This document shows positions 1 to 64,000 of a DNA stretch of 64,000 nt, in pieces. This DNA is from Lactobacillales bacterium. Its GTDB lineage: Bacteria; Bacillota_I; Bacilli_A; RF39; UBA660. The stretch spans positions 109,654-173,653 of the forward strand of contig SVAG01000002.1 of NCBI GenBank assembly GCA_015059545.1, written 5' to 3'. The first letter of the stretch is position 1. Every line of letters starts with the position of its first letter. A model generated the notes under the pieces. The model searched no databases and was not told the origin of the DNA. It was given only the letters and a program-made list of their open reading frames with translations. A program made the position numbers and the translations under genes.

Positions 1-640
1 CTTCATTAATAGCTTGTTCTTTTAAGATTGCTCTTTCTTTATCTAATTCTTCAGTTGGAACATTTTCTCTTTTTACATATAATGGTCTCATAGCTGCTGC
101 ATGCATTGAAACATCTTTAGCTGTTTCTTCATTAGCATTATTAACAATTGTTAAAACTGCTATTTTACCACCCATATGAATGTATTCTCCAAATGATTCT
201 GAATCAGATTTAGTTACTTTAACGAATCTTCTTAATGATAATTTTTCTCCAATTTTTGCTGTTTTAGCAATAATTAAATCATTAATAGTTCCTTCTTCAG
301 CTTTTTCTTCTAATAATTCTTCTACTGTTGTAGCACTTGAAGATAAGATAGTATTTAAGATTGTATTTACTAATTCTTTAAATTCTTCATTTTTTGCTAC
401 GAAGTCAGTTTCTGAATTAACTTCTACGATTGCAGCATCATTTCCATTAATTAATATTGCTGCTAAACCTTCAGCTGCTATACGATCTGCTTTTTTTGCA
501 GCTTTAGATATACCTTTTTCTCTTAACCAATCCATTGATGCGTTTATATCACCATTGTTTGCTTCTAATGCTTTTTTACAATCAAGCATTCCTGCTCCAG
601 ATTTTTCTCTTAATTCTTTTACTAGACTAGCACTAATCAT
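1..640 (-). CDS. tsf: Elongation factor Ts, partial (3' end lies outside the window)
   Basis: The reverse-strand translation from ATG (complement of 638-640) reads MISASLVKELREKSGAGMLDCKKALEANNGDINASMDWLREKGISKAAKKADRIAAEGLAAI..., a typical EF-Ts N-terminus. A GGGAG RBS lies 7 nt upstream. The gene directly follows rpsB as in most bacteria. The + strand ORF at 180..728 is its antisense artifact. Confidence 0.85.
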   Translation of the reverse strand, partial: MISASLVKELREKSGAGMLDCKKALEANNGDINASMDWLREKGISKAAKKADRIAAEGLAAILINGNDAAIVEVNSETDFVAKNEEFKELVNTILNTILSSSATTVEELLEEKAEEGTINDLIIAKTAKIGEKLSLRRFVKVTKSDSESFGEYIHMGGKIAVLTIVNNANEETAKDVSMHAAAMRPLYVKRENVPTEELDKERAILKEQAINE

Positions 641-679
641 ATTGTTTCTCCCTTCAAAGAAAGATGATATAAAATCATC

Positions 680-1690
680 TTATTTATTTAAAGCTTCAAT
701 AAGCTCTGCTTTTTTCATTGTTGAGTAACCTTTAACGTCTTTAGCTTTAGCCATTTCACGAAGTTCTGCAACTGTAAGTTTAGTTAAATCTTTGGCTTCT
801 TCTTTTACTTCTTTTTTAACTTCTTTAACTTCAGTTTTTTCTTCTTTAGCTTCTACTTTTTCTGTCTTTTTTACATCTTTTTTAAATGGTTTATTTGATT
901 TTTCAAATCTTTTTTTATTATCGTCTTTTCTTTTTACTGTTTCTAATGCTTTTTCCATAATATTAGCATCTGCTTTTTTATCTTCATCTTTAACATAGTT
1001 AACGATTTTTCCACCATTTGCTTCTACTATAGCATTAGCCATAACACCTGTAATTAATTTTACAGCACGGATAGCATCGTCATTACCTGGAATTACATAA
1101 TCAACCATATCTGGATCACAGTTTGTATCTACAATACCAAATACTGGAATATTTAATTTTCTAGCTTCTCTTATTGCGATTTCTTCTTTAGAAGGATCTA
1201 CAACAAACATAGCTTCTGGTAATTTGTGCATTTCACGAATACCACATAATACTTTATTTAATTTTTCATATTCTTTTTTAATTCCAATTACTTCTTTTTT
1301 TGGTAATAAATCGAATGTACCATCTTTTTCCATTCTTTCGATTTCTTCTAATCTTTTAACTCTTCTTCTTATTGTTCTGAAATTAGTTAAAGTTCCACCT
1401 AACCATCTTTCAGCTACATAATAAGAATTTGATCTAATAGCTTCTTCAGTAACAGCTTCACTTGCTTGTTTTCTAGTTCCAACAAATAAAACTTTACCTC
1501 CATTAGCTGCAATTTTGTGAAGAGCTGCATAAGCTTCTTCTATTTTTTTAGCTGTTTTTTGTAAGTCGATAATATAAATATCATCTCTTGATGTAAAAAT
1601 ATACTCTTTCATTTTTGGGTTCCATCTTTTAGTTTGGTGACCAAAGTGAACACCTGTTTCTAATAAATAACTCATTGACACTACTGCCAT
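680..1690 (-). CDS. rpsB: 30S ribosomal protein S2 with a ~100-aa K/E-rich C-terminal extension
   Basis: The S2 core is clear ([14 protein letters not shown] ... DTNCDP ...). The protein then runs into a lysine/glutamate-rich tail ending [32 protein letters not shown]. The gene sits upstream of tsf, and a GGAGGA RBS precedes the start. Confidence 0.9.
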
Positions 1691-1794
1691 TTAAATTCCT
1701 CCTTTTGTTAATCCTCCATTATCTCAACTTTTTACACCACCATTTGGCACTAGGCATAAAAATCAATAATGTGTGTTTTTCTTTGAAAAAGCCA

Positions 1795-1835
1795 AAGTAA
1801 TTATAACAAATTTTTTATTACTTTTCAAGCTTATT
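1795..1835 (-). promoter_or_regulatory. Putative sigma-A promoter (extended -10, TGtTATAAT) for rpsB-tsf
   Basis: The minus-strand sequence ttTGtTATAATtac (complement of 1800-1808) lies ~110 nt upstream of the rpsB start. The same extended -10 signature recurs before other genes in this window. Confidence 0.4.
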
Positions 1836-1851
1836 TAATAATATTCTTATT

Positions 1852-2436
1852 TTATTTTTCTTTTACTTTTTCTAATACTTTTATAATTGTTTCTTTTTGT
1901 GGTGAATCTAACATTATTTCTTGATAATAATTATATAAATCTTTAAATTTAACATTTAATGGTAATTCAAACGTTATTCTTTTTACATAATCTGCATCTA
2001 ATTGTCCTACAGATGTTGGTTTAAGAATAAATGAATTCCAATCTTCATTATCATCTTTATCTTTGGTATATGTTACTTTACCACATTCTAAACATCTTAC
2101 ACTAGCATATTCTGCTTCTTCTTTTGTTTTAGCATTTATTACTCTGTTATTTTTATGTTTTTTATAACCAGTAATTACTAATATTGGATGTGTACAAACA
2201 TCTTTTATTCTCTGTAGTTCACTTACTTGTTGTTCTTCTAATTTTTGTTGTAATTTTTCTTCATATAAGTATTCAGTACCTAATTCTTTTAATTTATTAA
2301 CTATTTCACATTTTTTTAATTCTTCTGTAAGTTCACTTATTTCTTTTAATATTTCTTGTTTTCTTGTAATAGTATTTTCACATTCTTTTTTATTATTTAA
2401 AACTCTTTGTCTTGTTTTTTCATTCATACTAATCAC
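1852..2436 (-). CDS. Hypothetical coiled-coil protein with a CxxC-type zinc-ribbon-like motif (CTHP ... RCLECGK)
   Basis: This is a 194-aa ORF immediately downstream of rnj on the same strand, separated from it by only 1 nt. I recognise no family. Confidence 0.45.
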   Translation of the reverse strand: MISMNEKTRQRVLNNKKECENTITRKQEILKEISELTEELKKCEIVNKLKELGTEYLYEEKLQQKLEEQQVSELQRIKDVCTHPILVITGYKKHKNNRVINAKTKEEAEYASVRCLECGKVTYTKDKDDNEDWNSFILKPTSVGQLDADYVKRITFELPLNVKFKDLYNYYQEIMLDSPQKETIIKVLEKVKEK

Positions 2437-4080
2437 CTAAACTTCTTGCATAACAATTAATATCATTGGTTTACACTCAGTCTCTTTATATAAATATTTT
2501 CCTAATTTTTCTCTTATTCCTAATTTTATTTTGTTAAATTCAACATAATTATTTTTTATATTTTCATTTATTACTTCTAGCGATATTTTTTCTGCTTCTT
2601 TTATTATATCGATATTTTCTTTTACATAGATAAATCCTCTTGTTAGTATTTCTGGCCCTGCTAATATCTTTTTAGTCTTTTTATCTAATGTTGCACTTAC
2701 TAATACAATTCCATTATCACTTAAAAGTTCTCTATCTTTAATAACTAATTCGCTTATATCTCCAACTGTTTTACCATCTATTAATATTTCATCTATTTTA
2801 ACAAATTCATCAGTTTCTACAAGCTTTCCATTTCTAAATTCAGTTATCATTCCATTTAATTTTAAAATGATATTTTCATCAGTATAACCCACTTTTTTAG
2901 CGTTATTAGCATTTTCTACTTGTTGTTTATATTCACCTATTACTGGAAAATAATATTTTGGATTCATTAAATTAATCATCATCATTAAATCTTCACTAGA
3001 TGCATGATTTGATAAATATGATGAAGATAAAATTATTAAATTTGATCCTATTTTTGCTACATCATCATATACTCTTGTAGCTCTTTTTTCCATTCCTTCA
3101 TATACAGGTGATGCAAATACTACTGTATCATTTTCTGTTATATTTAAGAATTTATCATATCCTTTTATAATTCTTGAAATATTTGAGAATGGTCTTTCTC
3201 TTTCATCTGATACAATTACTACAATATTTGAATCATTTATATTTTTGATAGTTCCAATTTTTCTTTTATCAAAATCAATATATTTCATATCAATAGCATT
3301 ATATATCATATTTTCAAGTCTTTTTCCTAATATAACTACTTTTCTATCTGTTTTCATTATTTCTTCAAATAATTCTTGAATTCTATAGAATTGAGTTTGT
3401 GATATATTAAATATTATTCTTCCTTCATTTTGATCTAATGTTTTTGTTATAACTTGTGTAATTCTATTATTAGGTGCTGTATAACCTTTCTTTTCTGCAT
3501 AAATAGATTCACTCATTAAACATAAAACACCTTTTTTACCAACATATGCAAGTTTTCCTATATCTGTTTTATATTCGCCTTGCATTGTTTGATCAAATAC
3601 AAAGTTACCAGTATATACAATAGCACCATCTTCTGTATCTATTACATAACATACACTTCCTGGTACTGAATGTGTTACTGATATTGGAAATATACTAACA
3701 TTACCAAAATTTAAATTACGATGTGGTTCTATTATATGTAAGTTATTACTTTCAATATTAGCATCTTTTAATTCTTCTTTTAATATTTCTATTGTAAATT
3801 TTGTACCATATATATTTATTTCTGGAATAGCTTCTATTATTTCTGAAACTGCTCCCATTTGTCCATCATGACCATGTGTAATAAATATACCTTTTACTCT
3901 TTCTTTATTTTCTTTTAGATAATCAAAATTCGGAATAATATAATCTATTCCTAACATTTTATCATCAGCATATTTTAAACCCGCATCTAATACAAAAATA
4001 TCATTATCTACATCTACGATATACATATTTTTTCCTTTTTCATTTAGTCCACCAAGACTAAATATTTTTATTTTACTCAT
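2437..4080 (-). CDS. rnj: Ribonuclease J (metallo-beta-lactamase / beta-CASP family) with a degenerate motif II
   Basis: The protein has 547 aa with the typical RNase J N-terminus (KIFSLGGLNEKGKNMYIVDVDNDIFVLDAGLKY) and beta-CASP and C-terminal domains. The HxHxDH motif reads ITHGHDGQMG rather than HGHEDH. Confidence 0.8.
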   Translation of the reverse strand: MSKIKIFSLGGLNEKGKNMYIVDVDNDIFVLDAGLKYADDKMLGIDYIIPNFDYLKENKERVKGIFITHGHDGQMGAVSEIIEAIPEINIYGTKFTIEILKEELKDANIESNNLHIIEPHRNLNFGNVSIFPISVTHSVPGSVCYVIDTEDGAIVYTGNFVFDQTMQGEYKTDIGKLAYVGKKGVLCLMSESIYAEKKGYTAPNNRITQVITKTLDQNEGRIIFNISQTQFYRIQELFEEIMKTDRKVVILGKRLENMIYNAIDMKYIDFDKRKIGTIKNINDSNIVVIVSDERERPFSNISRIIKGYDKFLNITENDTVVFASPVYEGMEKRATRVYDDVAKIGSNLIILSSSYLSNHASSEDLMMMINLMNPKYYFPVIGEYKQQVENANNAKKVGYTDENIILKLNGMITEFRNGKLVETDEFVKIDEILIDGKTVGDISELVIKDRELLSDNGIVLVSATLDKKTKKILAGPEILTRGFIYVKENIDIIKEAEKISLEVINENIKNNYVEFNKIKLGIREKLGKYLYKETECKPMILIVMQEV

Positions 4081-4107
4081 ATTTACTCCTTTCTTTTCAA
4101 TATAAAA

Positions 4108-4145
4108 AGACTAATTAATTATACCACTAAATAACTAATTAGTCT
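4108..4145 (-). terminator. Hairpin (9-bp stem, agactaatt/aattagtct) followed by a T-run on the minus strand, downstream of pilin-like gene 1
   Basis: The inverted repeat is visible in the sequence. It lies between the stop of the pilin gene (4171) and the start of rnj. Confidence 0.4.
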
Positions 4146-4170
4146 AGATTTATTAATTTATTATTTAAGT

Positions 4171-5400
4171 TTAAATTTCCATATCTGCTTTAGCAACTTC
4201 TATAGCTGGACGCACTCCTGCTGTAATTTTATTATTTGCATAACGATTAGCATCTACTGTTGTATTTGCTAATATAATCCATGAACGTTCATATTGTGTT
4301 GATACAGGTGTTTCTAACCAGTAACCATCCGCTCCATTTTCTTCAGTTGAATATTTAGTGTTTTCTAATAAAAATTTACAATTATCAATGCGAGTAGATA
4401 CAGGCCCATTTAAATTTATACTACAAGCTTTTTCTATTTCTTGTGTTGTTAAAAATCTTGCAGCATAACCACTATAATCATATTCAGTCGGTAAATCATA
4501 AATATATGGCCCATACCCAGCTGATGTTCCGTCTACTTCACTTAATATTTGTCTTTTACTATTTTTTAAACTAACATTTTTCCATTGTGCTGTAGTAGGT
4601 AAATTAGTAATTGCTGTTACTGGTCCATTATAATTTTTTCCATTTTCATTATACGCAATTAAATTTGTTGCTAAATTATCAGCAATTCCTTTTGTTGTAT
4701 TATTACTATATACTAATACAGCTGTTAAATTATCTAAATCGGTTACATAATAAAATCTTTCTGTTTGTGAGTCATATTTTTTATCACCATTAACATCACA
4801 ATCAAATGCATCTCCACTTGATAATGATCCTGCTTTTCCTAAATTTCCATAAGTTATATCTGAGTTTAATTCATATCCATCAACTTTACAATACCAATAG
4901 GTATCTTCTTGTTTACATTTTTCTGTATGTAACTCTGTTGCTTTTTTACATTTATAAGTTACTTCTTCAGGTTCTTCTTCGTTTGGTTCCTCTTTTGGTT
5001 CTTCTTTATTTTCATCGTCATTTACTTTTGATCCTACTATTGCTTCTCCATCTTCATATTTTACTTCATATCCATTTATTACTAGTGTTGCTTTTATTAC
5101 TCTTCCTGATGAATCTACTTCAATTGTTCCACTTGTTGGTTTTGTTCCTTTTACATTTACTTTGCTATTAAATGATGTTACTTCTCCTGATTCTATTTTT
5201 TCATATTTACCATTTAATTGTGCCATTGAATTATTATAATCAATTGCTTCAATGTACCCATATGCTGAATCTACTGCAGCACTCTTTCTTGCATCATTTA
5301 TCATATTTAATATAATTGGTGTTGCTATTAGTGCTATTATTGCTAGTATTACTATTACTGCTAATAGTTCAATAAGTGTAAAACCTTTTTTATTCTTCAT
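4171..5400 (-). CDS. Modular type IV pilin-like protein, copy 1: prepilin N-terminal methylation domain plus an acidic linker plus a C-terminal lectin-like (DUF1566-like) head
   Basis: The N-terminus is MKNKKG|FTLIELLAVIVILAIIALIATP, a class III signal peptide with Glu at +5. The first ~118 aa are essentially identical to copies 2 and 3; copy 5 diverges slightly (IEAIEYQN vs IEAIDYNN). An EEPKEEPNEEEPEE linker follows. The C-terminal region carries the motifs ARFLTTQEIEK ... GYWLETPVST ... AGVRPAIEV. Confidence 0.8.
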   Translation of the reverse strand: MKNKKGFTLIELLAVIVILAIIALIATPIILNMINDARKSAAVDSAYGYIEAIDYNNSMAQLNGKYEKIESGEVTSFNSKVNVKGTKPTSGTIEVDSSGRVIKATLVINGYEVKYEDGEAIVGSKVNDDENKEEPKEEPNEEEPEEVTYKCKKATELHTEKCKQEDTYWYCKVDGYELNSDITYGNLGKAGSLSSGDAFDCDVNGDKKYDSQTERFYYVTDLDNLTAVLVYSNNTTKGIADNLATNLIAYNENGKNYNGPVTAITNLPTTAQWKNVSLKNSKRQILSEVDGTSAGYGPYIYDLPTEYDYSGYAARFLTTQEIEKACSINLNGPVSTRIDNCKFLLENTKYSTEENGADGYWLETPVSTQYERSWIILANTTVDANRYANNKITAGVRPAIEVAKADMEI

Positions 5401-5419
5401 TATATCTCTCCTATCTTAT

Positions 5420-5445
5420 ATAAATAGTATACCATTATTTTTAAT
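5420..5445 (-). promoter_or_regulatory. Extended -10 promoter (aaTGgTATACT) plus AGGAGAG RBS for pilin-like gene 1
   Basis: Minus-strand TGgTATACT is the complement of 5426-5434. The same element is conserved upstream of copies 2 and 5. Confidence 0.45.
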
Positions 5446-5452
5446 TTTAAAA

Positions 5453-5482
5453 ATAAAAAAATAAGGTGTTTTACACCTTATT
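5453..5482 (-). terminator. Rho-independent terminator (aaggtgt-ttt-acacctt hairpin plus T-run) closing the upstream zinc-ribbon gene
   Basis: A perfect 7-bp inverted repeat at 5464-5480 is flanked by an A-run (a T-run on the minus strand). A similar hairpin also lies upstream of copies 2 and 5. Confidence 0.5.
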
Positions 5483-5484
5483 TA

Positions 5485-6252
5485 CTATTTAAATAATTTG
5501 TCTACTATATCCATTACTGCTGTAGCGAATATTGACATTGAAGCAACACTTACAAATAATTTGTTTTTATCTAATTTAGCTGCTTGGTAAACACCACCTG
5601 CTAATACTAATGTACTAGTAATTGAAGCAAATGTTGCTACATAACTTCTTACATAACCTACAAATTCAGCATCTACGAATACTAAGATTGAATTTAATAA
5701 ATTAGCTACTAATACTACTGCTAAACTTACTCCTACTGCTGAAATCATTTCTTTAATTGAAGCTGTTCCTTTAAATAATTTAGAAACTACTACATATCCT
5801 AACACTGCTAATAAAGCATATTCTGCTAAGTTAGTTGCAAATGTTGTAAAAAATTCTTTTAAGTATTCTGGTTCTTTTACTAATGATTCTCCAGATAATG
5901 CACTACTTAATAATGAAGATAAATCTCCTTCATTAAATGAACTAGCTGAACTTGATGAATACATATTTTTTAATGTTGCTATTTTATATAATCCACTTGA
6001 TAATGCAGCTAACACTACCATGATAATTCCTGTAACGAATTTATTATCCACTACAAATGATTTAATTACATCAAAAGGTTTAGTAAAAATTCCTTTTAAT
6101 ACTTCTAAGCAATCCATAAAACTTTGTTTTACATCTACTGCTTCTCCATTAGTAGCTGCTACTACTGTTGCTGCTACCTCTTTAGTTTCTTTACAATCTG
6201 GGCATATCCCATCTACTGTTTCTTTTCCACATTTTGTACAAAATTTTGCCAT
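5485..6252 (-). CDS. Zinc-ribbon domain membrane protein
   Basis: An N-terminal CxxC...CxxC (MAKFCTKCGKETVDGICPDCK) is followed by several hydrophobic helices. Confidence 0.5.
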   Translation of the reverse strand: MAKFCTKCGKETVDGICPDCKETKEVAATVVAATNGEAVDVKQSFMDCLEVLKGIFTKPFDVIKSFVVDNKFVTGIIMVVLAALSSGLYKIATLKNMYSSSSASSFNEGDLSSLLSSALSGESLVKEPEYLKEFFTTFATNLAEYALLAVLGYVVVSKLFKGTASIKEMISAVGVSLAVVLVANLLNSILVFVDAEFVGYVRSYVATFASITSTLVLAGGVYQAAKLDKNKLFVSVASMSIFATAVMDIVDKLFK

Positions 6253-6264
6253 TTTTCTTTCCTC

Positions 6265-7464
6265 CTAATATCTAGAAAAATAAGTGTTTATGCTTGATAA
6301 ATCAGTCATAACATACTCTTTTTCATCCATTTCATAATATGCATAGAATGTATCTGTTTTTTCACTTGATGTATATTCTTTTGTTTCTTCTCCATCTTTA
6401 TAACTTAATTTATAAGTATATTTCATTTTTGCATATAATCTTAATTCTTCTCCATCTACTGTTACAGAAGTAATTTCTATATCTTTTATATTTAATTCTG
6501 TTAATTCTCTATATTCAGAGTTAACATTTGATTTTAAACTACTATAAGTGTAGTCAATTTCACTTTGTAAATCTTCACTGAATGATCCTTTGATATCATC
6601 AAAGCTTTTATCTTCCATTGCTGATTTATAAATTAATTCTAATTTTTCTTTAATATCTTTTGTTAATTCTTTTTCTGTTTTTGATGCAAGTTTTAAATTA
6701 TTTCCTCTATATGATCCATAATTACTACTTACACTCATTTCACCAGCTAATTTTAATCCTGATTTATATTCTAGTATAACATCATATTTACCTTTTAAAA
6801 TACTTGGAATAACATATTTATCAGTTGATGATGAATAATAATCTTCTTGGTATTTATCACTTACAGTTACATCACCAATTTTTATTTCAGTATCTGCTGG
6901 TATATATATTGTATAATCTTTAGCAATTAAATCACTGCTATCTACAGTCCAATTATCGAAGAATAACCATTTTTTATCTTTATTTTTTAATAATTTAATT
7001 TCTTTTTTTCTTTCTTTAGATGATCCATCTTCAATATATGTGATTGTAATTTTTGTACTTAGTGCATCTTCAGATATTTCTTTATCTTCTACACTATAGT
7101 TTGCTATTTTGATATCTTCATTATCTTTAATAGCTTCTTTCAATAATTTTTTACTTACGAATTTACTATCTTTTACATTCATAACTTCATATAATGTATC
7201 AGCATCATTCGCTGCATATGCTTTAAAATATTTTAAAGCTATTTTTTCTGGTGTAATTAAACTTCCTAAATACATATAAACTCCAATAAATGCTACTACT
7301 ACTGCAACTACTACACCAATAATTACTTTAGTTTTTTTGCTCATTGGTTTTTTAGGTGCTGCAACATGTGTAACTACTGTTTCTTCTACTTCTAATTTAG
7401 CTCCACATTTTTCACAGAATTGTGCACCAGTTTCATTTTTTGTTCCACATTCTCCACAAAACAT
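6265..7464 (-). CDS. Zinc-ribbon, single-TM protein with a large extracytoplasmic domain
   Basis: The N-terminus is MFCGECGTKNETGAQFCEKCGAK, followed by a TM segment (VIIGVVVAVVVAFIGVYMYL) and a ~330-aa C-terminal domain. It is a tandem paralog-like neighbour of 5485..6252. Confidence 0.5.
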   Translation of the reverse strand: MFCGECGTKNETGAQFCEKCGAKLEVEETVVTHVAAPKKPMSKKTKVIIGVVVAVVVAFIGVYMYLGSLITPEKIALKYFKAYAANDADTLYEVMNVKDSKFVSKKLLKEAIKDNEDIKIANYSVEDKEISEDALSTKITITYIEDGSSKERKKEIKLLKNKDKKWLFFDNWTVDSSDLIAKDYTIYIPADTEIKIGDVTVSDKYQEDYYSSSTDKYVIPSILKGKYDVILEYKSGLKLAGEMSVSSNYGSYRGNNLKLASKTEKELTKDIKEKLELIYKSAMEDKSFDDIKGSFSEDLQSEIDYTYSSLKSNVNSEYRELTELNIKDIEITSVTVDGEELRLYAKMKYTYKLSYKDGEETKEYTSSEKTDTFYAYYEMDEKEYVMTDLSSINTYFSRY

Positions 7465-7546
7465 TTTCTTTCCTCCTTATAAAAAAGTTTACATTTTTTT
7501 AAATTATATGTCAATATTTGTCTTTAAAAAACAAAAACTTTACACT

Positions 7547-9313
7547 TTAAAAACCACTTCTTTTAAATAATTTTTCTAATTCTTCTTTTGAATAATAAAT
7601 TATTGTTGGTCTTCCATGAGGACAGTTAAATGGATTTTTGCATTTTCTTAAATCTTCTATCAATCTTTCCATTTCTTCTTTTGTTATTTCATCATTTGCT
7701 TTTATACTCATTTTACATGCCATAGTAGCTGCTACATGATCTCTAAATCTTCCTAAATTAAAATTCTTTTCTTTTTCAATTACCATTTCAATTACTTTTT
7801 TTATAGCCTCTACTTCATTACCACTAGGTATCCAAGTAGGATGTGCTTTTACTATAATTGAGTTTATTCCAAATGGTTCTATTTTAAAATTCATTTCTTC
7901 TAACATATCAAAGTTTTCTTTTAAAATTATATATTCATTATTTGAATATTCTATAGTTGTAGGCACTATCATATCTATTTTATCATTATTTGGATTTGAT
8001 AATTTATCTAGACATATTTCATAATTTATTCTTTCTTTAGCTGCATGTTGATCAATTATATACATCCCTGTATCATTTTGACATATTATATATGTACCAT
8101 GTACTTCCCCAATTGGATACATTAAAGGCATTTTTTCTGTTACTAATTCTTGTTCTTCTTCTTTTAATTTTTCACTTATTATTAAATCATTATTAATTAC
8201 AAGTGGTTCTTCTGTTAATAATTCTTCTTGTTTTTCATATTTTGTTTCTTCTTCATTTATATTAAAGTTAAGGGTAAATGTTTCTACTTTTTTATGTTCA
8301 CGCTCTTTAGCTTCTATATTAGGTATTAAATTAATATTTTTTAATTTTTTTTCTATTGTTTCTCTTACTAAGTCATTTAATTCTTCAAATTTAGAAAATT
8401 TCACATCCATTTTAGTAGGATGTATATTTACATCGACTAAAGTTGGATCTACTTCTATATTAAGTACTACTATTGGATATCTATTATCTGGTTTATATGA
8501 GTGATATGAATCATTTATTGTTCTATTTAATTCTATGTTTCTAACTACTCTATTATTTACAAGCGTTATCATTCCATTTTTGTTTGATCTATGTACTTCT
8601 GGTAAAGATATATATCCACTTATTTTATAATCTTCATTTTCTGCTTCTATTTCTACCATTCTTTTTGCGACTTCTACTCCATATATACATTTTATGTTCT
8701 TAAGTAAATTATTAGAACCATCTGTATTTAGAACTACATTATTATCTGATATTAATGTTATTTTTATTTCTGGATGAGTTAAAGATATTTTATTTACATA
8801 ATCTGTTATACTAGCAAGTTCTGTATAAAAACTTTTTAAATGTTTTAAACGTGCTGGTGTATTAAAGAATAAGTTTTTTACTTCTATAGTTGTTCCTTTT
8901 CTTAAATCTGATTCATTTACTTCCTCTATTTTTCCACCTACTACTTTTACTTCAGTACCAGTTATTCCATCACTTGTTTTTAATGTAATTTCACTTACAC
9001 TTCCAATAGAAGCAAGTGCTTCGCCTCTAAAACCTAGTGTCCCTATATTAAATAAGTCATCACTTGTTTTTATTTTACTTGTAGCATGAAGTGCAAAACA
9101 AAGTACTGCGTCTTCCTTATCCATCCCGATTCCATTATCTGTTACTCTTATTAATTTAGTTCCTGCTTGTTCTACTTCTATTTTAATTTCTGTACTTTTA
9201 GCATCTATACTATTTTCTACAAGTTCTTTTACAACATTCATACATCTTTCTACAACTTCTCCAGCTGCTATCTTATTTGATAATAATTCATCCATTATAT
9301 GTATTTTTCCCAT
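7547..9313 (-). CDS. mutL: DNA mismatch repair protein MutL
   Basis: The N-terminus has the GHKL ATPase motifs (NKIAAGEVVERCMNVVKELVENSIDAKSTEIKIEVEQAG ... DNGIGM). It ends in a MutL C-terminal dimerization domain. Confidence 0.9.
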   Translation of the reverse strand: MGKIHIMDELLSNKIAAGEVVERCMNVVKELVENSIDAKSTEIKIEVEQAGTKLIRVTDNGIGMDKEDAVLCFALHATSKIKTSDDLFNIGTLGFRGEALASIGSVSEITLKTSDGITGTEVKVVGGKIEEVNESDLRKGTTIEVKNLFFNTPARLKHLKSFYTELASITDYVNKISLTHPEIKITLISDNNVVLNTDGSNNLLKNIKCIYGVEVAKRMVEIEAENEDYKISGYISLPEVHRSNKNGMITLVNNRVVRNIELNRTINDSYHSYKPDNRYPIVVLNIEVDPTLVDVNIHPTKMDVKFSKFEELNDLVRETIEKKLKNINLIPNIEAKEREHKKVETFTLNFNINEEETKYEKQEELLTEEPLVINNDLIISEKLKEEEQELVTEKMPLMYPIGEVHGTYIICQNDTGMYIIDQHAAKERINYEICLDKLSNPNNDKIDMIVPTTIEYSNNEYIILKENFDMLEEMNFKIEPFGINSIIVKAHPTWIPSGNEVEAIKKVIEMVIEKEKNFNLGRFRDHVAATMACKMSIKANDEITKEEMERLIEDLRKCKNPFNCPHGRPTIIYYSKEELEKLFKRSGF

Positions 9314-9342
9314 ACTACCACCTAATTAATTATAACAAAAAA

Positions 9343-9357
9343 AAGACTATTTGTCTT
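9343..9357 (-). terminator. Short hairpin (aagac-tattt-gtctt) flanked by A/T runs between the 9361 gene and mutL
   Basis: The inverted repeat is visible in the sequence. Confidence 0.3.
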
Positions 9358-9360
9358 TTT

Positions 9361-10380
9361 TTATATTCTTTTTATATATTTTTCTAATACTTTACCTTCT
9401 ATTATTTCTTCTTTATTAAAATTATATTTTTCAATTATATCAAAAGGATTAGAAAAATCATTTTTATTTTTTGAAAGATCATTTATTTGATACATTGCTA
9501 ATTCTTTATCTTGTAAATATATATTATAAAATTCTAAAGCAAGTACCATTCCATATGTATATTCTAATATAGAGTATATTTGATTATATTTTTGTCTAAA
9601 ATCTAAATTTGTAATAATATCTTCTTTTAATAAATTTGATAAATCTTTTATGTTTTCTTCTAAATTATCTAGATATTCATATTTTACATTTTGAAAATCA
9701 ATCTTATTTTCAACTAAATAATCACCAAATACTAATTCTAAAAAATGGGAATATATTTCACATAAATAATTGCGTCTACATTCATTTGAATTATTAAAAT
9801 CATAAATGTGCCCAACTTCATGAATAGAATTAACTGCTGTAAATATAGAACCATAATCTTCTACTAATACATATGGTGTAAAATAATTACCATAAAAAGT
9901 TAGTCCATCATTTACAAAATCATATTCTTTGCTACTTAAATAAATAAATTTATTATTTTTTACACATTTTTTAAATGATTCAAATATTTTTTTATCAAAT
10001 TTATTAAGAAATTCAGCTACTAGTTCCTGGCTTTCTTCAATACTCATTTCTGTTAGACAATACTTAAATTGTTGATTTGGATAATTATTTAATATATATA
10101 TATAATTATCAGTTAATTCGTCATTAAAATCATAATTACTAGTATAAAAATTCTTTTGATTTCTTTCTATTTCTGTATAATCTTTAGAAAAAGTTTTATA
10201 TGAATAATTATCTACATTTAAAATATTATCTAATTGTATGATATTTGCTAATTCATATAGTTTTTCTAAATCGGATATTAATTTATCATACATTGATTTA
10301 GAGTGACATCTTTTCATTCTGCGAACTATATTTAAAATATCACTTCTAACCATTTGTTCTATTAAAATATCTGTTTCCAT
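9361..10380 (-). CDS. Hypothetical protein with an HExxH metallopeptidase-like motif (SIHEVGHIYDF)
   Basis: The ORF encodes 339 aa with no TM segment. Only the HEVGH motif is recognisable. Confidence 0.4.
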   Translation of the reverse strand: METDILIEQMVRSDILNIVRRMKRCHSKSMYDKLISDLEKLYELANIIQLDNILNVDNYSYKTFSKDYTEIERNQKNFYTSNYDFNDELTDNYIYILNNYPNQQFKYCLTEMSIEESQELVAEFLNKFDKKIFESFKKCVKNNKFIYLSSKEYDFVNDGLTFYGNYFTPYVLVEDYGSIFTAVNSIHEVGHIYDFNNSNECRRNYLCEIYSHFLELVFGDYLVENKIDFQNVKYEYLDNLEENIKDLSNLLKEDIITNLDFRQKYNQIYSILEYTYGMVLALEFYNIYLQDKELAMYQINDLSKNKNDFSNPFDIIEKYNFNKEEIIEGKVLEKYIKRI

Positions 10381-10476
10381 AAAACCCCAACCTTTTTAAA
10401 TATTATAAATATATTTTATTAAAAGTCAAGAAGTATAACTGTTAAATAATTACATATTATAATTATAGGTGTTTAT

Positions 10477-10950
10477 ATGAATATAGGTTTATATTTTTTA
10501 ATATTTATTTCTAAAGTTATTGAAAATGGACTTTCTACTTTAAGACTTATTGTAGTGGCTAATGGTAAAAAAATATTAGGTGCTTTTTTACAATTTGTGA
10601 TTTCTTTAGTATGGGTACTTGTTACTGGTATTGTTGTAAATGATTTAATTGAAGATCCATTAAAAGTAATATTTTTTGCATTAGGATCACTAGTTGGTTC
10701 TTATGCTGGAAGTATAATAGAAGAAAAAATAGCACTCGGTGATATATTAATAAATTGTATTACTAATAATATTGAAGTAAATAATTATATTAAATCAATT
10801 GGATATAATACTTCTATTTTAAAAACTGATAATAAAGATATATTATTATTTGTTATTCCAAGAAGAAAGAAAATTGATATTATAAACAATATTAAATTAA
10901 TCGATAAAGATGTATTAATATTCAGTGAAAAAGTTAAGAATTTCTCTTAA
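10477..10950 (+). CDS. Small membrane protein (UPF0316/DUF2179-like architecture)
   Basis: This 157-aa protein is one of the few plus-strand genes. It has three N-terminal hydrophobic helices followed by a soluble C-terminal domain. The family assignment is from memory only. Confidence 0.4.
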   Translation: MNIGLYFLIFISKVIENGLSTLRLIVVANGKKILGAFLQFVISLVWVLVTGIVVNDLIEDPLKVIFFALGSLVGSYAGSIIEEKIALGDILINCITNNIEVNNYIKSIGYNTSILKTDNKDILLFVIPRRKKIDIINNIKLIDKDVLIFSEKVKNFS

Positions 10951-10956
10951 CTTTTT

Positions 10957-11385
10957 TTATAAATATTTTTTTAATTTTTCAATATATTTTTCTTGTATTT
11001 CTACGTATTCTTCTATAATTTTATGTATTTTTTTATCTATATTTTTATTATTTAATATTTTTCTTCCTTCTATTATTCCCATGTTTGTTCCTTGAAGTAA
11101 AAGTTCTGCTATTTTAGAAGTACTTGTATCATTCATTGTTTTCATATTTATTTGTGACCAAGTCATAGCTTTTGTCATAGCACCGGTTTCATGTGGTTTA
11201 GAATCACTATATTCTCCATATATATCATCTATTTTTTTCTTTATTTTTTCATATTGTTGATATTGATCTTCTACTATTCTTTTTAATTCTTTTTCTTCTA
11301 TTTTATCTATGATGTCACGTGTTGCATCCATACCCATACAAGCACCTTTACTTATTTCATCTAATGCATTAATATTTTCTTCCAT
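10957..11385 (-). CDS. Hypothetical protein
   Basis: The ORF encodes 142 aa with ordinary codon usage. A hairpin lies upstream at 11411..11429. Confidence 0.4.
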   Translation of the reverse strand: MEENINALDEISKGACMGMDATRDIIDKIEEKELKRIVEDQYQQYEKIKKKIDDIYGEYSDSKPHETGAMTKAMTWSQINMKTMNDTSTSKIAELLLQGTNMGIIEGRKILNNKNIDKKIHKIIEEYVEIQEKYIEKLKKYL

Positions 11386-11435
11386 ATTCTAGTCCTTTCT
11401 ATTTAACAAAAAGTCTCTTTAAGAGACTTTTTTAC

Positions 11436-11586
11436 TACATCATATCTTCTAGCATATTATCTGTTTTTTTCATTATTTTATCAGTCATTTTTTCCATTTT
11501 CTTCATCATTGGTTTTCTATATTTTTGATATGCTAAAACAGCTCCTGCACCCATTAACATGTATGCTATATCCATCTTTTTCATTT
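11436..11586 (-). CDS. Possible small protein of ~49 aa (MKKMDIAYMLMGAGAVLAYQKYRKPMMKKMEKMTDKIMKKTDNMLEDMM)
   Basis: This is a hand-translated ORF that is absent from the track because it is under 60 aa. It is followed by a hairpin at 11411..11429. It is weakly supported. Confidence 0.25.
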
Positions 11587-11670
11587 AATCACCTTCTTGC
11601 TAAAAAATATGAATAAATGTATGTACACAAACTAATACATACATTATTATTTTATCTAGCTTTTTTTATT

Positions 11671-13878
11671 TTATACATTTTCTTTTAATTTTTCTTTTAA
11701 AGTTGTTTTTCTCGTTTCTTCAGAATTATTTTTTATTCCATATTTAAATGCTTCTGCTTCACCTAATATAATTAATTTTCTTTTAGCTCTAGTGATTCCT
11801 GTATATATTAATTTTTTATATAGCATTCTTTTATAACTGGTACTTACTAATAATACTACTGTATCAAATTCACTTCCTTGTGATTTATGTACACTTATAA
11901 TATATCCATGTTTTATTTTATTAAAATCAGTTGGTAAGAATTTTACTACATTACCATCAAAATCAATATATATTTCATTCTTTTTACTTTTTGAAGTATT
12001 TGCTTCTTTTATATATTTAATTACTCCTATATCTCCATTATAAACATTTTCTTCTGGCATATTAGTAAGTAGTAATATTTTATCGTTTTCTCTAAATATT
12101 ACATCTCCTACTTTTATTTCTCTAGTAAATTCATTCTTAGGATTAAATATATCTTGTAATTCTTTATTTATATTATCTATTCCATTTACTCCTATATACA
12201 TTGGAGCCATTATTTGTACTTTTTTATAATCATATCCTTTTTCTATTAATGTTTTTGATAATTCTTTTATATTTTTTACAATTGATATTCTATTACAATT
12301 TAAAAATGTATAATCATCTTTTGTTGTTAAAAAATCATCACTTAAATTATCGTTTTTAATCTCATCAGCTAGTATTGGTATATATGATTCATTACTTTGT
12401 CTATATAGATAATTTAAATTAATTGTATTTATTATTTCACTTTCTATTAAATCTTTTAATATTTGTCCTATTCCAACACTTGGTAATTGATTATAATCTC
12501 CTACAAGTATTAGTTTAATATTATTTGTAAGTCCTTTAAACAAACTACTTAAAAGACTTATATCTATCATACTTACTTCATCTACAATTATTAAATTACT
12601 TAAATCTTTATTATATTCATTTATAGAAAAAGCATTTGTTTCTTTATTCCATTTTAAAAATCTATGGATTGTTGATGCTTTTAAATTAGTTGATTCACTC
12701 ATTCTTTTACTAGCTCTACCTGTTGGAGCAAGAAGTGCAATTCTTTCTTCTATTTCTTTTTCTTTTAGTTTATTTATTTTTATATATAAATCTACTATTG
12801 CTTTTATAATTGTAGTTTTTCCAGTACCTGGTCCTCCAGTTATAATTGTAATATTATTTATTAAAGATGATTTAATGGCATTTATTTGTTCTTCATTATA
12901 AATGATATTATTATTTTCTTGTAATCTTTCTATTAATTCATCTATATTTTTAATATTGTCTTTTTGTTTAGAATTTAAATAATTAATTTTTTCAACAATT
13001 ATTTTTTCAGAATCATATAATTCTTTTACATAGTATTTATCATCTTCCTCAACTACTTTTCCTTCATATCTAAGTTCATCTATATAATTGATAAAATCAT
13101 TTTCTTCTATATCTAAGTTTAAATATGAAATGACATTCTTTTTTATTTCATCAAAATATAGATAAGTATCTTTATTTTGATAAGATATAGTATTCATAAC
13201 ATAATAAATACATGCTTTTATTCTTTCTATACTTGTTTCATCTGTTAATTTTTTATTTATTTCATCTATTTTTAAAAATGAAATATCTAAATCTGTATCT
13301 AGTATACTATATATATTTTGTTCTATTTTATAAATTGTATTACTTTTAAATTTATTATATATAGCAAGTGCATCTTTTAGACTAAATCCTATTTCTGTTA
13401 AATAAACAATTGTTTTATGACTTTCTTCATATTTATTTAGTGTATCTACTATTACTTTTATTTTCTTTTCAGTTATAGTTGGTACTAAATATAAACAGTT
13501 TTCTTCTTCTAATATTCTATCTAATGTATTATCTCCTAATGTTTCTACTATTTTAGTAGCAAGTTTTTTCCCTATTCCTTTAAATAAATCACTTGATAAA
13601 AATTCTATTATTGAATCTTTATCTTCTGGTTTAATTCTTTCATAATTTTTTACATTATATTGAAAACCATATTTTATATGTTCTACTGCTTCTCCATAAA
13701 AGATATATTTATCATCTTCATTAAGTTCTGCAAATGTTCCTGTAAATGTTATTGTTTTATTTAAATAATCAATTACATCATCATCATTTGTATCTTCTAT
13801 TTTAAATATACCTATTATAAATCCATTATCACCTTTAAATATTGATCTTTTATATATTCCTTTTATATAGTTTTCCAT
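11671..13878 (-). CDS. recD2: ATP-dependent RecD-like DNA helicase (RecD2/YrrC)
   Basis: The 735-aa protein has a Walker A motif (ITGGPGTGKTT) and C-terminal SF1 motifs (SVHKSQGSEFDTVVLL, TGITRAKRKL). Confidence 0.85.
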   Translation of the reverse strand: MENYIKGIYKRSIFKGDNGFIIGIFKIEDTNDDDVIDYLNKTITFTGTFAELNEDDKYIFYGEAVEHIKYGFQYNVKNYERIKPEDKDSIIEFLSSDLFKGIGKKLATKIVETLGDNTLDRILEEENCLYLVPTITEKKIKVIVDTLNKYEESHKTIVYLTEIGFSLKDALAIYNKFKSNTIYKIEQNIYSILDTDLDISFLKIDEINKKLTDETSIERIKACIYYVMNTISYQNKDTYLYFDEIKKNVISYLNLDIEENDFINYIDELRYEGKVVEEDDKYYVKELYDSEKIIVEKINYLNSKQKDNIKNIDELIERLQENNNIIYNEEQINAIKSSLINNITIITGGPGTGKTTIIKAIVDLYIKINKLKEKEIEERIALLAPTGRASKRMSESTNLKASTIHRFLKWNKETNAFSINEYNKDLSNLIIVDEVSMIDISLLSSLFKGLTNNIKLILVGDYNQLPSVGIGQILKDLIESEIINTINLNYLYRQSNESYIPILADEIKNDNLSDDFLTTKDDYTFLNCNRISIVKNIKELSKTLIEKGYDYKKVQIMAPMYIGVNGIDNINKELQDIFNPKNEFTREIKVGDVIFRENDKILLLTNMPEENVYNGDIGVIKYIKEANTSKSKKNEIYIDFDGNVVKFLPTDFNKIKHGYIISVHKSQGSEFDTVVLLVSTSYKRMLYKKLIYTGITRAKRKLIILGEAEAFKYGIKNNSEETRKTTLKEKLKENV

Positions 13879-13924
13879 ATAATCACCTAATTAATTGTAT
13901 CATTTTTTTTATACAAAAAAAAGT

Positions 13925-14647
13925 CTAACGTACTTTTACATCAGACTCTTCTATTTTTGTTACTCCTGGCATTGTATCAAAATCTCTATATTGTTCCATG
14001 TCATCTATCATTTTTTGTGTTTGTTCTTGATTAAATTGTTCTTGTTGTGCTTCAAATTCACTTATTTGTTGTTGTAGTTGTTGTTCTTCTACTTTTTTAT
14101 CTTGATAAAATTGTTCCATTGCTGCTTCATGATTTTTTTGCATTTCTAAATTTTGTTGCATTTCAATAGCTCCACTTTCTTCAAGTTCACGTTCGAAATT
14201 TTCATTATCCCATTCAACTACTTTTTTTGCAGCATAATCTAATACTGGTGCTGCTTTTTCTACTACAAAGGCACCTGCTAGAACTATACAAGCTCCCACA
14301 AATACTTTTTTCATTCTTGCTTCTTGTATTTCTTTTCTTTTTAATTTCATTAATTTACATATAGTATTTAATTCTTTTATCATTTGCTTATTTGCTTTTA
14401 AAGAAGATGCTGGTATTATTACGTTATAATCTTTAAAAGTATCAAATTTAGCAGTATACTTTATACCATGTTCATCTCTACTTCTTGTGATATTTTTACA
14501 TCCTTTATATCCATAAGCTTTTTTTAAATTATCTACTATATCTTCTTTTGGTATATTATTTCTATTTGCTCCTATATCAAATCCACATGTTTCATTAACA
14601 TATACGTTTATTATGTTCATAGTTCCACCTCTATTATAATATATCAT
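13925..14647 (-). CDS. Hypothetical single-TM protein with a Q/E-rich coiled-coil tail
   Basis: The ORF is ~230-240 aa. The start is uncertain (the internal MNIINVYV is a possibility). The TM segment is VFVGACIVLAGAFVV. Confidence 0.4.
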   Translation of the reverse strand: MIYYNRGGTMNIINVYVNETCGFDIGANRNNIPKEDIVDNLKKAYGYKGCKNITRSRDEHGIKYTAKFDTFKDYNVIIPASSLKANKQMIKELNTICKLMKLKRKEIQEARMKKVFVGACIVLAGAFVVEKAAPVLDYAAKKVVEWDNENFERELEESGAIEMQQNLEMQKNHEAAMEQFYQDKKVEEQQLQQQISEFEAQQEQFNQEQTQKMIDDMEQYRDFDTMPGVTKIEESDVKVR

Positions 14648-14702
14648 TATAAATTTTTAGTGTCAATTTAGTTTTACATTTGTTTACAATGATTTAGTTA
14701 AA

Positions 14703-16007
14703 CTATTCTCTTATTAATGATTTTTGTACTTTTATTACTGGACGTATACCTGCATCATGTATATTACCAACATAACGAGCTTGCAAATTACCTCTTTCTG
14801 ATACACGATAAGCTTGTGTGCTATTACCATTAGACTCAGTTGTCATAGTAGATGTCCAATATCCAGCTATTTTTTCAGTTGAAGAAACCTCACCATAAGC
14901 ATAATAATTATAATAATTTCTATCACTTATATTACATCCATAATCGATACAACCATCTGATGTACTATAAGCTGTATAATCATATAACCATGCATATTTA
15001 GATTTAGTTGTAAGACTAGCAACTTTGGTTTTCCATGTTGTATCTGTTCCATTTAATCCATCTAAATAATAATCTGACACTGTTGTTCCAATTTCAGGTG
15101 TATCATAAGTATATGTAAGGTTACTTGCCCATTTTAATGATGTATTTGCTCCTGTTATCTCTGCTACTTCATCTGCTGTTATTAATCTTGCTTTATACCC
15201 TGTATAATCAAAATTATCTATAGTTTCTGATAATGATAATTTTGAATCCCATGATGATGTTTTGTTATTTAAGAAATTTGCAGCATCAGTCATTACACCT
15301 GGTTTATCTGATATGGAATGGCTCCAAGCTAATGTACCTGTTATATTATGATCTAATATCATTAAATAATTTGTTCCATCATCTTTATATGCATACCATT
15401 TCATACATCCTGTTGTTATTTCTGTAGGTGTACCATTACTATTTACATTATTTGCTGCATCTTCACTAGTACATGTTTTTGTTAAATCTGTTGGATCTAA
15501 ATATACTATTTTTAGTAATCCTTTTGTTGTATTTTTATCTGGATCTTCACTTGTTGGGCCAGTTACTACTTCTTCAGGTTGTTGGTTTTCTGGTTGCTCT
15601 TCTTTTTCTTCTTTATTTTCATTGTCAGTTGCTTTTCCTTCTACTGTTGCTTCTCCATCTTCATATTTTACTTCATATCCATTTATTACTAGTGTTGCTT
15701 TTATTACTCTTCCTGATGAATCTACTTCAATTGTTCCACTTGTTGGTTTTGTTCCTTTTACGTTTACTTTGCTATTAAATGATGTTACTTCTCCTGATTC
15801 TATTTTTTTATAATTACCATTTAATTGTGACATTGCGTTATTATAATCTATCGCCTCTATATATCCGTATGCTGAGTCTACTGCTGCTGACTTTCTTGCA
15901 TCATTTATCATATTTAATATGATTGGTGTTGCTATAAGTGCTATTATTGCTAGTATTACTATTACTGCTAATAGTTCTATAAGTGTAAAACCTTTTTTAT
16001 TCTTCAT
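14703..16007 (-). CDS. Modular type IV pilin-like protein, copy 2
   Basis: The N-terminal ~118 aa are the same as copy 1. The C-terminal part has the motifs ARLITADEVAEI ... GYWTSTMTT ... AGIRPVIKV, separated by a T/S/N/Y-rich stretch. Confidence 0.8.
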   Translation of the reverse strand: MKNKKGFTLIELLAVIVILAIIALIATPIILNMINDARKSAAVDSAYGYIEAIDYNNAMSQLNGNYKKIESGEVTSFNSKVNVKGTKPTSGTIEVDSSGRVIKATLVINGYEVKYEDGEATVEGKATDNENKEEKEEQPENQQPEEVVTGPTSEDPDKNTTKGLLKIVYLDPTDLTKTCTSEDAANNVNSNGTPTEITTGCMKWYAYKDDGTNYLMILDHNITGTLAWSHSISDKPGVMTDAANFLNNKTSSWDSKLSLSETIDNFDYTGYKARLITADEVAEITGANTSLKWASNLTYTYDTPEIGTTVSDYYLDGLNGTDTTWKTKVASLTTKSKYAWLYDYTAYSTSDGCIDYGCNISDRNYYNYYAYGEVSSTEKIAGYWTSTMTTESNGNSTQAYRVSERGNLQARYVGNIHDAGIRPVIKVQKSLIRE

Positions 16008-16087
16008 TTTATCTCTCCTATTCTTTATAATTAGTATACCATTTTTTTTGATTTTGAAAACAAAAAAATAAGGTATTTTACACCTTA
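15641..16087 (-). repeat. Conserved pilin cassette 5' module, repeat copy B
   Basis: It is nearly identical to 5041..5482, including the ext -10 TGgTATACT, the RBS and the aaggtat-ttt-acacctt hairpin. Confidence 0.7.
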
Positions 16088-16093
16088 TTTACT

Positions 16094-17392
16094 TTATTTT
16101 TCTTTGCATCCAATAATATATGGATATTCTACATATTTTAATTTAATTTTTACATTTTCACCAATTAAGTTTTCTTCACCTTTTATTTTTACATTTAAAT
16201 AGTTTCCTGTATGTCCTATTAAATATTCATCTTTAATGATTTCTGGTATAAATACAACTTCTTTATCTATAAATTTTTCCATATATTTTATTTCTAATTC
16301 TTTAGATAAAGTCATTAATATTTTTACACGTTCTTTTTTTATTTTTTCATCAATTTGATTTTCCATCTCATCTGCTACTGTTCCTTTTCTTCTAGAATAA
16401 GGGAATACATGTAATTTAGTAAATTCTACTTTTTTTATAGTTTCTATTGTTTCTTTAAATTCTTCTTCTGTTTCACCAGGAAAACCTGTTATTACATCTG
16501 TTGTTACTGACATATCTGGTCTTATCTTTCTTATTTTTTCTATTTTTTCTATAAAATATTTTTTATCATATTTTCTATTCATTCTTTTAAGTACTGTATC
16601 ACTTCCTGATTGAAGTGGTATATGCATATGATCTACTAATATTTTATTATTTTCTAAAACACTCAAAAACTCATCTGTTAATTCAGTTATTTCAATTGAA
16701 GAAATTCTAAGTCTTTCTAATTTTTCTATTTTACATAAATCAGTTAATAGATTAGAAAAGTTATAATTATCTAAATCACTTCCATAATGTCCTGTATGTA
16801 TACCTGTTAAAACTATTTCTTTATGTCCATTACTAACTAATTCTTTTACTTCTTTTATAACACTTAGACTATCTTTACTTCTAACATTTCCTCTTACATA
16901 TGGAATAATACAATATGAACAATAATTATTACATCCATCTTGTATTTTTACAAACGCTCTTGTTTTATTAAAGTTATTTAAAATCATTGGTTCAAATGTA
17001 GTATCCATCATATCATATATATCTAGTTTTTGATTTTTTGTTTTTATATATTCATCTATATATTCTACTATTTTTGATTTTCCAATATTTCCTAAAACTA
17101 TATCTACACCATCTATTTTTAGTACTTCTTCTTTTTTATTTTGACTCATACATCCAACTACTACTATAATAGCATCTTTATTCTCTTTTATAGCATGTCT
17201 TACTGTTTTTAAAGATTTATTATCTGCAGTATTTGTTACTGTACAAGTATTAATTATTGATATATCTGCTTTTTCATCTACTGATACTTCTATATAACCT
17301 TTATTTTTTAATAAATCACTCATTACATTTGATTCATATGTATTTACTTTACATCCTAATGTATATATATTAAACTTCATATTTACCTCCAA
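16094..17392 (-). CDS. mtaB: MiaB-family radical SAM methylthiotransferase with a C-terminal TRAM domain, probably the tRNA t6A37 methylthiotransferase MtaB
   Basis: The N-terminus is MKFNIYTLGCKVNTYES, and the radical SAM motif is CNNYCSYCIIP. The position after rsmE matches the yqeT-yqeV arrangement. Confidence 0.7.
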   Translation of the reverse strand: MEVNMKFNIYTLGCKVNTYESNVMSDLLKNKGYIEVSVDEKADISIINTCTVTNTADNKSLKTVRHAIKENKDAIIVVVGCMSQNKKEEVLKIDGVDIVLGNIGKSKIVEYIDEYIKTKNQKLDIYDMMDTTFEPMILNNFNKTRAFVKIQDGCNNYCSYCIIPYVRGNVRSKDSLSVIKEVKELVSNGHKEIVLTGIHTGHYGSDLDNYNFSNLLTDLCKIEKLERLRISSIEITELTDEFLSVLENNKILVDHMHIPLQSGSDTVLKRMNRKYDKKYFIEKIEKIRKIRPDMSVTTDVITGFPGETEEEFKETIETIKKVEFTKLHVFPYSRRKGTVADEMENQIDEKIKKERVKILMTLSKELEIKYMEKFIDKEVVFIPEIIKDEYLIGHTGNYLNVKIKGEENLIGENVKIKLKYVEYPYIIGCKEK

Positions 17393-17429
17393 AAAAACTA
17401 GAAATTAAATTCTAGTTTATTATATCATA

Positions 17430-18179
17430 TTAATCTAAATTTTTTCTAAATTCTTTTAATGCTTTTAAGAAATCATCATTTTTCTTAATTTCTGCTTCAA
17501 GTCTTCTAGTATCTACTATTTTTTCTTCATAATCCATATCTAATGAATCAAATAATGAAATAGTTTCTTCTTCATCTTCTTGTCTTATTAGTTTTGGTAC
17601 TGTTGGATATTTAATTTCATTATCTTGTTTACCAAAAATTGGAGATATAAAATCTGTATTTTTGAATTTTTTATTTGTATCTACAATTGGTTCTAATCGT
17701 ATTGTATCTTCATTATCAAATTCTTCTATTTCAATTTTTTCTTCTTTTATATCTTCTTCAATTTTTACTTGAGTTACTTTTGATTCTATTTCTTTTTTTT
17801 CTTTTACACTTTTTAAAAGTTCTTGATAACTTATTATAGAGTTTTCTTCTTGTTCATTTTCAAAGTTAGTTACTACATCTTCTGGAGTTGCTTCTAAATC
17901 TTTTTGCATCTTCATTAGCATTTCTTCTACTTCACGTTTATTTTCTTCTAATTTTAAATCTTGTTTTTCTTCTTTTTCTTTATCTTCTATTTTTATTTCT
18001 TCTTTTATTGTCTCTTCTTCTAATTCACTTAATATTTCGTCTATTTCTTTTTTATCTTCTTTTTTTTCTCTTATTACTAAATAAATTATACAACCAAAAT
18101 TAATTATTAAAATACCTATTAATATTGATAAAAACAATGTATGATTAGATGCTATTTTAAGTAACTCCATTATAATCAC
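17430..18179 (-). CDS. Hypothetical acidic coiled-coil protein with an N-terminal TM anchor
   Basis: The 249-aa protein is E/K-rich. The ORF overlaps the stop of rsmE by 4 nt. Confidence 0.4.
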   Translation of the reverse strand: MIIMELLKIASNHTLFLSILIGILIINFGCIIYLVIREKKEDKKEIDEILSELEEETIKEEIKIEDKEKEEKQDLKLEENKREVEEMLMKMQKDLEATPEDVVTNFENEQEENSIISYQELLKSVKEKKEIESKVTQVKIEEDIKEEKIEIEEFDNEDTIRLEPIVDTNKKFKNTDFISPIFGKQDNEIKYPTVPKLIRQEDEEETISLFDSLDMDYEEKIVDTRRLEAEIKKNDDFLKALKEFRKNLD

Positions 18180-18889
18180 TCCATAAATTCATAATTAATT
18201 ACACTTAATAAAAATAAAGGAACTGTTTCTACTCTCATTATTCTACTACCTAATGTAATAGATTCAAATCCTATTTTATTAAGTTCAGTTTCTTCTTTTT
18301 CATCTAGTCCACCTTCTGGACCCATTACTAAATTAATTCTATCACAATTTTTTACATTTTTCATTACTAATTTTATATTTTTCGATTTTTCTTTTGTACT
18401 ACATACATATTTAAAACCTTCTAGATTTTGTAATTCTTTTATAGTTAAGATATCATTTATTTTTGGAATATCTACTCTATGTGATTGTTCACTTGCTTCT
18501 TTTACTATACGCATCCATCTTGTAATTTTTTTATCATAATCTGATGGTTTTAGCTTTATAATACTTCGTTTTGTTAAAATTGGAATTATTTTAGAAACTC
18601 CTAGTTCTGTACTTTTTTGAAGTATTAAATCCATTTTTTGTTCTTTTAAAATTGGAACTATGAGTGTTATCTCAGGAGTATTATAATCTATTTTTTCTAA
18701 TTCTTTTTTTATAATAATACCTATATTTTCCTTTACATTTTCTAGACAACATAAATAAGCTTTTTTATCGTTAACAACAATTATTTCATCATTATCTTTC
18801 ATTCTCATTACTGTTCTTATATGATATATATCATCATCACTTAATACGAATCTATTATCTATTTTTTCTTTACTAAAATATCTTTGCAC
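18176..18889 (-). CDS. rsmE: 16S rRNA (uracil1498-N3)-methyltransferase RsmE
   Basis: The 237-aa protein has a C-terminal SPOUT motif (NLVMGPEGGL). Confidence 0.75.
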   Translation of the reverse strand: MQRYFSKEKIDNRFVLSDDDIYHIRTVMRMKDNDEIIVVNDKKAYLCCLENVKENIGIIIKKELEKIDYNTPEITLIVPILKEQKMDLILQKSTELGVSKIIPILTKRSIIKLKPSDYDKKITRWMRIVKEASEQSHRVDIPKINDILTIKELQNLEGFKYVCSTKEKSKNIKLVMKNVKNCDRINLVMGPEGGLDEKEETELNKIGFESITLGSRIMRVETVPLFLLSVINYEFME

Positions 18890-18947
18890 AATATCACCAA
18901 CTTCATTATATCAAATTTATTTAATTTTTACATAAAAAAACAGATTT

Positions 18948-19253
18948 TTATCTGTTTTCTTCTATCCAGCTAATTAACCCTTCTTTACTAGTCATTCCTA
19001 CTCTTTTTTCTATTATCTCTCCATTTTTAAATAATATTATTGTAGGAATTGTCATGATACCATATTGTTTTGAAATAATTTGATGTTTATCTACATCTAC
19101 TTTTACAAGTGTTATATCAGTTTCATTTATTACTTCATCTAATATAGGGTTTAACATACGACATGGTCCACACCAACTTGCATAAAAATCTACTAAGACT
19201 AATTCTTTACTTATTATTTCATTAAAATTTTCATCATTTAAATCTATCTTCAT
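18948..19253 (-). CDS. trxA: Thioredoxin
   Basis: The protein is 101 aa with a WCGPC active site. Confidence 0.85.
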   Translation of the reverse strand: MKIDLNDENFNEIISKELVLVDFYASWCGPCRMLNPILDEVINETDITLVKVDVDKHQIISKQYGIMTIPTIILFKNGEIIEKRVGMTSKEGLISWIEENR

Positions 19254-19254
19254 A

Positions 19255-19968
19255 TTATGCCTCCTTATATTTATCTAGTAATTTATCAATATCCTTTATT
19301 TTTAATTTATCTTTTTCTACTAATTTATCTATTGATTCTACTTTTACTATTTTATATTCTAGCATAACATCTATAGTTTTATAATCAAATTCTTCTATTG
19401 TACCTTTATTTCCATACTCTTCTATTAAATTTTCTATTTCTTTACTTGCTTTAACTGTTTCTTTTGTTAAAGTTGTAAGTATTGGTGTATTATTTAATAA
19501 AGTATCTGATATTTTAGAATTTCTTATAAATGGTACATTAAAGAATGGTAAGTTTATAATATAAACTATTATAAAACTCCATACGATTCCTTCTAAAATA
19601 CCTACTATAAATCCTAATATTTTTGATGGAACACCTAATATAAAGGTCATTTTAAGTAATTTTTCTATTAATGATGTTGCGAATAATAAAAATCTAAAAA
19701 TAATCATTAATATAGATAAAACTATAAGAAATGATATTATTTCATATAAAAGTATATTTAAAGATGTTGCTCCTTTTACTAACCATGAAAATTTAAAAAA
19801 TGGTAAATTTTCATACATTAACATCGATATTGGATTTTTAAATATAAAGGATAATACTAGTATGACAAAAAATCCTAAAAATGATACTAATTCTTTTGTA
19901 AATCCTCTTTTATAACCTAAATGTGCACTACTAAATATAATTAAAACTAAAATAATATCTAATATCAT
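19255..19968 (-). CDS. CvpA-family membrane protein
   Basis: The N-terminus MILDIILVLIIFSSAHLGYKRGFTKELVSF is typical of CvpA. There are four TM helices. The gene sits next to rnhC as in Bacillus yshB. Confidence 0.6.
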   Translation of the reverse strand: MILDIILVLIIFSSAHLGYKRGFTKELVSFLGFFVILVLSFIFKNPISMLMYENLPFFKFSWLVKGATSLNILLYEIISFLIVLSILMIIFRFLLFATSLIEKLLKMTFILGVPSKILGFIVGILEGIVWSFIIVYIINLPFFNVPFIRNSKISDTLLNNTPILTTLTKETVKASKEIENLIEEYGNKGTIEEFDYKTIDVMLEYKIVKVESIDKLVEKDKLKIKDIDKLLDKYKEA

Positions 19969-20062
19969 AATAACTACCTCTATTTAATTATATTATAATT
20001 TTTTATAAAAAGAAAGAAATTTATTTTTTTTTATGATAAAATAAATATAGGTTGGTGATATT

Positions 20063-21010
20063 ATGACTATAACACTTAAAGTTAGTGAAAATACTAAAAA
20101 AGAAATGGTTGAATTTTTTGAAGATTTTAAAAGGCCTAAAACTCCTCAATATGCAGTTTTTCAAGCAGATGATGCTGATACGGTTGTAACTTTATATGAA
20201 TCTGGTAAAGCTGTATTTCAAGGTAAGAGTGCTGATATATCTGCTCGTATTTGGATAGAAAGAGAAAGACATTTAAATCCAAATAAAACAATCGATATGA
20301 AAAACAGTGAAGATAAAACAAAAGAAAAAAAAGAAATCATTGTTGATCCAAAAATATATAATTCTAATTCAATTGGTTCTGATGAAGTTGGAACTGGAGA
20401 TTATTTTGGACCTATTGTTGTAACAAGTGCTTATGTTACCAAAGAAGACATTAAATTTTTAGAAGAATTAGGTGTCAAAGATTCAAAAAAATTAGATGAT
20501 AATAAAATATTAGAAATAGTTCCACAAATTATTAAAAGAATTCCATATAGTAGTATGATTTTAACTAACAAAGAATATAATTTAAAATATAATGATGATA
20601 TAAATATGAATAAAATAAAAGCTATATTACATAACAAAGTTTTATTAGATTTAAGTAGTAAATACAAAGCTGATTATATAATAGTTGATGAATTTGCTAA
20701 AGCTCCTATTTATTATAACTATTTAAAAACTTCTAGTAATGTATGCAAGGGTATCACTTTTATGACTAAAGCTGAAAGTAAAGTTTTATCAGTCGCTTGT
20801 GCTTCATTAATTAGTAGATATATATTTATTAATGAATTCGATAAATTAAGTGAAAGTGTTGATGAATTCTTACCTAAAGGAGCAAGTGATAAAGTTGATT
20901 TAGTTGGAGCCAATATAGTTAAAAAATATGGTTTTGATAAATTAAGTGAAATCGCTAAATTAAATTTTAAAAATACTGAGAAAATAAAAAACATTATAGA
21001 TAATCTATAA
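20063..21010 (+). CDS. rnhC: Ribonuclease HIII
   Basis: An N-terminal TBP-like substrate-binding domain is followed by an RNase H domain (GSDEVGTGDYFGP). The protein is 315 aa. The gene is convergent with murC. Confidence 0.8.
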   Translation: MTITLKVSENTKKEMVEFFEDFKRPKTPQYAVFQADDADTVVTLYESGKAVFQGKSADISARIWIERERHLNPNKTIDMKNSEDKTKEKKEIIVDPKIYNSNSIGSDEVGTGDYFGPIVVTSAYVTKEDIKFLEELGVKDSKKLDDNKILEIVPQIIKRIPYSSMILTNKEYNLKYNDDINMNKIKAILHNKVLLDLSSKYKADYIIVDEFAKAPIYYNYLKTSSNVCKGITFMTKAESKVLSVACASLISRYIFINEFDKLSESVDEFLPKGASDKVDLVGANIVKKYGFDKLSEIAKLNFKNTEKIKNIIDNL

Positions 21011-22309
21011 TGTTTTTAATTTTTCTATTAAATCATTTTCTATTTTTGATATATCATTTGGACTCATAAATATATATACTGTAGGTTCATCATTTAATAA
21101 ACTTTCAGCTTCATCTATATTTATATGATATCCATTATCTAAATTATCAATTATTATATTTGAAGTAATATTTGGATAATCTTCTTGTTTTTCTCTAGCA
21201 GGGTGAATATCCATAATATATGATTTATCTGCAATATTTAATACTTTAACTAAATCATCAGCAAATTCTTCAGTTCTTGTGAATGTATGTGGTTGAAAAA
21301 TTGCAACTACTTCTTTTTTTGGATATTTTTGTTTAATTGCTTTTAGTGTTGCTTTTACTTCATTTGGATGATGTGCATAATCATCTATTATAATATTTTC
21401 TCCTACTATAGTTTCTGAAAATCTTCTTTTTGCTCCTTTAAATGTTTTAAAGATTTTTGATACTTCTTTAGCATCTATTCTTTCATAGTAACAAATTGCT
21501 ATAACTGCTAATGCATCAAGTAACATATGTTTACCATATATTGGTAAATCAAAGAATCCATAGTAATTTCCTTCTACTTCTACTTCAAAGCTTGTTCCAT
21601 CTTCCTTATAGTTTACATTTGTTGCTCTTATATCATTATCTTCATCTAATCCATAATAGAATATTGCTGGATTAATTTCTAATGAATGAGTATATGGATC
21701 ATCTCCACATGCTATTACCATTTTTTCTGCTTTATTAGCAAATTCTTGATATGCATCTATTACATCATCTATATCTTTATAATAATCAACATGATCTAAA
21801 TCTATATTTGTAATTACTGCATAATATGGATTATATTCTAAGAAATGTCTTTTATATTCACATGATTCTAGTACAAAAAATTCATTATCTAAAGCTGCAT
21901 ATCCTGTTCCATCTCCAATTAGATAATTAGCTCCTTTTATATTATTTAAAACTAATGACATCATTGATGTTGTAGTAGTTTTCCCGTGGCATCCTGCTAC
22001 ACATATAGTTTTAAATTTATTTGTTAATTTTCCTACCATTTCAACATATGAATATATATCTAATCCTAGTTCATTAGCTTTTACTATTTCTGGGTGATCA
22101 TCTTTAATAGATTCACCTTTAACTATTTTCATATTTTCTTTTATATTATTTTCATCATATGGAAAGAATTCTATTCCTTTTTCTATAAGTCCTTGTTCTG
22201 TAAAAAAATGTTTATCTACATCACTACCTTGTACATTATACCCTAATTCTTTCATTATTTGAGCTAGAGAACTCATTCCAGCTCCTTTTATACCTACAAA
22301 ATGATACAT
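21005..22309 (-). CDS. murC: UDP-N-acetylmuramate--L-alanine ligase
   Basis: The N-terminus is MYHFVGIKGAGMSSLAQI, and the Mur ligase P-loop is GCHGKTTTTSM. Confidence 0.9.
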   Translation of the reverse strand: MYHFVGIKGAGMSSLAQIMKELGYNVQGSDVDKHFFTEQGLIEKGIEFFPYDENNIKENMKIVKGESIKDDHPEIVKANELGLDIYSYVEMVGKLTNKFKTICVAGCHGKTTTTSMMSLVLNNIKGANYLIGDGTGYAALDNEFFVLESCEYKRHFLEYNPYYAVITNIDLDHVDYYKDIDDVIDAYQEFANKAEKMVIACGDDPYTHSLEINPAIFYYGLDEDNDIRATNVNYKEDGTSFEVEVEGNYYGFFDLPIYGKHMLLDALAVIAICYYERIDAKEVSKIFKTFKGAKRRFSETIVGENIIIDDYAHHPNEVKATLKAIKQKYPKKEVVAIFQPHTFTRTEEFADDLVKVLNIADKSYIMDIHPAREKQEDYPNITSNIIIDNLDNGYHINIDEAESLLNDEPTVYIFMSPNDISKIENDLIEKLKTL

Positions 22310-22342
22310 ATCTTCACCTCTATTATAATGTTATACTTTTAT

Positions 22343-23473
22343 TTAGTTTTTGTCAATTAATCTATTATATTCTGCATTCAAATAATCATCTGTCATACCT
22401 GCTATATAATCAATTACTATTCTTTCATTAGAATTATTTTCTAAATATAATTTATCCATTTCATTTATAAATACTTTAAATATTTTTTCTTCTTTTATAT
22501 TTTCATTTAAATGTTTTAAATATGTATTAAATAAAAATCTAAATTGTTTTTCATAAAATTCTATTTGTTCTTTAGTATTTGCTTTAGCATATATACTTTT
22601 ATAATTAAAATCTTTTAATTCTTTAATAGCATTAAATACTTCTTTAGTCATTGTAATATATGGTTTATCATAACTATTTTTTATTATATCTAGTACTATT
22701 GTATTAATTATTTCACTATTTGTTGTACCTAATACATTAGTTATATTATTTGGTATTTCTTCTTTTTTTAATATCCCAAGTCTTACAGCATCTTCGATAT
22801 CTCTTCCAATATATCCTATTACATCACTTATTCTTACTACACAACCTTCTAATGTCATTGGTACTAATTTTTTATTTTGTGATTCATCTATATAACTATT
22901 ATTATACTCATTTAAAAATTCTTCTTTTGTTTTTTTCTTAGGTTCATACTTATCTTGTACAAATTCTCCGTTATGACACATTATACCATCTAATACTTGT
23001 AATGATATATTGCTTCCTAATCCTTTATTTTCTACATACATTAATGTTCTTACACTTTGGATATTATGATTAAAATATCCTTCATTATTTTCTAAACTTA
23101 TTTTATTTAATATTGATTCACCTATATGTCCATATGGAACATGTCCTAAGTCATGACCTAAAGCTGCAGCTTCTATTAAGTCTTCGTTTAGATTTAAAGC
23201 TCTACCTATTGTTCTTGCTATTTTAGAAACCATTTGAACATGTGTCATTCTTTTACTTATATTATCATTATCATTATTTGAAAATACTTGTGTTTTATCT
23301 ATATATCTAGTATATGATAATGAATATATAATTCTATCTATGTCTCTAAAATAAGCTGGTCTTATATCATCTATTTTATCTTCATTAAGTCTTATTGATT
23401 CACTACTTTTAGTAGCAAACTTACTTAAATTATTTTCTTTATTTAATATATTTTGTTTTATATTTTCTAACAT
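22343..23473 (-). CDS. dgt: dGTPase-like HD-domain phosphohydrolase
   Basis: The HD motif is AALGHDLGHVPYGH. The protein is 376 aa. Confidence 0.75.
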   Translation of the reverse strand: MLENIKQNILNKENNLSKFATKSSESIRLNEDKIDDIRPAYFRDIDRIIYSLSYTRYIDKTQVFSNNDNDNISKRMTHVQMVSKIARTIGRALNLNEDLIEAAALGHDLGHVPYGHIGESILNKISLENNEGYFNHNIQSVRTLMYVENKGLGSNISLQVLDGIMCHNGEFVQDKYEPKKKTKEEFLNEYNNSYIDESQNKKLVPMTLEGCVVRISDVIGYIGRDIEDAVRLGILKKEEIPNNITNVLGTTNSEIINTIVLDIIKNSYDKPYITMTKEVFNAIKELKDFNYKSIYAKANTKEQIEFYEKQFRFLFNTYLKHLNENIKEEKIFKVFINEMDKLYLENNSNERIVIDYIAGMTDDYLNAEYNRLIDKN

Positions 23474-23517
23474 ATTACCACCTACTTTAATTTTATCATA
23501 ATATAAATAAAAAGAAA

Positions 23518-23536
23518 ATATCAGAAATTCTGATAT
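23518..23536 (-). terminator. Perfect 8-bp AT-rich hairpin (atatcaga-aat-tctgatat) abutting the alaS-like stop, with a short T-run on the minus strand
   Basis: The inverted repeat is visible in the sequence. It may act as an attenuator between the alaS-like gene and dgt. Confidence 0.3.
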
Positions 23537-25281
23537 TAATCTTCTAATATAGCCTTTATTCTTCTAACACCTGCACTACTTGCTTCTTCTTTTTTGATTT
23601 TGAATGTACCTAACTCATTTGTATTTTTTACATGTGGTCCTCCACATAATTCATGTGATACATCACCGATACTATATACAGTTACAATATCAGGATATTT
23701 TTCTATAAACATACATTCTGCACCTGAAGCAATGGCTTCTTCTTTACTCATTTCTTTTTTAGTTACTTCTAATCCTTCACTAATCCATTTATTTACTAAT
23801 TCTTCAGTTTTTTGTTTTTCTTCATCTGTAAGTTTATGATCACATGAGAAGTCAAATCTTAATCTATCACTTGTTATATTTGATCCTTTTTGATGTACAT
23901 CTTTATTTACTACTACTTTTAATGCTGCATTAAGTAAATGTGTTGCTGTATGATATTTAGTTTCTACTTCACTATTTCCAGATAATCCACCTTTAAATTT
24001 ACCTGCTGAAGCTGTTCTTGATTTTTCTTGATGTTCCTTAAATTTATTATTAAATCCTTCTTCGTCTACTTTTAAATTTCTTTCACTAGCAAGTTCTATT
24101 GTAAGTTCTATAGGGAATCCATAAGTATCGAATAATCTGAATGCTGAAGTTCCATCTATATCTTCATTATTTCTAACTACTTTTTCAAATTCTCTTAATC
24201 CTTTTTCAAGTGTTCTATTGAATTTGATTTTTTCATTATTAAGTACTTCTAATACTACTTGTTCATTATCTACTAATTCTTTATAGTATTTATTATATTT
24301 ATTTAATATTAATTTAGATATTTGTTGTTCAAAATCACTATTAACATCAATATTTAACTTTTTAGCATGTCTTATTGCACGTCTTAGTAATCTTCTTAAA
24401 ATATATCCTTGATCTGTATTAGATGGTTTTATTCCTGCTGGATCTGCTGAAATAAATACAGCTGTTCTTAAATGGTCAGCAATTATTCTCATGCTAGTTT
24501 CATTACCTTCGTATGGTAAGTTAGATATTTTTTCTATTAATTCAATTACATCTTTCCATACGCTTGATAGGTAATTATCATTTACACCTTCTAATATTGC
24601 AGTTGTTCTTTCAACACCCATTCCTGTATCAACATTTTTCTTAGGAAGTTCTGTTACATTTCCTTCACTATCTTTATAGTATTGCATGAAAACATTATTC
24701 CAAATTTCTACCCATCTTTCATCTTCTGGATCAAATGTTGATGGAATTTCATCATCACTTCTAAAATAGAATATTTCTGTATCTGGTCCACATGGTCCAG
24801 TTTCTCCTGCAATCCAGAAATTATCTTCTACAGTTCTAGCTATTCTTTTCTCTTTAATTCCTAAACTTAACCATTTATCATGACTTTCTTGATCAAATGG
24901 AATTAAATCATTTCCTGCAAATACTGTTACAGCTAATTTTTCTACAGGAATATTTAAATGTTTTGTTAAAAATTCAAAACTCCATTCAATACTTTCATTC
25001 TTAAAATAATCTCCTAAACTCCAATTACCTAACATTTCAAAAAATGTATGATGTGTTGTATCTCCAATAGCATCTAAGTCATTTGTTCTTATACATTTTT
25101 GATAATCACATAGTCTTGTTCCATATGGATGAGTTTCTCCCATTAAATATGGAATAAGTGGCTGCATACCTGCAGTATTAAATAAAACTGATGGATCATT
25201 TTCTGGTACTACAGGTGATGATGGTATTTGTTTATGTCCTTTTTCTATAAAGAAATTTATATATAAGTCTTTTAAATTCAT
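23536..25281 (-). CDS. alaS: Alanyl-tRNA synthetase homolog, short form (catalytic, tRNA-recognition and editing core; no C-Ala domain)
   Basis: The N-terminus is MNLKDLYINFFIEKGHKQIPSSPVVPENDPSVLFNTAGMQP. The protein has HHTFFEMLGNWSLGDYFK, then the editing motifs HTATHLL (HxxxH) and ELCGGPH (CxxxH). It stops ~10 aa later at 581 aa. Confidence 0.75.
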   Translation of the reverse strand: MNLKDLYINFFIEKGHKQIPSSPVVPENDPSVLFNTAGMQPLIPYLMGETHPYGTRLCDYQKCIRTNDLDAIGDTTHHTFFEMLGNWSLGDYFKNESIEWSFEFLTKHLNIPVEKLAVTVFAGNDLIPFDQESHDKWLSLGIKEKRIARTVEDNFWIAGETGPCGPDTEIFYFRSDDEIPSTFDPEDERWVEIWNNVFMQYYKDSEGNVTELPKKNVDTGMGVERTTAILEGVNDNYLSSVWKDVIELIEKISNLPYEGNETSMRIIADHLRTAVFISADPAGIKPSNTDQGYILRRLLRRAIRHAKKLNIDVNSDFEQQISKLILNKYNKYYKELVDNEQVVLEVLNNEKIKFNRTLEKGLREFEKVVRNNEDIDGTSAFRLFDTYGFPIELTIELASERNLKVDEEGFNNKFKEHQEKSRTASAGKFKGGLSGNSEVETKYHTATHLLNAALKVVVNKDVHQKGSNITSDRLRFDFSCDHKLTDEEKQKTEELVNKWISEGLEVTKKEMSKEEAIASGAECMFIEKYPDIVTVYSIGDVSHELCGGPHVKNTNELGTFKIKKEEASSAGVRRIKAILED

Positions 25282-25282
25282 T

Positions 25283-25927
25283 TTACTTCTCTCCTTCTAT
25301 GATGTTTGTTATTTCATCTACTACTTCTTCTAATGTCATATTAGTAGTATCTATATATATTTGATTTTCTGTTTTTGTTAATGCTCCAAATTCTTTATGC
25401 ATATCATTATAATCTCTTGCTTCCATACTTTTATATACTTCTTCATATGGAACTTCTATATTTAGCTCTTTATTTTGTCTAAATCTTCTATTAGCCCTTT
25501 CTTCTAATGTTGCATCTAAATATATTTTAATTTCTGCATTAGGAAATACTACTGTTGTTGTATCTCTTCCTTCTAATATTACATCTTTTCCTACTGACAT
25601 TTTTCTTTGTAATTCTACTAAATTTTTTCTTACATCTACTATATTTGATATAAATGAAGCTCTATTAGATACTTCATTTGTTCTAATATCTAATGTTACT
25701 TCTTGTCCATCTAAAAACACTTTTTTATCTTCTGTTATTTCAATATCTAAGTTTTTAGATAGTTCTATTAAATCTTCTTCTTTTTCTACATTGTTTCTAA
25801 TAGCTTTTAAAGCTAAACATCTATATGTAGCTCCAGTATCTACTTTCGTAAACCCTAATTTTTCTCCTATTATATTTGTTACTGTACTTTTTCCACTTCC
25901 TGCTGGACCATCGATTGCTACTACCAT
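25283..25927 (-). CDS. cmk: Cytidylate kinase
   Basis: The N-terminus is MVVAIDGPAGSGKSTVTNIIGEKLGF, followed by DTGATYR. Confidence 0.85.
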   Translation of the reverse strand: MVVAIDGPAGSGKSTVTNIIGEKLGFTKVDTGATYRCLALKAIRNNVEKEEDLIELSKNLDIEITEDKKVFLDGQEVTLDIRTNEVSNRASFISNIVDVRKNLVELQRKMSVGKDVILEGRDTTTVVFPNAEIKIYLDATLEERANRRFRQNKELNIEVPYEEVYKSMEARDYNDMHKEFGALTKTENQIYIDTTNMTLEEVVDEITNIIEGEK

Positions 25928-26439
25928 TTTATCACCTCTATTATATTTTTTACTTTTTGTTCTAACTCTTCTATAGAACTTTTATTTTCTATTTTAAAAT
26001 CATATATATTATAATTATCTAATGCTGTTTCTGTTATATGATTTTTTTCCATATTATTTAAACTATTTTCTCTACCAATAATATTTATAACTGATACATT
26101 TTCATATTTTTCTTTTATACAATTAATTTCTTCTATAAATCTTGCATCACTTACTATTATAACATCAAAATAATTTTTGTACACTTCTATATCTTGTAAT
26201 AATCTATTTATTAAAAATTTATTATCTATTTTTTTTACATAATCGCCTATTTCTTGCAAAAATGTTCTAGGTTTAGTATTTTCATTTCCATCCCATTTTA
26301 ATATATTTTTAGCATATTCTTTTAAATGTGATGCATATGAAATAGTTATTGTTTTTTTATCTTTTAAATTATTTTCTATTATACTAGCTACTCTATTTTT
26401 TCCACTTTCTGCTTTTCCACTTAATATTATTATTTTCAT
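25921..26439 (-). CDS. P-loop protein of the phage-type dNMP kinase-like family
   Basis: The N-terminus MKIIILSGKAESGKN resembles T4 Dnk (MKLIFLSGVKRSGKD). I moved the start to ATG (complement of 26437-26439), which has a GGAGGAA RBS; the track start (TTG) lies inside that RBS. The ORF overlaps cmk by 7 nt. Confidence 0.5.
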   Translation of the reverse strand: MKIIILSGKAESGKNRVASIIENNLKDKKTITISYASHLKEYAKNILKWDGNENTKPRTFLQEIGDYVKKIDNKFLINRLLQDIEVYKNYFDVIIVSDARFIEEINCIKEKYENVSVINIIGRENSLNNMEKNHITETALDNYNIYDFKIENKSSIEELEQKVKNIIEVIKW

Positions 26440-26455
26440 AAATTCCTCCAACAAA

Positions 26456-26640
26456 AGAAAAAACCACTAGCATTTTCTAGGAACGAAAAGCCGTGGTACC
26501 ATCCTAATTTATTCTTAATTAATATAACGGTTAGACCGGTAGTTATTACTACACTAAAAGATAGCTTTCACTAATTATTTTTGTTAGTTTACACCGACCA
26601 CTAACTCTCTTTAAAAAATATATTAGTTACTTATTCTTTA
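26456..26640 (-). promoter_or_regulatory. Putative T-box riboswitch leader
   Basis: The minus-strand RNA contains AAAUUAGGAUGGUACCACGG, matching the T-box consensus AAUUAGGGUGGUACCGCGG. It also has an upstream AGAGAG and an AGUGAAAGCUA stem-I-like element. An ACCAC...CUAG-loop-CUAG-UGGU hairpin plus U-run ends 10 nt before the RBS of the dNMP-kinase-like gene. The region is GC-richer than its surroundings. Confidence 0.55.
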
Positions 26641-26648
26641 TCATTGTT

Positions 26649-27815
26649 TTATCTATCATAATTTAAAATATCATATTTTTCATCAAAGAATAATATTAAT
26701 GCTTTACATGCCGCAATTACAGGTGTTGCGATTACCATTCCAAGTATTCCAAAGAAATGTCCAAATACTAATAATCCTATCATTACTGTAACTGGATGTA
26801 ATTTAGCTGATTTACTCATTATTAATGGTTGTATTAAATTTCCTTCTAAAAGTTGAATTACTACAATACATACTAATACTATAATTCCTGTAGTTGTTGA
26901 TTGTGAGAATGCTACTATAACTGCTGGTGCTCCACCTATATATGGTCCTGCATAAGGAATTATATTTGTAAGTCCACAGAATAATCCAAATAGTAATGGA
27001 GCTTGAAGTCCTGCTATTGCAAAACATATTGAGCTAACTACAAATACTAATGAACAATCTGCAAGTGCTCCATTTATAAATCTTCTAAATGCTGTATTTA
27101 TTTCATTAAATATATCTCTAGTACTACTTTGTAATTTTTTAGGGAATAAAGTTATAACAGAATCTGATACATTATTAAAATTAATAAGTAAGAAGAATCC
27201 AATTATTAATCCAACTAATAAATTACCTATACCTGAGAATAATGATTTTACAAAATTAATAGTTAATTCTGGTAATGATGATGTTAAATTTGTACCTATA
27301 CTTTCTATGTTTTCAAATAATTTCAATTTAAATTCATCAACATCTAAATTATCAATATTTTTTAAATTATTAAGTACTCCATCTAACCATGATTTTATAT
27401 TATCAAATACATTTGGCATTATTTTTACAAAATCATTTATTTGATCTCCCAATAATGGTATTAAAGAACCTAGAATTATACTAATTATTCCTATAAAAAT
27501 TACATATGTTATAGCTGTACCTAATGTTCTTCTAACACCTTTTCTTTGTAACATTGATACAAATGGATCAAATAACCAAGCTACAAAGAAACCAATAAAT
27601 AATGGTGAAATAATTTTTAAAATTGTTAATACATTTTGTTTTACGTGTAACTCTTTTAAAATTATAATAGATATATAAGCACCTACTATAAATAATAAAA
27701 CTGTGAATATTTTTAAAATTGTTTTTGATAATGAAACAACTTCATTAATACCTCTTACATCAAGTTCTGCTTTTTTCTTTTTATTCTCTTTTTTAAATAA
27801 CATACATATCACCAC
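26649..27815 (-). CDS. AI-2E family transporter (UPF0118/PerM-like permease)
   Basis: The 388-aa protein has multiple TM helices and the architecture and motifs of the YueF/YtvI type. Confidence 0.65.
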   Translation of the reverse strand: MVICMLFKKENKKKKAELDVRGINEVVSLSKTILKIFTVLLFIVGAYISIIILKELHVKQNVLTILKIISPLFIGFFVAWLFDPFVSMLQRKGVRRTLGTAITYVIFIGIISIILGSLIPLLGDQINDFVKIMPNVFDNIKSWLDGVLNNLKNIDNLDVDEFKLKLFENIESIGTNLTSSLPELTINFVKSLFSGIGNLLVGLIIGFFLLINFNNVSDSVITLFPKKLQSSTRDIFNEINTAFRRFINGALADCSLVFVVSSICFAIAGLQAPLLFGLFCGLTNIIPYAGPYIGGAPAVIVAFSQSTTTGIIVLVCIVVIQLLEGNLIQPLIMSKSAKLHPVTVMIGLLVFGHFFGILGMVIATPVIAACKALILFFDEKYDILNYDR

Positions 27816-27825
27816 TTATAGTATA

Positions 27826-28329
27826 TCAAATTTTTGTTGGATTTGCTACTAGTTTTTTTATTATTTCTAAAGTTACAATATCATCTTCAATATTATTATT
27901 TGAAATATATTTTTCATTAAAACCATTTTTAATTATTTTATTTAAACTTTTTTTATCTATATTATATTTTAAACAGTATTTTATTAATTCTTTTTTATTA
28001 TTTTGTTTCATTATTATTAAATGTAAATCCCATGATATATTTTTTAATTTATTTATATTTTCATTTTGATATAAACTATAAAATTTTACCATATTATTTA
28101 AATTTCTTCTTGTAAAACCAATTAATAATCCATATTTTTTTCTTAATATATCTTCTACTTCATATATTAAATTATATGATTTTTTATTATTATATAAGTA
28201 TTTTCCTAATAAATAATAGATTAAAACTATTTCTTCTTTTATATATTTATAATCATATTTATTTTCTATAATATTATCTATTTTCTTTATTATTTCTTCC
28301 ATATAACACCTTCTATTTAGAAAAAACAA
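27826..28329 (-). CDS. YhcG/DUF1016 N-terminal-domain-like protein lacking the PD-(D/E)XK nuclease half
   Basis: The stretch LIGFTRRNLNNMVKFYSLYQNE ... ISWDLHLIIM resembles the DUF1016_N signature (GFS.RNL..MR.FY ... LSWSHH..L.). The protein is only 167 aa. Confidence 0.4.
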   Translation of the reverse strand: MFFLNRRCYMEEIIKKIDNIIENKYDYKYIKEEIVLIYYLLGKYLYNNKKSYNLIYEVEDILRKKYGLLIGFTRRNLNNMVKFYSLYQNENINKLKNISWDLHLIIMKQNNKKELIKYCLKYNIDKKSLNKIIKNGFNEKYISNNNIEDDIVTLEIIKKLVANPTKI

Positions 28330-28398
28330 GTCTACCAGAAGTATACTATATTTTGGACGAATAGTAAATAAAAAATAATAGATTTTTTTCTATTATTT

Positions 28399-28911
28399 TT
28401 ATAAATTAGATGTTTGTTGATATATATTCATTAAGCATTTTACTTTTTCTTTATCTCTAGAATTATCGATTAAATATTCTTGTTCTTCTTCTGTTAATCT
28501 ATATAATGATATAAATCTTGTAAATCTAATTAATTCATAATATGATGATAATTTTTTAGCCATTTCAATTATTTCTTTTCTATCTATTATTTCTAATACT
28601 TTTATTTTTTCAGAACAATACATATTATAAAAACCATAATATTCATCATTATATTCTACTATTTTACCAGTTGCTTCTACTTTAGCTATTATTATATCAT
28701 CATCAATTGCATCAAAGTATCTAAGTGTATCTTCAAAATTTTCACAAAAATGAAATCCATTACCATAGTTTCCAAATTTTATTTCATTAAATACTTTATA
28801 AATTTTATCTATTTCAAATTTCATTCCATATCTATTTGTGAAATCTGAATTGAAAGCTTTATAACCTATTAATTTTTCTGGTAATTCTTCTTTTTCAAAA
28901 TTTAAAAACAT
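28399..28911 (-). CDS. Hypothetical protein
   Basis: The 170-aa ORF starts directly after the uvrA stop. I recognise no family. Confidence 0.4.
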   Translation of the reverse strand: MFLNFEKEELPEKLIGYKAFNSDFTNRYGMKFEIDKIYKVFNEIKFGNYGNGFHFCENFEDTLRYFDAIDDDIIIAKVEATGKIVEYNDEYYGFYNMYCSEKIKVLEIIDRKEIIEMAKKLSSYYELIRFTRFISLYRLTEEEQEYLIDNSRDKEKVKCLMNIYQQTSNL

Positions 28912-31725
28912 CTATTTTAAATATCCTTTTAAATATTTTCCTGTATAGCTTTCATTTATTTTAGATACTTCTTCTGGTGTTCCTTTTGCTATAATGGTTC
29001 CTCCACCATCTCCACCTTCTGGACCTAAATCAATTATATAATCAGATACTTTAATTACTTCTAAGTTATGTTCTATAACTATTACTGTATCTCCATTATC
29101 AACTATTCTTTGTAATATTACTAATAATTTTTTTATATCATCTGTATGTAATCCAGTAGTTGGTTCATCTAATATAAATAGACTTTTACCAGTTGGTTTC
29201 TTTTGTAATTCTTTAGCAAGTTTAACACGTGCAGCTTCTCCTCCTGATAATGTTGGAGCACTTTGACCTAATTTAATATAAGAAAGTCCTACATCCATTA
29301 ACATTTGTAATTTATTTTTTACTTTTGGAATATTTTCAAAGAAATGATATGCTTCTTCTACTTGCATTTCAAGTACATCATATATATTTTTTTCTTTATA
29401 TTTTACTTGTAATGTTTCAGTATTATAACGAGTTCCACCACATACTTCACATGGTACATAAACATCTGGTAAGAAATGCATTTCTATTTTTTTAACTCCA
29501 TCTCCCCAACATGCTTCACATCTTCCACCTTTTACATTGAATGAAAATCTACCTTTATCATATCCTCTTAATTTTGCTTCTTTAGTTTCTGCAAATACAT
29601 CTCTTATATCATCAAATACTCCAGTATAAGTTGCAGGATTACTTCTTGGTGTTCTTCCTATCGGATTTTGTGATATATCTACTACTTTATCAATATTTTC
29701 TAATCCTTTTACTTCTTTATGTTTACCTGGTTTTTCTTTTGTTTTATATAAATTATTTCTACATACTTTATATAATATTTCATTTACAAGTGTTGATTTA
29801 CCTGACCCTGATACTCCAGTTATACAAGTAAATGTACCAAGTGGTATTTTAACATTTAAATTTTTTAAATTGTTTTCTTTAGCACCTTTTATTTCAATAA
29901 ATTTTTTATTACCTTTTCTTCTTGTTTTTGGTACTTCTATTTTTAATTTTCCAGTTAAATACTTTCCAGTAATACTATTTTCATTCTTCATTACTTCTTC
30001 TGGTGTACCAATTGCTACTACTTCTCCACCATGAATTCCAGCACCTGGACCTATATCTACTAAATAGTCAGCTTCTAACATTGTATCTGTATCATGTTCT
30101 ACAACTACTAATGTATTTCCTAAATCTCTCATTTCTTTTAATGAATTTATTAATCTATCATTATCTCTTTGATGTAATCCAATTGATGGTTCATCAAGTA
30201 CATATAAGACTCCTGTTAATCTTGAACCTATTTGTGTAGCAAGTCTTATTCTTTGTGCTTCTCCACCTGATAATGTTGCAGCACTTCTAGCTAATGTTAA
30301 GTATTCAAGCCCTACATTTATTAAGAAACTTAATCTTGATTCTATTTCTTTTACTATTAAATTTGATATTTCTTTTTGTTCTTTATTCAATTTTAATGTT
30401 GTTATAAATTTATGTAATTCTTTTATACTTAGAAGTGTTACTTCATATATATTTTTATTGTTTATTTTTACTGATAAAATTGAAGCATCTAATCTAGAGC
30501 CATTACATACTGGACATGGAAGTTCTGTCATGTATCCTTCTATCCATTCTCTAATCCATCCACTTTTTGTTTCTATATATCTTCTTTCTAGATTAGTTAT
30601 AACTCCTTCATAAAAATCTTTTTGTGTTCTTTTATTTCCGTTTTTTGATACATAATTAAATTCTAATACATCTGGTGTTCCATATAATACAATATCTAAT
30701 TTTTTTCTATCTATATCTTTTATTTTAGCATCCATATCTATATCATAAAAATTACATACTGTACTTATTTGAGTAGATATTATATTTGTATCATCTTTTA
30801 AATTTATTACTTTTATAGCACCTTCATTAATACTTAAATTTTTATCTGGTATTACTAAATCTTCATCTATTTTATATTTTATACCTAACCCTTTACATTC
30901 TGAACATGCTCCATAAGGTGCATTAAATGAAAACATTCTAGGTTCTAATTCTGGTAATGAAAAATCACAATCAGGACATGCATATTTTTCACTCATTACG
31001 ATTTCTTTATCACCAATTACATCTATTACTACTTTTCCTTTTGATAATTTACTAGCAAGTTCTATTCCTTCATAAAGTCTACTTCTTATATCTTCTTTTA
31101 TAATTATTCTATCAATAACGACTAATATATTATGTTTTTTATTTTTTTCTAGTTTTATTTCTTCTGTTAATTCGTAATCTTCATTATCAATTACAACTCT
31201 AGCATATCCATCTTTATTTAATTTTTCTAGTGTATCAACATGTGTTCCTTTTTCTCCATATATAATAGGACTTAATATTCTAATTTTTGTTCCTATTTCT
31301 AACTTTAATATTTGATTAGTCATTTCTTCTATACTTTGACTACTTATTGGTTTATTATGTATTGGACAATATGGAATACCTATTCTTGCATATAAAAGTC
31401 TTAAGTAATCATATATTTCTGTTACTGTACCTACTGTTGATCTTGGATTTTTATTTGTTGTTTTTTGATCTATACTTATAGCTGGTGATAATCCTTCTAT
31501 AGAATCAACATCTGGTTTTTCTGAACCACCTAAAAATTGTCTAGCATATGCAGATAAACTTTCTATATATCTTCTTTCTCCTTCAGCATATATTGTATCA
31601 AAAGCAAGTGATGATTTACCTGACCCTGATACTCCTGTCATTACAATAAGTTTATCTTTAGGAAGTTCTATATCAATATTTTTTAAATTATTTTCACGTG
31701 CACCTTTTATAATTATTTTGTCCAT
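28912..31725 (-). CDS. uvrA: Excinuclease ABC subunit A
   Basis: The 937-aa protein has two ABC ATPase modules ([12 protein letters not shown] ... and [13 protein letters not shown]) and zinc-finger cysteines. Confidence 0.95.
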
Positions 31726-31822
31726 ACTTACACCTCCGATTTATTATACCACACCGAACAAAAGTATGCAATAAAATAAAAATGATTTTTAACCATTTTT
31801 ATTATTAACACTTACTTTTTAA

Positions 31823-32044
31823 TTATTCAAAATCAGCTTTTGTATATTGTTTTATAACAATATATTTTCTTTTAACTGCTTCATTATTATTTTCTATTGT
31901 ATCATCTTTTTTTATAAGATTTTTTTCTTGCATTTCCTTTTTTATTTTATTATATTTTCTATTTTTTTCTAATACATAATTTGTAGTTTTAATAATTGTA
32001 ATTAAACCAATTGCATAAACTACAAAGTTTTTTATTTTTTTCAT
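31823..32044 (-). CDS. Small hypothetical membrane protein
   Basis: The 73-aa ORF has one TM helix. It lies between the ftsZ terminator and uvrA. Confidence 0.35.
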   Translation of the reverse strand: MKKIKNFVVYAIGLITIIKTTNYVLEKNRKYNKIKKEMQEKNLIKKDDTIENNNEAVKRKYIVIKQYTKADFE

Positions 32045-32088
32045 ATTATCCCTCCATTGATATATTATTATATCACTTTTAAATACTT

Positions 32089-32119
32089 TGTAAAATAAAA
32101 AAAGAGTTAAAATACTCTT
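32089..32119 (-). terminator. Rho-independent terminator overlapping the ftsZ stop (aagagt-taaaat-actctt plus T-run)
   Basis: The inverted repeat and T-run are visible in the sequence. Confidence 0.45.
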
Positions 32120-33162
32120 TTTCTTAAGAATGCTGGTATATCAGTATCATCTTCTTCTGTTTCTTCTATTACTTTTTTAGGTTGTTCTTCTTTAACTTCT
32201 TCTTTTTCTTCTTCATCTTTATCAAATCCTGTAGCAATTACAGTTACAATTAATTCATCTGTTAAATTTTCATTAATAACTGCTCCAAAGATTGTATTAA
32301 TATCTGTATTAGCGCTAGCTCTAATTACTTCTGCTGCTTCTTCTACTTCAAATAATGTTAAGTTTGATCCACCTGTAACATTGATGATTGCATCTGTAGC
32401 ACCACTTATACTAGCTTCTAAAAGTGGAGATGTTACTGCTTCACGAGCTGCTTCTGCTGCTCTATCTTCTCCTACTCCCATACCAATACCAATTAGGGCA
32501 TGTCCACGTTTTTCCATTACTGCTTTAACATCAGCAAAGTCTAAGTTTATAAGACCTGCTACTGCAATTAAGTCTGATATTGATTGAACTCCACGTCTTA
32601 AAACATTATCTACTTCTTTAAATGAATCTACTAATGAAGTTGATTTATCTATAATTTCTCTTAATCTATCATTTGGAATAACAATTAAAGTGTCTACATG
32701 TTTTTTTAATTCTTCTAACCCATCTAATGCATGGTTCATTCTTTTTTTACCTTCAAATGAGAATGGTTTAGTTACTATACCAACAGTAAGTGCTCCAAGT
32801 TCTTGTGCTATATCAGCTATTACTGGTGCAGCTCCTGTTCCTGTTCCTCCACCCATTCCACAAGTAATGAAAACCATATCTGCTCCATATAAAGCATCTT
32901 TTAATTCTTCTTTACTTTCTAGTGCAGCATCTCTACCTATATTTGGGTTTGCTCCTGCTCCAAGTCCATTTGTAAGTTTTTCACCTATTTGAATTTTAAC
33001 TGGTGCATTTGAATTATTTAATACTTGTAAATCTGTATTTGCAACGATAAAATCTACACCTTTTACTCCTGATTCTATCATTCTATTTACAGCATTATTT
33101 CCTGCTCCACCTACTCCTATTACTTTTATTTTTGCTAATTGATCCATTTCTAATCCAAACAT
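32107..33162 (-). CDS. ftsZ: Cell division GTPase FtsZ
   Basis: The N-terminus has [18 protein letters not shown], and the tubulin signature is [10 protein letters not shown]. Confidence 0.95.
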
Positions 33163-33174
33163 TTTTAGTCCTCC

Positions 33175-34419
33175 CTAATCATTGAAAAAGTAACCAAATA
33201 CTTTTCCTAACATTGTATCGTTTATTACATTCATTATGTTGTTTTTGTTTTGTTTATATTCTTCAAATTCTTCTTCATCAATCATTGTGTAATCAATATT
33301 TTTTAATTTTAAATTATTTATAAAATTAATAATATTTCCTATAACTGCTGAATATTTATTATTTCTTACTCCTAGTATTCTAATATTTCCAATACTAGCA
33401 CTATTTCCTAATATTTCTTCACATACTACTGAGAAATTGTCCATACTACTAGTACCACCAGTTATTATTATATAATCAACTTCTCTTTTTGTCAAAAGAT
33501 TTATTTCTTTTCTAGCTAAAACTAATATTTCTTCTATTCTAGACATTACTACTTCAGATACTTCGAATTGATTTATTTTAATTTTTTCTCCTAGTTTATT
33601 AGTTATTTCATAAAAATCACTTTTACTTGCATATCTTTTATGAGCAAGTGCAAATTTTTCTTTTATTTTAGAAGAATCATTATTACTAATTTTATATATA
33701 TATGATATATCGCTATCTATATTCATACTACCTAAATTAATAATAGAATTTTTTATTATAATTCCTTTATTATAAATAGATACTTCTGTTGTATCATAAC
33801 CAATATTTATAATAGCTCCAACTTTATTTTCTGTTTCTTTATTCTTGAATATATTTATATCACCTACTGGATTTAATGATACATCAACTACTTCTAATCC
33901 AATATTCTCAAGTAAGCTTACTACAGAATATAAATTCTTCTTAGGTACCGTTCCTAATACAGCTCTTGATGTTAATATTTTTCCAGTTTTTCCTTTTGGA
34001 TCTAATATTCCTTTTTGTTCATCTAAACCAAAATCAATTGGTAATACATTAACTACTTCATTATTACCTATATCAGCATTTTTAACAGAATTTTCTAATA
34101 CTCTTGAAATATCTTTTCCAAGTACACCAACATCTTCATTTATAGATGTTTTTCCATTCACTAGTTTAAAGTCAGCACTATAACTAGGTACTGATACAAT
34201 TACTTGTTTTATATTTATACCAAGCATTTCTTCTACTTCATTAATCGCTTGTTCTATTTTTTCTTTTGCTGTTTCTGGATTTACGATTAAGCCTTTTTTT
34301 ATTCCTTCAGATTTCACAGATGATGCGGCAAGTAAATTTAATTTATTATTAAATAATTCACATACTGCTACTTTTATTGTATCTGTTCCAATATCAATAC
34401 TAGTATAAACATGTTTCAT
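33175..34419 (-). CDS. ftsA: Cell division protein FtsA
   Basis: The actin-like ATPase begins TSIDIGTDTIKVAV. The gene is upstream of ftsZ. Confidence 0.9.
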   Translation of the reverse strand: MKHVYTSIDIGTDTIKVAVCELFNNKLNLLAASSVKSEGIKKGLIVNPETAKEKIEQAINEVEEMLGINIKQVIVSVPSYSADFKLVNGKTSINEDVGVLGKDISRVLENSVKNADIGNNEVVNVLPIDFGLDEQKGILDPKGKTGKILTSRAVLGTVPKKNLYSVVSLLENIGLEVVDVSLNPVGDINIFKNKETENKVGAIINIGYDTTEVSIYNKGIIIKNSIINLGSMNIDSDISYIYKISNNDSSKIKEKFALAHKRYASKSDFYEITNKLGEKIKINQFEVSEVVMSRIEEILVLARKEINLLTKREVDYIIITGGTSSMDNFSVVCEEILGNSASIGNIRILGVRNNKYSAVIGNIINFINNLKLKNIDYTMIDEEEFEEYKQNKNNIMNVINDTMLGKVFGYFFND

Positions 34420-34480
34420 ACAACATCATCTCCTATAATCAATAAAATAATTATACTATATTTTTTTTAAAATGCCAATA

Positions 34481-35224
34481 TTACTCATCAAAAATTTCAA
34501 AGTATTCTCCAGCATCTAAATATAATGTTCCATTCTTTTTTCCAAATTTGTTAATTATTTCCAAACTTATCTTTGTATAGTTATTTATACTTTCTAATTT
34601 TTCTAGTGTTATATACACATAATTTCCGTCATTCATAGTAAATAAAAATCTTTCTTTATCTACATTACTAGGATCATATTTAATTTCAGATATTCTATTT
34701 AATATTTTTATATCTATTAAAGACATTTGTTCTATTAATTTTTCATAAACCTTATCTGGAACATAATTAATAAGAATTGGACCATTTAATTCTTTTGTTA
34801 CTTCTTTTTTATTTAATAAGACAGTTTTTTTAGTATTCGTATTATAAAATAAAACAATATTTTCTTCGATTTCAATATGAATTTCTTTTAATTTTTTCTT
34901 TTTAACAATTGCTTTTTTTATATAATCACTTGATTCTATATTTTCTTCTATTTGTTTACTTGAATACTTAAATAGCGATGGATAATCTTCTAATTTCGAT
35001 AAATCTATTATTTCTTGATCTGTTAAATTAATATTACCTTTTACATAAAAGTTTTTTATTGGTATTTTTAAAAATAATTTAACAATAACTATAATTAAAA
35101 TTATTATTAAAAATAATATTAAAATTCTTCCTATTCTAAGTTTTCTTTTTTTCTTTTTAACTATTTTTTTATTTTTATTCTTTATATTTTTTTTAACATT
35201 CTTTTTTTTATTTTTCTTCTTCAT
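34481..35224 (-). CDS. divIB: Cell division protein DivIB/FtsQ
   Basis: A K-rich cytoplasmic N-terminus is followed by a TM segment and POTRA and beta domains. The gene is upstream of ftsA. Confidence 0.7.
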   Translation of the reverse strand: MKKKNKKKNVKKNIKNKNKKIVKKKKRKLRIGRILILFLIIILIIVIVKLFLKIPIKNFYVKGNINLTDQEIIDLSKLEDYPSLFKYSSKQIEENIESSDYIKKAIVKKKKLKEIHIEIEENIVLFYNTNTKKTVLLNKKEVTKELNGPILINYVPDKVYEKLIEQMSLIDIKILNRISEIKYDPSNVDKERFLFTMNDGNYVYITLEKLESINNYTKISLEIINKFGKKNGTLYLDAGEYFEIFDE

Positions 35225-35264
35225 ATTATCCCTCTTAGTATAAAAATATTATACATAAAAAAAC

Positions 35265-35744
35265 TCAGTTTTTCAACTGATTTTTTATTTGAATATCTAT
35301 ATTTTTTTCTTTTTTATAATTAGTTCCTATTACCAAACATACAATAAACATTCCAATTGTTACAAAAAGAAATACAAAATATAAATTTGATATAGAAGAA
35401 CTTGTTTTAACTCCTTCTTCATTCGCATATAATTGGTCTTTACTTAGATATGCTTTTACTAATACACCTTCATCATATTTATTAATATTTGAATCATAAA
35501 CATTATTTAATTTATATTTTTTATTATTATACAAAACTGTAACAATATAATCATATCTATTTCCTCTATTAGTTTTACCATAATTTCTTTTTATAGTTAC
35601 ATTAGATACAATACATTCTATTTTTTTATAATTAACTTTAGTATTATTAATAATCATATATAATACAATTGTTGATAATAAAGAAAATACACATAATATT
35701 AAAGTTATTATAAATATTCTTTTTCTATGATTTAATTTTTTCAT
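35265..35744 (-). CDS. Hypothetical two-TM membrane protein
   Basis: The protein is 159 aa with N- and C-terminal hydrophobic segments. Confidence 0.4.
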   Translation of the reverse strand: MKKLNHRKRIFIITLILCVFSLLSTIVLYMIINNTKVNYKKIECIVSNVTIKRNYGKTNRGNRYDYIVTVLYNNKKYKLNNVYDSNINKYDEGVLVKAYLSKDQLYANEEGVKTSSSISNLYFVFLFVTIGMFIVCLVIGTNYKKEKNIDIQIKNQLKN

Positions 35745-35758
35745 TTTTTGTCTCTTAT

Positions 35759-36652
35759 CTATTTAACAATTTCTTGTTCTAATATTAAATCTATATTATA
35801 TTCTTTTTTTACCTGTGATTTAATTTCTTCTATTAATTTAACAATTTCTTTTCCAGTAGCATTTTTTTCATTAATTATAAAGTTTGCATGTTTTTCTGAA
35901 ACTTTTGCTCCTCCAATATTTTTCCCTTTATATCCAATATCCTCTATTAATTTACCTGCAAAATTTCCTTCAGGATTTCTAAATACACTTCCTGCACTTG
36001 GATATTCTAATGGTTGAGCCATTAATCTTCTTTGTTTTCTATCTTCTATAACACTTAATATTTCATCTTTTTTACCATGTTTTAAAATTATATTAGCACT
36101 TAAACATATATAACCTTCATTTTCTTTTAAGAATGATGTTCTATAGTGAAAATTAAGTTCTTTATTATACATTTTTTTTATTTCTAAATTTGGAGTTAAT
36201 ACTGTGATAGATTCTACAATATATCCCATATCACTTTTATAAGCTCCTGCATTATTGAATATTGCTCCTCCTACTGTTCCTGGAATACCTGAAGCAAATT
36301 CCATTCCTGTTAATCCTAGTTTACTTACCTTTAAAGCAAGTTTGATTAAATTATACCCTGCTCCTACTTTTATTTTTGTATCATCAATTACTAATTTATC
36401 AAAGTAATCTAATTTAATTAATACACCATCATAATCATTTTCAAATATTAAGTTTGCTCCTCCACCTAATATTTTATATTTAACATTATTTTCTTTTAAA
36501 TATCCTATTAATTTAATTAAATCTTTTTCATTTTCTGGAAAGGCCATATAACTAGCTACAGCACTTACTCTATATGTATTATATTTTAATAGATTAACGT
36601 TTGATTCTATTTTTCCACATTTTAATTTTTTTAATTTATCTAAATTTACCAT
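35759..36652 (-). CDS. murB: UDP-N-acetylenolpyruvoylglucosamine reductase
   Basis: An FAD-binding domain with the motif GGGANLIF is followed by a MurB C-terminal domain. Confidence 0.85.
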   Translation of the reverse strand: MVNLDKLKKLKCGKIESNVNLLKYNTYRVSAVASYMAFPENEKDLIKLIGYLKENNVKYKILGGGANLIFENDYDGVLIKLDYFDKLVIDDTKIKVGAGYNLIKLALKVSKLGLTGMEFASGIPGTVGGAIFNNAGAYKSDMGYIVESITVLTPNLEIKKMYNKELNFHYRTSFLKENEGYICLSANIILKHGKKDEILSVIEDRKQRRLMAQPLEYPSAGSVFRNPEGNFAGKLIEDIGYKGKNIGGAKVSEKHANFIINEKNATGKEIVKLIEEIKSQVKKEYNIDLILEQEIVK

Positions 36653-36653
36653 A

Positions 36654-37736
36654 TTACTTCCTATCTACGAGTTCTTTTAACTCATTATATATTCTTGTCG
36701 CACTATCATTTACACTTAATTCTTCTAAGTTATTTTTTATCGATTTTATTTTTTCTTCATTATCTATTAAGTTATCAATTGTTCTAACTAAAATATCACC
36801 TTTTAGATCTTTTTCTTCTATCATTAAAGCTGCATCTTTATTAATTAAATCTAATGCATTTTTATATTGATGATTTTCTGCAACATAAGGACTTGGTATT
36901 AAAATACTAGGTACTTTAAGAGCAATTATTTCACTTAATGTTGAAGCTCCTGCACGAGATACTATTAAATCTGTTTTTTTCATAATTCTTGTCATGTTTT
37001 CTATATAAGGTACTACATGAACATTAGTTGGAAATTTATTTTTGCTTACTTCTTCATATGATGCATTACCTGTTACAAATAAAATTTCATAATTTTTATT
37101 ATTAAATGATGACATTGTTTTAAGTAAGAATTCATTTATTTTAGATGATCCAAGTGATCCCATTACAAATAATATTAATTTTTTATTTTCACTTAAATTA
37201 AAATCTTTTTTATTAGCAGGTTCTACTTTTAAAGCATTTTCACTACATGGATTTCCAGTAAATACTGTTTTGTATTCTGGAAAATTTTTAGTTGATGATT
37301 TAAAAGATACTGCTATTTTATCAGCAAAATTACTTAAGAAATTATTTGCTTTTCCTGGAAAACTATTTTGTTCATGTATAAAAGTTTTATATCCCAATTT
37401 ATGAGCTGAATATAAAACTGGTCCTGTTACATATCCACCTACTCCTATTACTACATCTGGTTTAAAATCTTTTATTAATTTTTTACATCTTTTTATACTT
37501 TTGAAGAAACATTTTATAGTTTTAAAATTTTTTGTTATCTTTTTTCTATTAAAACCATATATTTCTATTGTTTCAAATGGTATTCCATATTTAGGAATTA
37601 TATCTTTTTCCATTCTATTATGTGTACCAATATATAAAAATTCACTATTAGGTTCTTGTTCTTTTATTTTATTTATAATGCTTAAAGCTGGATATATATG
37701 TCCACCTGAACCACCAGCACTTATTATAACTCTCAT
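36654..37736 (-). CDS. murG: Undecaprenyldiphospho-muramoylpentapeptide beta-N-acetylglucosaminyltransferase
   Basis: The N-terminus is MRVIISAGGSGGHIYPALSI. Confidence 0.9.
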   Translation of the reverse strand: MRVIISAGGSGGHIYPALSIINKIKEQEPNSEFLYIGTHNRMEKDIIPKYGIPFETIEIYGFNRKKITKNFKTIKCFFKSIKRCKKLIKDFKPDVVIGVGGYVTGPVLYSAHKLGYKTFIHEQNSFPGKANNFLSNFADKIAVSFKSSTKNFPEYKTVFTGNPCSENALKVEPANKKDFNLSENKKLILFVMGSLGSSKINEFLLKTMSSFNNKNYEILFVTGNASYEEVSKNKFPTNVHVVPYIENMTRIMKKTDLIVSRAGASTLSEIIALKVPSILIPSPYVAENHQYKNALDLINKDAALMIEEKDLKGDILVRTIDNLIDNEEKIKSIKNNLEELSVNDSATRIYNELKELVDRK

Positions 37737-37798
37737 ATAATCACCTATTTCATTATACCATAATTATATTTTATTTTGAAGTATATTAGAACTAAAAA

Positions 37799-37817
37799 AG
37801 GAATAGAAATCTATTCC
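37799..37817 (-). terminator. Hairpin (aggaatag-aaat-ctattcct) plus T-run directly after the pilin-like gene 3 stop
   Basis: A perfect 8-bp inverted repeat is visible in the sequence. Confidence 0.45.
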
Positions 37818-39518
37818 TTATATTTGATATGGATTATCCCAAGTACCTGTTCCTCCTGTAACAGCAATATCTTTTTTTACTAAAATAACTGGTCGTATAG
37901 CATATTCCATAGAAACTGAATTATTTTTAGCATTTCCTAAACTATTAATATACCATGCACTATTAAAATATGAATACTTATTTAAAGTCCAATACATTTC
38001 ATTTGTATCAATAGTTGAACTTTGAGCCGCTAAAATTTCACCTACTTTTATTAAACCAACTTTAGCTTTTGTTCCATTAGTATTTGAAGATAATATATCA
38101 TTATATTTAAATGGTAAAGTTACTGCATCACCTTGATACCATGTTGTTTCTACTATATCTTCTGATCCTACTAATCCTAATATTGATATTGCACTTGTAC
38201 TATCTGTTTCACTATTTAATTTTAATCCTATTCCTGATATTGTCGTAAATGTATTATCTTCTCCATATATTGTTTTTCCTATATATCCATCATATATTAA
38301 TTTTACTCCATTATTATCTTCGCTTACTACTCTATATGTTTTACCTTTTAAATTCACATATTCACCACTTGTAGCTATACTATTTAATGTTCCTGTTATA
38401 TCTTTTGTCTTATTTTCTTTTAATACATAATAATCAGTTGAATCACCTTTTTCTCCTGAAGTAATCACCGAGTTTTCTTTTACATTAATAATAGGTCTTA
38501 TACCATATGTTGTAGAAGTATAAACCATTTCACTTTTTGTAGAAGATATATACCATGCATATGTACTATTAGCTGGTGTCATTGTCCATATTGCTTCTCC
38601 ATTATTTAAATATGTTGATGAATTATCAGACAATAAATATTCATCATTTGATAATATTCCAATATAGGCTTCTACCTCTTTACCTGATGTACATGTTTGT
38701 CTTGCTGTTGTTGAATTTAAACTATTCATAGTAGCATCACTACAAAAATATTTACCATTACTGATTATTTCTTTTGTATCATTTAAATTTGCATAAAAAT
38801 AGTCATTTAACCAATCATGAATATAACCTTCATCACTAATATACTCTTTTCCTGTTCCTGATCCAAATGGAATAGATGTTACAGATTTATCAGTTATTAA
38901 TCTTACTGTTCCATCTTCATTTATTCCCATTATTCTCCACATAAATCCGTTATACCATATATAATTATTTGTTGATGTTCCTTTTATATAACATCCTCCC
39001 ATATATTTATATGTTGATTTATCTGTTGAATCTGCGTCTATTTTACATTTTCCATCTTCTGTATATACTAATGTTTTTGCTTTATCTGAAATTGTAGTTT
39101 CTTTAACAACTATCTCTTCATTTTGTTTTTTTCCACATTTATCACTATCAGTTGCTTTGGCTTTTTCATTTTGATATACAATATTAAAACCATCTATACA
39201 TAAGTCTGCTTCTATTACTCTTCCTGATGCATCAACTTCTATGGTTCCACTTGTTGGTTTTGTTCCTTTTACTTTTACATCATTGTTTATTGTTATTACA
39301 TCTCCTGAAGCTATTTTGTTATATTTATTATTTAATTGTGCTATTGAATTATTATAATCTATTGCTTCTATATATCCGTATGCTGAATCTACTGCAGCTG
39401 ATTTTCTCGCATCATTTATCATATTTAATATAATTGGTGTTGCTATTAGTGCTATTATTGCTAATATTACTATTACTGCTAATAGTTCTATAAGTGTAAA
39501 TCCTTTTTTATTCTTCAT
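37818..39518 (-). CDS. Modular type IV pilin-like protein, copy 3 (largest, 566 aa)
   Basis: It shares the first ~60 aa exactly with copies 1 and 2, and ~95% of the first ~105 aa. It has a Cys-containing middle region and two lectin-like modules in tandem. Module one is GILSNDEYLL ... AIWTMTPANST ... YGIRPIINVKEN. Module two is GLIKVGEILAAQ ... EMYWTLNKYSYF ... AIRPVILVKK. Confidence 0.8.
   Translation of the reverse strand: MKNKKGFTLIELLAVIVILAIIALIATPIILNMINDARKSAAVDSAYGYIEAIDYNNSIAQLNNKYNKIASGDVITINNDVKVKGTKPTSGTIEVDASGRVIEADLCIDGFNIVYQNEKAKATDSDKCGKKQNEEIVVKETTISDKAKTLVYTEDGKCKIDADSTDKSTYKYMGGCYIKGTSTNNYIWYNGFMWRIMGINEDGTVRLITDKSVTSIPFGSGTGKEYISDEGYIHDWLNDYFYANLNDTKEIISNGKYFCSDATMNSLNSTTARQTCTSGKEVEAYIGILSNDEYLLSDNSSTYLNNGEAIWTMTPANSTYAWYISSTKSEMVYTSTTYGIRPIINVKENSVITSGEKGDSTDYYVLKENKTKDITGTLNSIATSGEYVNLKGKTYRVVSEDNNGVKLIYDGYIGKTIYGEDNTFTTISGIGLKLNSETDSTSAISILGLVGSEDIVETTWYQGDAVTLPFKYNDILSSNTNGTKAKVGLIKVGEILAAQSSTIDTNEMYWTLNKYSYFNSAWYINSLGNAKNNSVSMEYAIRPVILVKKDIAVTGGTGTWDNPYQI
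39230..39518 (-). repeat. Conserved pilin 5' coding module, repeat copy C (within gene 3)
   Basis: The coding stretch for MKNKKGFTL ... VKGTKPTSGTIEVD is highly similar at the DNA level. The upstream region differs from the other copies. Confidence 0.6.
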
Positions 39519-39614
39519 GTTTTACCTACTTTCTATTATATTTTTAGTATAACATTTTATATTATCACAGTAAATTAAATTAAATTTTTTTAACATTTTA
39601 TTTACATAAAAAAA

Positions 39615-39640
39615 GGAAAACCATAACACTATAGTTTTCC
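39615..39640 (-). terminator. Hairpin (ggaaaac ... gttttcc) plus T-run upstream of pilin-like gene 3
   Basis: A 7-bp inverted repeat is visible in the sequence. Confidence 0.35.
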
Positions 39641-39738
39641 ATGTATTAATTGTAATACACTATATTATATTCAAATATTAATAAATATTGATTATTTTTA
39701 CAATTAATGATAATATATTTAATATAGGAGTTGATAAT

Positions 39739-40431
39739 ATGAGTCCAAAAGCTAAAGTAATCATTCCAAATGCATTAACTTTATCTAGATTAATATTTAC
39801 ACCAATTATTATTGCACTTGGAATTACAAAAAATTATAAAATAGCATTAATACTTGTTGTAATAGCTTGTATTACTGATATGTTTGATGGAAAGCTTGCA
39901 AGAAGATGGAATACTGTTACTGAAACTGGTGCTAAACTAGATGCAATATGTGATAAAATATTTGCTATAGGTTTAATAGCATGCTTATTAAATAAATTTA
40001 GTATTTTTATACCTTTAATAGTACTTGAAGTTATAATAGGTTTATTTAATTTATTTATATATTACAAAATTAAGAAAACTAAATCATTAATGATTGGTAA
40101 AATTAAAACAACGTTCTTATTTATTACAATATCTTTAGGTTTTTCTACATTATTTACAAATATATTTATAAAAGTAATACCTGGTTTTGCAGTTGCAACT
40201 TTAAATATTCAAATTTTAACTTTTATTAGTTATATTGTTTATTTCTATGATACTATTAAAAATAAACAAATAGAAGAAACAATTGTTAAAGATAAAGAAG
40301 AAACTAGAACAAAAGTGTATGATATTGAAGAAGAAGAAAAAAAGAAAAAACAAAAAAAAGAACCAAAAGAATTTAGTTCTGATACAAAGATATTAAAAAA
40401 TCTTAAAGATATATTTTTAGATGAAGATTAG
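39739..40431 (+). CDS. CDP-alcohol phosphatidyltransferase family protein (PgsA-like)
   Basis: The family motif is DMFDGKLARRWNTVTETGAKLDAICDKIF. I set the start at the ATG at 39739, which has an AGGAG RBS at 39726-39730. The C-terminus has a K/E-rich tail. Confidence 0.65.
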   Translation: MSPKAKVIIPNALTLSRLIFTPIIIALGITKNYKIALILVVIACITDMFDGKLARRWNTVTETGAKLDAICDKIFAIGLIACLLNKFSIFIPLIVLEVIIGLFNLFIYYKIKKTKSLMIGKIKTTFLFITISLGFSTLFTNIFIKVIPGFAVATLNIQILTFISYIVYFYDTIKNKQIEETIVKDKEETRTKVYDIEEEEKKKKQKKEPKEFSSDTKILKNLKDIFLDED

Positions 40432-48616: not shown

Positions 48617-49876
48617 TTATTTTAAATAGCTTTTGAATGTTTCTAATGAATCATATGCGAATATTGTTTTTCTTCTTAACATTAATCTATTTGTATTATA
48701 GTCACTATATCCTTCTGTATTTAATTGTCCAACAAATGCTAATCTAAATCCACTTTGTTTTAAAAGTGTGAATGCTCTATTATTCCAATCAAAGAAAGGA
48801 TAAGCAAAGTATTTAGAACCACCTAGCTTTTCTTGTGATAATTTTAAATCTTTTAATACTTTATCTTTATCTTCACAAAGTAATTGTCCTCCTTGTTCTC
48901 CACCTGGACATTTATAATTATTATGAAGACTATCTGTATGTGATTCAAAATTTACATATGTTGTTTCTATTTTATAAGCATCATATCTTCCTGTTATTAT
49001 AAAGTATGTTGCATATAATTTATATTTTTCTAGTATTTCAATTGCATTTTTAGCTAAATTACCATCATCCATTGTAATTACAACTGTTTTAGTTGGTATA
49101 TTTATTTTTTTATCTAAGAACATTTCTAATTCTTCCATTGTAAGTGTTAAATAGTTATTTTCACTTAAATATTTCATATGACTATCAAATTGACTATAAG
49201 GATGACATATTGCACTATTCCTACATTTTTCTCCTTCTTTAAATACAGCATGATATGTAAATGTTCTTATATTATTTCTTGTCTTTTCACTAGTATTTTT
49301 ATTATCTTTTAAACTTGCTTCTTTCTTTTTTACATATAATAAAGTATTATTGTATTCTACATAGTATTTATCTGTATCTTTTATAATTAAAGGTAAATCT
49401 ATACTTTTATTAATCTCATAAGCATAACCTTTATCATTATAAAATGTTGTTTTATCTTTTGTGGTTACATTTTTATTAAATAAAACATATCTTTTATATC
49501 TATCATTTATATTTAGTTTTTCTATTTTTTCTACATCACTATAATTAATATAATAATCTAAATTTTTTATTTTAAAATATTTTGTATTTTCATCTATTTT
49601 AGTTTCTTCTAATTCTAATTCTATATCTTTATTTATTTTTCCACTTTCTACATATTTTTCTTCTTTTAATTCAAATAATTTTGTTTCTTTATTTGTTTTT
49701 ACATATGTATTATAATGACTATTTATTTCTTTAATTTTATTTTCTATTTGAAGTCTAATTTCTTTTTCTTTTTCAATTCTTTGTTGTTCTTTTTTATCAG
49801 TATCTATTTTAATTCCAACTAAAATAGATGCAACTATTACTAACAAAATACCAATTACTAAAAACGCTTTTTTCAT
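48617..49876 (-). CDS. Polysaccharide deacetylase (NodB-homology) family protein, membrane-anchored
   Basis: The protein has an N-terminal TM segment, a linker domain and a C-terminal NodB-like region with VVITMDDGN. Confidence 0.6.
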   Translation of the reverse strand: MKKAFLVIGILLVIVASILVGIKIDTDKKEQQRIEKEKEIRLQIENKIKEINSHYNTYVKTNKETKLFELKEEKYVESGKINKDIELELEETKIDENTKYFKIKNLDYYINYSDVEKIEKLNINDRYKRYVLFNKNVTTKDKTTFYNDKGYAYEINKSIDLPLIIKDTDKYYVEYNNTLLYVKKKEASLKDNKNTSEKTRNNIRTFTYHAVFKEGEKCRNSAICHPYSQFDSHMKYLSENNYLTLTMEELEMFLDKKINIPTKTVVITMDDGNLAKNAIEILEKYKLYATYFIITGRYDAYKIETTYVNFESHTDSLHNNYKCPGGEQGGQLLCEDKDKVLKDLKLSQEKLGGSKYFAYPFFDWNNRAFTLLKQSGFRLAFVGQLNTEGYSDYNTNRLMLRRKTIFAYDSLETFKSYLK

Positions 49877-49916
49877 ATTTTCACCTATTTAAATTTTAAC
49901 ACATAATTGATTATTG

Positions 49917-50039
49917 TCAATTAAATATTTTCTTTTTTATTCTTATTATTTTTTCTTTTAAATTAGTATTATCTTTTAGTTTTTTTAATTCTTTTTTAGT
50001 CCAAAATTCTTTATTGTTATTATTAAATAATGTATTCAT
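49917..50039 (-). CDS. Possible 40-aa K-rich small ORF (MNTLFNNNNKEFWTKKELKK ...) with a GGAGG RBS
   Basis: This is a hand translation. The RBS GGAGGcagtATG is present. The ORF ends at the -35 of the deacetylase promoter (TTGACA, 16 nt, TGtTAAAAT). It is weakly supported. Confidence 0.25.
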   Translation of the reverse strand: MNTLFNNNNKEFWTKKELKKLKDNTNLKEKIIRIKKKIFN

Positions 50040-50074
50040 ACTGCCTCCTACTTATAACATACAATAAAAAATTT

Positions 50075-50098
50075 TTAAAATCCTTAAAAAAAGAATGA
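50075..50098 (-). terminator. Hairpin (aagaatgat-taa-atcattctt) plus T-run after the Trx-DsbD gene
   Basis: A 9-bp inverted repeat is visible in the sequence. Confidence 0.45.
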
Positions 50099-50110
50099 TT
50101 AAAATCATTC

Positions 50111-51370
50111 TTAAAAATTCATCATTATCCATTCTGGTTTAAACATCATAAGTAGTCCTACAATTAACATTATTATTCCACCTATTAAATGTGAATATTT
50201 ATTATATTTATTTGTCATTCCAGTAAGTTTTAATGTTACCATAGCAATTATAAATATAATTAAATCATCTAATAAATAAGCTAACATATAAAGACACATA
50301 TATAATGCATATAAAGGAGCTGATAACTCATTAAGTGCAAGTATTTGTGTAAATAAAAGTGGTAATCCTGCAGAACAAGCAAGCTCTACAAAATTAACTG
50401 AAACAGCAAGTGCCATAGCACCTAATATTGCTGGTATTAAACTTTTTTCTGTTGTGAATTTTTTTATTTTATTTATAATATTAACTCTTTTTTGTTTATC
50501 TACTACTTGACATCCTGCATCTTGTTTTCTTTCTTTATTAAAGCTTTTAAAGTTAACAAGTGCTCCTATCATTGCTACTATAGCTATTAAAATTTGAATA
50601 AATCTTATTTGACTAAATTGTAATGATACTGTTAACCATGCTGTCATAAATAATAAATATATTAAAGCAGATGTAAGTAAGAATGATATTCCTATTGCCC
50701 ACATTCTTTTTCTATTTTTCATTCCTAGTAACATACTTATTAAGAATACTAATACCCACATAGCACATGGATTAAATCCATCTACAAGTCCTATTGAAAC
50801 AGCAATAAGTGGCAGTGAAAAGTTTTTAACATCTACTTTTCCTAAAAGAGGCAAAGTCATTTTTGAATCATTTTCTTCTAATGTTTCACCTTTTTCTTTT
50901 GCTTCTTTCTTAGCTTGTTCTTTTTCTTCTTTTAATTTTTCATTAGCAACAAGTACTTCTTCTCTTAAACTTTTATCTTGTTTTATTACTTCTCCTACTA
51001 AATCATAGCATTCATATTTAGAACATTCTTCAACATATTTTTCTATTTTATTACTAGTATCTTCATTAAACCCTACTAAACTGTTAGTTCCAATAACTGT
51101 GTATGGAATATATTGATTTTTATCATTTAATGATTCATCTACTAATTCAAATATATGTGAATTATTTCCTTCACTTACTTCATATTTATAAATTTTTAAA
51201 TTGTCATATTTTTTTTCAAGTTTCTTTAAATACTCTTTTTCTCTAGCACAATGTGGACAAGTAGAACTATAGAATAAATATAATTTTACTTTATTTTCTT
51301 TTGCTTGTACACTAGGTATAAAAAGTAAACTTATTAAAAATATTATTAATATATTTTTTAATTTTTTCAT
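50111..51370 (-). CDS. Fusion protein: secreted thioredoxin-like domain (CPHC) plus DsbD/CcdA-type transmembrane thiol-disulfide transporter domain
   Basis: The protein has a signal peptide, then YSSTCPHCAREKEYL. The C-terminal ~220 aa are multi-TM and carry the CcdA-like motif GLVDGFNPCAMWVLVFL. Confidence 0.65.
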   Translation of the reverse strand: MKKLKNILIIFLISLLFIPSVQAKENKVKLYLFYSSTCPHCAREKEYLKKLEKKYDNLKIYKYEVSEGNNSHIFELVDESLNDKNQYIPYTVIGTNSLVGFNEDTSNKIEKYVEECSKYECYDLVGEVIKQDKSLREEVLVANEKLKEEKEQAKKEAKEKGETLEENDSKMTLPLLGKVDVKNFSLPLIAVSIGLVDGFNPCAMWVLVFLISMLLGMKNRKRMWAIGISFLLTSALIYLLFMTAWLTVSLQFSQIRFIQILIAIVAMIGALVNFKSFNKERKQDAGCQVVDKQKRVNIINKIKKFTTEKSLIPAILGAMALAVSVNFVELACSAGLPLLFTQILALNELSAPLYALYMCLYMLAYLLDDLIIFIIAMVTLKLTGMTNKYNKYSHLIGGIIMLIVGLLMMFKPEWIMMNF

Positions 51371-51374
51371 TTTA

Positions 51375-51632
51375 TCAACATCCTAATTCCTCTAATACTT
51401 TTTTTATTTCTTTTTTTCTTTTTTCTCCTATTATACGAGTTACTTCTTTATTGTCTTTATAAACTATAATAACTGGTAATATATTTCCTACATTATATTC
51501 TTCTATTTGATCTGTATCATAGTCTAATTCTTCATATTCAAATTCTTTATATTCTTCTTTTATTTCATTAAAATCGTTATATGTTAGTATACAGCTTGTA
51601 CACCATATAGCGCTTATTCTGACTAATTTCAT
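51375..51632 (-). CDS. Small thioredoxin-like protein (WCTSC)
   Basis: The protein is 85 aa with a CxxC motif in a thioredoxin-like context. It is immediately upstream of the Trx-DsbD fusion. Confidence 0.55.
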   Translation of the reverse strand: MKLVRISAIWCTSCILTYNDFNEIKEEYKEFEYEELDYDTDQIEEYNVGNILPVIIVYKDNKEVTRIIGEKRKKEIKKVLEELGC

Positions 51633-51685
51633 GATATCACCTACTAAATTATACCATTAAATCATTATTTAAACAATAAAAAAAG

Positions 51686-52039
51686 CTATGCAGCTTCTTT
51701 TATTTTCATAAACCCCTTTTTCTTTTCTACTAAATTAAATTCTCCTGTATATCTAATATTTAAGTTGTGGAAATATGGTTCATACAATATGGATTCTATA
51801 TAACATTCTTTCTTTTTCATATATTCCTTTATAATATTAGATATTTTACCTTCATTAATAGTTTCTGATACTGTAATCATTTTTTTATTTAATCTTGATT
51901 TTTTCTTTATTACCATTAATAAATCATTATTTTCTAATTTAGTTTTTACTTCTATGTTTACCATATTAGAATAGTATTCTTCGTAATATTTTTTTACTAT
52001 ATTACTTGCCGTAAACCTTGATATATTTATTTCATTCAT
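51686..52039 (-). CDS. Hypothetical protein
   Basis: The ORF encodes 117 aa. Confidence 0.35.
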   Translation of the reverse strand: MNEINISRFTASNIVKKYYEEYYSNMVNIEVKTKLENNDLLMVIKKKSRLNKKMITVSETINEGKISNIIKEYMKKKECYIESILYEPYFHNLNIRYTGEFNLVEKKKGFMKIKEAA

Positions 52040-52147
52040 ATTGCAACCCCCTTTTCAATACGAATGGTGTTTATTATACACATTATTTTTTATTTGTCAA
52101 CACTTTTTAATAAAAAAAACGAAAAAATGTTCTTAAAATTAAAAAAA

Positions 52148-53269
52148 TTAATGTTTTATCATTAATTTTTCATAACATTTACTAAATGCATCTATAAATT
52201 TATCTATTTCTTCTTTTGTAGTTAAATTAGATAAACTTATTCTTATACTATATTTTGATACTTCTTCATCTTTTGTAAGTTCTAGTACTGCTCTACTTAC
52301 TGGATTATTTGTAGAACAAGCGCTTTGTGTTGATATATATATATCATATTCTTCTAATGCATGTTGCATAGTTTCAGGTTTAATTCCAATAACACTTAAA
52401 TTAAGTATGTGTGGTATTGAGTTTTCATTACTATTTATTGTCACTTTATCAAACTCTTTTAATTTTTCTTTTGTATATTCATTTAATTCTTTTATATACT
52501 TATATTTATTATCTAAATCTGTTAAAGCTAGTCTTAGAGCTTTTGATAAAGATGCGATTAATGGAAGAGCTGGTGTTCCACTTCTATATACAGTAGTTGA
52601 TTTACCACCATGAATAAGTGGTTCTAATGTTATTTCTTTTTTCTTTATTAAAGCGCCTATTCCTTTAAGCCCATAAAATTTATGTGCTGAAAAACTTACT
52701 AAGTCTATATTATCTAAATTTATATTTACTTTTCCTATACTTTGAGTCATATCTACGTGAAAAAAACATTTTTTATCTTTTAAAAGGTTAGCTATTTCTT
52801 CTATATTTTGTAGTATTCCTGTTTCACTATTAACTGATGCGATTGTTACTAAAACAGTATCTTCTTTTAATAATTTTTTTAAATCTTCTATATCTACTAA
52901 ACCATTATTTGTTTTTACAAAATCAACTGTATATCCTAATTTTTGTAAATAACCAATTGGACCATATATTGAAGAATGTTCTAAATTTGTTGTTATTATA
53001 TGTTTCCCTATTCCTTGATGTTTTAAACAAGTTCCTTTTATAGCCATATTATTTGATTCACTAGATCCTGATGTATATATTACTTCATGATCATCTAATT
53101 TTAATAAATCTTTTATTTGTTTAGTAGCACTTTCTTCTAATTTTTTTGATTCTACTCCTAATTTATGTAATGAATTAGTATTTCCTACAAAATCTAATGA
53201 TACTTTATTAAATGTATCTAATACATCTTTACTTACAGGAGTTGTTGCTGAATAATCTAAATATATCAT
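52148..53269 (-). CDS. Cysteine desulfurase (NifS/IscS class V aminotransferase family)
   Basis: The N-terminus is MIYLDYSATTPVSKDVLDTF, and the PLP-lysine region is FSAHKFYGLKG. Confidence 0.8.
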   Translation of the reverse strand: MIYLDYSATTPVSKDVLDTFNKVSLDFVGNTNSLHKLGVESKKLEESATKQIKDLLKLDDHEVIYTSGSSESNNMAIKGTCLKHQGIGKHIITTNLEHSSIYGPIGYLQKLGYTVDFVKTNNGLVDIEDLKKLLKEDTVLVTIASVNSETGILQNIEEIANLLKDKKCFFHVDMTQSIGKVNINLDNIDLVSFSAHKFYGLKGIGALIKKKEITLEPLIHGGKSTTVYRSGTPALPLIASLSKALRLALTDLDNKYKYIKELNEYTKEKLKEFDKVTINSNENSIPHILNLSVIGIKPETMQHALEEYDIYISTQSACSTNNPVSRAVLELTKDEEVSKYSIRISLSNLTTKEEIDKFIDAFSKCYEKLMIKH

Positions 53270-53315
53270 TTTATCACCTATTTAATTATACCACTTATAA
53301 AAAAAAAAGAAAATA

Positions 53316-53747
53316 TTATTTTCTTTTTGGTTTTTTTATTGTTTTTTGTTTAAATTGAGTTAATTTTGTTCTTAAAAATTCTCTATTTTCTTCTGTTAAC
53401 TCATCTGTATATCTTTCTACTTCTTCTATACTTGCAAGTCTTAAATTTAAACATTTTGGTGAGATAGTAAATTCAACTTCACTAAATGGTTCGACTAATT
53501 TATGTCCTTGTTGTTTGAATAAAATATAAGTAGGTGCGCCTAAAATTTGAAATTGTCTTTCTATATCTGAATTAATTTTATCTATTTTTTCTTTTGCGAT
53601 TCCTGATATAGGTTTTTCTGCTTTATTTGTTATAGACCATATTAAACTAAATTCATCTTTTATTTCTGGGTACATTTCATATAGAAAATCATATTCTTCA
53701 CCATTTTCTATAACAACCATGTCGTTTATCCATAATAAATAATTCAT
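53316..53747 (-). CDS. Hypothetical protein
   Basis: The ORF encodes 143 aa. Confidence 0.35.
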   Translation of the reverse strand: MNYLLWINDMVVIENGEEYDFLYEMYPEIKDEFSLIWSITNKAEKPISGIAKEKIDKINSDIERQFQILGAPTYILFKQQGHKLVEPFSEVEFTISPKCLNLRLASIEEVERYTDELTEENREFLRTKLTQFKQKTIKKPKRK

Positions 53748-53758
53748 ATAATCACTCC

Positions 53759-54622
53759 TTAAAACATTTTATCGGGTTTAATTTTTCCTTCTTCTTTTTG
53801 ATAATTTTTATAAGCAGCAAGTATTTTACCATTTTTCTTAAATAAAATCAAATCTTTTCCATATCTATTTTCTAGAATGCATCCATTTTTTATTTTCTTT
53901 TCTAAATACTCATCTACTTCTACTGTATAAATGTCTTTTAAGGCTTCTTCTTTAGAGATAAATTTATAATTATTATTTTTTATATCTTCTAATGTATAAC
54001 AATCTTTTAAATTAAAATTACCTTGTTTTGTTCTATTTAAATTTTTCATTGTACCTATTGTATTTAGTGAAGATGAAATATCTTCTATTAAACTTCTTAT
54101 ATAGGTACCTTTACTAACTAGTGTTCTTATTTTAAATATTGTTTTATTATTATCATAAGTTATATTACTTATTAGTTCTAATTCTTTAATATCTACTTTT
54201 CTTTTTGGAAGTTCTACTTCTTCATTATTTCTAGCATATTCATATAATTTTTTACCATTTATTTTAACAGCAGAATATATAGGCACAGTTTGTTCATATT
54301 CTTTGGTCATTTCTATTAATACTTTTTCTATTTCTTCTTGTGTTAATTTTATATTTTCTTCTTTTAAGATATTACCTGTAATATCACCAGTATCTGTTTT
54401 GATTCCTAGTATTATTTCTGCTTCATATTCTTTATATGTTGATGTTAAATATTCTACTAACTTTGTGGAACTACCTACACATATTACAAGCACTCCTGTA
54501 GCTAGTGGATCAAGGGTTCCAGTGTGTCCTACTTTTTTTGTTTTTAACTCTTTAGAAATAATATTTACTACATCTCTACTTGTATAATTTTTTTCTTTAT
54601 TTATAAGTAAGATTCCATCCAT
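53759..54622 (-). CDS. truB: tRNA pseudouridine55 synthase
   Basis: The N-terminus is MDGILLINKEKNYTSRDVV ... VGHTGTLDPLATGVL. Confidence 0.9.
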   Translation of the reverse strand: MDGILLINKEKNYTSRDVVNIISKELKTKKVGHTGTLDPLATGVLVICVGSSTKLVEYLTSTYKEYEAEIILGIKTDTGDITGNILKEENIKLTQEEIEKVLIEMTKEYEQTVPIYSAVKINGKKLYEYARNNEEVELPKRKVDIKELELISNITYDNNKTIFKIRTLVSKGTYIRSLIEDISSSLNTIGTMKNLNRTKQGNFNLKDCYTLEDIKNNNYKFISKEEALKDIYTVEVDEYLEKKIKNGCILENRYGKDLILFKKNGKILAAYKNYQKEEGKIKPDKMF

Positions 54623-54623
54623 A

Positions 54624-55901
54624 TTAAACCTCTTTATATTCGAATTCTATATCAAGTATTCTTACTGTATCTCCGTCATTAGCACCTAATTCTTTTAATT
54701 TATCATCTATTCCCATACGTCTTAATTTATTTGAAAATCTTAAAGCTGCTTCATCTGTTGTGAATCTTGTCATTCTATATAGTTTTTCTACTTGGTCACC
54801 TTTAATTACCCATACACCATTTTCATTTTCAATTGTAAATGGTTGCTCTTTTTTGAATTTATATAAGATATGACTTTCAAATTTTTCTTCTTCATATAAT
54901 GGTTTTTTCTCTATTTTATCTAACATATTTGATAATTCAATTAATACTTCTTTTAACCCTGTTCCTGTTATAGCACATATTGGGAATACTTTTACATCTT
55001 TTACTTTTTCTTTGAATTTTTTTAAGTTTTCTTCAGACCCTTCTATATCCATTTTACTAGCAACTACTATTTGTGGTTTTTCAATTACTTTTTTATCAAA
55101 GTTTTCTAATTCTTTATTAATTGTTAAATAATCTTCATAAGGATCTCTTCCTTCAAATCCACTCATATCAATTACATGTGCGATTACTCTTGTTCTTTCA
55201 ATATGTTTTAAGAATCTATCTCCAAGTCCTTCTCCTAAACTAGCTCCTTCTATAAGTCCTGGTAAGTCAGCAACTACAAATGATTTATTTGTTGGTGCTT
55301 GTACTACTCCAAGATTTGGTGTTAGTGTTGTGAAGTGATAAGCAGCTATTTTTGGCTTAGATGCTGATATTTTAGATATTAATGTTGATTTACCTACACT
55401 AGGCATTCCAACTAATCCTACATCTGCTAAAAGTTTAAGTTCAACTTTTACTTTTTTGATTTCACCAGGTTCACCATTTTCTGCATATGCTGGAGCTGGA
55501 TTTGCACGTGTTGCAAAAGCCATATTTCCTCTTCCTCCACGTCCTCCATATGCAACTACTACTTGATCTCCTTTTTTAGTTAAATCCGCTATAATTAAAT
55601 TTGTTTCAGTATCTGTTATAACTGTTCCCATTGGAACTTTTATTACGATATCTTTAGCATTTGCTCCATGTTTAGCGCTACCTTGTCCATTTGTTCCTTT
55701 AGATCCTTTAATTATTTTTTTATATCTTAAGTCTATTAAAGTATTTAATCCTTCATCTACTTCAAAAATGATGTCACTACCTTTTCCACCATTTCCTCCA
55801 AATGGTCCTCCCATAGGAACATATTTTTCTCTTTTAAATGCCATACAACCGTCTCCACCGTTACCAGCATATAATTCAACTATTACTTCATCTATAAACA
55901 T
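54624..55901 (-). CDS. obg: GTPase Obg
   Basis: The Obg fold N-terminus is MFIDEVIVELYAGNGGDGCMAFKREKYVPMGGP. The G domain has GMPSVGKST, and a C-terminal OCT domain follows. Confidence 0.9.
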   Translation of the reverse strand: MFIDEVIVELYAGNGGDGCMAFKREKYVPMGGPFGGNGGKGSDIIFEVDEGLNTLIDLRYKKIIKGSKGTNGQGSAKHGANAKDIVIKVPMGTVITDTETNLIIADLTKKGDQVVVAYGGRGGRGNMAFATRANPAPAYAENGEPGEIKKVKVELKLLADVGLVGMPSVGKSTLISKISASKPKIAAYHFTTLTPNLGVVQAPTNKSFVVADLPGLIEGASLGEGLGDRFLKHIERTRVIAHVIDMSGFEGRDPYEDYLTINKELENFDKKVIEKPQIVVASKMDIEGSEENLKKFKEKVKDVKVFPICAITGTGLKEVLIELSNMLDKIEKKPLYEEEKFESHILYKFKKEQPFTIENENGVWVIKGDQVEKLYRMTRFTTDEAALRFSNKLRRMGIDDKLKELGANDGDTVRILDIEFEYKEV

Positions 55902-55971
55902 AGTATCACCCTTTTCTATGTAGTATTATACACGATAAAGAACAAAAATAAAAGGTTTATTTACCTTTTAT

Positions 55972-56952
55972 TTATCTTCCAAATCCTACTTTATTTCTAA
56001 CTTCTTCATATTTTATTTTAGCTAGTTCATTCATTTTATTAATTCCTTTATCTAATACTTCATCTATTAAATTAGAATTAATTATTTCATTATATTTATT
56101 TTGAATAATCATTAATTTTTCTACTACTATATCTGCTACTTCTTTTTTTAAATTTCCATAATTATAATCTTTGAAATATTCTTCTGTTTCTTTTATACTT
56201 ATATTTTTTAATGCTGAATATATAGTAAGTAAATTAGATATACCTGGTTTATTTTCTACATCATAATATACTTTACCTTCACTATCTGTTACAGCACTCA
56301 TTATTTTTTTTCTAATAACTTCTTCTGGATCTAATAATAATATTGTTCCTTTATAACTATCACTTGATTTACTCATTTTTTTAGTTGGTTCTTGTAAATC
56401 TTTTATTTTAGCTCCAATTTCAGGAATCATTGGTTCTGGTAGTTTGAATGTTTCTCCATATTTATTATTAAAACGTATAGCTAAATTACGTGCTAATTCA
56501 ACATGTTGTTTTTGATCAATACCTGTTGGAACTAAATCTGCATCATATAGTAATATATCTGATGCCATAAGTATTGGATATGTAAAAAGTCCCACTGATA
56601 TATTTTCTTTATTTTTACTTTTTTCTTTAAATTGTGTCATTCTTGATGCTTCTCCTATATATGTATGACATTCTAATATCCATGATAAATTTGCATGATA
56701 TAAATTTTCTGATTGAATATAAAATGTATTTTTATTTGGATCTAATCCACATGCTATATAAAGAGCAACATTTTTTCTTATTCTTTCTTTTAGTAAAATA
56801 GGATCTTGTTCTACTGTTATTGCATGCATATCAGGTACAAATATATATGAATCATATATATCTTGATTTTTTACGCTTCCACTAATTCCACCTATTAAAC
56901 TACCTAGTGTTAATTCTCCACTTGGTTGTAATCCTGTTAATAATTTTTTCAT
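55972..56952 (-). CDS. trpS: Tryptophan--tRNA ligase
   Basis: The N-terminus has TGLQPSGELTLGSLIG, and the KMSKS motif is KKMSKSS. Confidence 0.9.
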   Translation of the reverse strand: MKKLLTGLQPSGELTLGSLIGGISGSVKNQDIYDSYIFVPDMHAITVEQDPILLKERIRKNVALYIACGLDPNKNTFYIQSENLYHANLSWILECHTYIGEASRMTQFKEKSKNKENISVGLFTYPILMASDILLYDADLVPTGIDQKQHVELARNLAIRFNNKYGETFKLPEPMIPEIGAKIKDLQEPTKKMSKSSDSYKGTILLLDPEEVIRKKIMSAVTDSEGKVYYDVENKPGISNLLTIYSALKNISIKETEEYFKDYNYGNLKKEVADIVVEKLMIIQNKYNEIINSNLIDEVLDKGINKMNELAKIKYEEVRNKVGFGR

Positions 56953-56974
56953 ACTATCTCTTCTTTCGTTATAT

Positions 56975-57000
56975 ATACTAAATTATAACATAAAATAAGA
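56975..57000 (-). promoter_or_regulatory. Extended -10 promoter (TGtTATAAT) for trpS; no T-box leader
   Basis: The -10 is the complement of 56982-56990. It lies only ~30 nt upstream of the trpS ATG. Confidence 0.4.
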
Positions 57001-57005
57001 GATTT

Positions 57006-57284
57006 TTATATAGTAAATACATTAAAAATTAATCCACTTATAATTAAAATTATCAAAATAAATATATAAGTTGATATTTCTGTAGTATCATTTGAATATT
57101 TAGTACCTTCTCTATAGATTTCATCTCTTTTTAAAACATTTCTTCCATAGTCTTCACTATATTCATTACAACAACCATTTCCATTAACATAGGTTTTCAT
57201 CTTTGTACAATAGTATTTACAGCCTAATTGTTTTCCTTCTTTTTTATCATTTTCTTTTAGATATTTACAACTTGAACATCCCAT
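57006..57284 (-). CDS. Small cysteine-rich protein (8 Cys in the first 40 aa) with a C-terminal TM anchor
   Basis: The N-terminus is MGCSSCKYLKENDKKEGKQLGCKYYCTKMKTYVNGNGCCNEY, and the C-terminus is a hydrophobic helix. A strong GAGGGGGA RBS lies 6 nt upstream. The gene has its own upstream terminator. Confidence 0.5.
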   Translation of the reverse strand: MGCSSCKYLKENDKKEGKQLGCKYYCTKMKTYVNGNGCCNEYSEDYGRNVLKRDEIYREGTKYSNDTTEISTYIFILIILIISGLIFNVFTI

Positions 57285-57334
57285 ATTTATCCCCCTCTTC
57301 AGGATAAATATATCACTCTAGTTAACTGGAGAGT

Positions 57335-57362
57335 CAATAATAAAAAGAATACTTTTTGTATT
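57335..57362. terminator. Bidirectional rho-independent terminator (aagaatac-ttttt-gtattctt) flanked by A-run and T-run
   Basis: A perfect 8-bp inverted repeat is visible in the sequence. Confidence 0.55.
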
Positions 57363-57366
57363 CTTT

Positions 57367-57801
57367 TTATTTTTTTATTATTTTATCTATCTTTACTTTT
57401 ACTTTTTCTTTTTTTTCTATTTTACTAACTTTTACATGTCCTAACTCTTTTTTATAATATGGTTTAACTTTATCTACCCATATGCTTCCTAAACCATTTA
57501 CATGAGTATATAAAATAGAATCTTCTAAAGATGTTCCTTCATAATTTTTAATGTTATTTTGTTTTAAATAATCTAATAATGATTCAAATGATCTTAAATT
57601 TATATATCCTACTGGATTATCACTTACTTTAACTAAGATAACATTTTCTGCATATATTTCTGAATTATAAACTACATAACTTGGTTGTCCATTGATATCA
57701 ACTTCTCTATATTTAGTACATCTTTTAATATTACCAATAAATATATTTTTTTTATTTACTTTTGTAGATAGTTTATTTATTTCTAATTCTCCTATTTTCA
57801 T
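57367..57801 (-). CDS. Hypothetical protein
   Basis: The ORF encodes 144 aa. Confidence 0.35.
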   Translation of the reverse strand: MKIGELEINKLSTKVNKKNIFIGNIKRCTKYREVDINGQPSYVVYNSEIYAENVILVKVSDNPVGYINLRSFESLLDYLKQNNIKNYEGTSLEDSILYTHVNGLGSIWVDKVKPYYKKELGHVKVSKIEKKEKVKVKIDKIIKK

Positions 57802-57879
57802 AAATTTCTCCCCTTATGCGAAATATATTATATATTAATTATTTTTAAATTGCAAGAAAAAAGTTAGAAATAATTCTAA

Positions 57880-58167
57880 CTATACTTCTGGATAAACACT
57901 AACTTGTTTTTTATCTCTTCCGCGTCTTTCAAATTTAACAATTCCGTCTACTTTAGCATATATAGTATCGTCACTTCCGATTCCTACATTAGTACCTGGA
58001 TAAATTTTAGTTCCACGTTGACGATATATAATTGATCCACCAGTAACAAATTCACCATCTGCTGCTTTAGCACCTAATCTCTTAGATTCTGAATCACGAC
58101 CGTTTTTAGTTGAACCTTGTCCTTTTTTATGAGCGAAAAGTTGGATATCTAAAAATAATAATTTCAT
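57880..58167 (-). CDS. rpmA: 50S ribosomal protein L27 with an N-terminal propeptide
   Basis: The propeptide [11 protein letters not shown] is followed by [15 protein letters not shown] ..., which gives a Prp cleavage site before AHKKG. Confidence 0.9.
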
Positions 58168-58178
58168 GAGATTACCTC

Positions 58179-58484
58179 CTATTCATAAATTTCTATATTT
58201 TTTTTATAATCTTTTTCCAATTCTTTTAATAAAGATATCATGTTATCTATTAAGATATCTATATATTTATCATGTTTTTTTATACTTACTTCTATGAATC
58301 CCTCATCTTGCTTATAATCGATTGAATCTTCATCAATTCTGATTATTGCATTCAAAGAAGTAATTACTATACTACTTACACTTGCACATACAATATCTGT
58401 ACCTTTAACACCGTATCCTGCATGTCCTTCTACTTTAACATTAGTAATAATGTTATTTTCTTTTTTTATACTTACTTTAATCAT
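58179..58484 (-). CDS. prp: Ribosomal-processing cysteine protease Prp (YsxB/DUF464)
   Basis: The motif is [19 protein letters not shown]. The gene lies between rplU and rpmA. Confidence 0.8.
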
Positions 58485-58783
58485 TATGCACTAATTTTTG
58501 TAATTTCAACTTTAGTATATGGTTGACGATGTCCTTGCATTTTACGATATTTTTTCTTAGCATTGTATTTGTATACAAGTACTTTCTTTTGTTTACCGTG
58601 TTTTACAACTTTACCTACTACTTTAGCTCCTTTAACATATGGACGTCCTGTAACTCCATTAGCCATAAGAACTTTATCAAAAGAAACTTCTGAATCTTTT
58701 TCTACATCTAATTTTTCAATGTATAAAACTGTTCCTTCTTCTACATAGTATTGTTTTCCACCTGTTTCAATAATAGCTTTCAT
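58484..58783 (-). CDS. rplU: 50S ribosomal protein L21
   Basis: The N-terminus is [25 protein letters not shown], and the C-terminus has [10 protein letters not shown]. Confidence 0.9.
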
Positions 58784-58912
58784 ATTTTACCTCCTTATAA
58801 GTTTCTAAGACTCACCATTAAGGTACTTACGTTTTAACCTTTTCTGTGTGGTTGTAGAGTGAGGCCCTACACAATATAGAATTTTATCATAAAAGTTATG
58901 AAAAGTCAACAA
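58784..58912 (-). promoter_or_regulatory. rplU promoter (TTGACT, 17 nt, TGaTAAAAT) and a structured ~100-nt leader resembling the Firmicutes L21 leader
   Basis: The minus strand reads TTGACTtttcataacttttaTGaTAAAAT. The leader contains a GUGUAGGGCCUCACUCUACAACCACAC stem-loop. An AAGGAGG RBS precedes the start. Confidence 0.4.
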
Positions 58913-58914
58913 AT

Positions 58915-59643
58915 CTAACGTTTAAAATATCTTTTTAATACTTCTTTTTCAGTATAATACTTATTATCATAAAATATATGTTTATATTCTTTTTTCATTT
59001 TATTTAATTTTATCCCTTTTATAATTTTTTTACGTTTAAATATTAAGTCATAATTATATCTTTCAAATAAAAATTTATTAAATATATATTTGTGTTCTCT
59101 ATATTCTTTTATTACTTTTAACAAGATAAAAAATATTATTATATATAATACCATATTTTTATTTTTTATTAGTAAAAATATTATAGTTAATATAGAAACA
59201 TATATAGTAAGCATATGACTTAATTTAAAATTAGTTATTTTATTTAAAATTATATTTAAAAGTTTAGATCCATCTAATGGTATTATAGGTAATAAATTAA
59301 ATAATAAAAGTGAATAATGATAGTTTGTTATTAAAGTACTTTCTATATTAAAAAAACATAATATAAAATAAAAAAGAATTTGAAATAAAGGTCCTAATAT
59401 TAATATTACAAATTCTTCTTTTAAACTTTTATTAATATATTCATTAAATATTGTTATTCCACCAAATGGTAATATTATTATTTTTTTTATATTCCATTTA
59501 TAAAATAAAGCTCCTATAGTATGTCCTACTTCATGTATAAATATAAGTATTGTAATATATATAAAATCTTTAAATAAGCCTGTTATTATTGAAAGAAAAG
59601 CTACTAAATAATAAAGTGGATGTATTTTAAATATATTCTTCAT
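58915..59643 (-). CDS. Site-2 protease family (M50) membrane metalloprotease, SpoIVFB-like
   Basis: The protein has the motif HEVGHTIGA within a TM helix, plus LDGSKLL. It lies directly upstream of rplU, as spoIVFB does in Bacillus. Confidence 0.6.
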   Translation of the reverse strand: MKNIFKIHPLYYLVAFLSIITGLFKDFIYITILIFIHEVGHTIGALFYKWNIKKIIILPFGGITIFNEYINKSLKEEFVILILGPLFQILFYFILCFFNIESTLITNYHYSLLLFNLLPIIPLDGSKLLNIILNKITNFKLSHMLTIYVSILTIIFLLIKNKNMVLYIIIFFILLKVIKEYREHKYIFNKFLFERYNYDLIFKRKKIIKGIKLNKMKKEYKHIFYDNKYYTEKEVLKRYFKR

Positions 59644-60232
59644 AATTTAATACTTTTCCATCTTTTTTATAAACTAAATATATATTTGTATCTTTAGATT
59701 CACCTACAAATGATCCTTTTTCTACATAATCATATAATTTTAAACTTGATGCATTTATGTTTGAATACCATATATCTATTCCATCTATTCCACTTATTAT
59801 AACAGTATTCCCATAATTTTCTTTTTCTCCAATAAATACTACCATTCCACTTTCTATAGTTGGTACTAAATAATTTTTAGTAACTGTAAGTTTAACACCA
59901 TCTAAATATTTTGATTTTTCAGTATATTCTAATTTTTCATTAAATACTGGAGTTGTTTCTTTTTGTATAATTGCTTCACTAAATGGTATAGGAGAACCAA
60001 ATTTATCTTTAAAAATTTTATTTATAGTAGCAAAATTAAAATTTTTAGTAAATACTTTTTCATAAAATATTGTCTTTAATTTTGTATTACTTTTAAGTAA
60101 AATAAGAGTTGTTAATGTTAAGACTATTGTTAATAAAAACTTAGTTAATTTTTTAGAACTTTTTTTATTAATATTTTGTTTGTTTTTATTTCTTTTATTT
60201 TTTATTTCATTTCTTACTTCATTTATATCCAT
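59627..60232 (-). CDS. SpoIVFA-like protein with a degenerate LytM/M23 domain
   Basis: The protein has an N-terminal TM segment. Its C-terminus (GNTVIISGIDGIDIWYSNI ... YDYVEKGSFVG) resembles M23 but lacks the catalytic His. The ORF overlaps the M50 gene. Confidence 0.45.
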   Translation of the reverse strand: MDINEVRNEIKNKRNKNKQNINKKSSKKLTKFLLTIVLTLTTLILLKSNTKLKTIFYEKVFTKNFNFATINKIFKDKFGSPIPFSEAIIQKETTPVFNEKLEYTEKSKYLDGVKLTVTKNYLVPTIESGMVVFIGEKENYGNTVIISGIDGIDIWYSNINASSLKLYDYVEKGSFVGESKDTNIYLVYKKDGKVLNYEEYI

Positions 60233-60255
60233 ATTATCACCAATTAATAATATGC

Positions 60256-60744
60256 TTAATTCATTTTATATATTCCTTTTTTTCTTGATATTATATCTGT
60301 TATTTTATATATAATAATTATATAAATAATATTTATAATTAAAGAATTTAAAATACTATTTTTTAATAATTCTATATCTGGTTTTAAATAATTTATAAAT
60401 ATTAATACTAAGTATGTAGTTAATCTATAAATAATAATTGTTATTAAAGATATAAATATTACATTAAACCAATTATTAGTTATAACAACATTTATTAAAT
60501 GAATTATATATCCTATTAATAAAAAAATAAATGCATTTAAAAATAAAGTATCAGTATACCCTATATCATATAAAAGTCCTATTATAAAACAAATTATAAA
60601 ATAATCTTTTTTTCTATTAAATAGATATGGATATATTATAATTAAAGATAATAATGTAAAAAGTGGTATTAAAAAACTGATATTGATAATATTTGATAAT
60701 ATTCCTTCTAAATAAAAAGATATTAAAATAATAAATATTATCAT
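60256..60744 (-). CDS. mreD: Rod shape-determining protein MreD
   Basis: The protein is a 162-aa polytopic membrane protein. The ORF overlaps mreC by 4 nt. Confidence 0.6.
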   Translation of the reverse strand: MIIFIILISFYLEGILSNIINISFLIPLFTLLSLIIIYPYLFNRKKDYFIICFIIGLLYDIGYTDTLFLNAFIFLLIGYIIHLINVVITNNWFNVIFISLITIIIYRLTTYLVLIFINYLKPDIELLKNSILNSLIINIIYIIIIYKITDIISRKKGIYKMN

Positions 60745-61592
60745 TTATTTTCATCCTTTTTTAATACTGTAACATAATTTATATTATCAAAATCAACACT
60801 TGATTTTACAAGTACAGTTCTAGCTAAATCAAAATTATCTTTTGTTATTTTATCTACCCTACCTATTAATATACCACTTGGAAAATTATTACCTAGTCCT
60901 GTAGTTGTTACCATAGAACTTATGGGTATTTCTGTATTATTAGCAATTCCTTCTATAATAAAACTTTTTTTATCTTTATCATACCCTACTAATAAACCAA
61001 ATATATAATTATCCTCATCTACTTTTATTTTTACTGATATTTTACTATTTGTATCTGCTGTTGTAAGTAATTTTACTGTACTATTTAATTTAGATGTTTT
61101 AGTTACTATACCAATCAAACCATCATTATTAATAACAGCCATATCTTTTTCTATTCCATCTTTTTCACCTTTATCTATAGTTACTGTATTATACCAATAT
61201 CCTATATTTCTATTTATTATAGTAGCGTTCATATAAGAACTTTCGCTTAAAGTATTATTAAGTTCTAATATTTTTTTTAAATCATTTATTTCTTTTTCTG
61301 CTTCTTCATATTTAGTTTCCATTAATTTTACTTTATCGTATTTTTTTATTAATTTTTCATATTTTTCATATAATTTATGTTTTGATTTATATTCTTTTAT
61401 TTTATCATCTATATAATTTATTGGAATATTTATTGTTTTATTTATAGAAAGTGTTGTATCTTTTATAGTTTTTTCTATTATACTTAAATTTCTTTTATCT
61501 TTTATAATAAATGAAAATATAAGTAGTAATATACTTATTATTAAAAGTATCACAATTACATAATATTTTTTTATTCTTCTATTTCTAAACAT
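60741..61592 (-). CDS. mreC: Rod shape-determining protein MreC
   Basis: The protein has an N-terminal TM segment, a coiled coil and C-terminal beta-rich domains (NNDGLIGIVTKTSKLNSTVKLLT). Confidence 0.75.
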   Translation of the reverse strand: MFRNRRIKKYYVIVILLIISILLLIFSFIIKDKRNLSIIEKTIKDTTLSINKTINIPINYIDDKIKEYKSKHKLYEKYEKLIKKYDKVKLMETKYEEAEKEINDLKKILELNNTLSESSYMNATIINRNIGYWYNTVTIDKGEKDGIEKDMAVINNDGLIGIVTKTSKLNSTVKLLTTADTNSKISVKIKVDEDNYIFGLLVGYDKDKKSFIIEGIANNTEIPISSMVTTTGLGNNFPSGILIGRVDKITKDNFDLARTVLVKSSVDFDNINYVTVLKKDENK

Positions 61593-61600
61593 ATTACCTC

Positions 61601-62296
61601 CTATATAAGATTATTTTCAAAAAAACTATAGTAATTATCTCTTCCTATTATGATATGATCTGTTATAGATATACCTAGTATCATTCCTACTTTTATTAAA
61701 TTATTAGTAAGTTCTATATCGTTTTTACTAGGTGTTATATTCCCTGTTGGATGATTATGGATACATATTATAGATGTAGCATTTACTAAATATGCTTCTT
61801 TAAATATTTCTCTAGGATGTACTGTACTATAATTAAGTGTTCCAATAAATAGCAATTTATTTTTTATTACTTTTTTACTATTATCTAGATATACACAATA
61901 AAAATATTCTTGATTTTTATCTCCAATTATACTTTTAAAATATTCATATATAATTTCTGAATTTGTTATTTTTATATCATTTATAGTATCTACTTTTCTA
62001 TTTATTCTATTACCTAATTCTATAGAAGCAAGTAATGTTGCCGCTTTTATTTTACCTATTCCTTTTATTTTTATTATTTTTTCTAAATTAATATTTTTTA
62101 AATCATGAATATCATTTTCTTTTAATAATTCTAATGATAATTCTTTTACACTTTTTTCTTTTGTTCCTGTTTTTAATATAATTGATATTAATTCTTCATT
62201 ACTTAAGTTTTCTACTCCGATATTTAAAAGTCTTTCTATTGGTCTTTCTAAAAGAGGTAAATCTTTAATTTTTGTCAAGTAATACCAACTCCTCAT
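61601..62296 (-). CDS. radC: RadC-family (UPF0758) JAMM-motif protein
   Basis: The protein has a helix-hairpin-helix region and the JAMM motif HNHPTGN. Confidence 0.8.
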   Translation of the reverse strand: MRSWYYLTKIKDLPLLERPIERLLNIGVENLSNEELISIILKTGTKEKSVKELSLELLKENDIHDLKNINLEKIIKIKGIGKIKAATLLASIELGNRINRKVDTINDIKITNSEIIYEYFKSIIGDKNQEYFYCVYLDNSKKVIKNKLLFIGTLNYSTVHPREIFKEAYLVNATSIICIHNHPTGNITPSKNDIELTNNLIKVGMILGISITDHIIIGRDNYYSFFENNLI

Positions 62297-62726
62297 ATTT
62301 ACTTAGTATTTGATTACAAATTGATTTTATTATTTTATTATCTTTTGTTTCTGATAATAGCATTTCATATTGATCTAATACTGTTATAAAGGAAATATTG
62401 GATGTAAATATTTCTCTTACATATATATCATACCCTTCCGATTTAAAATAACCCTTTAATTTTTCTAAATTTTTTTCATTTTTTACTATTCCTACATATG
62501 AATAATACATATTGTTTTCTTTAGTATATATGTAATATGAAAAATTACTCATTTCTTTTTTCATTTCTTCTTCACTAGAAAATACACCAGCTTGTAAAAA
62601 ATACAATGTTTCTCCTGTTAATGATACAGTGTCTGTTTTAGCACTATATTCATTAAACATAAAATTACCCATAAAAAAACCAATTAATATACATAATACT
62701 ACTGGAAAAATATTTTTTAAATTCAT
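62265..62726 (-). CDS. Hypothetical membrane-anchored protein
   Basis: The protein is 153 aa with an N-terminal TM segment. Confidence 0.35.
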   Translation of the reverse strand: MNLKNIFPVVLCILIGFFMGNFMFNEYSAKTDTVSLTGETLYFLQAGVFSSEEEMKKEMSNFSYYIYTKENNMYYSYVGIVKNEKNLEKLKGYFKSEGYDIYVREIFTSNISFITVLDQYEMLLSETKDNKIIKSICNQILSKYEELVLLDKN

Positions 62727-62777
62727 ACTATCACCAGTTTTATTATATTTTATTAATTGGTAAAATTTTGTCGAATA

Positions 62778-64000
62778 TTAGTAAGATTTAGCAAAATATA
62801 CATCACATTTAGAATCTTTACCACAACATATACATTTATCTTTAGTGTTTTCACCTACTATACATCTTGATGTAGCATTAATGTCTTCTTTTATTTTAAG
62901 TTCACAATCTAATTCTTTACACCAAGGTACTTTTACAAATCCACCTTTTGTTTCTAATATATTTTTAAGTTCATTATAATCTTTTGTTTCATGTGTATTG
63001 CACTTTAAGTGTTCTAATGCTTTATTGTACATTTCATCTTGTATTTGATCTAATAAATTGGAAATAACATCTTCTATATTAGAATTTAATTCTATTGTTT
63101 GTTTTGTATAATCATTTCTTTTAGCAACTATTATTTGATTATTTTCTAAATCTCTTGGTCCAAATTCAATTCTAAGCGGAATTCCTTTTACTTCTGCTTC
63201 ATTAAATTTAAATCCTGGAGATTTATCACTATCATCTACTTCACATCTAATTCCTGCTTTTGTTAGTTTTTCATTTAATGTATTAGCAAGTTCCATTACT
63301 TTTTCATCTTGCATTTTTATTGGAATTATTTCTACTTGAATTGGGGCCATTTTTGGTGGTAATACAAGTCCATTATCATCACCATGTACCATAATAACTG
63401 CTCCTATTAATCTAGTAGATACTCCCCATGATGTTTGATATACAAATTTTTCTTTATTATCTTTATCTAAGAATTTCATATTGAATGCTTTAGCAAATCC
63501 CTGTCCAAAGTAATGACTTGTTCCTGATTGTAATACTTTACCATCATGCATAAGTGCTTCTATAGTATATGTTTCTTCTGCACCTGCAAACTTTTCTTTA
63601 TCAGTTTTTATTCCTGTTACCATAGGAATAGCCATTAAATCTTTACATGTATCTTTGTATATATTTAACATTCTAAGTGTTTCTTCTTTTGCTTCTTCTT
63701 CTGTAGCATGTACTGTATGTCCTTCTTGCCATAAGAATTCTGATCCTCTAAGGAATGGTCTTGTAGTTTTTTCCCATCTAACTACACTACACCATTGATT
63801 ATATAGTTTTGGTAAATCTCTATATGATTTTACTATTTTAGCATAGTGTTCACAGAATAATGTTTCACTAGTTGGTCTTATAACTAAATTTTCTTCTAGA
63901 TCATCTAATCCACCTTTTGTTACTACTGCACATTCTGGAGCAAATCCTTCTACATGGTCTGCTTCTTTTTTTAGTAAGCTTTCTGGTATTAACATAGGCA
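62778..64000 (-). CDS. proS: Proline--tRNA ligase, archaeal/eukaryotic-type, partial (N-terminus lies outside the window)
   Basis: The protein shows class II motifs and a C-terminal zinc-binding domain ([28 protein letters not shown]) ending in the conserved Tyr. The ORF stays open to the window edge. Confidence 0.8.

What the first reader, a model, noticed from the sequence alone, without database searches (positions are those of the whole stretch)
23536..25281. AlaRS homolog of only 581 aa that ends right after the editing-domain CxxxH motif
The catalytic and tRNA-recognition regions are clearly AlaRS (SVLFNTAGMQP, HHTFFEMLGNWSLGDYFK, RRLLRRAIRHA, DTYGFPIELT). The editing motifs HTATHLL and ELCGGPH are present. 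The region between the tRNA-recognition domain and HxxxH is only ~25 aa (GGLSGNSEVETKY), and the protein stops ~10 aa after CGGPH. Canonical bacterial AlaRS is ~870 aa, with a beta-barrel editing subdomain and a C-Ala domain. A perfect hairpin abuts the stop. Either this is a naturally minimal AlaRS (missing the C-Ala oligomerisation/tRNA-binding domain), or it is a paralog.
Basis: partly seen in the sequence, partly recalled or inferred. Interest (0 to 1): 0.6.

Follow-up and report, generated by a model that had tools for sequence, protein, structure and literature searches.

The report
Short alanyl-tRNA synthetase, known family
This gene encodes a naturally short alanyl-tRNA synthetase that keeps the charging and proofreading parts but lacks two domains of the textbook enzyme; the type is already catalogued and widespread in uncultured microbes, though nobody seems to have tested it in the laboratory.

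Summary
The 581-aa ORF at 23536..25281 (-) is real and is an AlaRS. One detail of the finding is wrong: the protein ends 31 residues after the His of CGGPH, at the normal end of the editing core, not about 10.

It has two modules. Residues 1-428 are the aminoacylation and tRNA-recognition domain. Residues 438-581 are an AlaX-S-like zinc editing core. A 9-residue Gly-rich linker joins them. The beta-barrel subdomain and C-Ala are absent.

It is not a truncation:
- Hundreds of relatives are 570-650 aa long.
- dN/dS is about 0.14 in both modules.
- No barrel or C-Ala remnant lies in any frame of the window.

It matches NCBIfam NF002436 (PRK01584, "alanine--tRNA ligase", equivalog) end to end. It also has the "small-AlaRS" architecture described in a 2023 preprint.

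New context found here:
- An Ala-specific (GCU) T-box leader heads the operon DNMK-like–cmk–alaS.
- In 87%-identical relatives the short gene is followed, after one HD gene, by the gene run that follows canonical alaS in Paenibacillus (IreB–RuvX–DUF1292–YceG–U32).

So it is most likely the housekeeping AlaRS, not a degraded paralog. A second alaS elsewhere in the genome could not be excluded.

Verdict: already known family, biochemically uncharacterised, modest interest.

The parts
23536..25281 (-). alaS, short form, 581 aa plus TAA stop
   Evidence: ORF. NCBIfam NF002436 matched end to end (positions 5-594 of 595), 780 bits against a cut-off of 529. Pfam tRNA-synt_2c and tRNA_SAD. The exact protein is in NCBI as 'alanine--tRNA ligase [Lactobacillales bacterium]'.
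23998..25281 (-). Aminoacylation domain, residues 1-428: class II catalytic core plus helical tRNA-recognition (ATL) domain
   Evidence: phmmer hits AlaRS catalytic fragments in the PDB (E 2.5e-95). The AF2 model scores TMt 0.78-0.85 against 9jdn, 3hxu and 1riq. Residues R65, D218, G220, G222, E224, R225 and N288 are invariant in the family. D385 of DTYGFP is present.
23971..23997 (-). Gly-rich linker, residues 429-437 (FKGGLSGNS of the KFKGGL motif)
   Evidence: Residues 427-433 are the only segment of the AF2 model with pLDDT below 50. The KFKGGL-type motif is conserved across short forms from bacteria and archaea. It replaces the ~110-residue beta-barrel subdomain of canonical enzymes.
23539..23970 (-). 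Editing core, residues 438-581, AlaX-S-like, with zinc ligands H444, H448, C546, H550
   Evidence: A profile built from the editing cores of 41 canonical AlaRS hits it at E 1.5e-52, covering positions 7-143 of 146. Foldseek: AlaX-S 1v7o/1wnu TMt 0.87-0.89, rmsd 1.9 A over 151 columns; AlaX-M only TMt 0.51-0.53. H444, H448, Q464, C546, H550 and R574 are invariant.
23506..23544 (-). Intrinsic terminator ending the operon: 9-bp stem 23517-23537, 3-nt loop, U-run
   Evidence: Sequence. RNAfold gives -11.9 kcal/mol for the folded 55-nt stretch that contains it. The consensus scan missed it because the stem has fewer than 3 G-C pairs.
25283..25927 (-). cmk (cytidylate kinase), ending 1 nt before the alaS ATG
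   Evidence: Pfam Cytidylate_kin, E 4.4e-67. Coordinates.
25921..26439 (-). DNMK-like P-loop kinase, first gene of the operon. The likely start is the ATG at 26439, behind a GGAGG; the ORF listing begins at the TTG at 26454.
   Evidence: Pfam DNMK and P-mevalo_kinase. Sequence. The same gene precedes short alaS in L081-83 and L001.
26453..26653 (-). T-box leader with Ala specifier GCU, including the terminator/antiterminator region (hairpin 26464-26498, U-run 26453-26463)
   Evidence: Rfam RF00230, 101.2 bits against a gathering score of 93, E 3.7e-21, model positions 1-219. The 3' side of the specifier loop reads GAA-A-GCU-A. The T-box sequence is AGGAUGGUACCACG. The same element with GCU is present in the 87% relative L081 (81.3 bits, E 8.7e-18).

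Best explanation
This is a working housekeeping alanyl-tRNA synthetase of the naturally short type (NCBIfam NF002436/PRK01584, the 'small-AlaRS' of Alvarez-Carreno et al.).

Shown here:
- Residues 1-428 are a complete class II AlaRS aminoacylation plus tRNA-recognition domain.
- Residues 438-581 are a complete zinc-dependent editing core of the AlaX-S type.
- A 9-residue Gly-rich linker joins them, in place of the beta-barrel subdomain. C-Ala is absent.
- The gene is the last of a three-gene operon (DNMK-like, cmk, alaS). The operon lies behind a T-box riboswitch whose specifier is the alanine codon GCU, and it ends in an intrinsic terminator.

Inferred:
- The enzyme activates alanine and charges tRNA-Ala through acceptor-stem contacts only. 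The residues that read G3:U70 (N288, D385) are present.
- It gets no help from elbow binding by C-Ala and is probably a monomer.
- Ser-tRNA-Ala is hydrolysed by the tethered editing core, which probably rebinds released product, as a fused AlaX would.
- Because barrel-less AlaX-S does not clear Gly-tRNA-Ala, glycine errors may be left to another factor such as DTD.
- Transcription reads through the leader when uncharged tRNA-Ala accumulates.
- The gene was probably acquired horizontally and replaced the canonical alaS near its ancestral locus.
For: Family and architecture:
- NF002436 matched end to end above its cut-off. Pfam shows no DHHA1, and tRNA-synt_2c stops at profile position 440 of 552.
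- AF2 with a 30-sequence alignment gives pLDDT 90.9.
- Foldseek matches the N-terminal part to AlaRS catalytic fragments. The C-terminal part matches whole AlaX-S (TMt up to 0.89) but only half of AlaX-M.

Not an artefact:
- More than 100 clusters at 84-100% identity are all 580-582 aa.
- Dozens of 50%-identity clusters are 560-650 aa with the same spacing.
- 58 of the 74 GTDB loci reconstructed from the scan are short forms, from many phyla.
- dN/dS against the 87% relative is 0.14 in both modules.

Functional residues are invariant across the family.

Link to tRNA-Ala: a T-box with GCU specifier is present here and in L081.

Locus:
- L081-83 read AI-2E, T-box, DNMK, short alaS, HD, IreB, RuvX, DUF1292, YceG, OMT, an unassigned ORF, U32, U32.
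- In Paenibacillus the canonical alaS is followed by IreB, RuvX, DUF1292, YceG, U32, U32.

Foreign origin:
- The aminoacylation domain is 54% identical to a Pacearchaeota short form but 44% to Paenibacillus.
- The editing cores of short forms split from canonical ones in 97 of 100 bootstraps.

Literature:
- The small-AlaRS architecture is described in 10.1101/2023.05.29.542759.
- AlaX-S substrate range is given in PMC11260482.
- A mini-AlaRS lacking C-Ala charges tRNA and microhelix efficiently, and C-Ala is the main tRNA-binding module in E. coli (PMC10036535).
Against: - Only 64 kb of the genome could be searched, so a second canonical alaS, a free-standing C-Ala or an AlaX elsewhere is not excluded.
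- There are no tRNA genes in the window, so the G3:U70 status and elbow of this organism's tRNA-Ala are unknown.
- No enzyme of this family has been assayed, as far as the searchable literature shows.
- The T-box is absent from relatives at 70-78% identity, so this regulation is recent and not a family trait.
- In Bacillus, second-copy synthetases (thrZ, tyrZ) are also T-box regulated (my own knowledge). A T-box therefore does not prove sole-copy status.
- In the window itself the IreB-RuvX block is not downstream.
- The monomer state, acceptor-stem-only binding and Ser-only editing are inferences from homologues.
Confidence: 0.8

Rival explanations
1. Accessory paralog. The genome also carries a canonical ~870-aa alaS elsewhere, and this short copy is a second, conditionally induced AlaRS, for example switched on by the T-box during alanine starvation or stress.
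For: - The whole genome was not available.
- T-box-controlled second synthetase copies exist in Bacilli (thrZ, tyrZ; my own knowledge).
- The gene is of foreign phylogenetic type.
- Long-form Lachnospiraceae and Butyrivibrio AlaRS nest inside the short-form clade in the aminoacylation-domain tree, which hints at complex histories of duplication or transfer.
Against: - In close relatives the short gene is followed, after one HD gene, by the gene run that follows canonical alaS in Paenibacillus, and no canonical copy lies beside it.
- NCBI curates the family as an equivalog of alanine--tRNA ligase.
- Short forms are the form found in very small CPR genomes, including a 0.6-Mb complete genome (L060).
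- Purifying selection is strong and equal in both modules.
- There is no second alaS, AlaX or C-Ala in 64 kb.
Confidence: 0.12
2. Split system. The short enzyme works together with a separately encoded partner supplied in trans: a free C-Ala/DHHA1-like tRNA-elbow binder, or an AlaX-M/L that handles Gly-tRNA-Ala. This does not exclude the best explanation.
For: - Domains of AlaRS occur in all combinations in nature: barrel without C-Ala (P0161), and C-Ala without barrel (P0167, P0206, P0246, P0229).
- AlaX-L carries an editing domain plus C-Ala, and AlaX-S cannot clear Gly-tRNA-Ala (PMC11260482).
- Nanoarchaeum AlaRS is naturally split (PMC10036535).
Against: - Profiles for barrel, C-Ala and editing core found nothing else in six frames of the window; all E values were above 0.3.
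- No such gene appears in the conserved neighbourhood of relatives.
- Mini-AlaRS and N-terminal AlaRS fragments charge tRNA or minihelices without C-Ala.
Confidence: 0.1
3. Truncated gene, pseudogene or assembly artefact. A canonical alaS lost its 3' half through a frameshift, a premature stop or a misassembly.
For: Only the length (581 aa against about 870) suggests this.
Against: - Two separate regions are missing, the internal barrel and the C-terminal C-Ala, which one truncation cannot produce.
- The same length occurs on hundreds of independent contigs.
- The ORF ends at the natural end of the editing core and runs into a terminator.
- The next gene starts 62 nt downstream.
- No C-Ala-like coding remnant exists in any frame.
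- dN/dS is 0.14.
- TGA is a genuine stop and is not recoded.
Confidence: 0.01

Closest known systems
NCBIfam NF002436 (PRK01584) 'alanine--tRNA ligase', the ~595-aa short bacterial/archaeal AlaRS; equals the 'small-AlaRS' subgroup of Alvarez-Carreno et al. 2023 (bioRxiv 10.1101/2023.05.29.542759)
   Same: The architecture is identical: catalytic domain, tRNA-recognition (ATL) domain and editing core, with no cradle-loop barrel and no C-Ala. The profile matches end to end above its cut-off. The linker motif and spacing are the same.
   Different: Nothing differs in the protein. The preprint reports the type in CPR bacteria, Thermoplasmatota, DPANN and Asgard archaea. Here it is in a cell-walled, low-GC Bacillota gut lineage, behind an Ala T-box, and in close relatives upstream of the gene run that follows canonical alaS in Paenibacillus. 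Those points are not in that paper.
Canonical bacterial AlaRS (TIGR00344; E. coli, Aquifex, Paenibacillus L070)
   Same: The aminoacylation domain is 39-45% identical and has the same fold. The zinc editing core has the same HxxxH/CxxxH motifs and the GVRRI Arg. The TIGR00344 score is above its cut-off, but in two separate stretches.
   Different: It lacks the ~110-residue beta-barrel subdomain between the tRNA-recognition domain and HxxxH. It also lacks the ~180-residue C-Ala/DHHA1 domain, which binds the tRNA elbow and mediates oligomerisation.
AlaX-S (type I AlaX, Pyrococcus horikoshii PH0574; PDB 1v4p, 1v7o, 1wnu)
   Same: Residues ~435-581 superpose on the entire AlaX-S chain (TMt 0.84-0.89, rmsd 1.9-2.8 A). 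They have the same zinc motifs, no barrel, and the same start about 8 residues before HxxxH.
   Different: AlaX-S is a free-standing trans-editing protein. Here the module is fused to the synthetase. By sequence it is closer to AlaRS editing cores (E 1.5e-52) than to AlaX-S (E 5e-7).
Tupanvirus mini-AlaRS (PMC10036535) and C. elegans mitochondrial AlaRS (PMC8887476)
   Same: They are natural AlaRS without a functional C-Ala. They show that charging through acceptor-stem contacts alone can work.
   Different: The viral enzyme also lacks the editing domain and the conserved N/D recognition residues. The nematode enzyme keeps the barrel and a residual C-Ala. The present protein keeps editing and N288/D385.
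Ala-specific T-box leaders of Firmicute alaS genes (Rfam RF00230)
   Same: A full-length match above the gathering score, with a GCU specifier, the conserved T-box sequence, and a terminator/antiterminator.
   Different: It controls a three-gene operon, DNMK-like–cmk–alaS, rather than alaS alone. It is absent in relatives at 70-78% identity.

Membership tests
Alanyl-tRNA synthetase, class II aminoacylation domain | Sequence and fold of the AlaRS catalytic core plus helical tRNA-recognition domain | tested here: met
   Pfam PF01411, E 3e-139. PDB phmmer, E 2.5e-95. AF2/Foldseek TMt 0.78-0.85 against AlaRS fragments.
Alanyl-tRNA synthetase, class II aminoacylation domain | Active-site and G3:U70-recognition residues. 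By my recollection these are the E. coli equivalents R69, D235, N303 and D400. | tested here: met
   R65, D218, G220, G222, E224, R225 and N288 are invariant in the family alignment. D385 of DTYGFP is present in this protein, although it is variable in the family.
Alanyl-tRNA synthetase, class II aminoacylation domain | Alanine activation and tRNA-Ala charging activity | not testable with these tools
   This needs purified enzyme or genetic complementation.
NCBIfam NF002436 / PRK01584 (short alanine--tRNA ligase) | Full-length match above the curated cut-off | tested here: met
   780 bits against a cut-off of 529; residues 2-581 on profile positions 5-594 of 595.
small-AlaRS (Alvarez-Carreno et al. 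2023) | Catalytic, ATL and editing domains present | tested here: met
small-AlaRS (Alvarez-Carreno et al. 2023) | Cradle-loop (beta) barrel absent | tested here: met
   DTYGFP to HxxxH is 59 residues against 153-197. The barrel profile finds nothing in the window. AlaX-M is matched over only half its length.
small-AlaRS (Alvarez-Carreno et al. 2023) | C-Ala absent | tested here: met
   No DHHA1. The tail after Cys546 is 34-35 residues against 188-298. The C-Ala profile finds nothing in six frames.
Canonical AlaRS (TIGR00344 architecture) | Four-part prototype including the barrel subdomain and C-Ala | tested here: not met
   The score passes (596.5 against 457), but only as two stretches. The barrel and C-Ala are missing.
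AlaX-S trans-editing protein | Barrel-less editing core with HxxxH and CxxxH zinc motifs | tested here: met
   H444, H448, C546 and H550. TMt 0.84-0.89 against 1v4p, 1v7o and 1wnu.
AlaX-S trans-editing protein | Free-standing protein of about 150 aa | tested here: not met
   Here the module is the C-terminal part of a 581-aa synthetase.
Viral mini-AlaRS (Tupanvirus) | Aminoacylation domain only, with no editing domain | tested here: not met
   The editing core is present and conserved.
T-box riboswitch (RF00230), Ala class | Covariance-model match above the gathering score, with Stem I, the T-box sequence and a terminator | tested here: met
   101.2 bits against 93, full model. Terminator helix plus U-run.
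T-box riboswitch (RF00230), Ala class | Specifier codon for alanine at the canonical position, followed by a purine | tested here: met
   The 3' side of the specifier loop reads GAA-A-GCU-A in the window and in L081. The reading rests on the CM alignment and was not tested by binding.
T-box riboswitch (RF00230), Ala class | tRNA-Ala-dependent antitermination | not testable with these tools
   This needs in vitro transcription with tRNA-Ala.

The most novel reading that the evidence does not exclude
A horizontally spreading two-module AlaRS (aminoacylation domain plus AlaX-S-like core) displaced the canonical four-domain enzyme near its own chromosomal locus in a cell-walled Bacillota lineage and came under the resident Ala T-box. 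It serves as the only AlaRS. It works as a monomer that binds only the acceptor stem and edits Ser-tRNA-Ala but not Gly-tRNA-Ala. If so, the barrel and C-Ala, long described as universally conserved, would be dispensable in ordinary bacteria, not only in CPR/DPANN symbionts, viruses and organelles.
Probability: 0.35. Interest if true: 0.5.

Novelty: already known. Interest (0 to 1): 0.28.

Why it matters
[quoted passage not shown] A viral enzyme lacking C-Ala was considered noteworthy in 2023.

The short cellular form seen here is abundant. It falls into dozens of 50%-identity clusters, spread across CPR bacteria, DPANN archaea, spirochaete-labelled MAGs and gut Bacillota. Yet it appears to be untested at the bench.

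It is a natural experiment on three questions:
- how much of AlaRS is needed for G3:U70-dependent charging;
- whether cis-editing needs C-Ala to hand the tRNA over;
- whether the barrel subdomain is what allows Gly-tRNA-Ala clearance.

For annotation nothing changes. The gene is already correctly named alanine--tRNA ligase.

Tried and rejected
- Single-sequence AlphaFold gave an unusable model (pLDDT 38.7). It was replaced by the run with alignment A1.
- I first took the missing 'GGKH' in the motif-2 loop (QKCIRT-NDLD) for a hallmark of the short family. The alignment shows canonical Paenibacillus and Dehalococcoidia lack it too, so I dropped the idea.
- The listing of cluster members returned no organism names for ten representatives.
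- The profile search returned only one unnamed 586-aa gut clade.
- The Treponema-type query returned only uncultured Treponema names. My recollection that cultured spirochaetes (Borrelia burgdorferi, 594 aa; Treponema pallidum) carry this short form as their single AlaRS therefore stays unverified. A literature search with 'Borrelia' found nothing relevant.
- A T-box was sought near short alaS in L001-L003 and in L070/L065, and none was found.
- There are no tRNA genes in the window, so tRNA-Ala could not be inspected.
- Recoding of TGA was considered because no long ORF ends in TGA. It was rejected: there are no in-frame TGA codons inside the real genes, and two genes end in TGA.
- The IreB/RuvX block was looked for among small ORFs of the window and was not found.
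Full report
**1. The observation**

The window carries a 581-codon ATG-to-TAA ORF at 23536..25281 on the minus strand.
- QKCIRT 61-66
- HHTFFEMLGN 77-86
- DTGMG 218-222
- PSN 286-288
- RRLLRR 296-301
- DTYGFP 385-390
- HTATH 444-448
- CGGPH 546-550

Pfam finds tRNA-synt_2c on residues 3-431, but only over profile positions 2-440 of 552. It also finds tRNA_SAD on 533-575 and no DHHA1.

One statement is wrong. The protein does not stop about 10 residues after CGGPH. It continues for 31 residues past His550 (…NTNELGTFKIKKEEASSAGVRRIKAILED). That is the ordinary end of the editing core:
- every short-form relative has a 34-44-residue tail after the Cys;
- the tRNA_SAD profile is matched to position 43 of 44;
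- free-standing AlaX-S ends at the same place in the structural superposition.

The hairpin is real. It has a 9-bp perfect stem (23517-23537) and a 3-nt loop, it overlaps the last two bases of the stop codon, and UUUUCUUUUU follows it. The next gene is an HD/HD_assoc dGTPase-like protein that starts 62 nt downstream. The genome is about 24% G+C, with almost all genes on the minus strand. It uses the standard code: TGA is a rare but genuine stop.

**2. Anatomy**

AlphaFold2 on the single sequence failed (pLDDT 38.7). With a 30-sequence alignment of diverse short forms (A1) it gave a confident model (pLDDT 90.9, pTM 0.70). The only disordered segment is 427-433.

Foldseek against the PDB splits the model into two modules:
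- Residues 1 to about 428 superpose on AlaRS catalytic fragments (9jdn TMt 0.85, E. coli 3hxu 0.80, Aquifex 1riq 0.78).
- The C-terminal roughly 150 residues superpose on the whole of Pyrococcus AlaX-S (1v7o/1wnu, TMt 0.87-0.89, rmsd 1.9 A over 151 columns).
- The C-terminal module covers only about half of AlaX-M (2e1b, 9iuw; TMt 0.51-0.53). AlaX-M corresponds to the whole AlaRS editing domain, whereas AlaX-S is only a fragment of it.

Sequence says the same. phmmer hits AlaRS fragments at E 2.5e-95 over residues 4-423, and AlaX-S at 5e-7 over 439-566. A profile I built from the editing cores of 41 canonical AlaRS matches residues about 442-578 at E 1.5e-52.

So the protein has three parts:
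- an aminoacylation plus tRNA-recognition domain (1-428);
- a 9-residue Gly-rich linker (FKGGLSGNS);
- a barrel-less zinc editing core (438-581).

Compared with canonical forms, two separate pieces are missing:
- about 110 residues between the tRNA-recognition domain and HxxxH (DTYGFP to HxxxH is 59 residues here against 153-197);
- about 180 residues of C-Ala.

**3. Not a truncation or artefact**

- The exact protein is on 12 contigs and is in NCBI as 'alanine--tRNA ligase [Lactobacillales bacterium]'.
- More than 100 clusters at 84-100% identity are all 580-582 aa.
- Among the best 150 representatives at the 50%-identity level, lengths are bimodal. Short forms of 560-650 aa have the same spacing, against canonical forms of 850-930 aa.
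- Nei-Gojobori dN/dS against an 87%-identical relative is 0.14 in the aminoacylation module and 0.14 in the linker plus editing module (dS is partly saturated, so the values are rough).
- Profiles for the barrel, C-Ala and editing core, run against all six frames of the window, find only this ORF's editing core. Everything else has E above 0.3.
- tblastn of the protein against the window finds no paralog.

**4. It is a known family**

NCBIfam NF002436 (PRK01584, 'alanine--tRNA ligase', equivalog, 595 positions) matches residues 2-581 end to end at 780 bits, against a cut-off of 529.

The architecture was described in a 2023 preprint as 'small-AlaRS': catalytic, ATL and editing domains, with no cradle-loop barrel and no C-Ala. 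It was reported from CPR bacteria, Thermoplasmatota, DPANN and Asgard archaea, with archaeal copies attributed to transfer from bacteria (10.1101/2023.05.29.542759). That is the only paper in the library that uses the term. I found no biochemical study of such an enzyme.

My scan of one genome per GTDB species found short forms in these groups:
- Patescibacteria, including a complete 0.6-Mb 'Kazan' genome;
- Micrarchaeia, Woesearchaeota and Pacearchaeota;
- many gut or environmental MAGs labelled Bacilli, Clostridia, Treponema, Sphaerochaetaceae, Lentisphaeria, Kiritimatiellales, Chloroflexota and others. MAG labels are not always reliable.

A Treponema-type query returned only 594-608-aa forms named alanine--tRNA ligase. 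From memory, and unverified here, cultured spirochaetes such as Borrelia burgdorferi have a 594-aa AlaRS as their only one.

**5. Housekeeping enzyme or paralog?**

Two new pieces of context bear on this.

(a) T-box. Rfam finds a complete T-box leader at 26476-26653 (-), 101.2 bits against a gathering score of 93.
- In the covariance-model alignment the 3' side of the specifier loop reads GAA-A-GCU-A. The specifier is therefore the alanine codon GCU, followed by the usual purine.
- The T-box sequence AGGAUGGUACCACG and a terminator hairpin plus U-run follow.
- The leader heads three tightly packed genes: a DNMK-like kinase (likely start ATG 26439, behind GGAGG), cmk, and alaS. The first two overlap by 7 nt. 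cmk ends 1 nt before the alaS ATG. The only terminator is the one after alaS.
- The same leader with GCU, and with a partly different Stem I sequence, is present in the 87% relative L081 (81.3 bits, E 8.7e-18).
- It is absent near alaS in relatives at 70-78% identity.

(b) Synteny.
- In L081-L083 the order is AI-2E transporter, T-box, DNMK, short alaS, HD, IreB, RuvX, DUF1292, YceG, O-methyltransferase, an unassigned ORF, U32, U32.
- In Paenibacillus (L070) the canonical alaS (tRNA-synt_2c 1-550 of 552, tRNA_SAD, DHHA1) is followed by IreB, RuvX, DUF1292, YceG, U32, U32.
- From memory, this matches the B. subtilis yrrI-alaS-yrzL-yrrK-yrzB-yrrL… region.
- The short gene therefore lies just upstream of the gene run that follows canonical alaS in Bacilli, separated from it by one HD gene.
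- In the window itself that downstream block has been rearranged to HD, murC, rnhC, cvpA, trx, rsmE.
- The AI-2E–DNMK–alaS–HD core is also kept in L001.

Together with the purifying selection and the conserved residues, this makes a degraded or idle paralog unlikely. It does not prove that no second alaS exists elsewhere. The tools give only 64 kb of this genome.

**6. Origin**

Identity of this aminoacylation domain to others:
- 77% to L001;
- 54% to a Pacearchaeota short form;
- at most 45% to canonical forms;
- 44% to Paenibacillus.

In a neighbour-joining tree of the aminoacylation domain, all short forms cluster apart from 12 canonical sequences. Three long Lachnospiraceae/Butyrivibrio sequences (barrel and C-Ala present) nest inside the short clade. 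In the editing-core tree, short and canonical forms separate in 97 of 100 bootstraps.

The linker motif HQExSR…KFKGGL…SE…K(Y/L)HTATH is shared by short forms from bacteria and archaea.

The simplest reading is one short-form lineage that spreads horizontally and, in this Bacillota clade, replaced the resident gene near its locus. This is an inference from a crude tree.

All four domain combinations exist among the representatives:
- barrel present, C-Ala absent (P0161, 692 aa);
- barrel absent, DHHA1 present (P0167, P0206, P0229, P0246, 773-814 aa).

So domain loss and gain in AlaRS are more common than usually stated.

**7. How it most likely works**

Shown:
- The class II active-site residues and motif 3 (R65, D218, G220, G222, E224, R225) are invariant.
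- The Asn of PSN (N288) is invariant. D385 of DTYGFP is present in this protein, although variable in the family.
- Also invariant are the four zinc ligands, Q464, and the Arg of GVRRI (R574). As I recall from Beebe et al. 2008, that Arg corresponds to E. coli R693, needed for G3:U70 recognition by the editing domain.

Inferred:
- The enzyme charges tRNA-Ala using acceptor-stem contacts alone. N-terminal AlaRS fragments and the Tupanvirus mini-AlaRS do this. In E. coli, by contrast, C-Ala is the main tRNA-binding module (PMC10036535).
- It is probably monomeric, because C-Ala carries the oligomerisation function.
- Proofreading is done by the tethered AlaX-S-like core, probably on released and rebound product.
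- P. horikoshii AlaX-S clears Ser-tRNA-Ala but not Gly-tRNA-Ala, which AlaX-M handles (PMC11260482). A testable prediction follows: this enzyme edits serine but not glycine errors.
- Expression rises when uncharged tRNA-Ala binds the leader.

**8. Verdict**

The 'naturally minimal AlaRS' reading is supported.

The object is an already curated and already described kind, correctly annotated in public databases. The added value here is the Ala T-box operon, the synteny with the canonical Bacilli alaS neighbourhood, and the breadth of the family. Interest is modest, and the main open point is experimental.

Noticed in passing
window 26453-26653 (-): A complete T-box leader with Ala specifier GCU heads an unusual operon: a DNMK-like kinase, cmk and alaS. 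Two nucleotide-kinase genes are thereby placed under tRNA-Ala control. The leader is present in 87% relatives and absent in 70-78% relatives.
   Followed up: yes
L062, L063, L065 (Lachnospiraceae, Butyrivibrio sp. NC2007), match 10001-12088: These full-length AlaRS (871-883 aa, barrel and C-Ala present) have aminoacylation domains that nest inside the short-form clade. Their editing cores group with canonical forms. They may be domain chimeras or second copies; the NJ tree is crude.
   Followed up: partly
proteins P0122, P0124, P0179 (representatives): These short-type AlaRS have a whole unrelated enzyme domain inserted: Ham1/ITPase at 379-552, histidine phosphatase at 221-384, and an alpha/beta-hydrolase at about 416-580. 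They could be real insertions or gene-calling or assembly chimeras.
   Followed up: no
proteins P0161; P0167, P0206, P0229, P0246: Intermediate AlaRS architectures exist. One has the barrel but no C-Ala (692 aa). Four have no barrel but carry DHHA1/C-Ala (773-814 aa).
   Followed up: partly
window 680-1690 (-): Ribosomal protein S2 is 336 aa, with a C-terminal extension that ends in a Rho_N/HeH (SAP-like) domain at residues 301-336.
   Followed up: no
window 4171-5400, 14703-16007, 37818-39518 (all -): Three large proteins (409, 434 and 566 aa) begin with a prepilin N-terminal methylation motif and otherwise have little or no Pfam match. A similar small pilin-like gene sits after alaS in L001.
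   Followed up: no
window 58798-58863 (-): An L21 leader (RF00559) lies upstream of the three small ORFs at 57880-58783 (probably the rplU–ysxB–rpmA operon; these ORFs were not scanned), consistent with a Bacillota origin.
   Followed up: no
L001 11802-15383: In the 78% relative, a block of mobile- or phage-like genes (pilin-like, tail-collar domain, YhcG nuclease, Bro-N, KilA-N) is inserted between short alaS and the HD gene.
   Followed up: no
window, whole: None of 30 ORFs longer than 300 codons ends in TGA (23 end in TAA, 7 in TAG). Only two shorter genes appear to use TGA as a stop. There are no tRNA genes in 64 kb.
   Followed up: partly

Follow-up and report, generated by a model that had tools for sequence, protein, structure and literature searches.

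A compact T-box leader without a Stem III hairpin, predicted to respond to tRNA-Ala, ahead of a kinase-cmk-alaS operon

Which tRNA does a T-box-like leader sense, and which gene does it serve, when the first two genes behind it encode kinases and only the third, a short alaS, encodes an aminoacyl-tRNA synthetase? The question is raised by a locus in the window, that is, the whole 64-kb stretch of DNA analysed here; all coordinates are positions in that window, and the leader and its operon are read on the minus strand. According to the analysis presented here, the leader is very probably a transcription-attenuating T-box specific for tRNA-Ala that controls the kinase-cmk-alaS unit, with alaS as its target. 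An alanine T-box before alaS is ordinary in function, and what is unusual is the reduced architecture, in which Stem III is missing.

The Rfam T-box model RF00230 aligns end to end (model positions 1-219) with positions 26653..26476 of the minus strand, at 101.2 bits and E 3.7e-21, which exceeds the 93 bits set as the curated gathering score. An earlier note on this DNA, made from the letters alone, had called a T-box leader here and had proposed this Infernal search as its check, and the search returned a significant match. Only two Rfam families were detected in the 64-kb window, the other being a ribosomal protein L21 leader (RF00559, 58798-58863 on the minus strand, 44.6 bits vs a gathering score of 36). 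Judged from its sequence, the leader is a genuine tRNA-sensing T-box riboswitch, with a match far beyond chance. From Stem I to the terminator U-run it covers 26453..26653, as delimited by RF00230 and by the folds of the terminator and U-run, so that the element does lie in the interval 26640..26456 where it had been placed but extends slightly beyond it on both sides. The individual landmarks that had been listed were all recovered: the T-box consensus-like sequence AAAUUAGGAUGGUACCACGG at 26510..26491, the Stem-I-like elements AGAGAG at 26610..26605 and GAAAGCUA at 26569..26562, and a hairpin (26497..26463) with the U-run UUUUUUCUUUU (26463..26453) before the Shine-Dalgarno sequence GGAGG (26449..26445).

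The gene layout also agrees with what had been described, since the 172-aa reading frame overlaps cmk by 7 nt and cmk is separated from alaS by 1 nt, forming one unit. The first gene (25921..26439, minus strand, ATG at 26439) encodes a P-loop kinase of the T4 Gp1 dNMP kinase / animal phosphomevalonate kinase family, with matches to Pfam PF04275 P-mevalo_kinase (39.4 vs 33.8 bits), PF21448 DNMK (38.5 vs 27.1 bits), PHROG 139 (E 5e-31), and the PDB entries 3ch4 and 1dek (about E 4e-5 each). Against the NCBIfam animal PMK equivalog it scores only 25, below the cutoff of 188, and the Gp1/PMK family profiles do not define the substrate specificity of the kinase. The second gene, cmk (25283..25927, minus strand), encodes a (d)CMP kinase (Pfam Cytidylate_kin, 226 bits; TIGR00017, 215 vs 135.55), and the third, alaS (23536..25281, minus strand), a 581-aa alanine--tRNA ligase. 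This last protein matches NCBIfam NF002436 (PRK01584) at 780 bits vs a cutoff of 529, over profile positions 5-594 of 595, and is therefore a recognised short form of AlaRS and not a fragment. Its only Pfam domains are tRNA-synt_2c (3-431) and tRNA_SAD (533-575), which provide the catalytic and editing parts without C-Ala, and it matches AlaRS catalytic fragments in the PDB at E 2.5e-95.

A hairpin, AUAUCAGA-AUU-UCUGAUAU (23536..23518), overlaps the alaS stop codon and is followed by a U-rich tract, the whole feature spanning 23505..23536 on the minus strand. It forms the core of a 56-nt region (23545..23490) that folds at -11.9 kcal/mol, and it was missed by a consensus terminator scan because it contains fewer than 3 G-C pairs. 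A promoter-like TATGAT lies after alaS and ahead of a gene for an HD-domain dGTPase-like protein; given the hairpin, the U-tract and this TATGAT, the T-box unit probably ends there. The genes that follow encode the HD-domain dGTP triphosphohydrolase-like protein (22343-23473, minus strand) and MurC (21005-22309, minus strand), an enzyme that consumes L-alanine; both seem to be transcribed from a promoter of their own, and relatives do not share this set of neighbouring genes.

Stem I is complete over 26647..26553, with a GA (K-turn) motif, a specifier loop with an S-turn (AGUA/GAA), an AG bulge and a distal loop. The Rfam alignment, script-verified helices and covariation place in it a base helix AC/GU, the GA motif AAUGAUA (26645..26639), the helices P1 (AAAGA/UCUUU) and P2 (ACUAAU/AUUAGU), the AG bulge already located as AGAGAG, a distal helix GUUAGU/ACUAAC and a distal loop GGUCGGUGUAA (26599..26589). 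The 3' side of the specifier loop divides into GAA-A-GCU-A, in which the alanine codon GCU occupies 26565..26563 and is followed by A26562. Related leaders were gathered from species-level genomes and from metagenomes (individual loci are denoted by L numbers), and Stem I was parsed by hand in nine of them, with the helices checked by a script. In all nine, GCU plus one nucleotide forms the 3' end of the specifier loop, and P1, P2 and the distal helix pair despite wholly different P1 and P2 sequences; in L013 the nucleotide after the specifier is a C and not the usual purine.

The same codon emerges from a 37-sequence alignment (A2), where the specifier columns read GCU in 27 of the 28 leaders that stand ahead of an AlaRS, kinase or cmk gene, the single other row (L018) being due to an alignment slip of 3 columns. 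As an internal control, the same columns read ACU in all nine leaders of ThrRS genes. The earlier note had left GCU and ACU both as candidates; on the Rfam columns and the alanine rows the specifier of the window leader is GCU, whereas the ACU falls in the loop of a small hairpin. A GCU specifier agrees with alaS, which is the only aminoacyl-tRNA synthetase gene in the unit. It is also the usual alanine specifier of T-boxes (PMC2494555; PMC7778990), in which specifiers with a 3'-U are favoured for alanine (PMC7778990), and the alaS T-boxes of Bacillus subtilis and Clostridium acetobutylicum combine it with a UGGU bulge (PMC4695836).

At the other end of the leader, an antiterminator can be folded over 26478..26506 from helix A1 (UAGGA/UCCUA), the 7-nt bulge UGGUACC (26501..26495) and helix A2 (ACGG/UCGU), with a stability of -3.7 kcal/mol when folded alone. 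An intrinsic terminator, composed of the hairpin noted above and its U-run (U6CU4; 26453..26497 in all), folds at -12.2 kcal/mol, and its 5' strand takes up the ACC of the bulge together with the 3' strands of the antiterminator, so that the two structures are mutually exclusive. An alternative pairing of this kind, which the earlier note had regarded as decisive for the T-box call, can thus be drawn, and it is conserved in relatives. The difference between -12.2 and -3.7 kcal/mol is the asymmetry expected if uncharged tRNA must hold the antiterminator.

The UGGU of the bulge fits the A73 discriminator base of characterised tRNA-Ala species, as found in B. subtilis and C. acetobutylicum (PMC4695836). 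Because ARAGORN found no tRNA-Ala gene in the window or in 29 related loci, both the anticodon and the discriminator pairings rest on these characterised tRNAs. A tRNA gene was detected by Rfam on an unrelated metagenomic contig with a compact T-box (L195, 3268-3341, minus strand, 63.7 bits); by eye it is a tRNA-Ala(UGC) with G3:U70 and A73, which fits a UGGU bulge, but it does not belong to the organism of the window.

The switching mechanism that can be proposed is as follows. The GCU of Stem I would pair with tRNA-Ala's anticodon, while the platform formed by the AG bulge and distal loop would stack on the elbow of the tRNA. An uncharged tRNA could pair through its 3' ACCA with the UGGU of the 7-nt bulge and stabilise the weak antiterminator, which, as long as it is held, would let RNA polymerase continue into the operon. 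With a charged tRNA, the more stable terminator hairpin with its U-run would form and transcription would end 10-15 nt before the ribosome-binding site. A build-up of uncharged tRNA-Ala would in this way switch the alaS operon on, with the two kinases as co-transcribed passengers. The sequences show the motifs, the alternative folds, their covariation, the match between specifier and downstream gene and the conservation of the operon, and from these we infer tRNA binding, the regulatory outcome, a promoter and a discriminator that works without Stem III.

For transcription of the leader, a consensus scan gave a candidate sigma-70 promoter, TTAATA-18-TATGAT (26670..26699, minus strand), which is weak (9 of 12 consensus matches) and lies inside the 3' end of the gene for an AI-2E transporter, in an AT-rich region where such matches occur at chance level. 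The scan for consensus hexamers thus established no leader promoter, and read-through from the AI-2E gene may supply the transcript; in L009, L090 and L092, hexamers that look more promoter-like by eye lie directly ahead of the leaders.

Between Stem I and the antiterminator, the leader departs from the usual plan. What remains of Stem II is a 4-bp hairpin, GUAG-UAAUAA-CUAC (26539..26552, minus strand), without an S-turn, most of the model Stem II being deleted in the Rfam alignment, as it also is for L088, L092 and L068; this small hairpin shows compensatory variation in L013 and L088 and is missing in L090, L092, L068, L009 and L018. It is followed at 26525..26538 by a Stem IIA hairpin, CGG-UCUAA-CCG, with the F-box CCGUUA ending at 26525, which Rfam aligns with high posterior probability and whose CGUUA is invariant in 37 leaders. 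The pairing that would complete the IIB pseudoknot shows a marginal excess only, with a mean run of 3.77 vs about 3.6 in controls. In the place of Stem III lies an AU-rich linker, UAUUAAUUAAGAAUAAAU, of 18 nt (26507..26524, minus strand), which is unstructured according to the Rfam alignment and RNAfold.

When a Stem III with RRRxG/AA flanks was sought upstream of A1, no hairpin was present, and Rfam reduces 17 model positions to 0 nt; Stem III is likewise deleted in the Rfam alignments of L088, L092, L068, L206, L190 and L112, and the spacing between F-box and bulge is 22-23 nt in close relatives. The Rfam T-box consensus reads AAG-uG-(Stem III)-cAAaUa-GGG, which without the hairpin leaves exactly 8 nt from AAG to A1, and compact leaders have 7-8 nt at this place together with an invariant AAG. 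With this spacing and this AAG, Stem III looks precisely excised with its purine flanks kept; the AAG and the downstream A's match the canonical flanks, except that the fifth flank position is A/U and not G. By its predicted fold the leader is therefore a compact T-box composed of Stem I, a vestigial Stem II, IIA/F-box and the Stem III flanks, without the Stem III hairpin.

A search of the open-access full-text literature found no description of a natural T-box without Stem III. The discriminator was reportedly defined by Li and co-workers in 2019 as 5'-RRRxG-Stem III-AA-3'. In glyQS, Stem III and its 5'-RRRxG...AA-3' flanks have been called an integral and indispensable part of the discriminator, needed for binding of the tRNA 3' end (PMC7583486), and a leader without Stem III could in principle be impaired for this reason; a 2024 paper states that Stem III has been found in every T-box identified so far. 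Truncation experiments, by contrast, suggest that the Stem III helix itself is of little importance.

Related leaders provide a comparative test of the fold. Nine helices of the window leader were mapped onto 37 distinct leaders (alignment A2), where 82.8% of the cells are paired vs 68.7% in column shuffles (none of 500 reaches the observed value), and pairing falls to 40-54% when the partners are slid by 1-3 columns. Compensatory changes on both sides occur in 32 of the 38 pairs. Pairing is highest in the distal helix of Stem I (99.1%, with compensatory changes in 6 of 6 pairs), followed by A1 (97.3%), IIA (96.3%), and P1 and A2 (88% each), the last two also with compensatory changes. Two further calculations are given for the record: in a first MAFFT alignment the 3' half of Stem I was misaligned, for which reason RNAalifold detected no helices beyond the distal helix and IIA, and folding a 46-nt segment gave A1 plus A2 in 71 of the 121 leaders listed, a count of no evidential use because the segment also held terminator strands.

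With nhmmer, the window leader recovered from 86 loci only same-species copies and L013, which indicates that a sequence search alone is too insensitive. Rfam at its gathering threshold recovered L013 alone among 13 relatives, and even its permissive mode gave no match in L090, L009, L018, L144, L129 and L195. In the collected loci, a DNA signature of the short spacing (CGTTA, 8-11 nt, AAG, 7-8 nt, AGGNTGGNACC) picked out every known leader and gave no other match, and it found at least 120 matches in a metagenome collection. Most of the matches listed show the AG bulge, distal loop and U-run that mark T-boxes, their median GC is 0.29, and a terminator with U-run is present in 109 of 121 leaders. 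The linkers, 18-22 nt long, have a minimum free energy of 0 in 91 of the 120 matches listed (RNAfold), while a small linker hairpin appears in about 10 of the 120, mostly GC-rich false positives (L176, L132, L152); about a dozen of the listed matches lack T-box hallmarks.

The genes downstream of the listed matches include alaS operons, thrS, pheS, serS, ileS, tyrS, a ProRS-like and a leuC-like gene, and the specifiers, taken from Rfam alignments or identified by eye, fit them: GCU for alanine, ACU for threonine, UUC for phenylalanine, UCU for serine, AUC for isoleucine and CUC for leucine, together with UAC and CCU. At 17 metagenomic loci, genes initially taken for alaS proved to be ThrRS genes whose BLAST match came via the common editing/SAD domain only. 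Stem III is deleted in the Rfam alignments of leaders before ileS, serS and one gene of unknown function, which score 73-84 bits. Of the 15 compact leaders examined, three exceed the Rfam cutoff of 93 and most members score 49-84 bits, so that compact T-boxes are probably under-annotated in these gut lineages. The variant without Stem III seems to be widespread in AT-rich gut Bacilli. We lean, by a modest degree, towards regarding it as a widespread and undescribed T-box class that would sense aminoacylation without Stem III, serve many amino acids and lie mostly below the Rfam cutoff; in such a class the purine flanks would be joined directly and the IIA/F-box would adjoin the antiterminator.

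Some members of this set deserve separate mention. L140 carries a compact pheS T-box (202-400, plus strand, 121.9 bits) and also a canonical one (10206-10481, minus strand, 98.1 bits), whose Stem II bears a long insertion and whose Stem III is normal, so that not every organism with the compact form uses it throughout its genome; for the compact leader, Rfam also gives, at low confidence, a second alignment that contains a mini Stem III. A compact leader in L195, about 150 nt upstream of tyrS, has a Stem I that appears to be very short, where UAC lies in a small hairpin, and resembles actinobacterial T-boxes with ultrashort Stem I, yet it has a terminator-like U-run and gives no Rfam match at E <= 0.01. 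The ThrRS proteins of nine loci (L100, L106, L107, L109, L113, L143, L150, L192 and L210) start at the editing motif (HSCAH), seemingly without TGS, and their leaders have ACU and a UGGU bulge, while the ThrRS of L144 has a TGS domain and its leader a UGGA bulge. The serS leader of L112 is a UCU compact T-box with a UGGU bulge; as tRNA-Ser usually carries G73, the fourth position would need a G-U wobble.

The strongest challenge to this description concerns the identity of the CGG...CCG hairpin. Were it Stem III itself, the leader would be a variant of known architecture, similar to glyQS or C. acetobutylicum alaS, without Stem II and IIA/B and with a long 3' linker. Such alaS leaders are documented (PMC4695836), five of nine close leaders have one hairpin only between Stem I and the antiterminator, and the marginal IIB pairing would also be accounted for. 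We nevertheless consider this assignment unlikely, because the invariant CGUUA after the 3' strand of the hairpin matches the F-box, where Rfam aligns it confidently, and because in the pheS leader of L140, with the same spacing, the hairpin is preceded immediately by a complete Stem II that includes a GAA/AGUA S-turn, an arrangement that puts the hairpin at the IIA/B position. Moreover, the hairpin lies 17-18 nt from A1, while the Rfam consensus puts Stem III about 5-6 nt away, and its flanks misfit RRRxG...AA, which the invariant AAG further downstream fits.

If the hairpin is IIA and Stem III is truly absent, the requirement for Stem III and its flanks reported for glyQS (PMC7583486), along with the absence of the leader from L007, L010, L011, L022, L034 and L087, could be taken to mean that the leader is a decaying relic which, after the loss of Stem III and most of Stem II, has ceased to sense tRNA and whose role is at most that of a constitutive, partial terminator. 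This is very improbable, as compensatory changes are kept across nine helices, the T-box bulge is invariant, the terminator and U-run persist in most of the matches listed, and the specifier tracks the downstream gene for six amino acids. Still more remote, to the point of being nearly negligible, is a response to tRNA-Thr through the ACU in AAUAACUA (at about 26544), or else translational control by sequestration of the ribosome-binding site, for which a weak pairing of the U-run with GGAGGAA in the full-length minimum-free-energy fold might be cited. The ACU is a loop sequence of the small Stem II hairpin (26552..26539), outside the specifier loop, and is not conserved, L013 having AAUAAUCA and L088 AAUAGCUA there, while real ThrRS leaders of the same architecture have ACU exactly where the window leader has GCU; and the leader ends in a classic hairpin and U-run platform with the Shine-Dalgarno sequence outside the terminator.

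An alanine-specific compact T-box can be compared with several known systems. The alaS leader of B. subtilis, in which UGGU serves an A73 discriminator and IIA/B is present, is similar in its GCU and UGGU, its GA motif, AG bulge and distal loop in Stem I, its IIA with F-box, its Stem II without Loop E, and, by prediction, its control by termination and antitermination (PMC4695836); it differs in having a full-length Stem II, a Stem III and alaS as first gene, whereas the window leader has a 4-bp Stem II, no Stem III and two kinase genes before alaS. The leaders of C. acetobutylicum alaS, also with GCU and UGGU, and of Bacillus glyQS are natural, reduced and functional T-boxes (PMC4695836), but they drop Stem II and IIA/B and keep Stem III, the reverse of what is seen here. 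With respect to the RF00230 consensus and its discriminator, the T-box sequence, the 7-nt bulge, A1, A2, the invariant AAG and the A's are shared, and the differences lie in the helix of 0 nt between the flanks and in the fifth flank position. A conserved and covarying family, with specifiers that match its genes, in which the flanks remain but the helix is gone would be a natural experiment on Stem III, separating the roles of the two, and would also test Stem III as a transcriptional pause site.

The position of the leader before kinase genes, which the earlier note had found unusual, is so only in part: the arrangement recurs in relatives and has a streptococcal precedent. Passenger genes have already been recorded in streptococcal alaS T-box operons, and in SAG0809 and spr1241 an alanine T-box precedes a non-aaRS gene described as 'Ala-tRNA ligase related hypothetical' (PMC2494555); the passenger genes differ, those of the window being the Gp1/PMK kinase and cmk, and the leaders are likened by gene context. 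Many relatives have kinase, (cmk) and alaS behind a GCU T-box, and a gene order that runs from the AI-2E gene through kinase and (cmk) to alaS is found repeatedly among relatives. GCU leaders among the metagenome matches listed stand before the kinase in 13 cases, before cmk in three and directly before alaS in six, and alaS also follows the T-box directly in L092. Among the matches listed, 13 kinase-first or cmk-first loci are long enough to judge, and 12 of them have alaS further on. It is therefore alaS that is consistently targeted, with the kinases as passengers, which settles the annotation of the operon: specifier GCU, target alaS.

In L141, L153, L165 and L185 the kinase is linked to alaS behind a GCU T-box although the AlaRS is only 37-40% identical to that of the window, and the pairing of the two genes is thus old. 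The leader itself is more variable, being present in relatives with a gap of 210-280 nt and missing from those whose AI-2E and kinase genes abut; the six loci without a T-box named above have AI-2E-kinase gaps of -1 to about 114 nt. As it is missing from several close relatives, the leader has been lost repeatedly, or gained, in the clade, and is dispensable there.

Proteins identical or nearly identical to the AlaRS of the window occur on many gut-metagenome contigs labelled as Bacilli or Lactobacillales MAGs. Short AlaRS proteins of about 580 aa without C-Ala and with 50-55% identity were also seen in DPANN archaea, CPR/Patescibacteria, Lentisphaeria, spirochaetes, Christensenellales and gut Bacilli (L029, L033, L035, L038-L041, L044, L045, L047, L053, L056-L058, L062-L066 and others), a distribution that suggests, from sequence similarity, that the short form has spread horizontally, widely and across domains. 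Finally, glmS ribozymes and RT-14 RNA, as assigned by Rfam, flank related alaS loci (L016, 404-554, minus strand; L017, 653-802, minus strand; L011, 9543-9680, plus strand).
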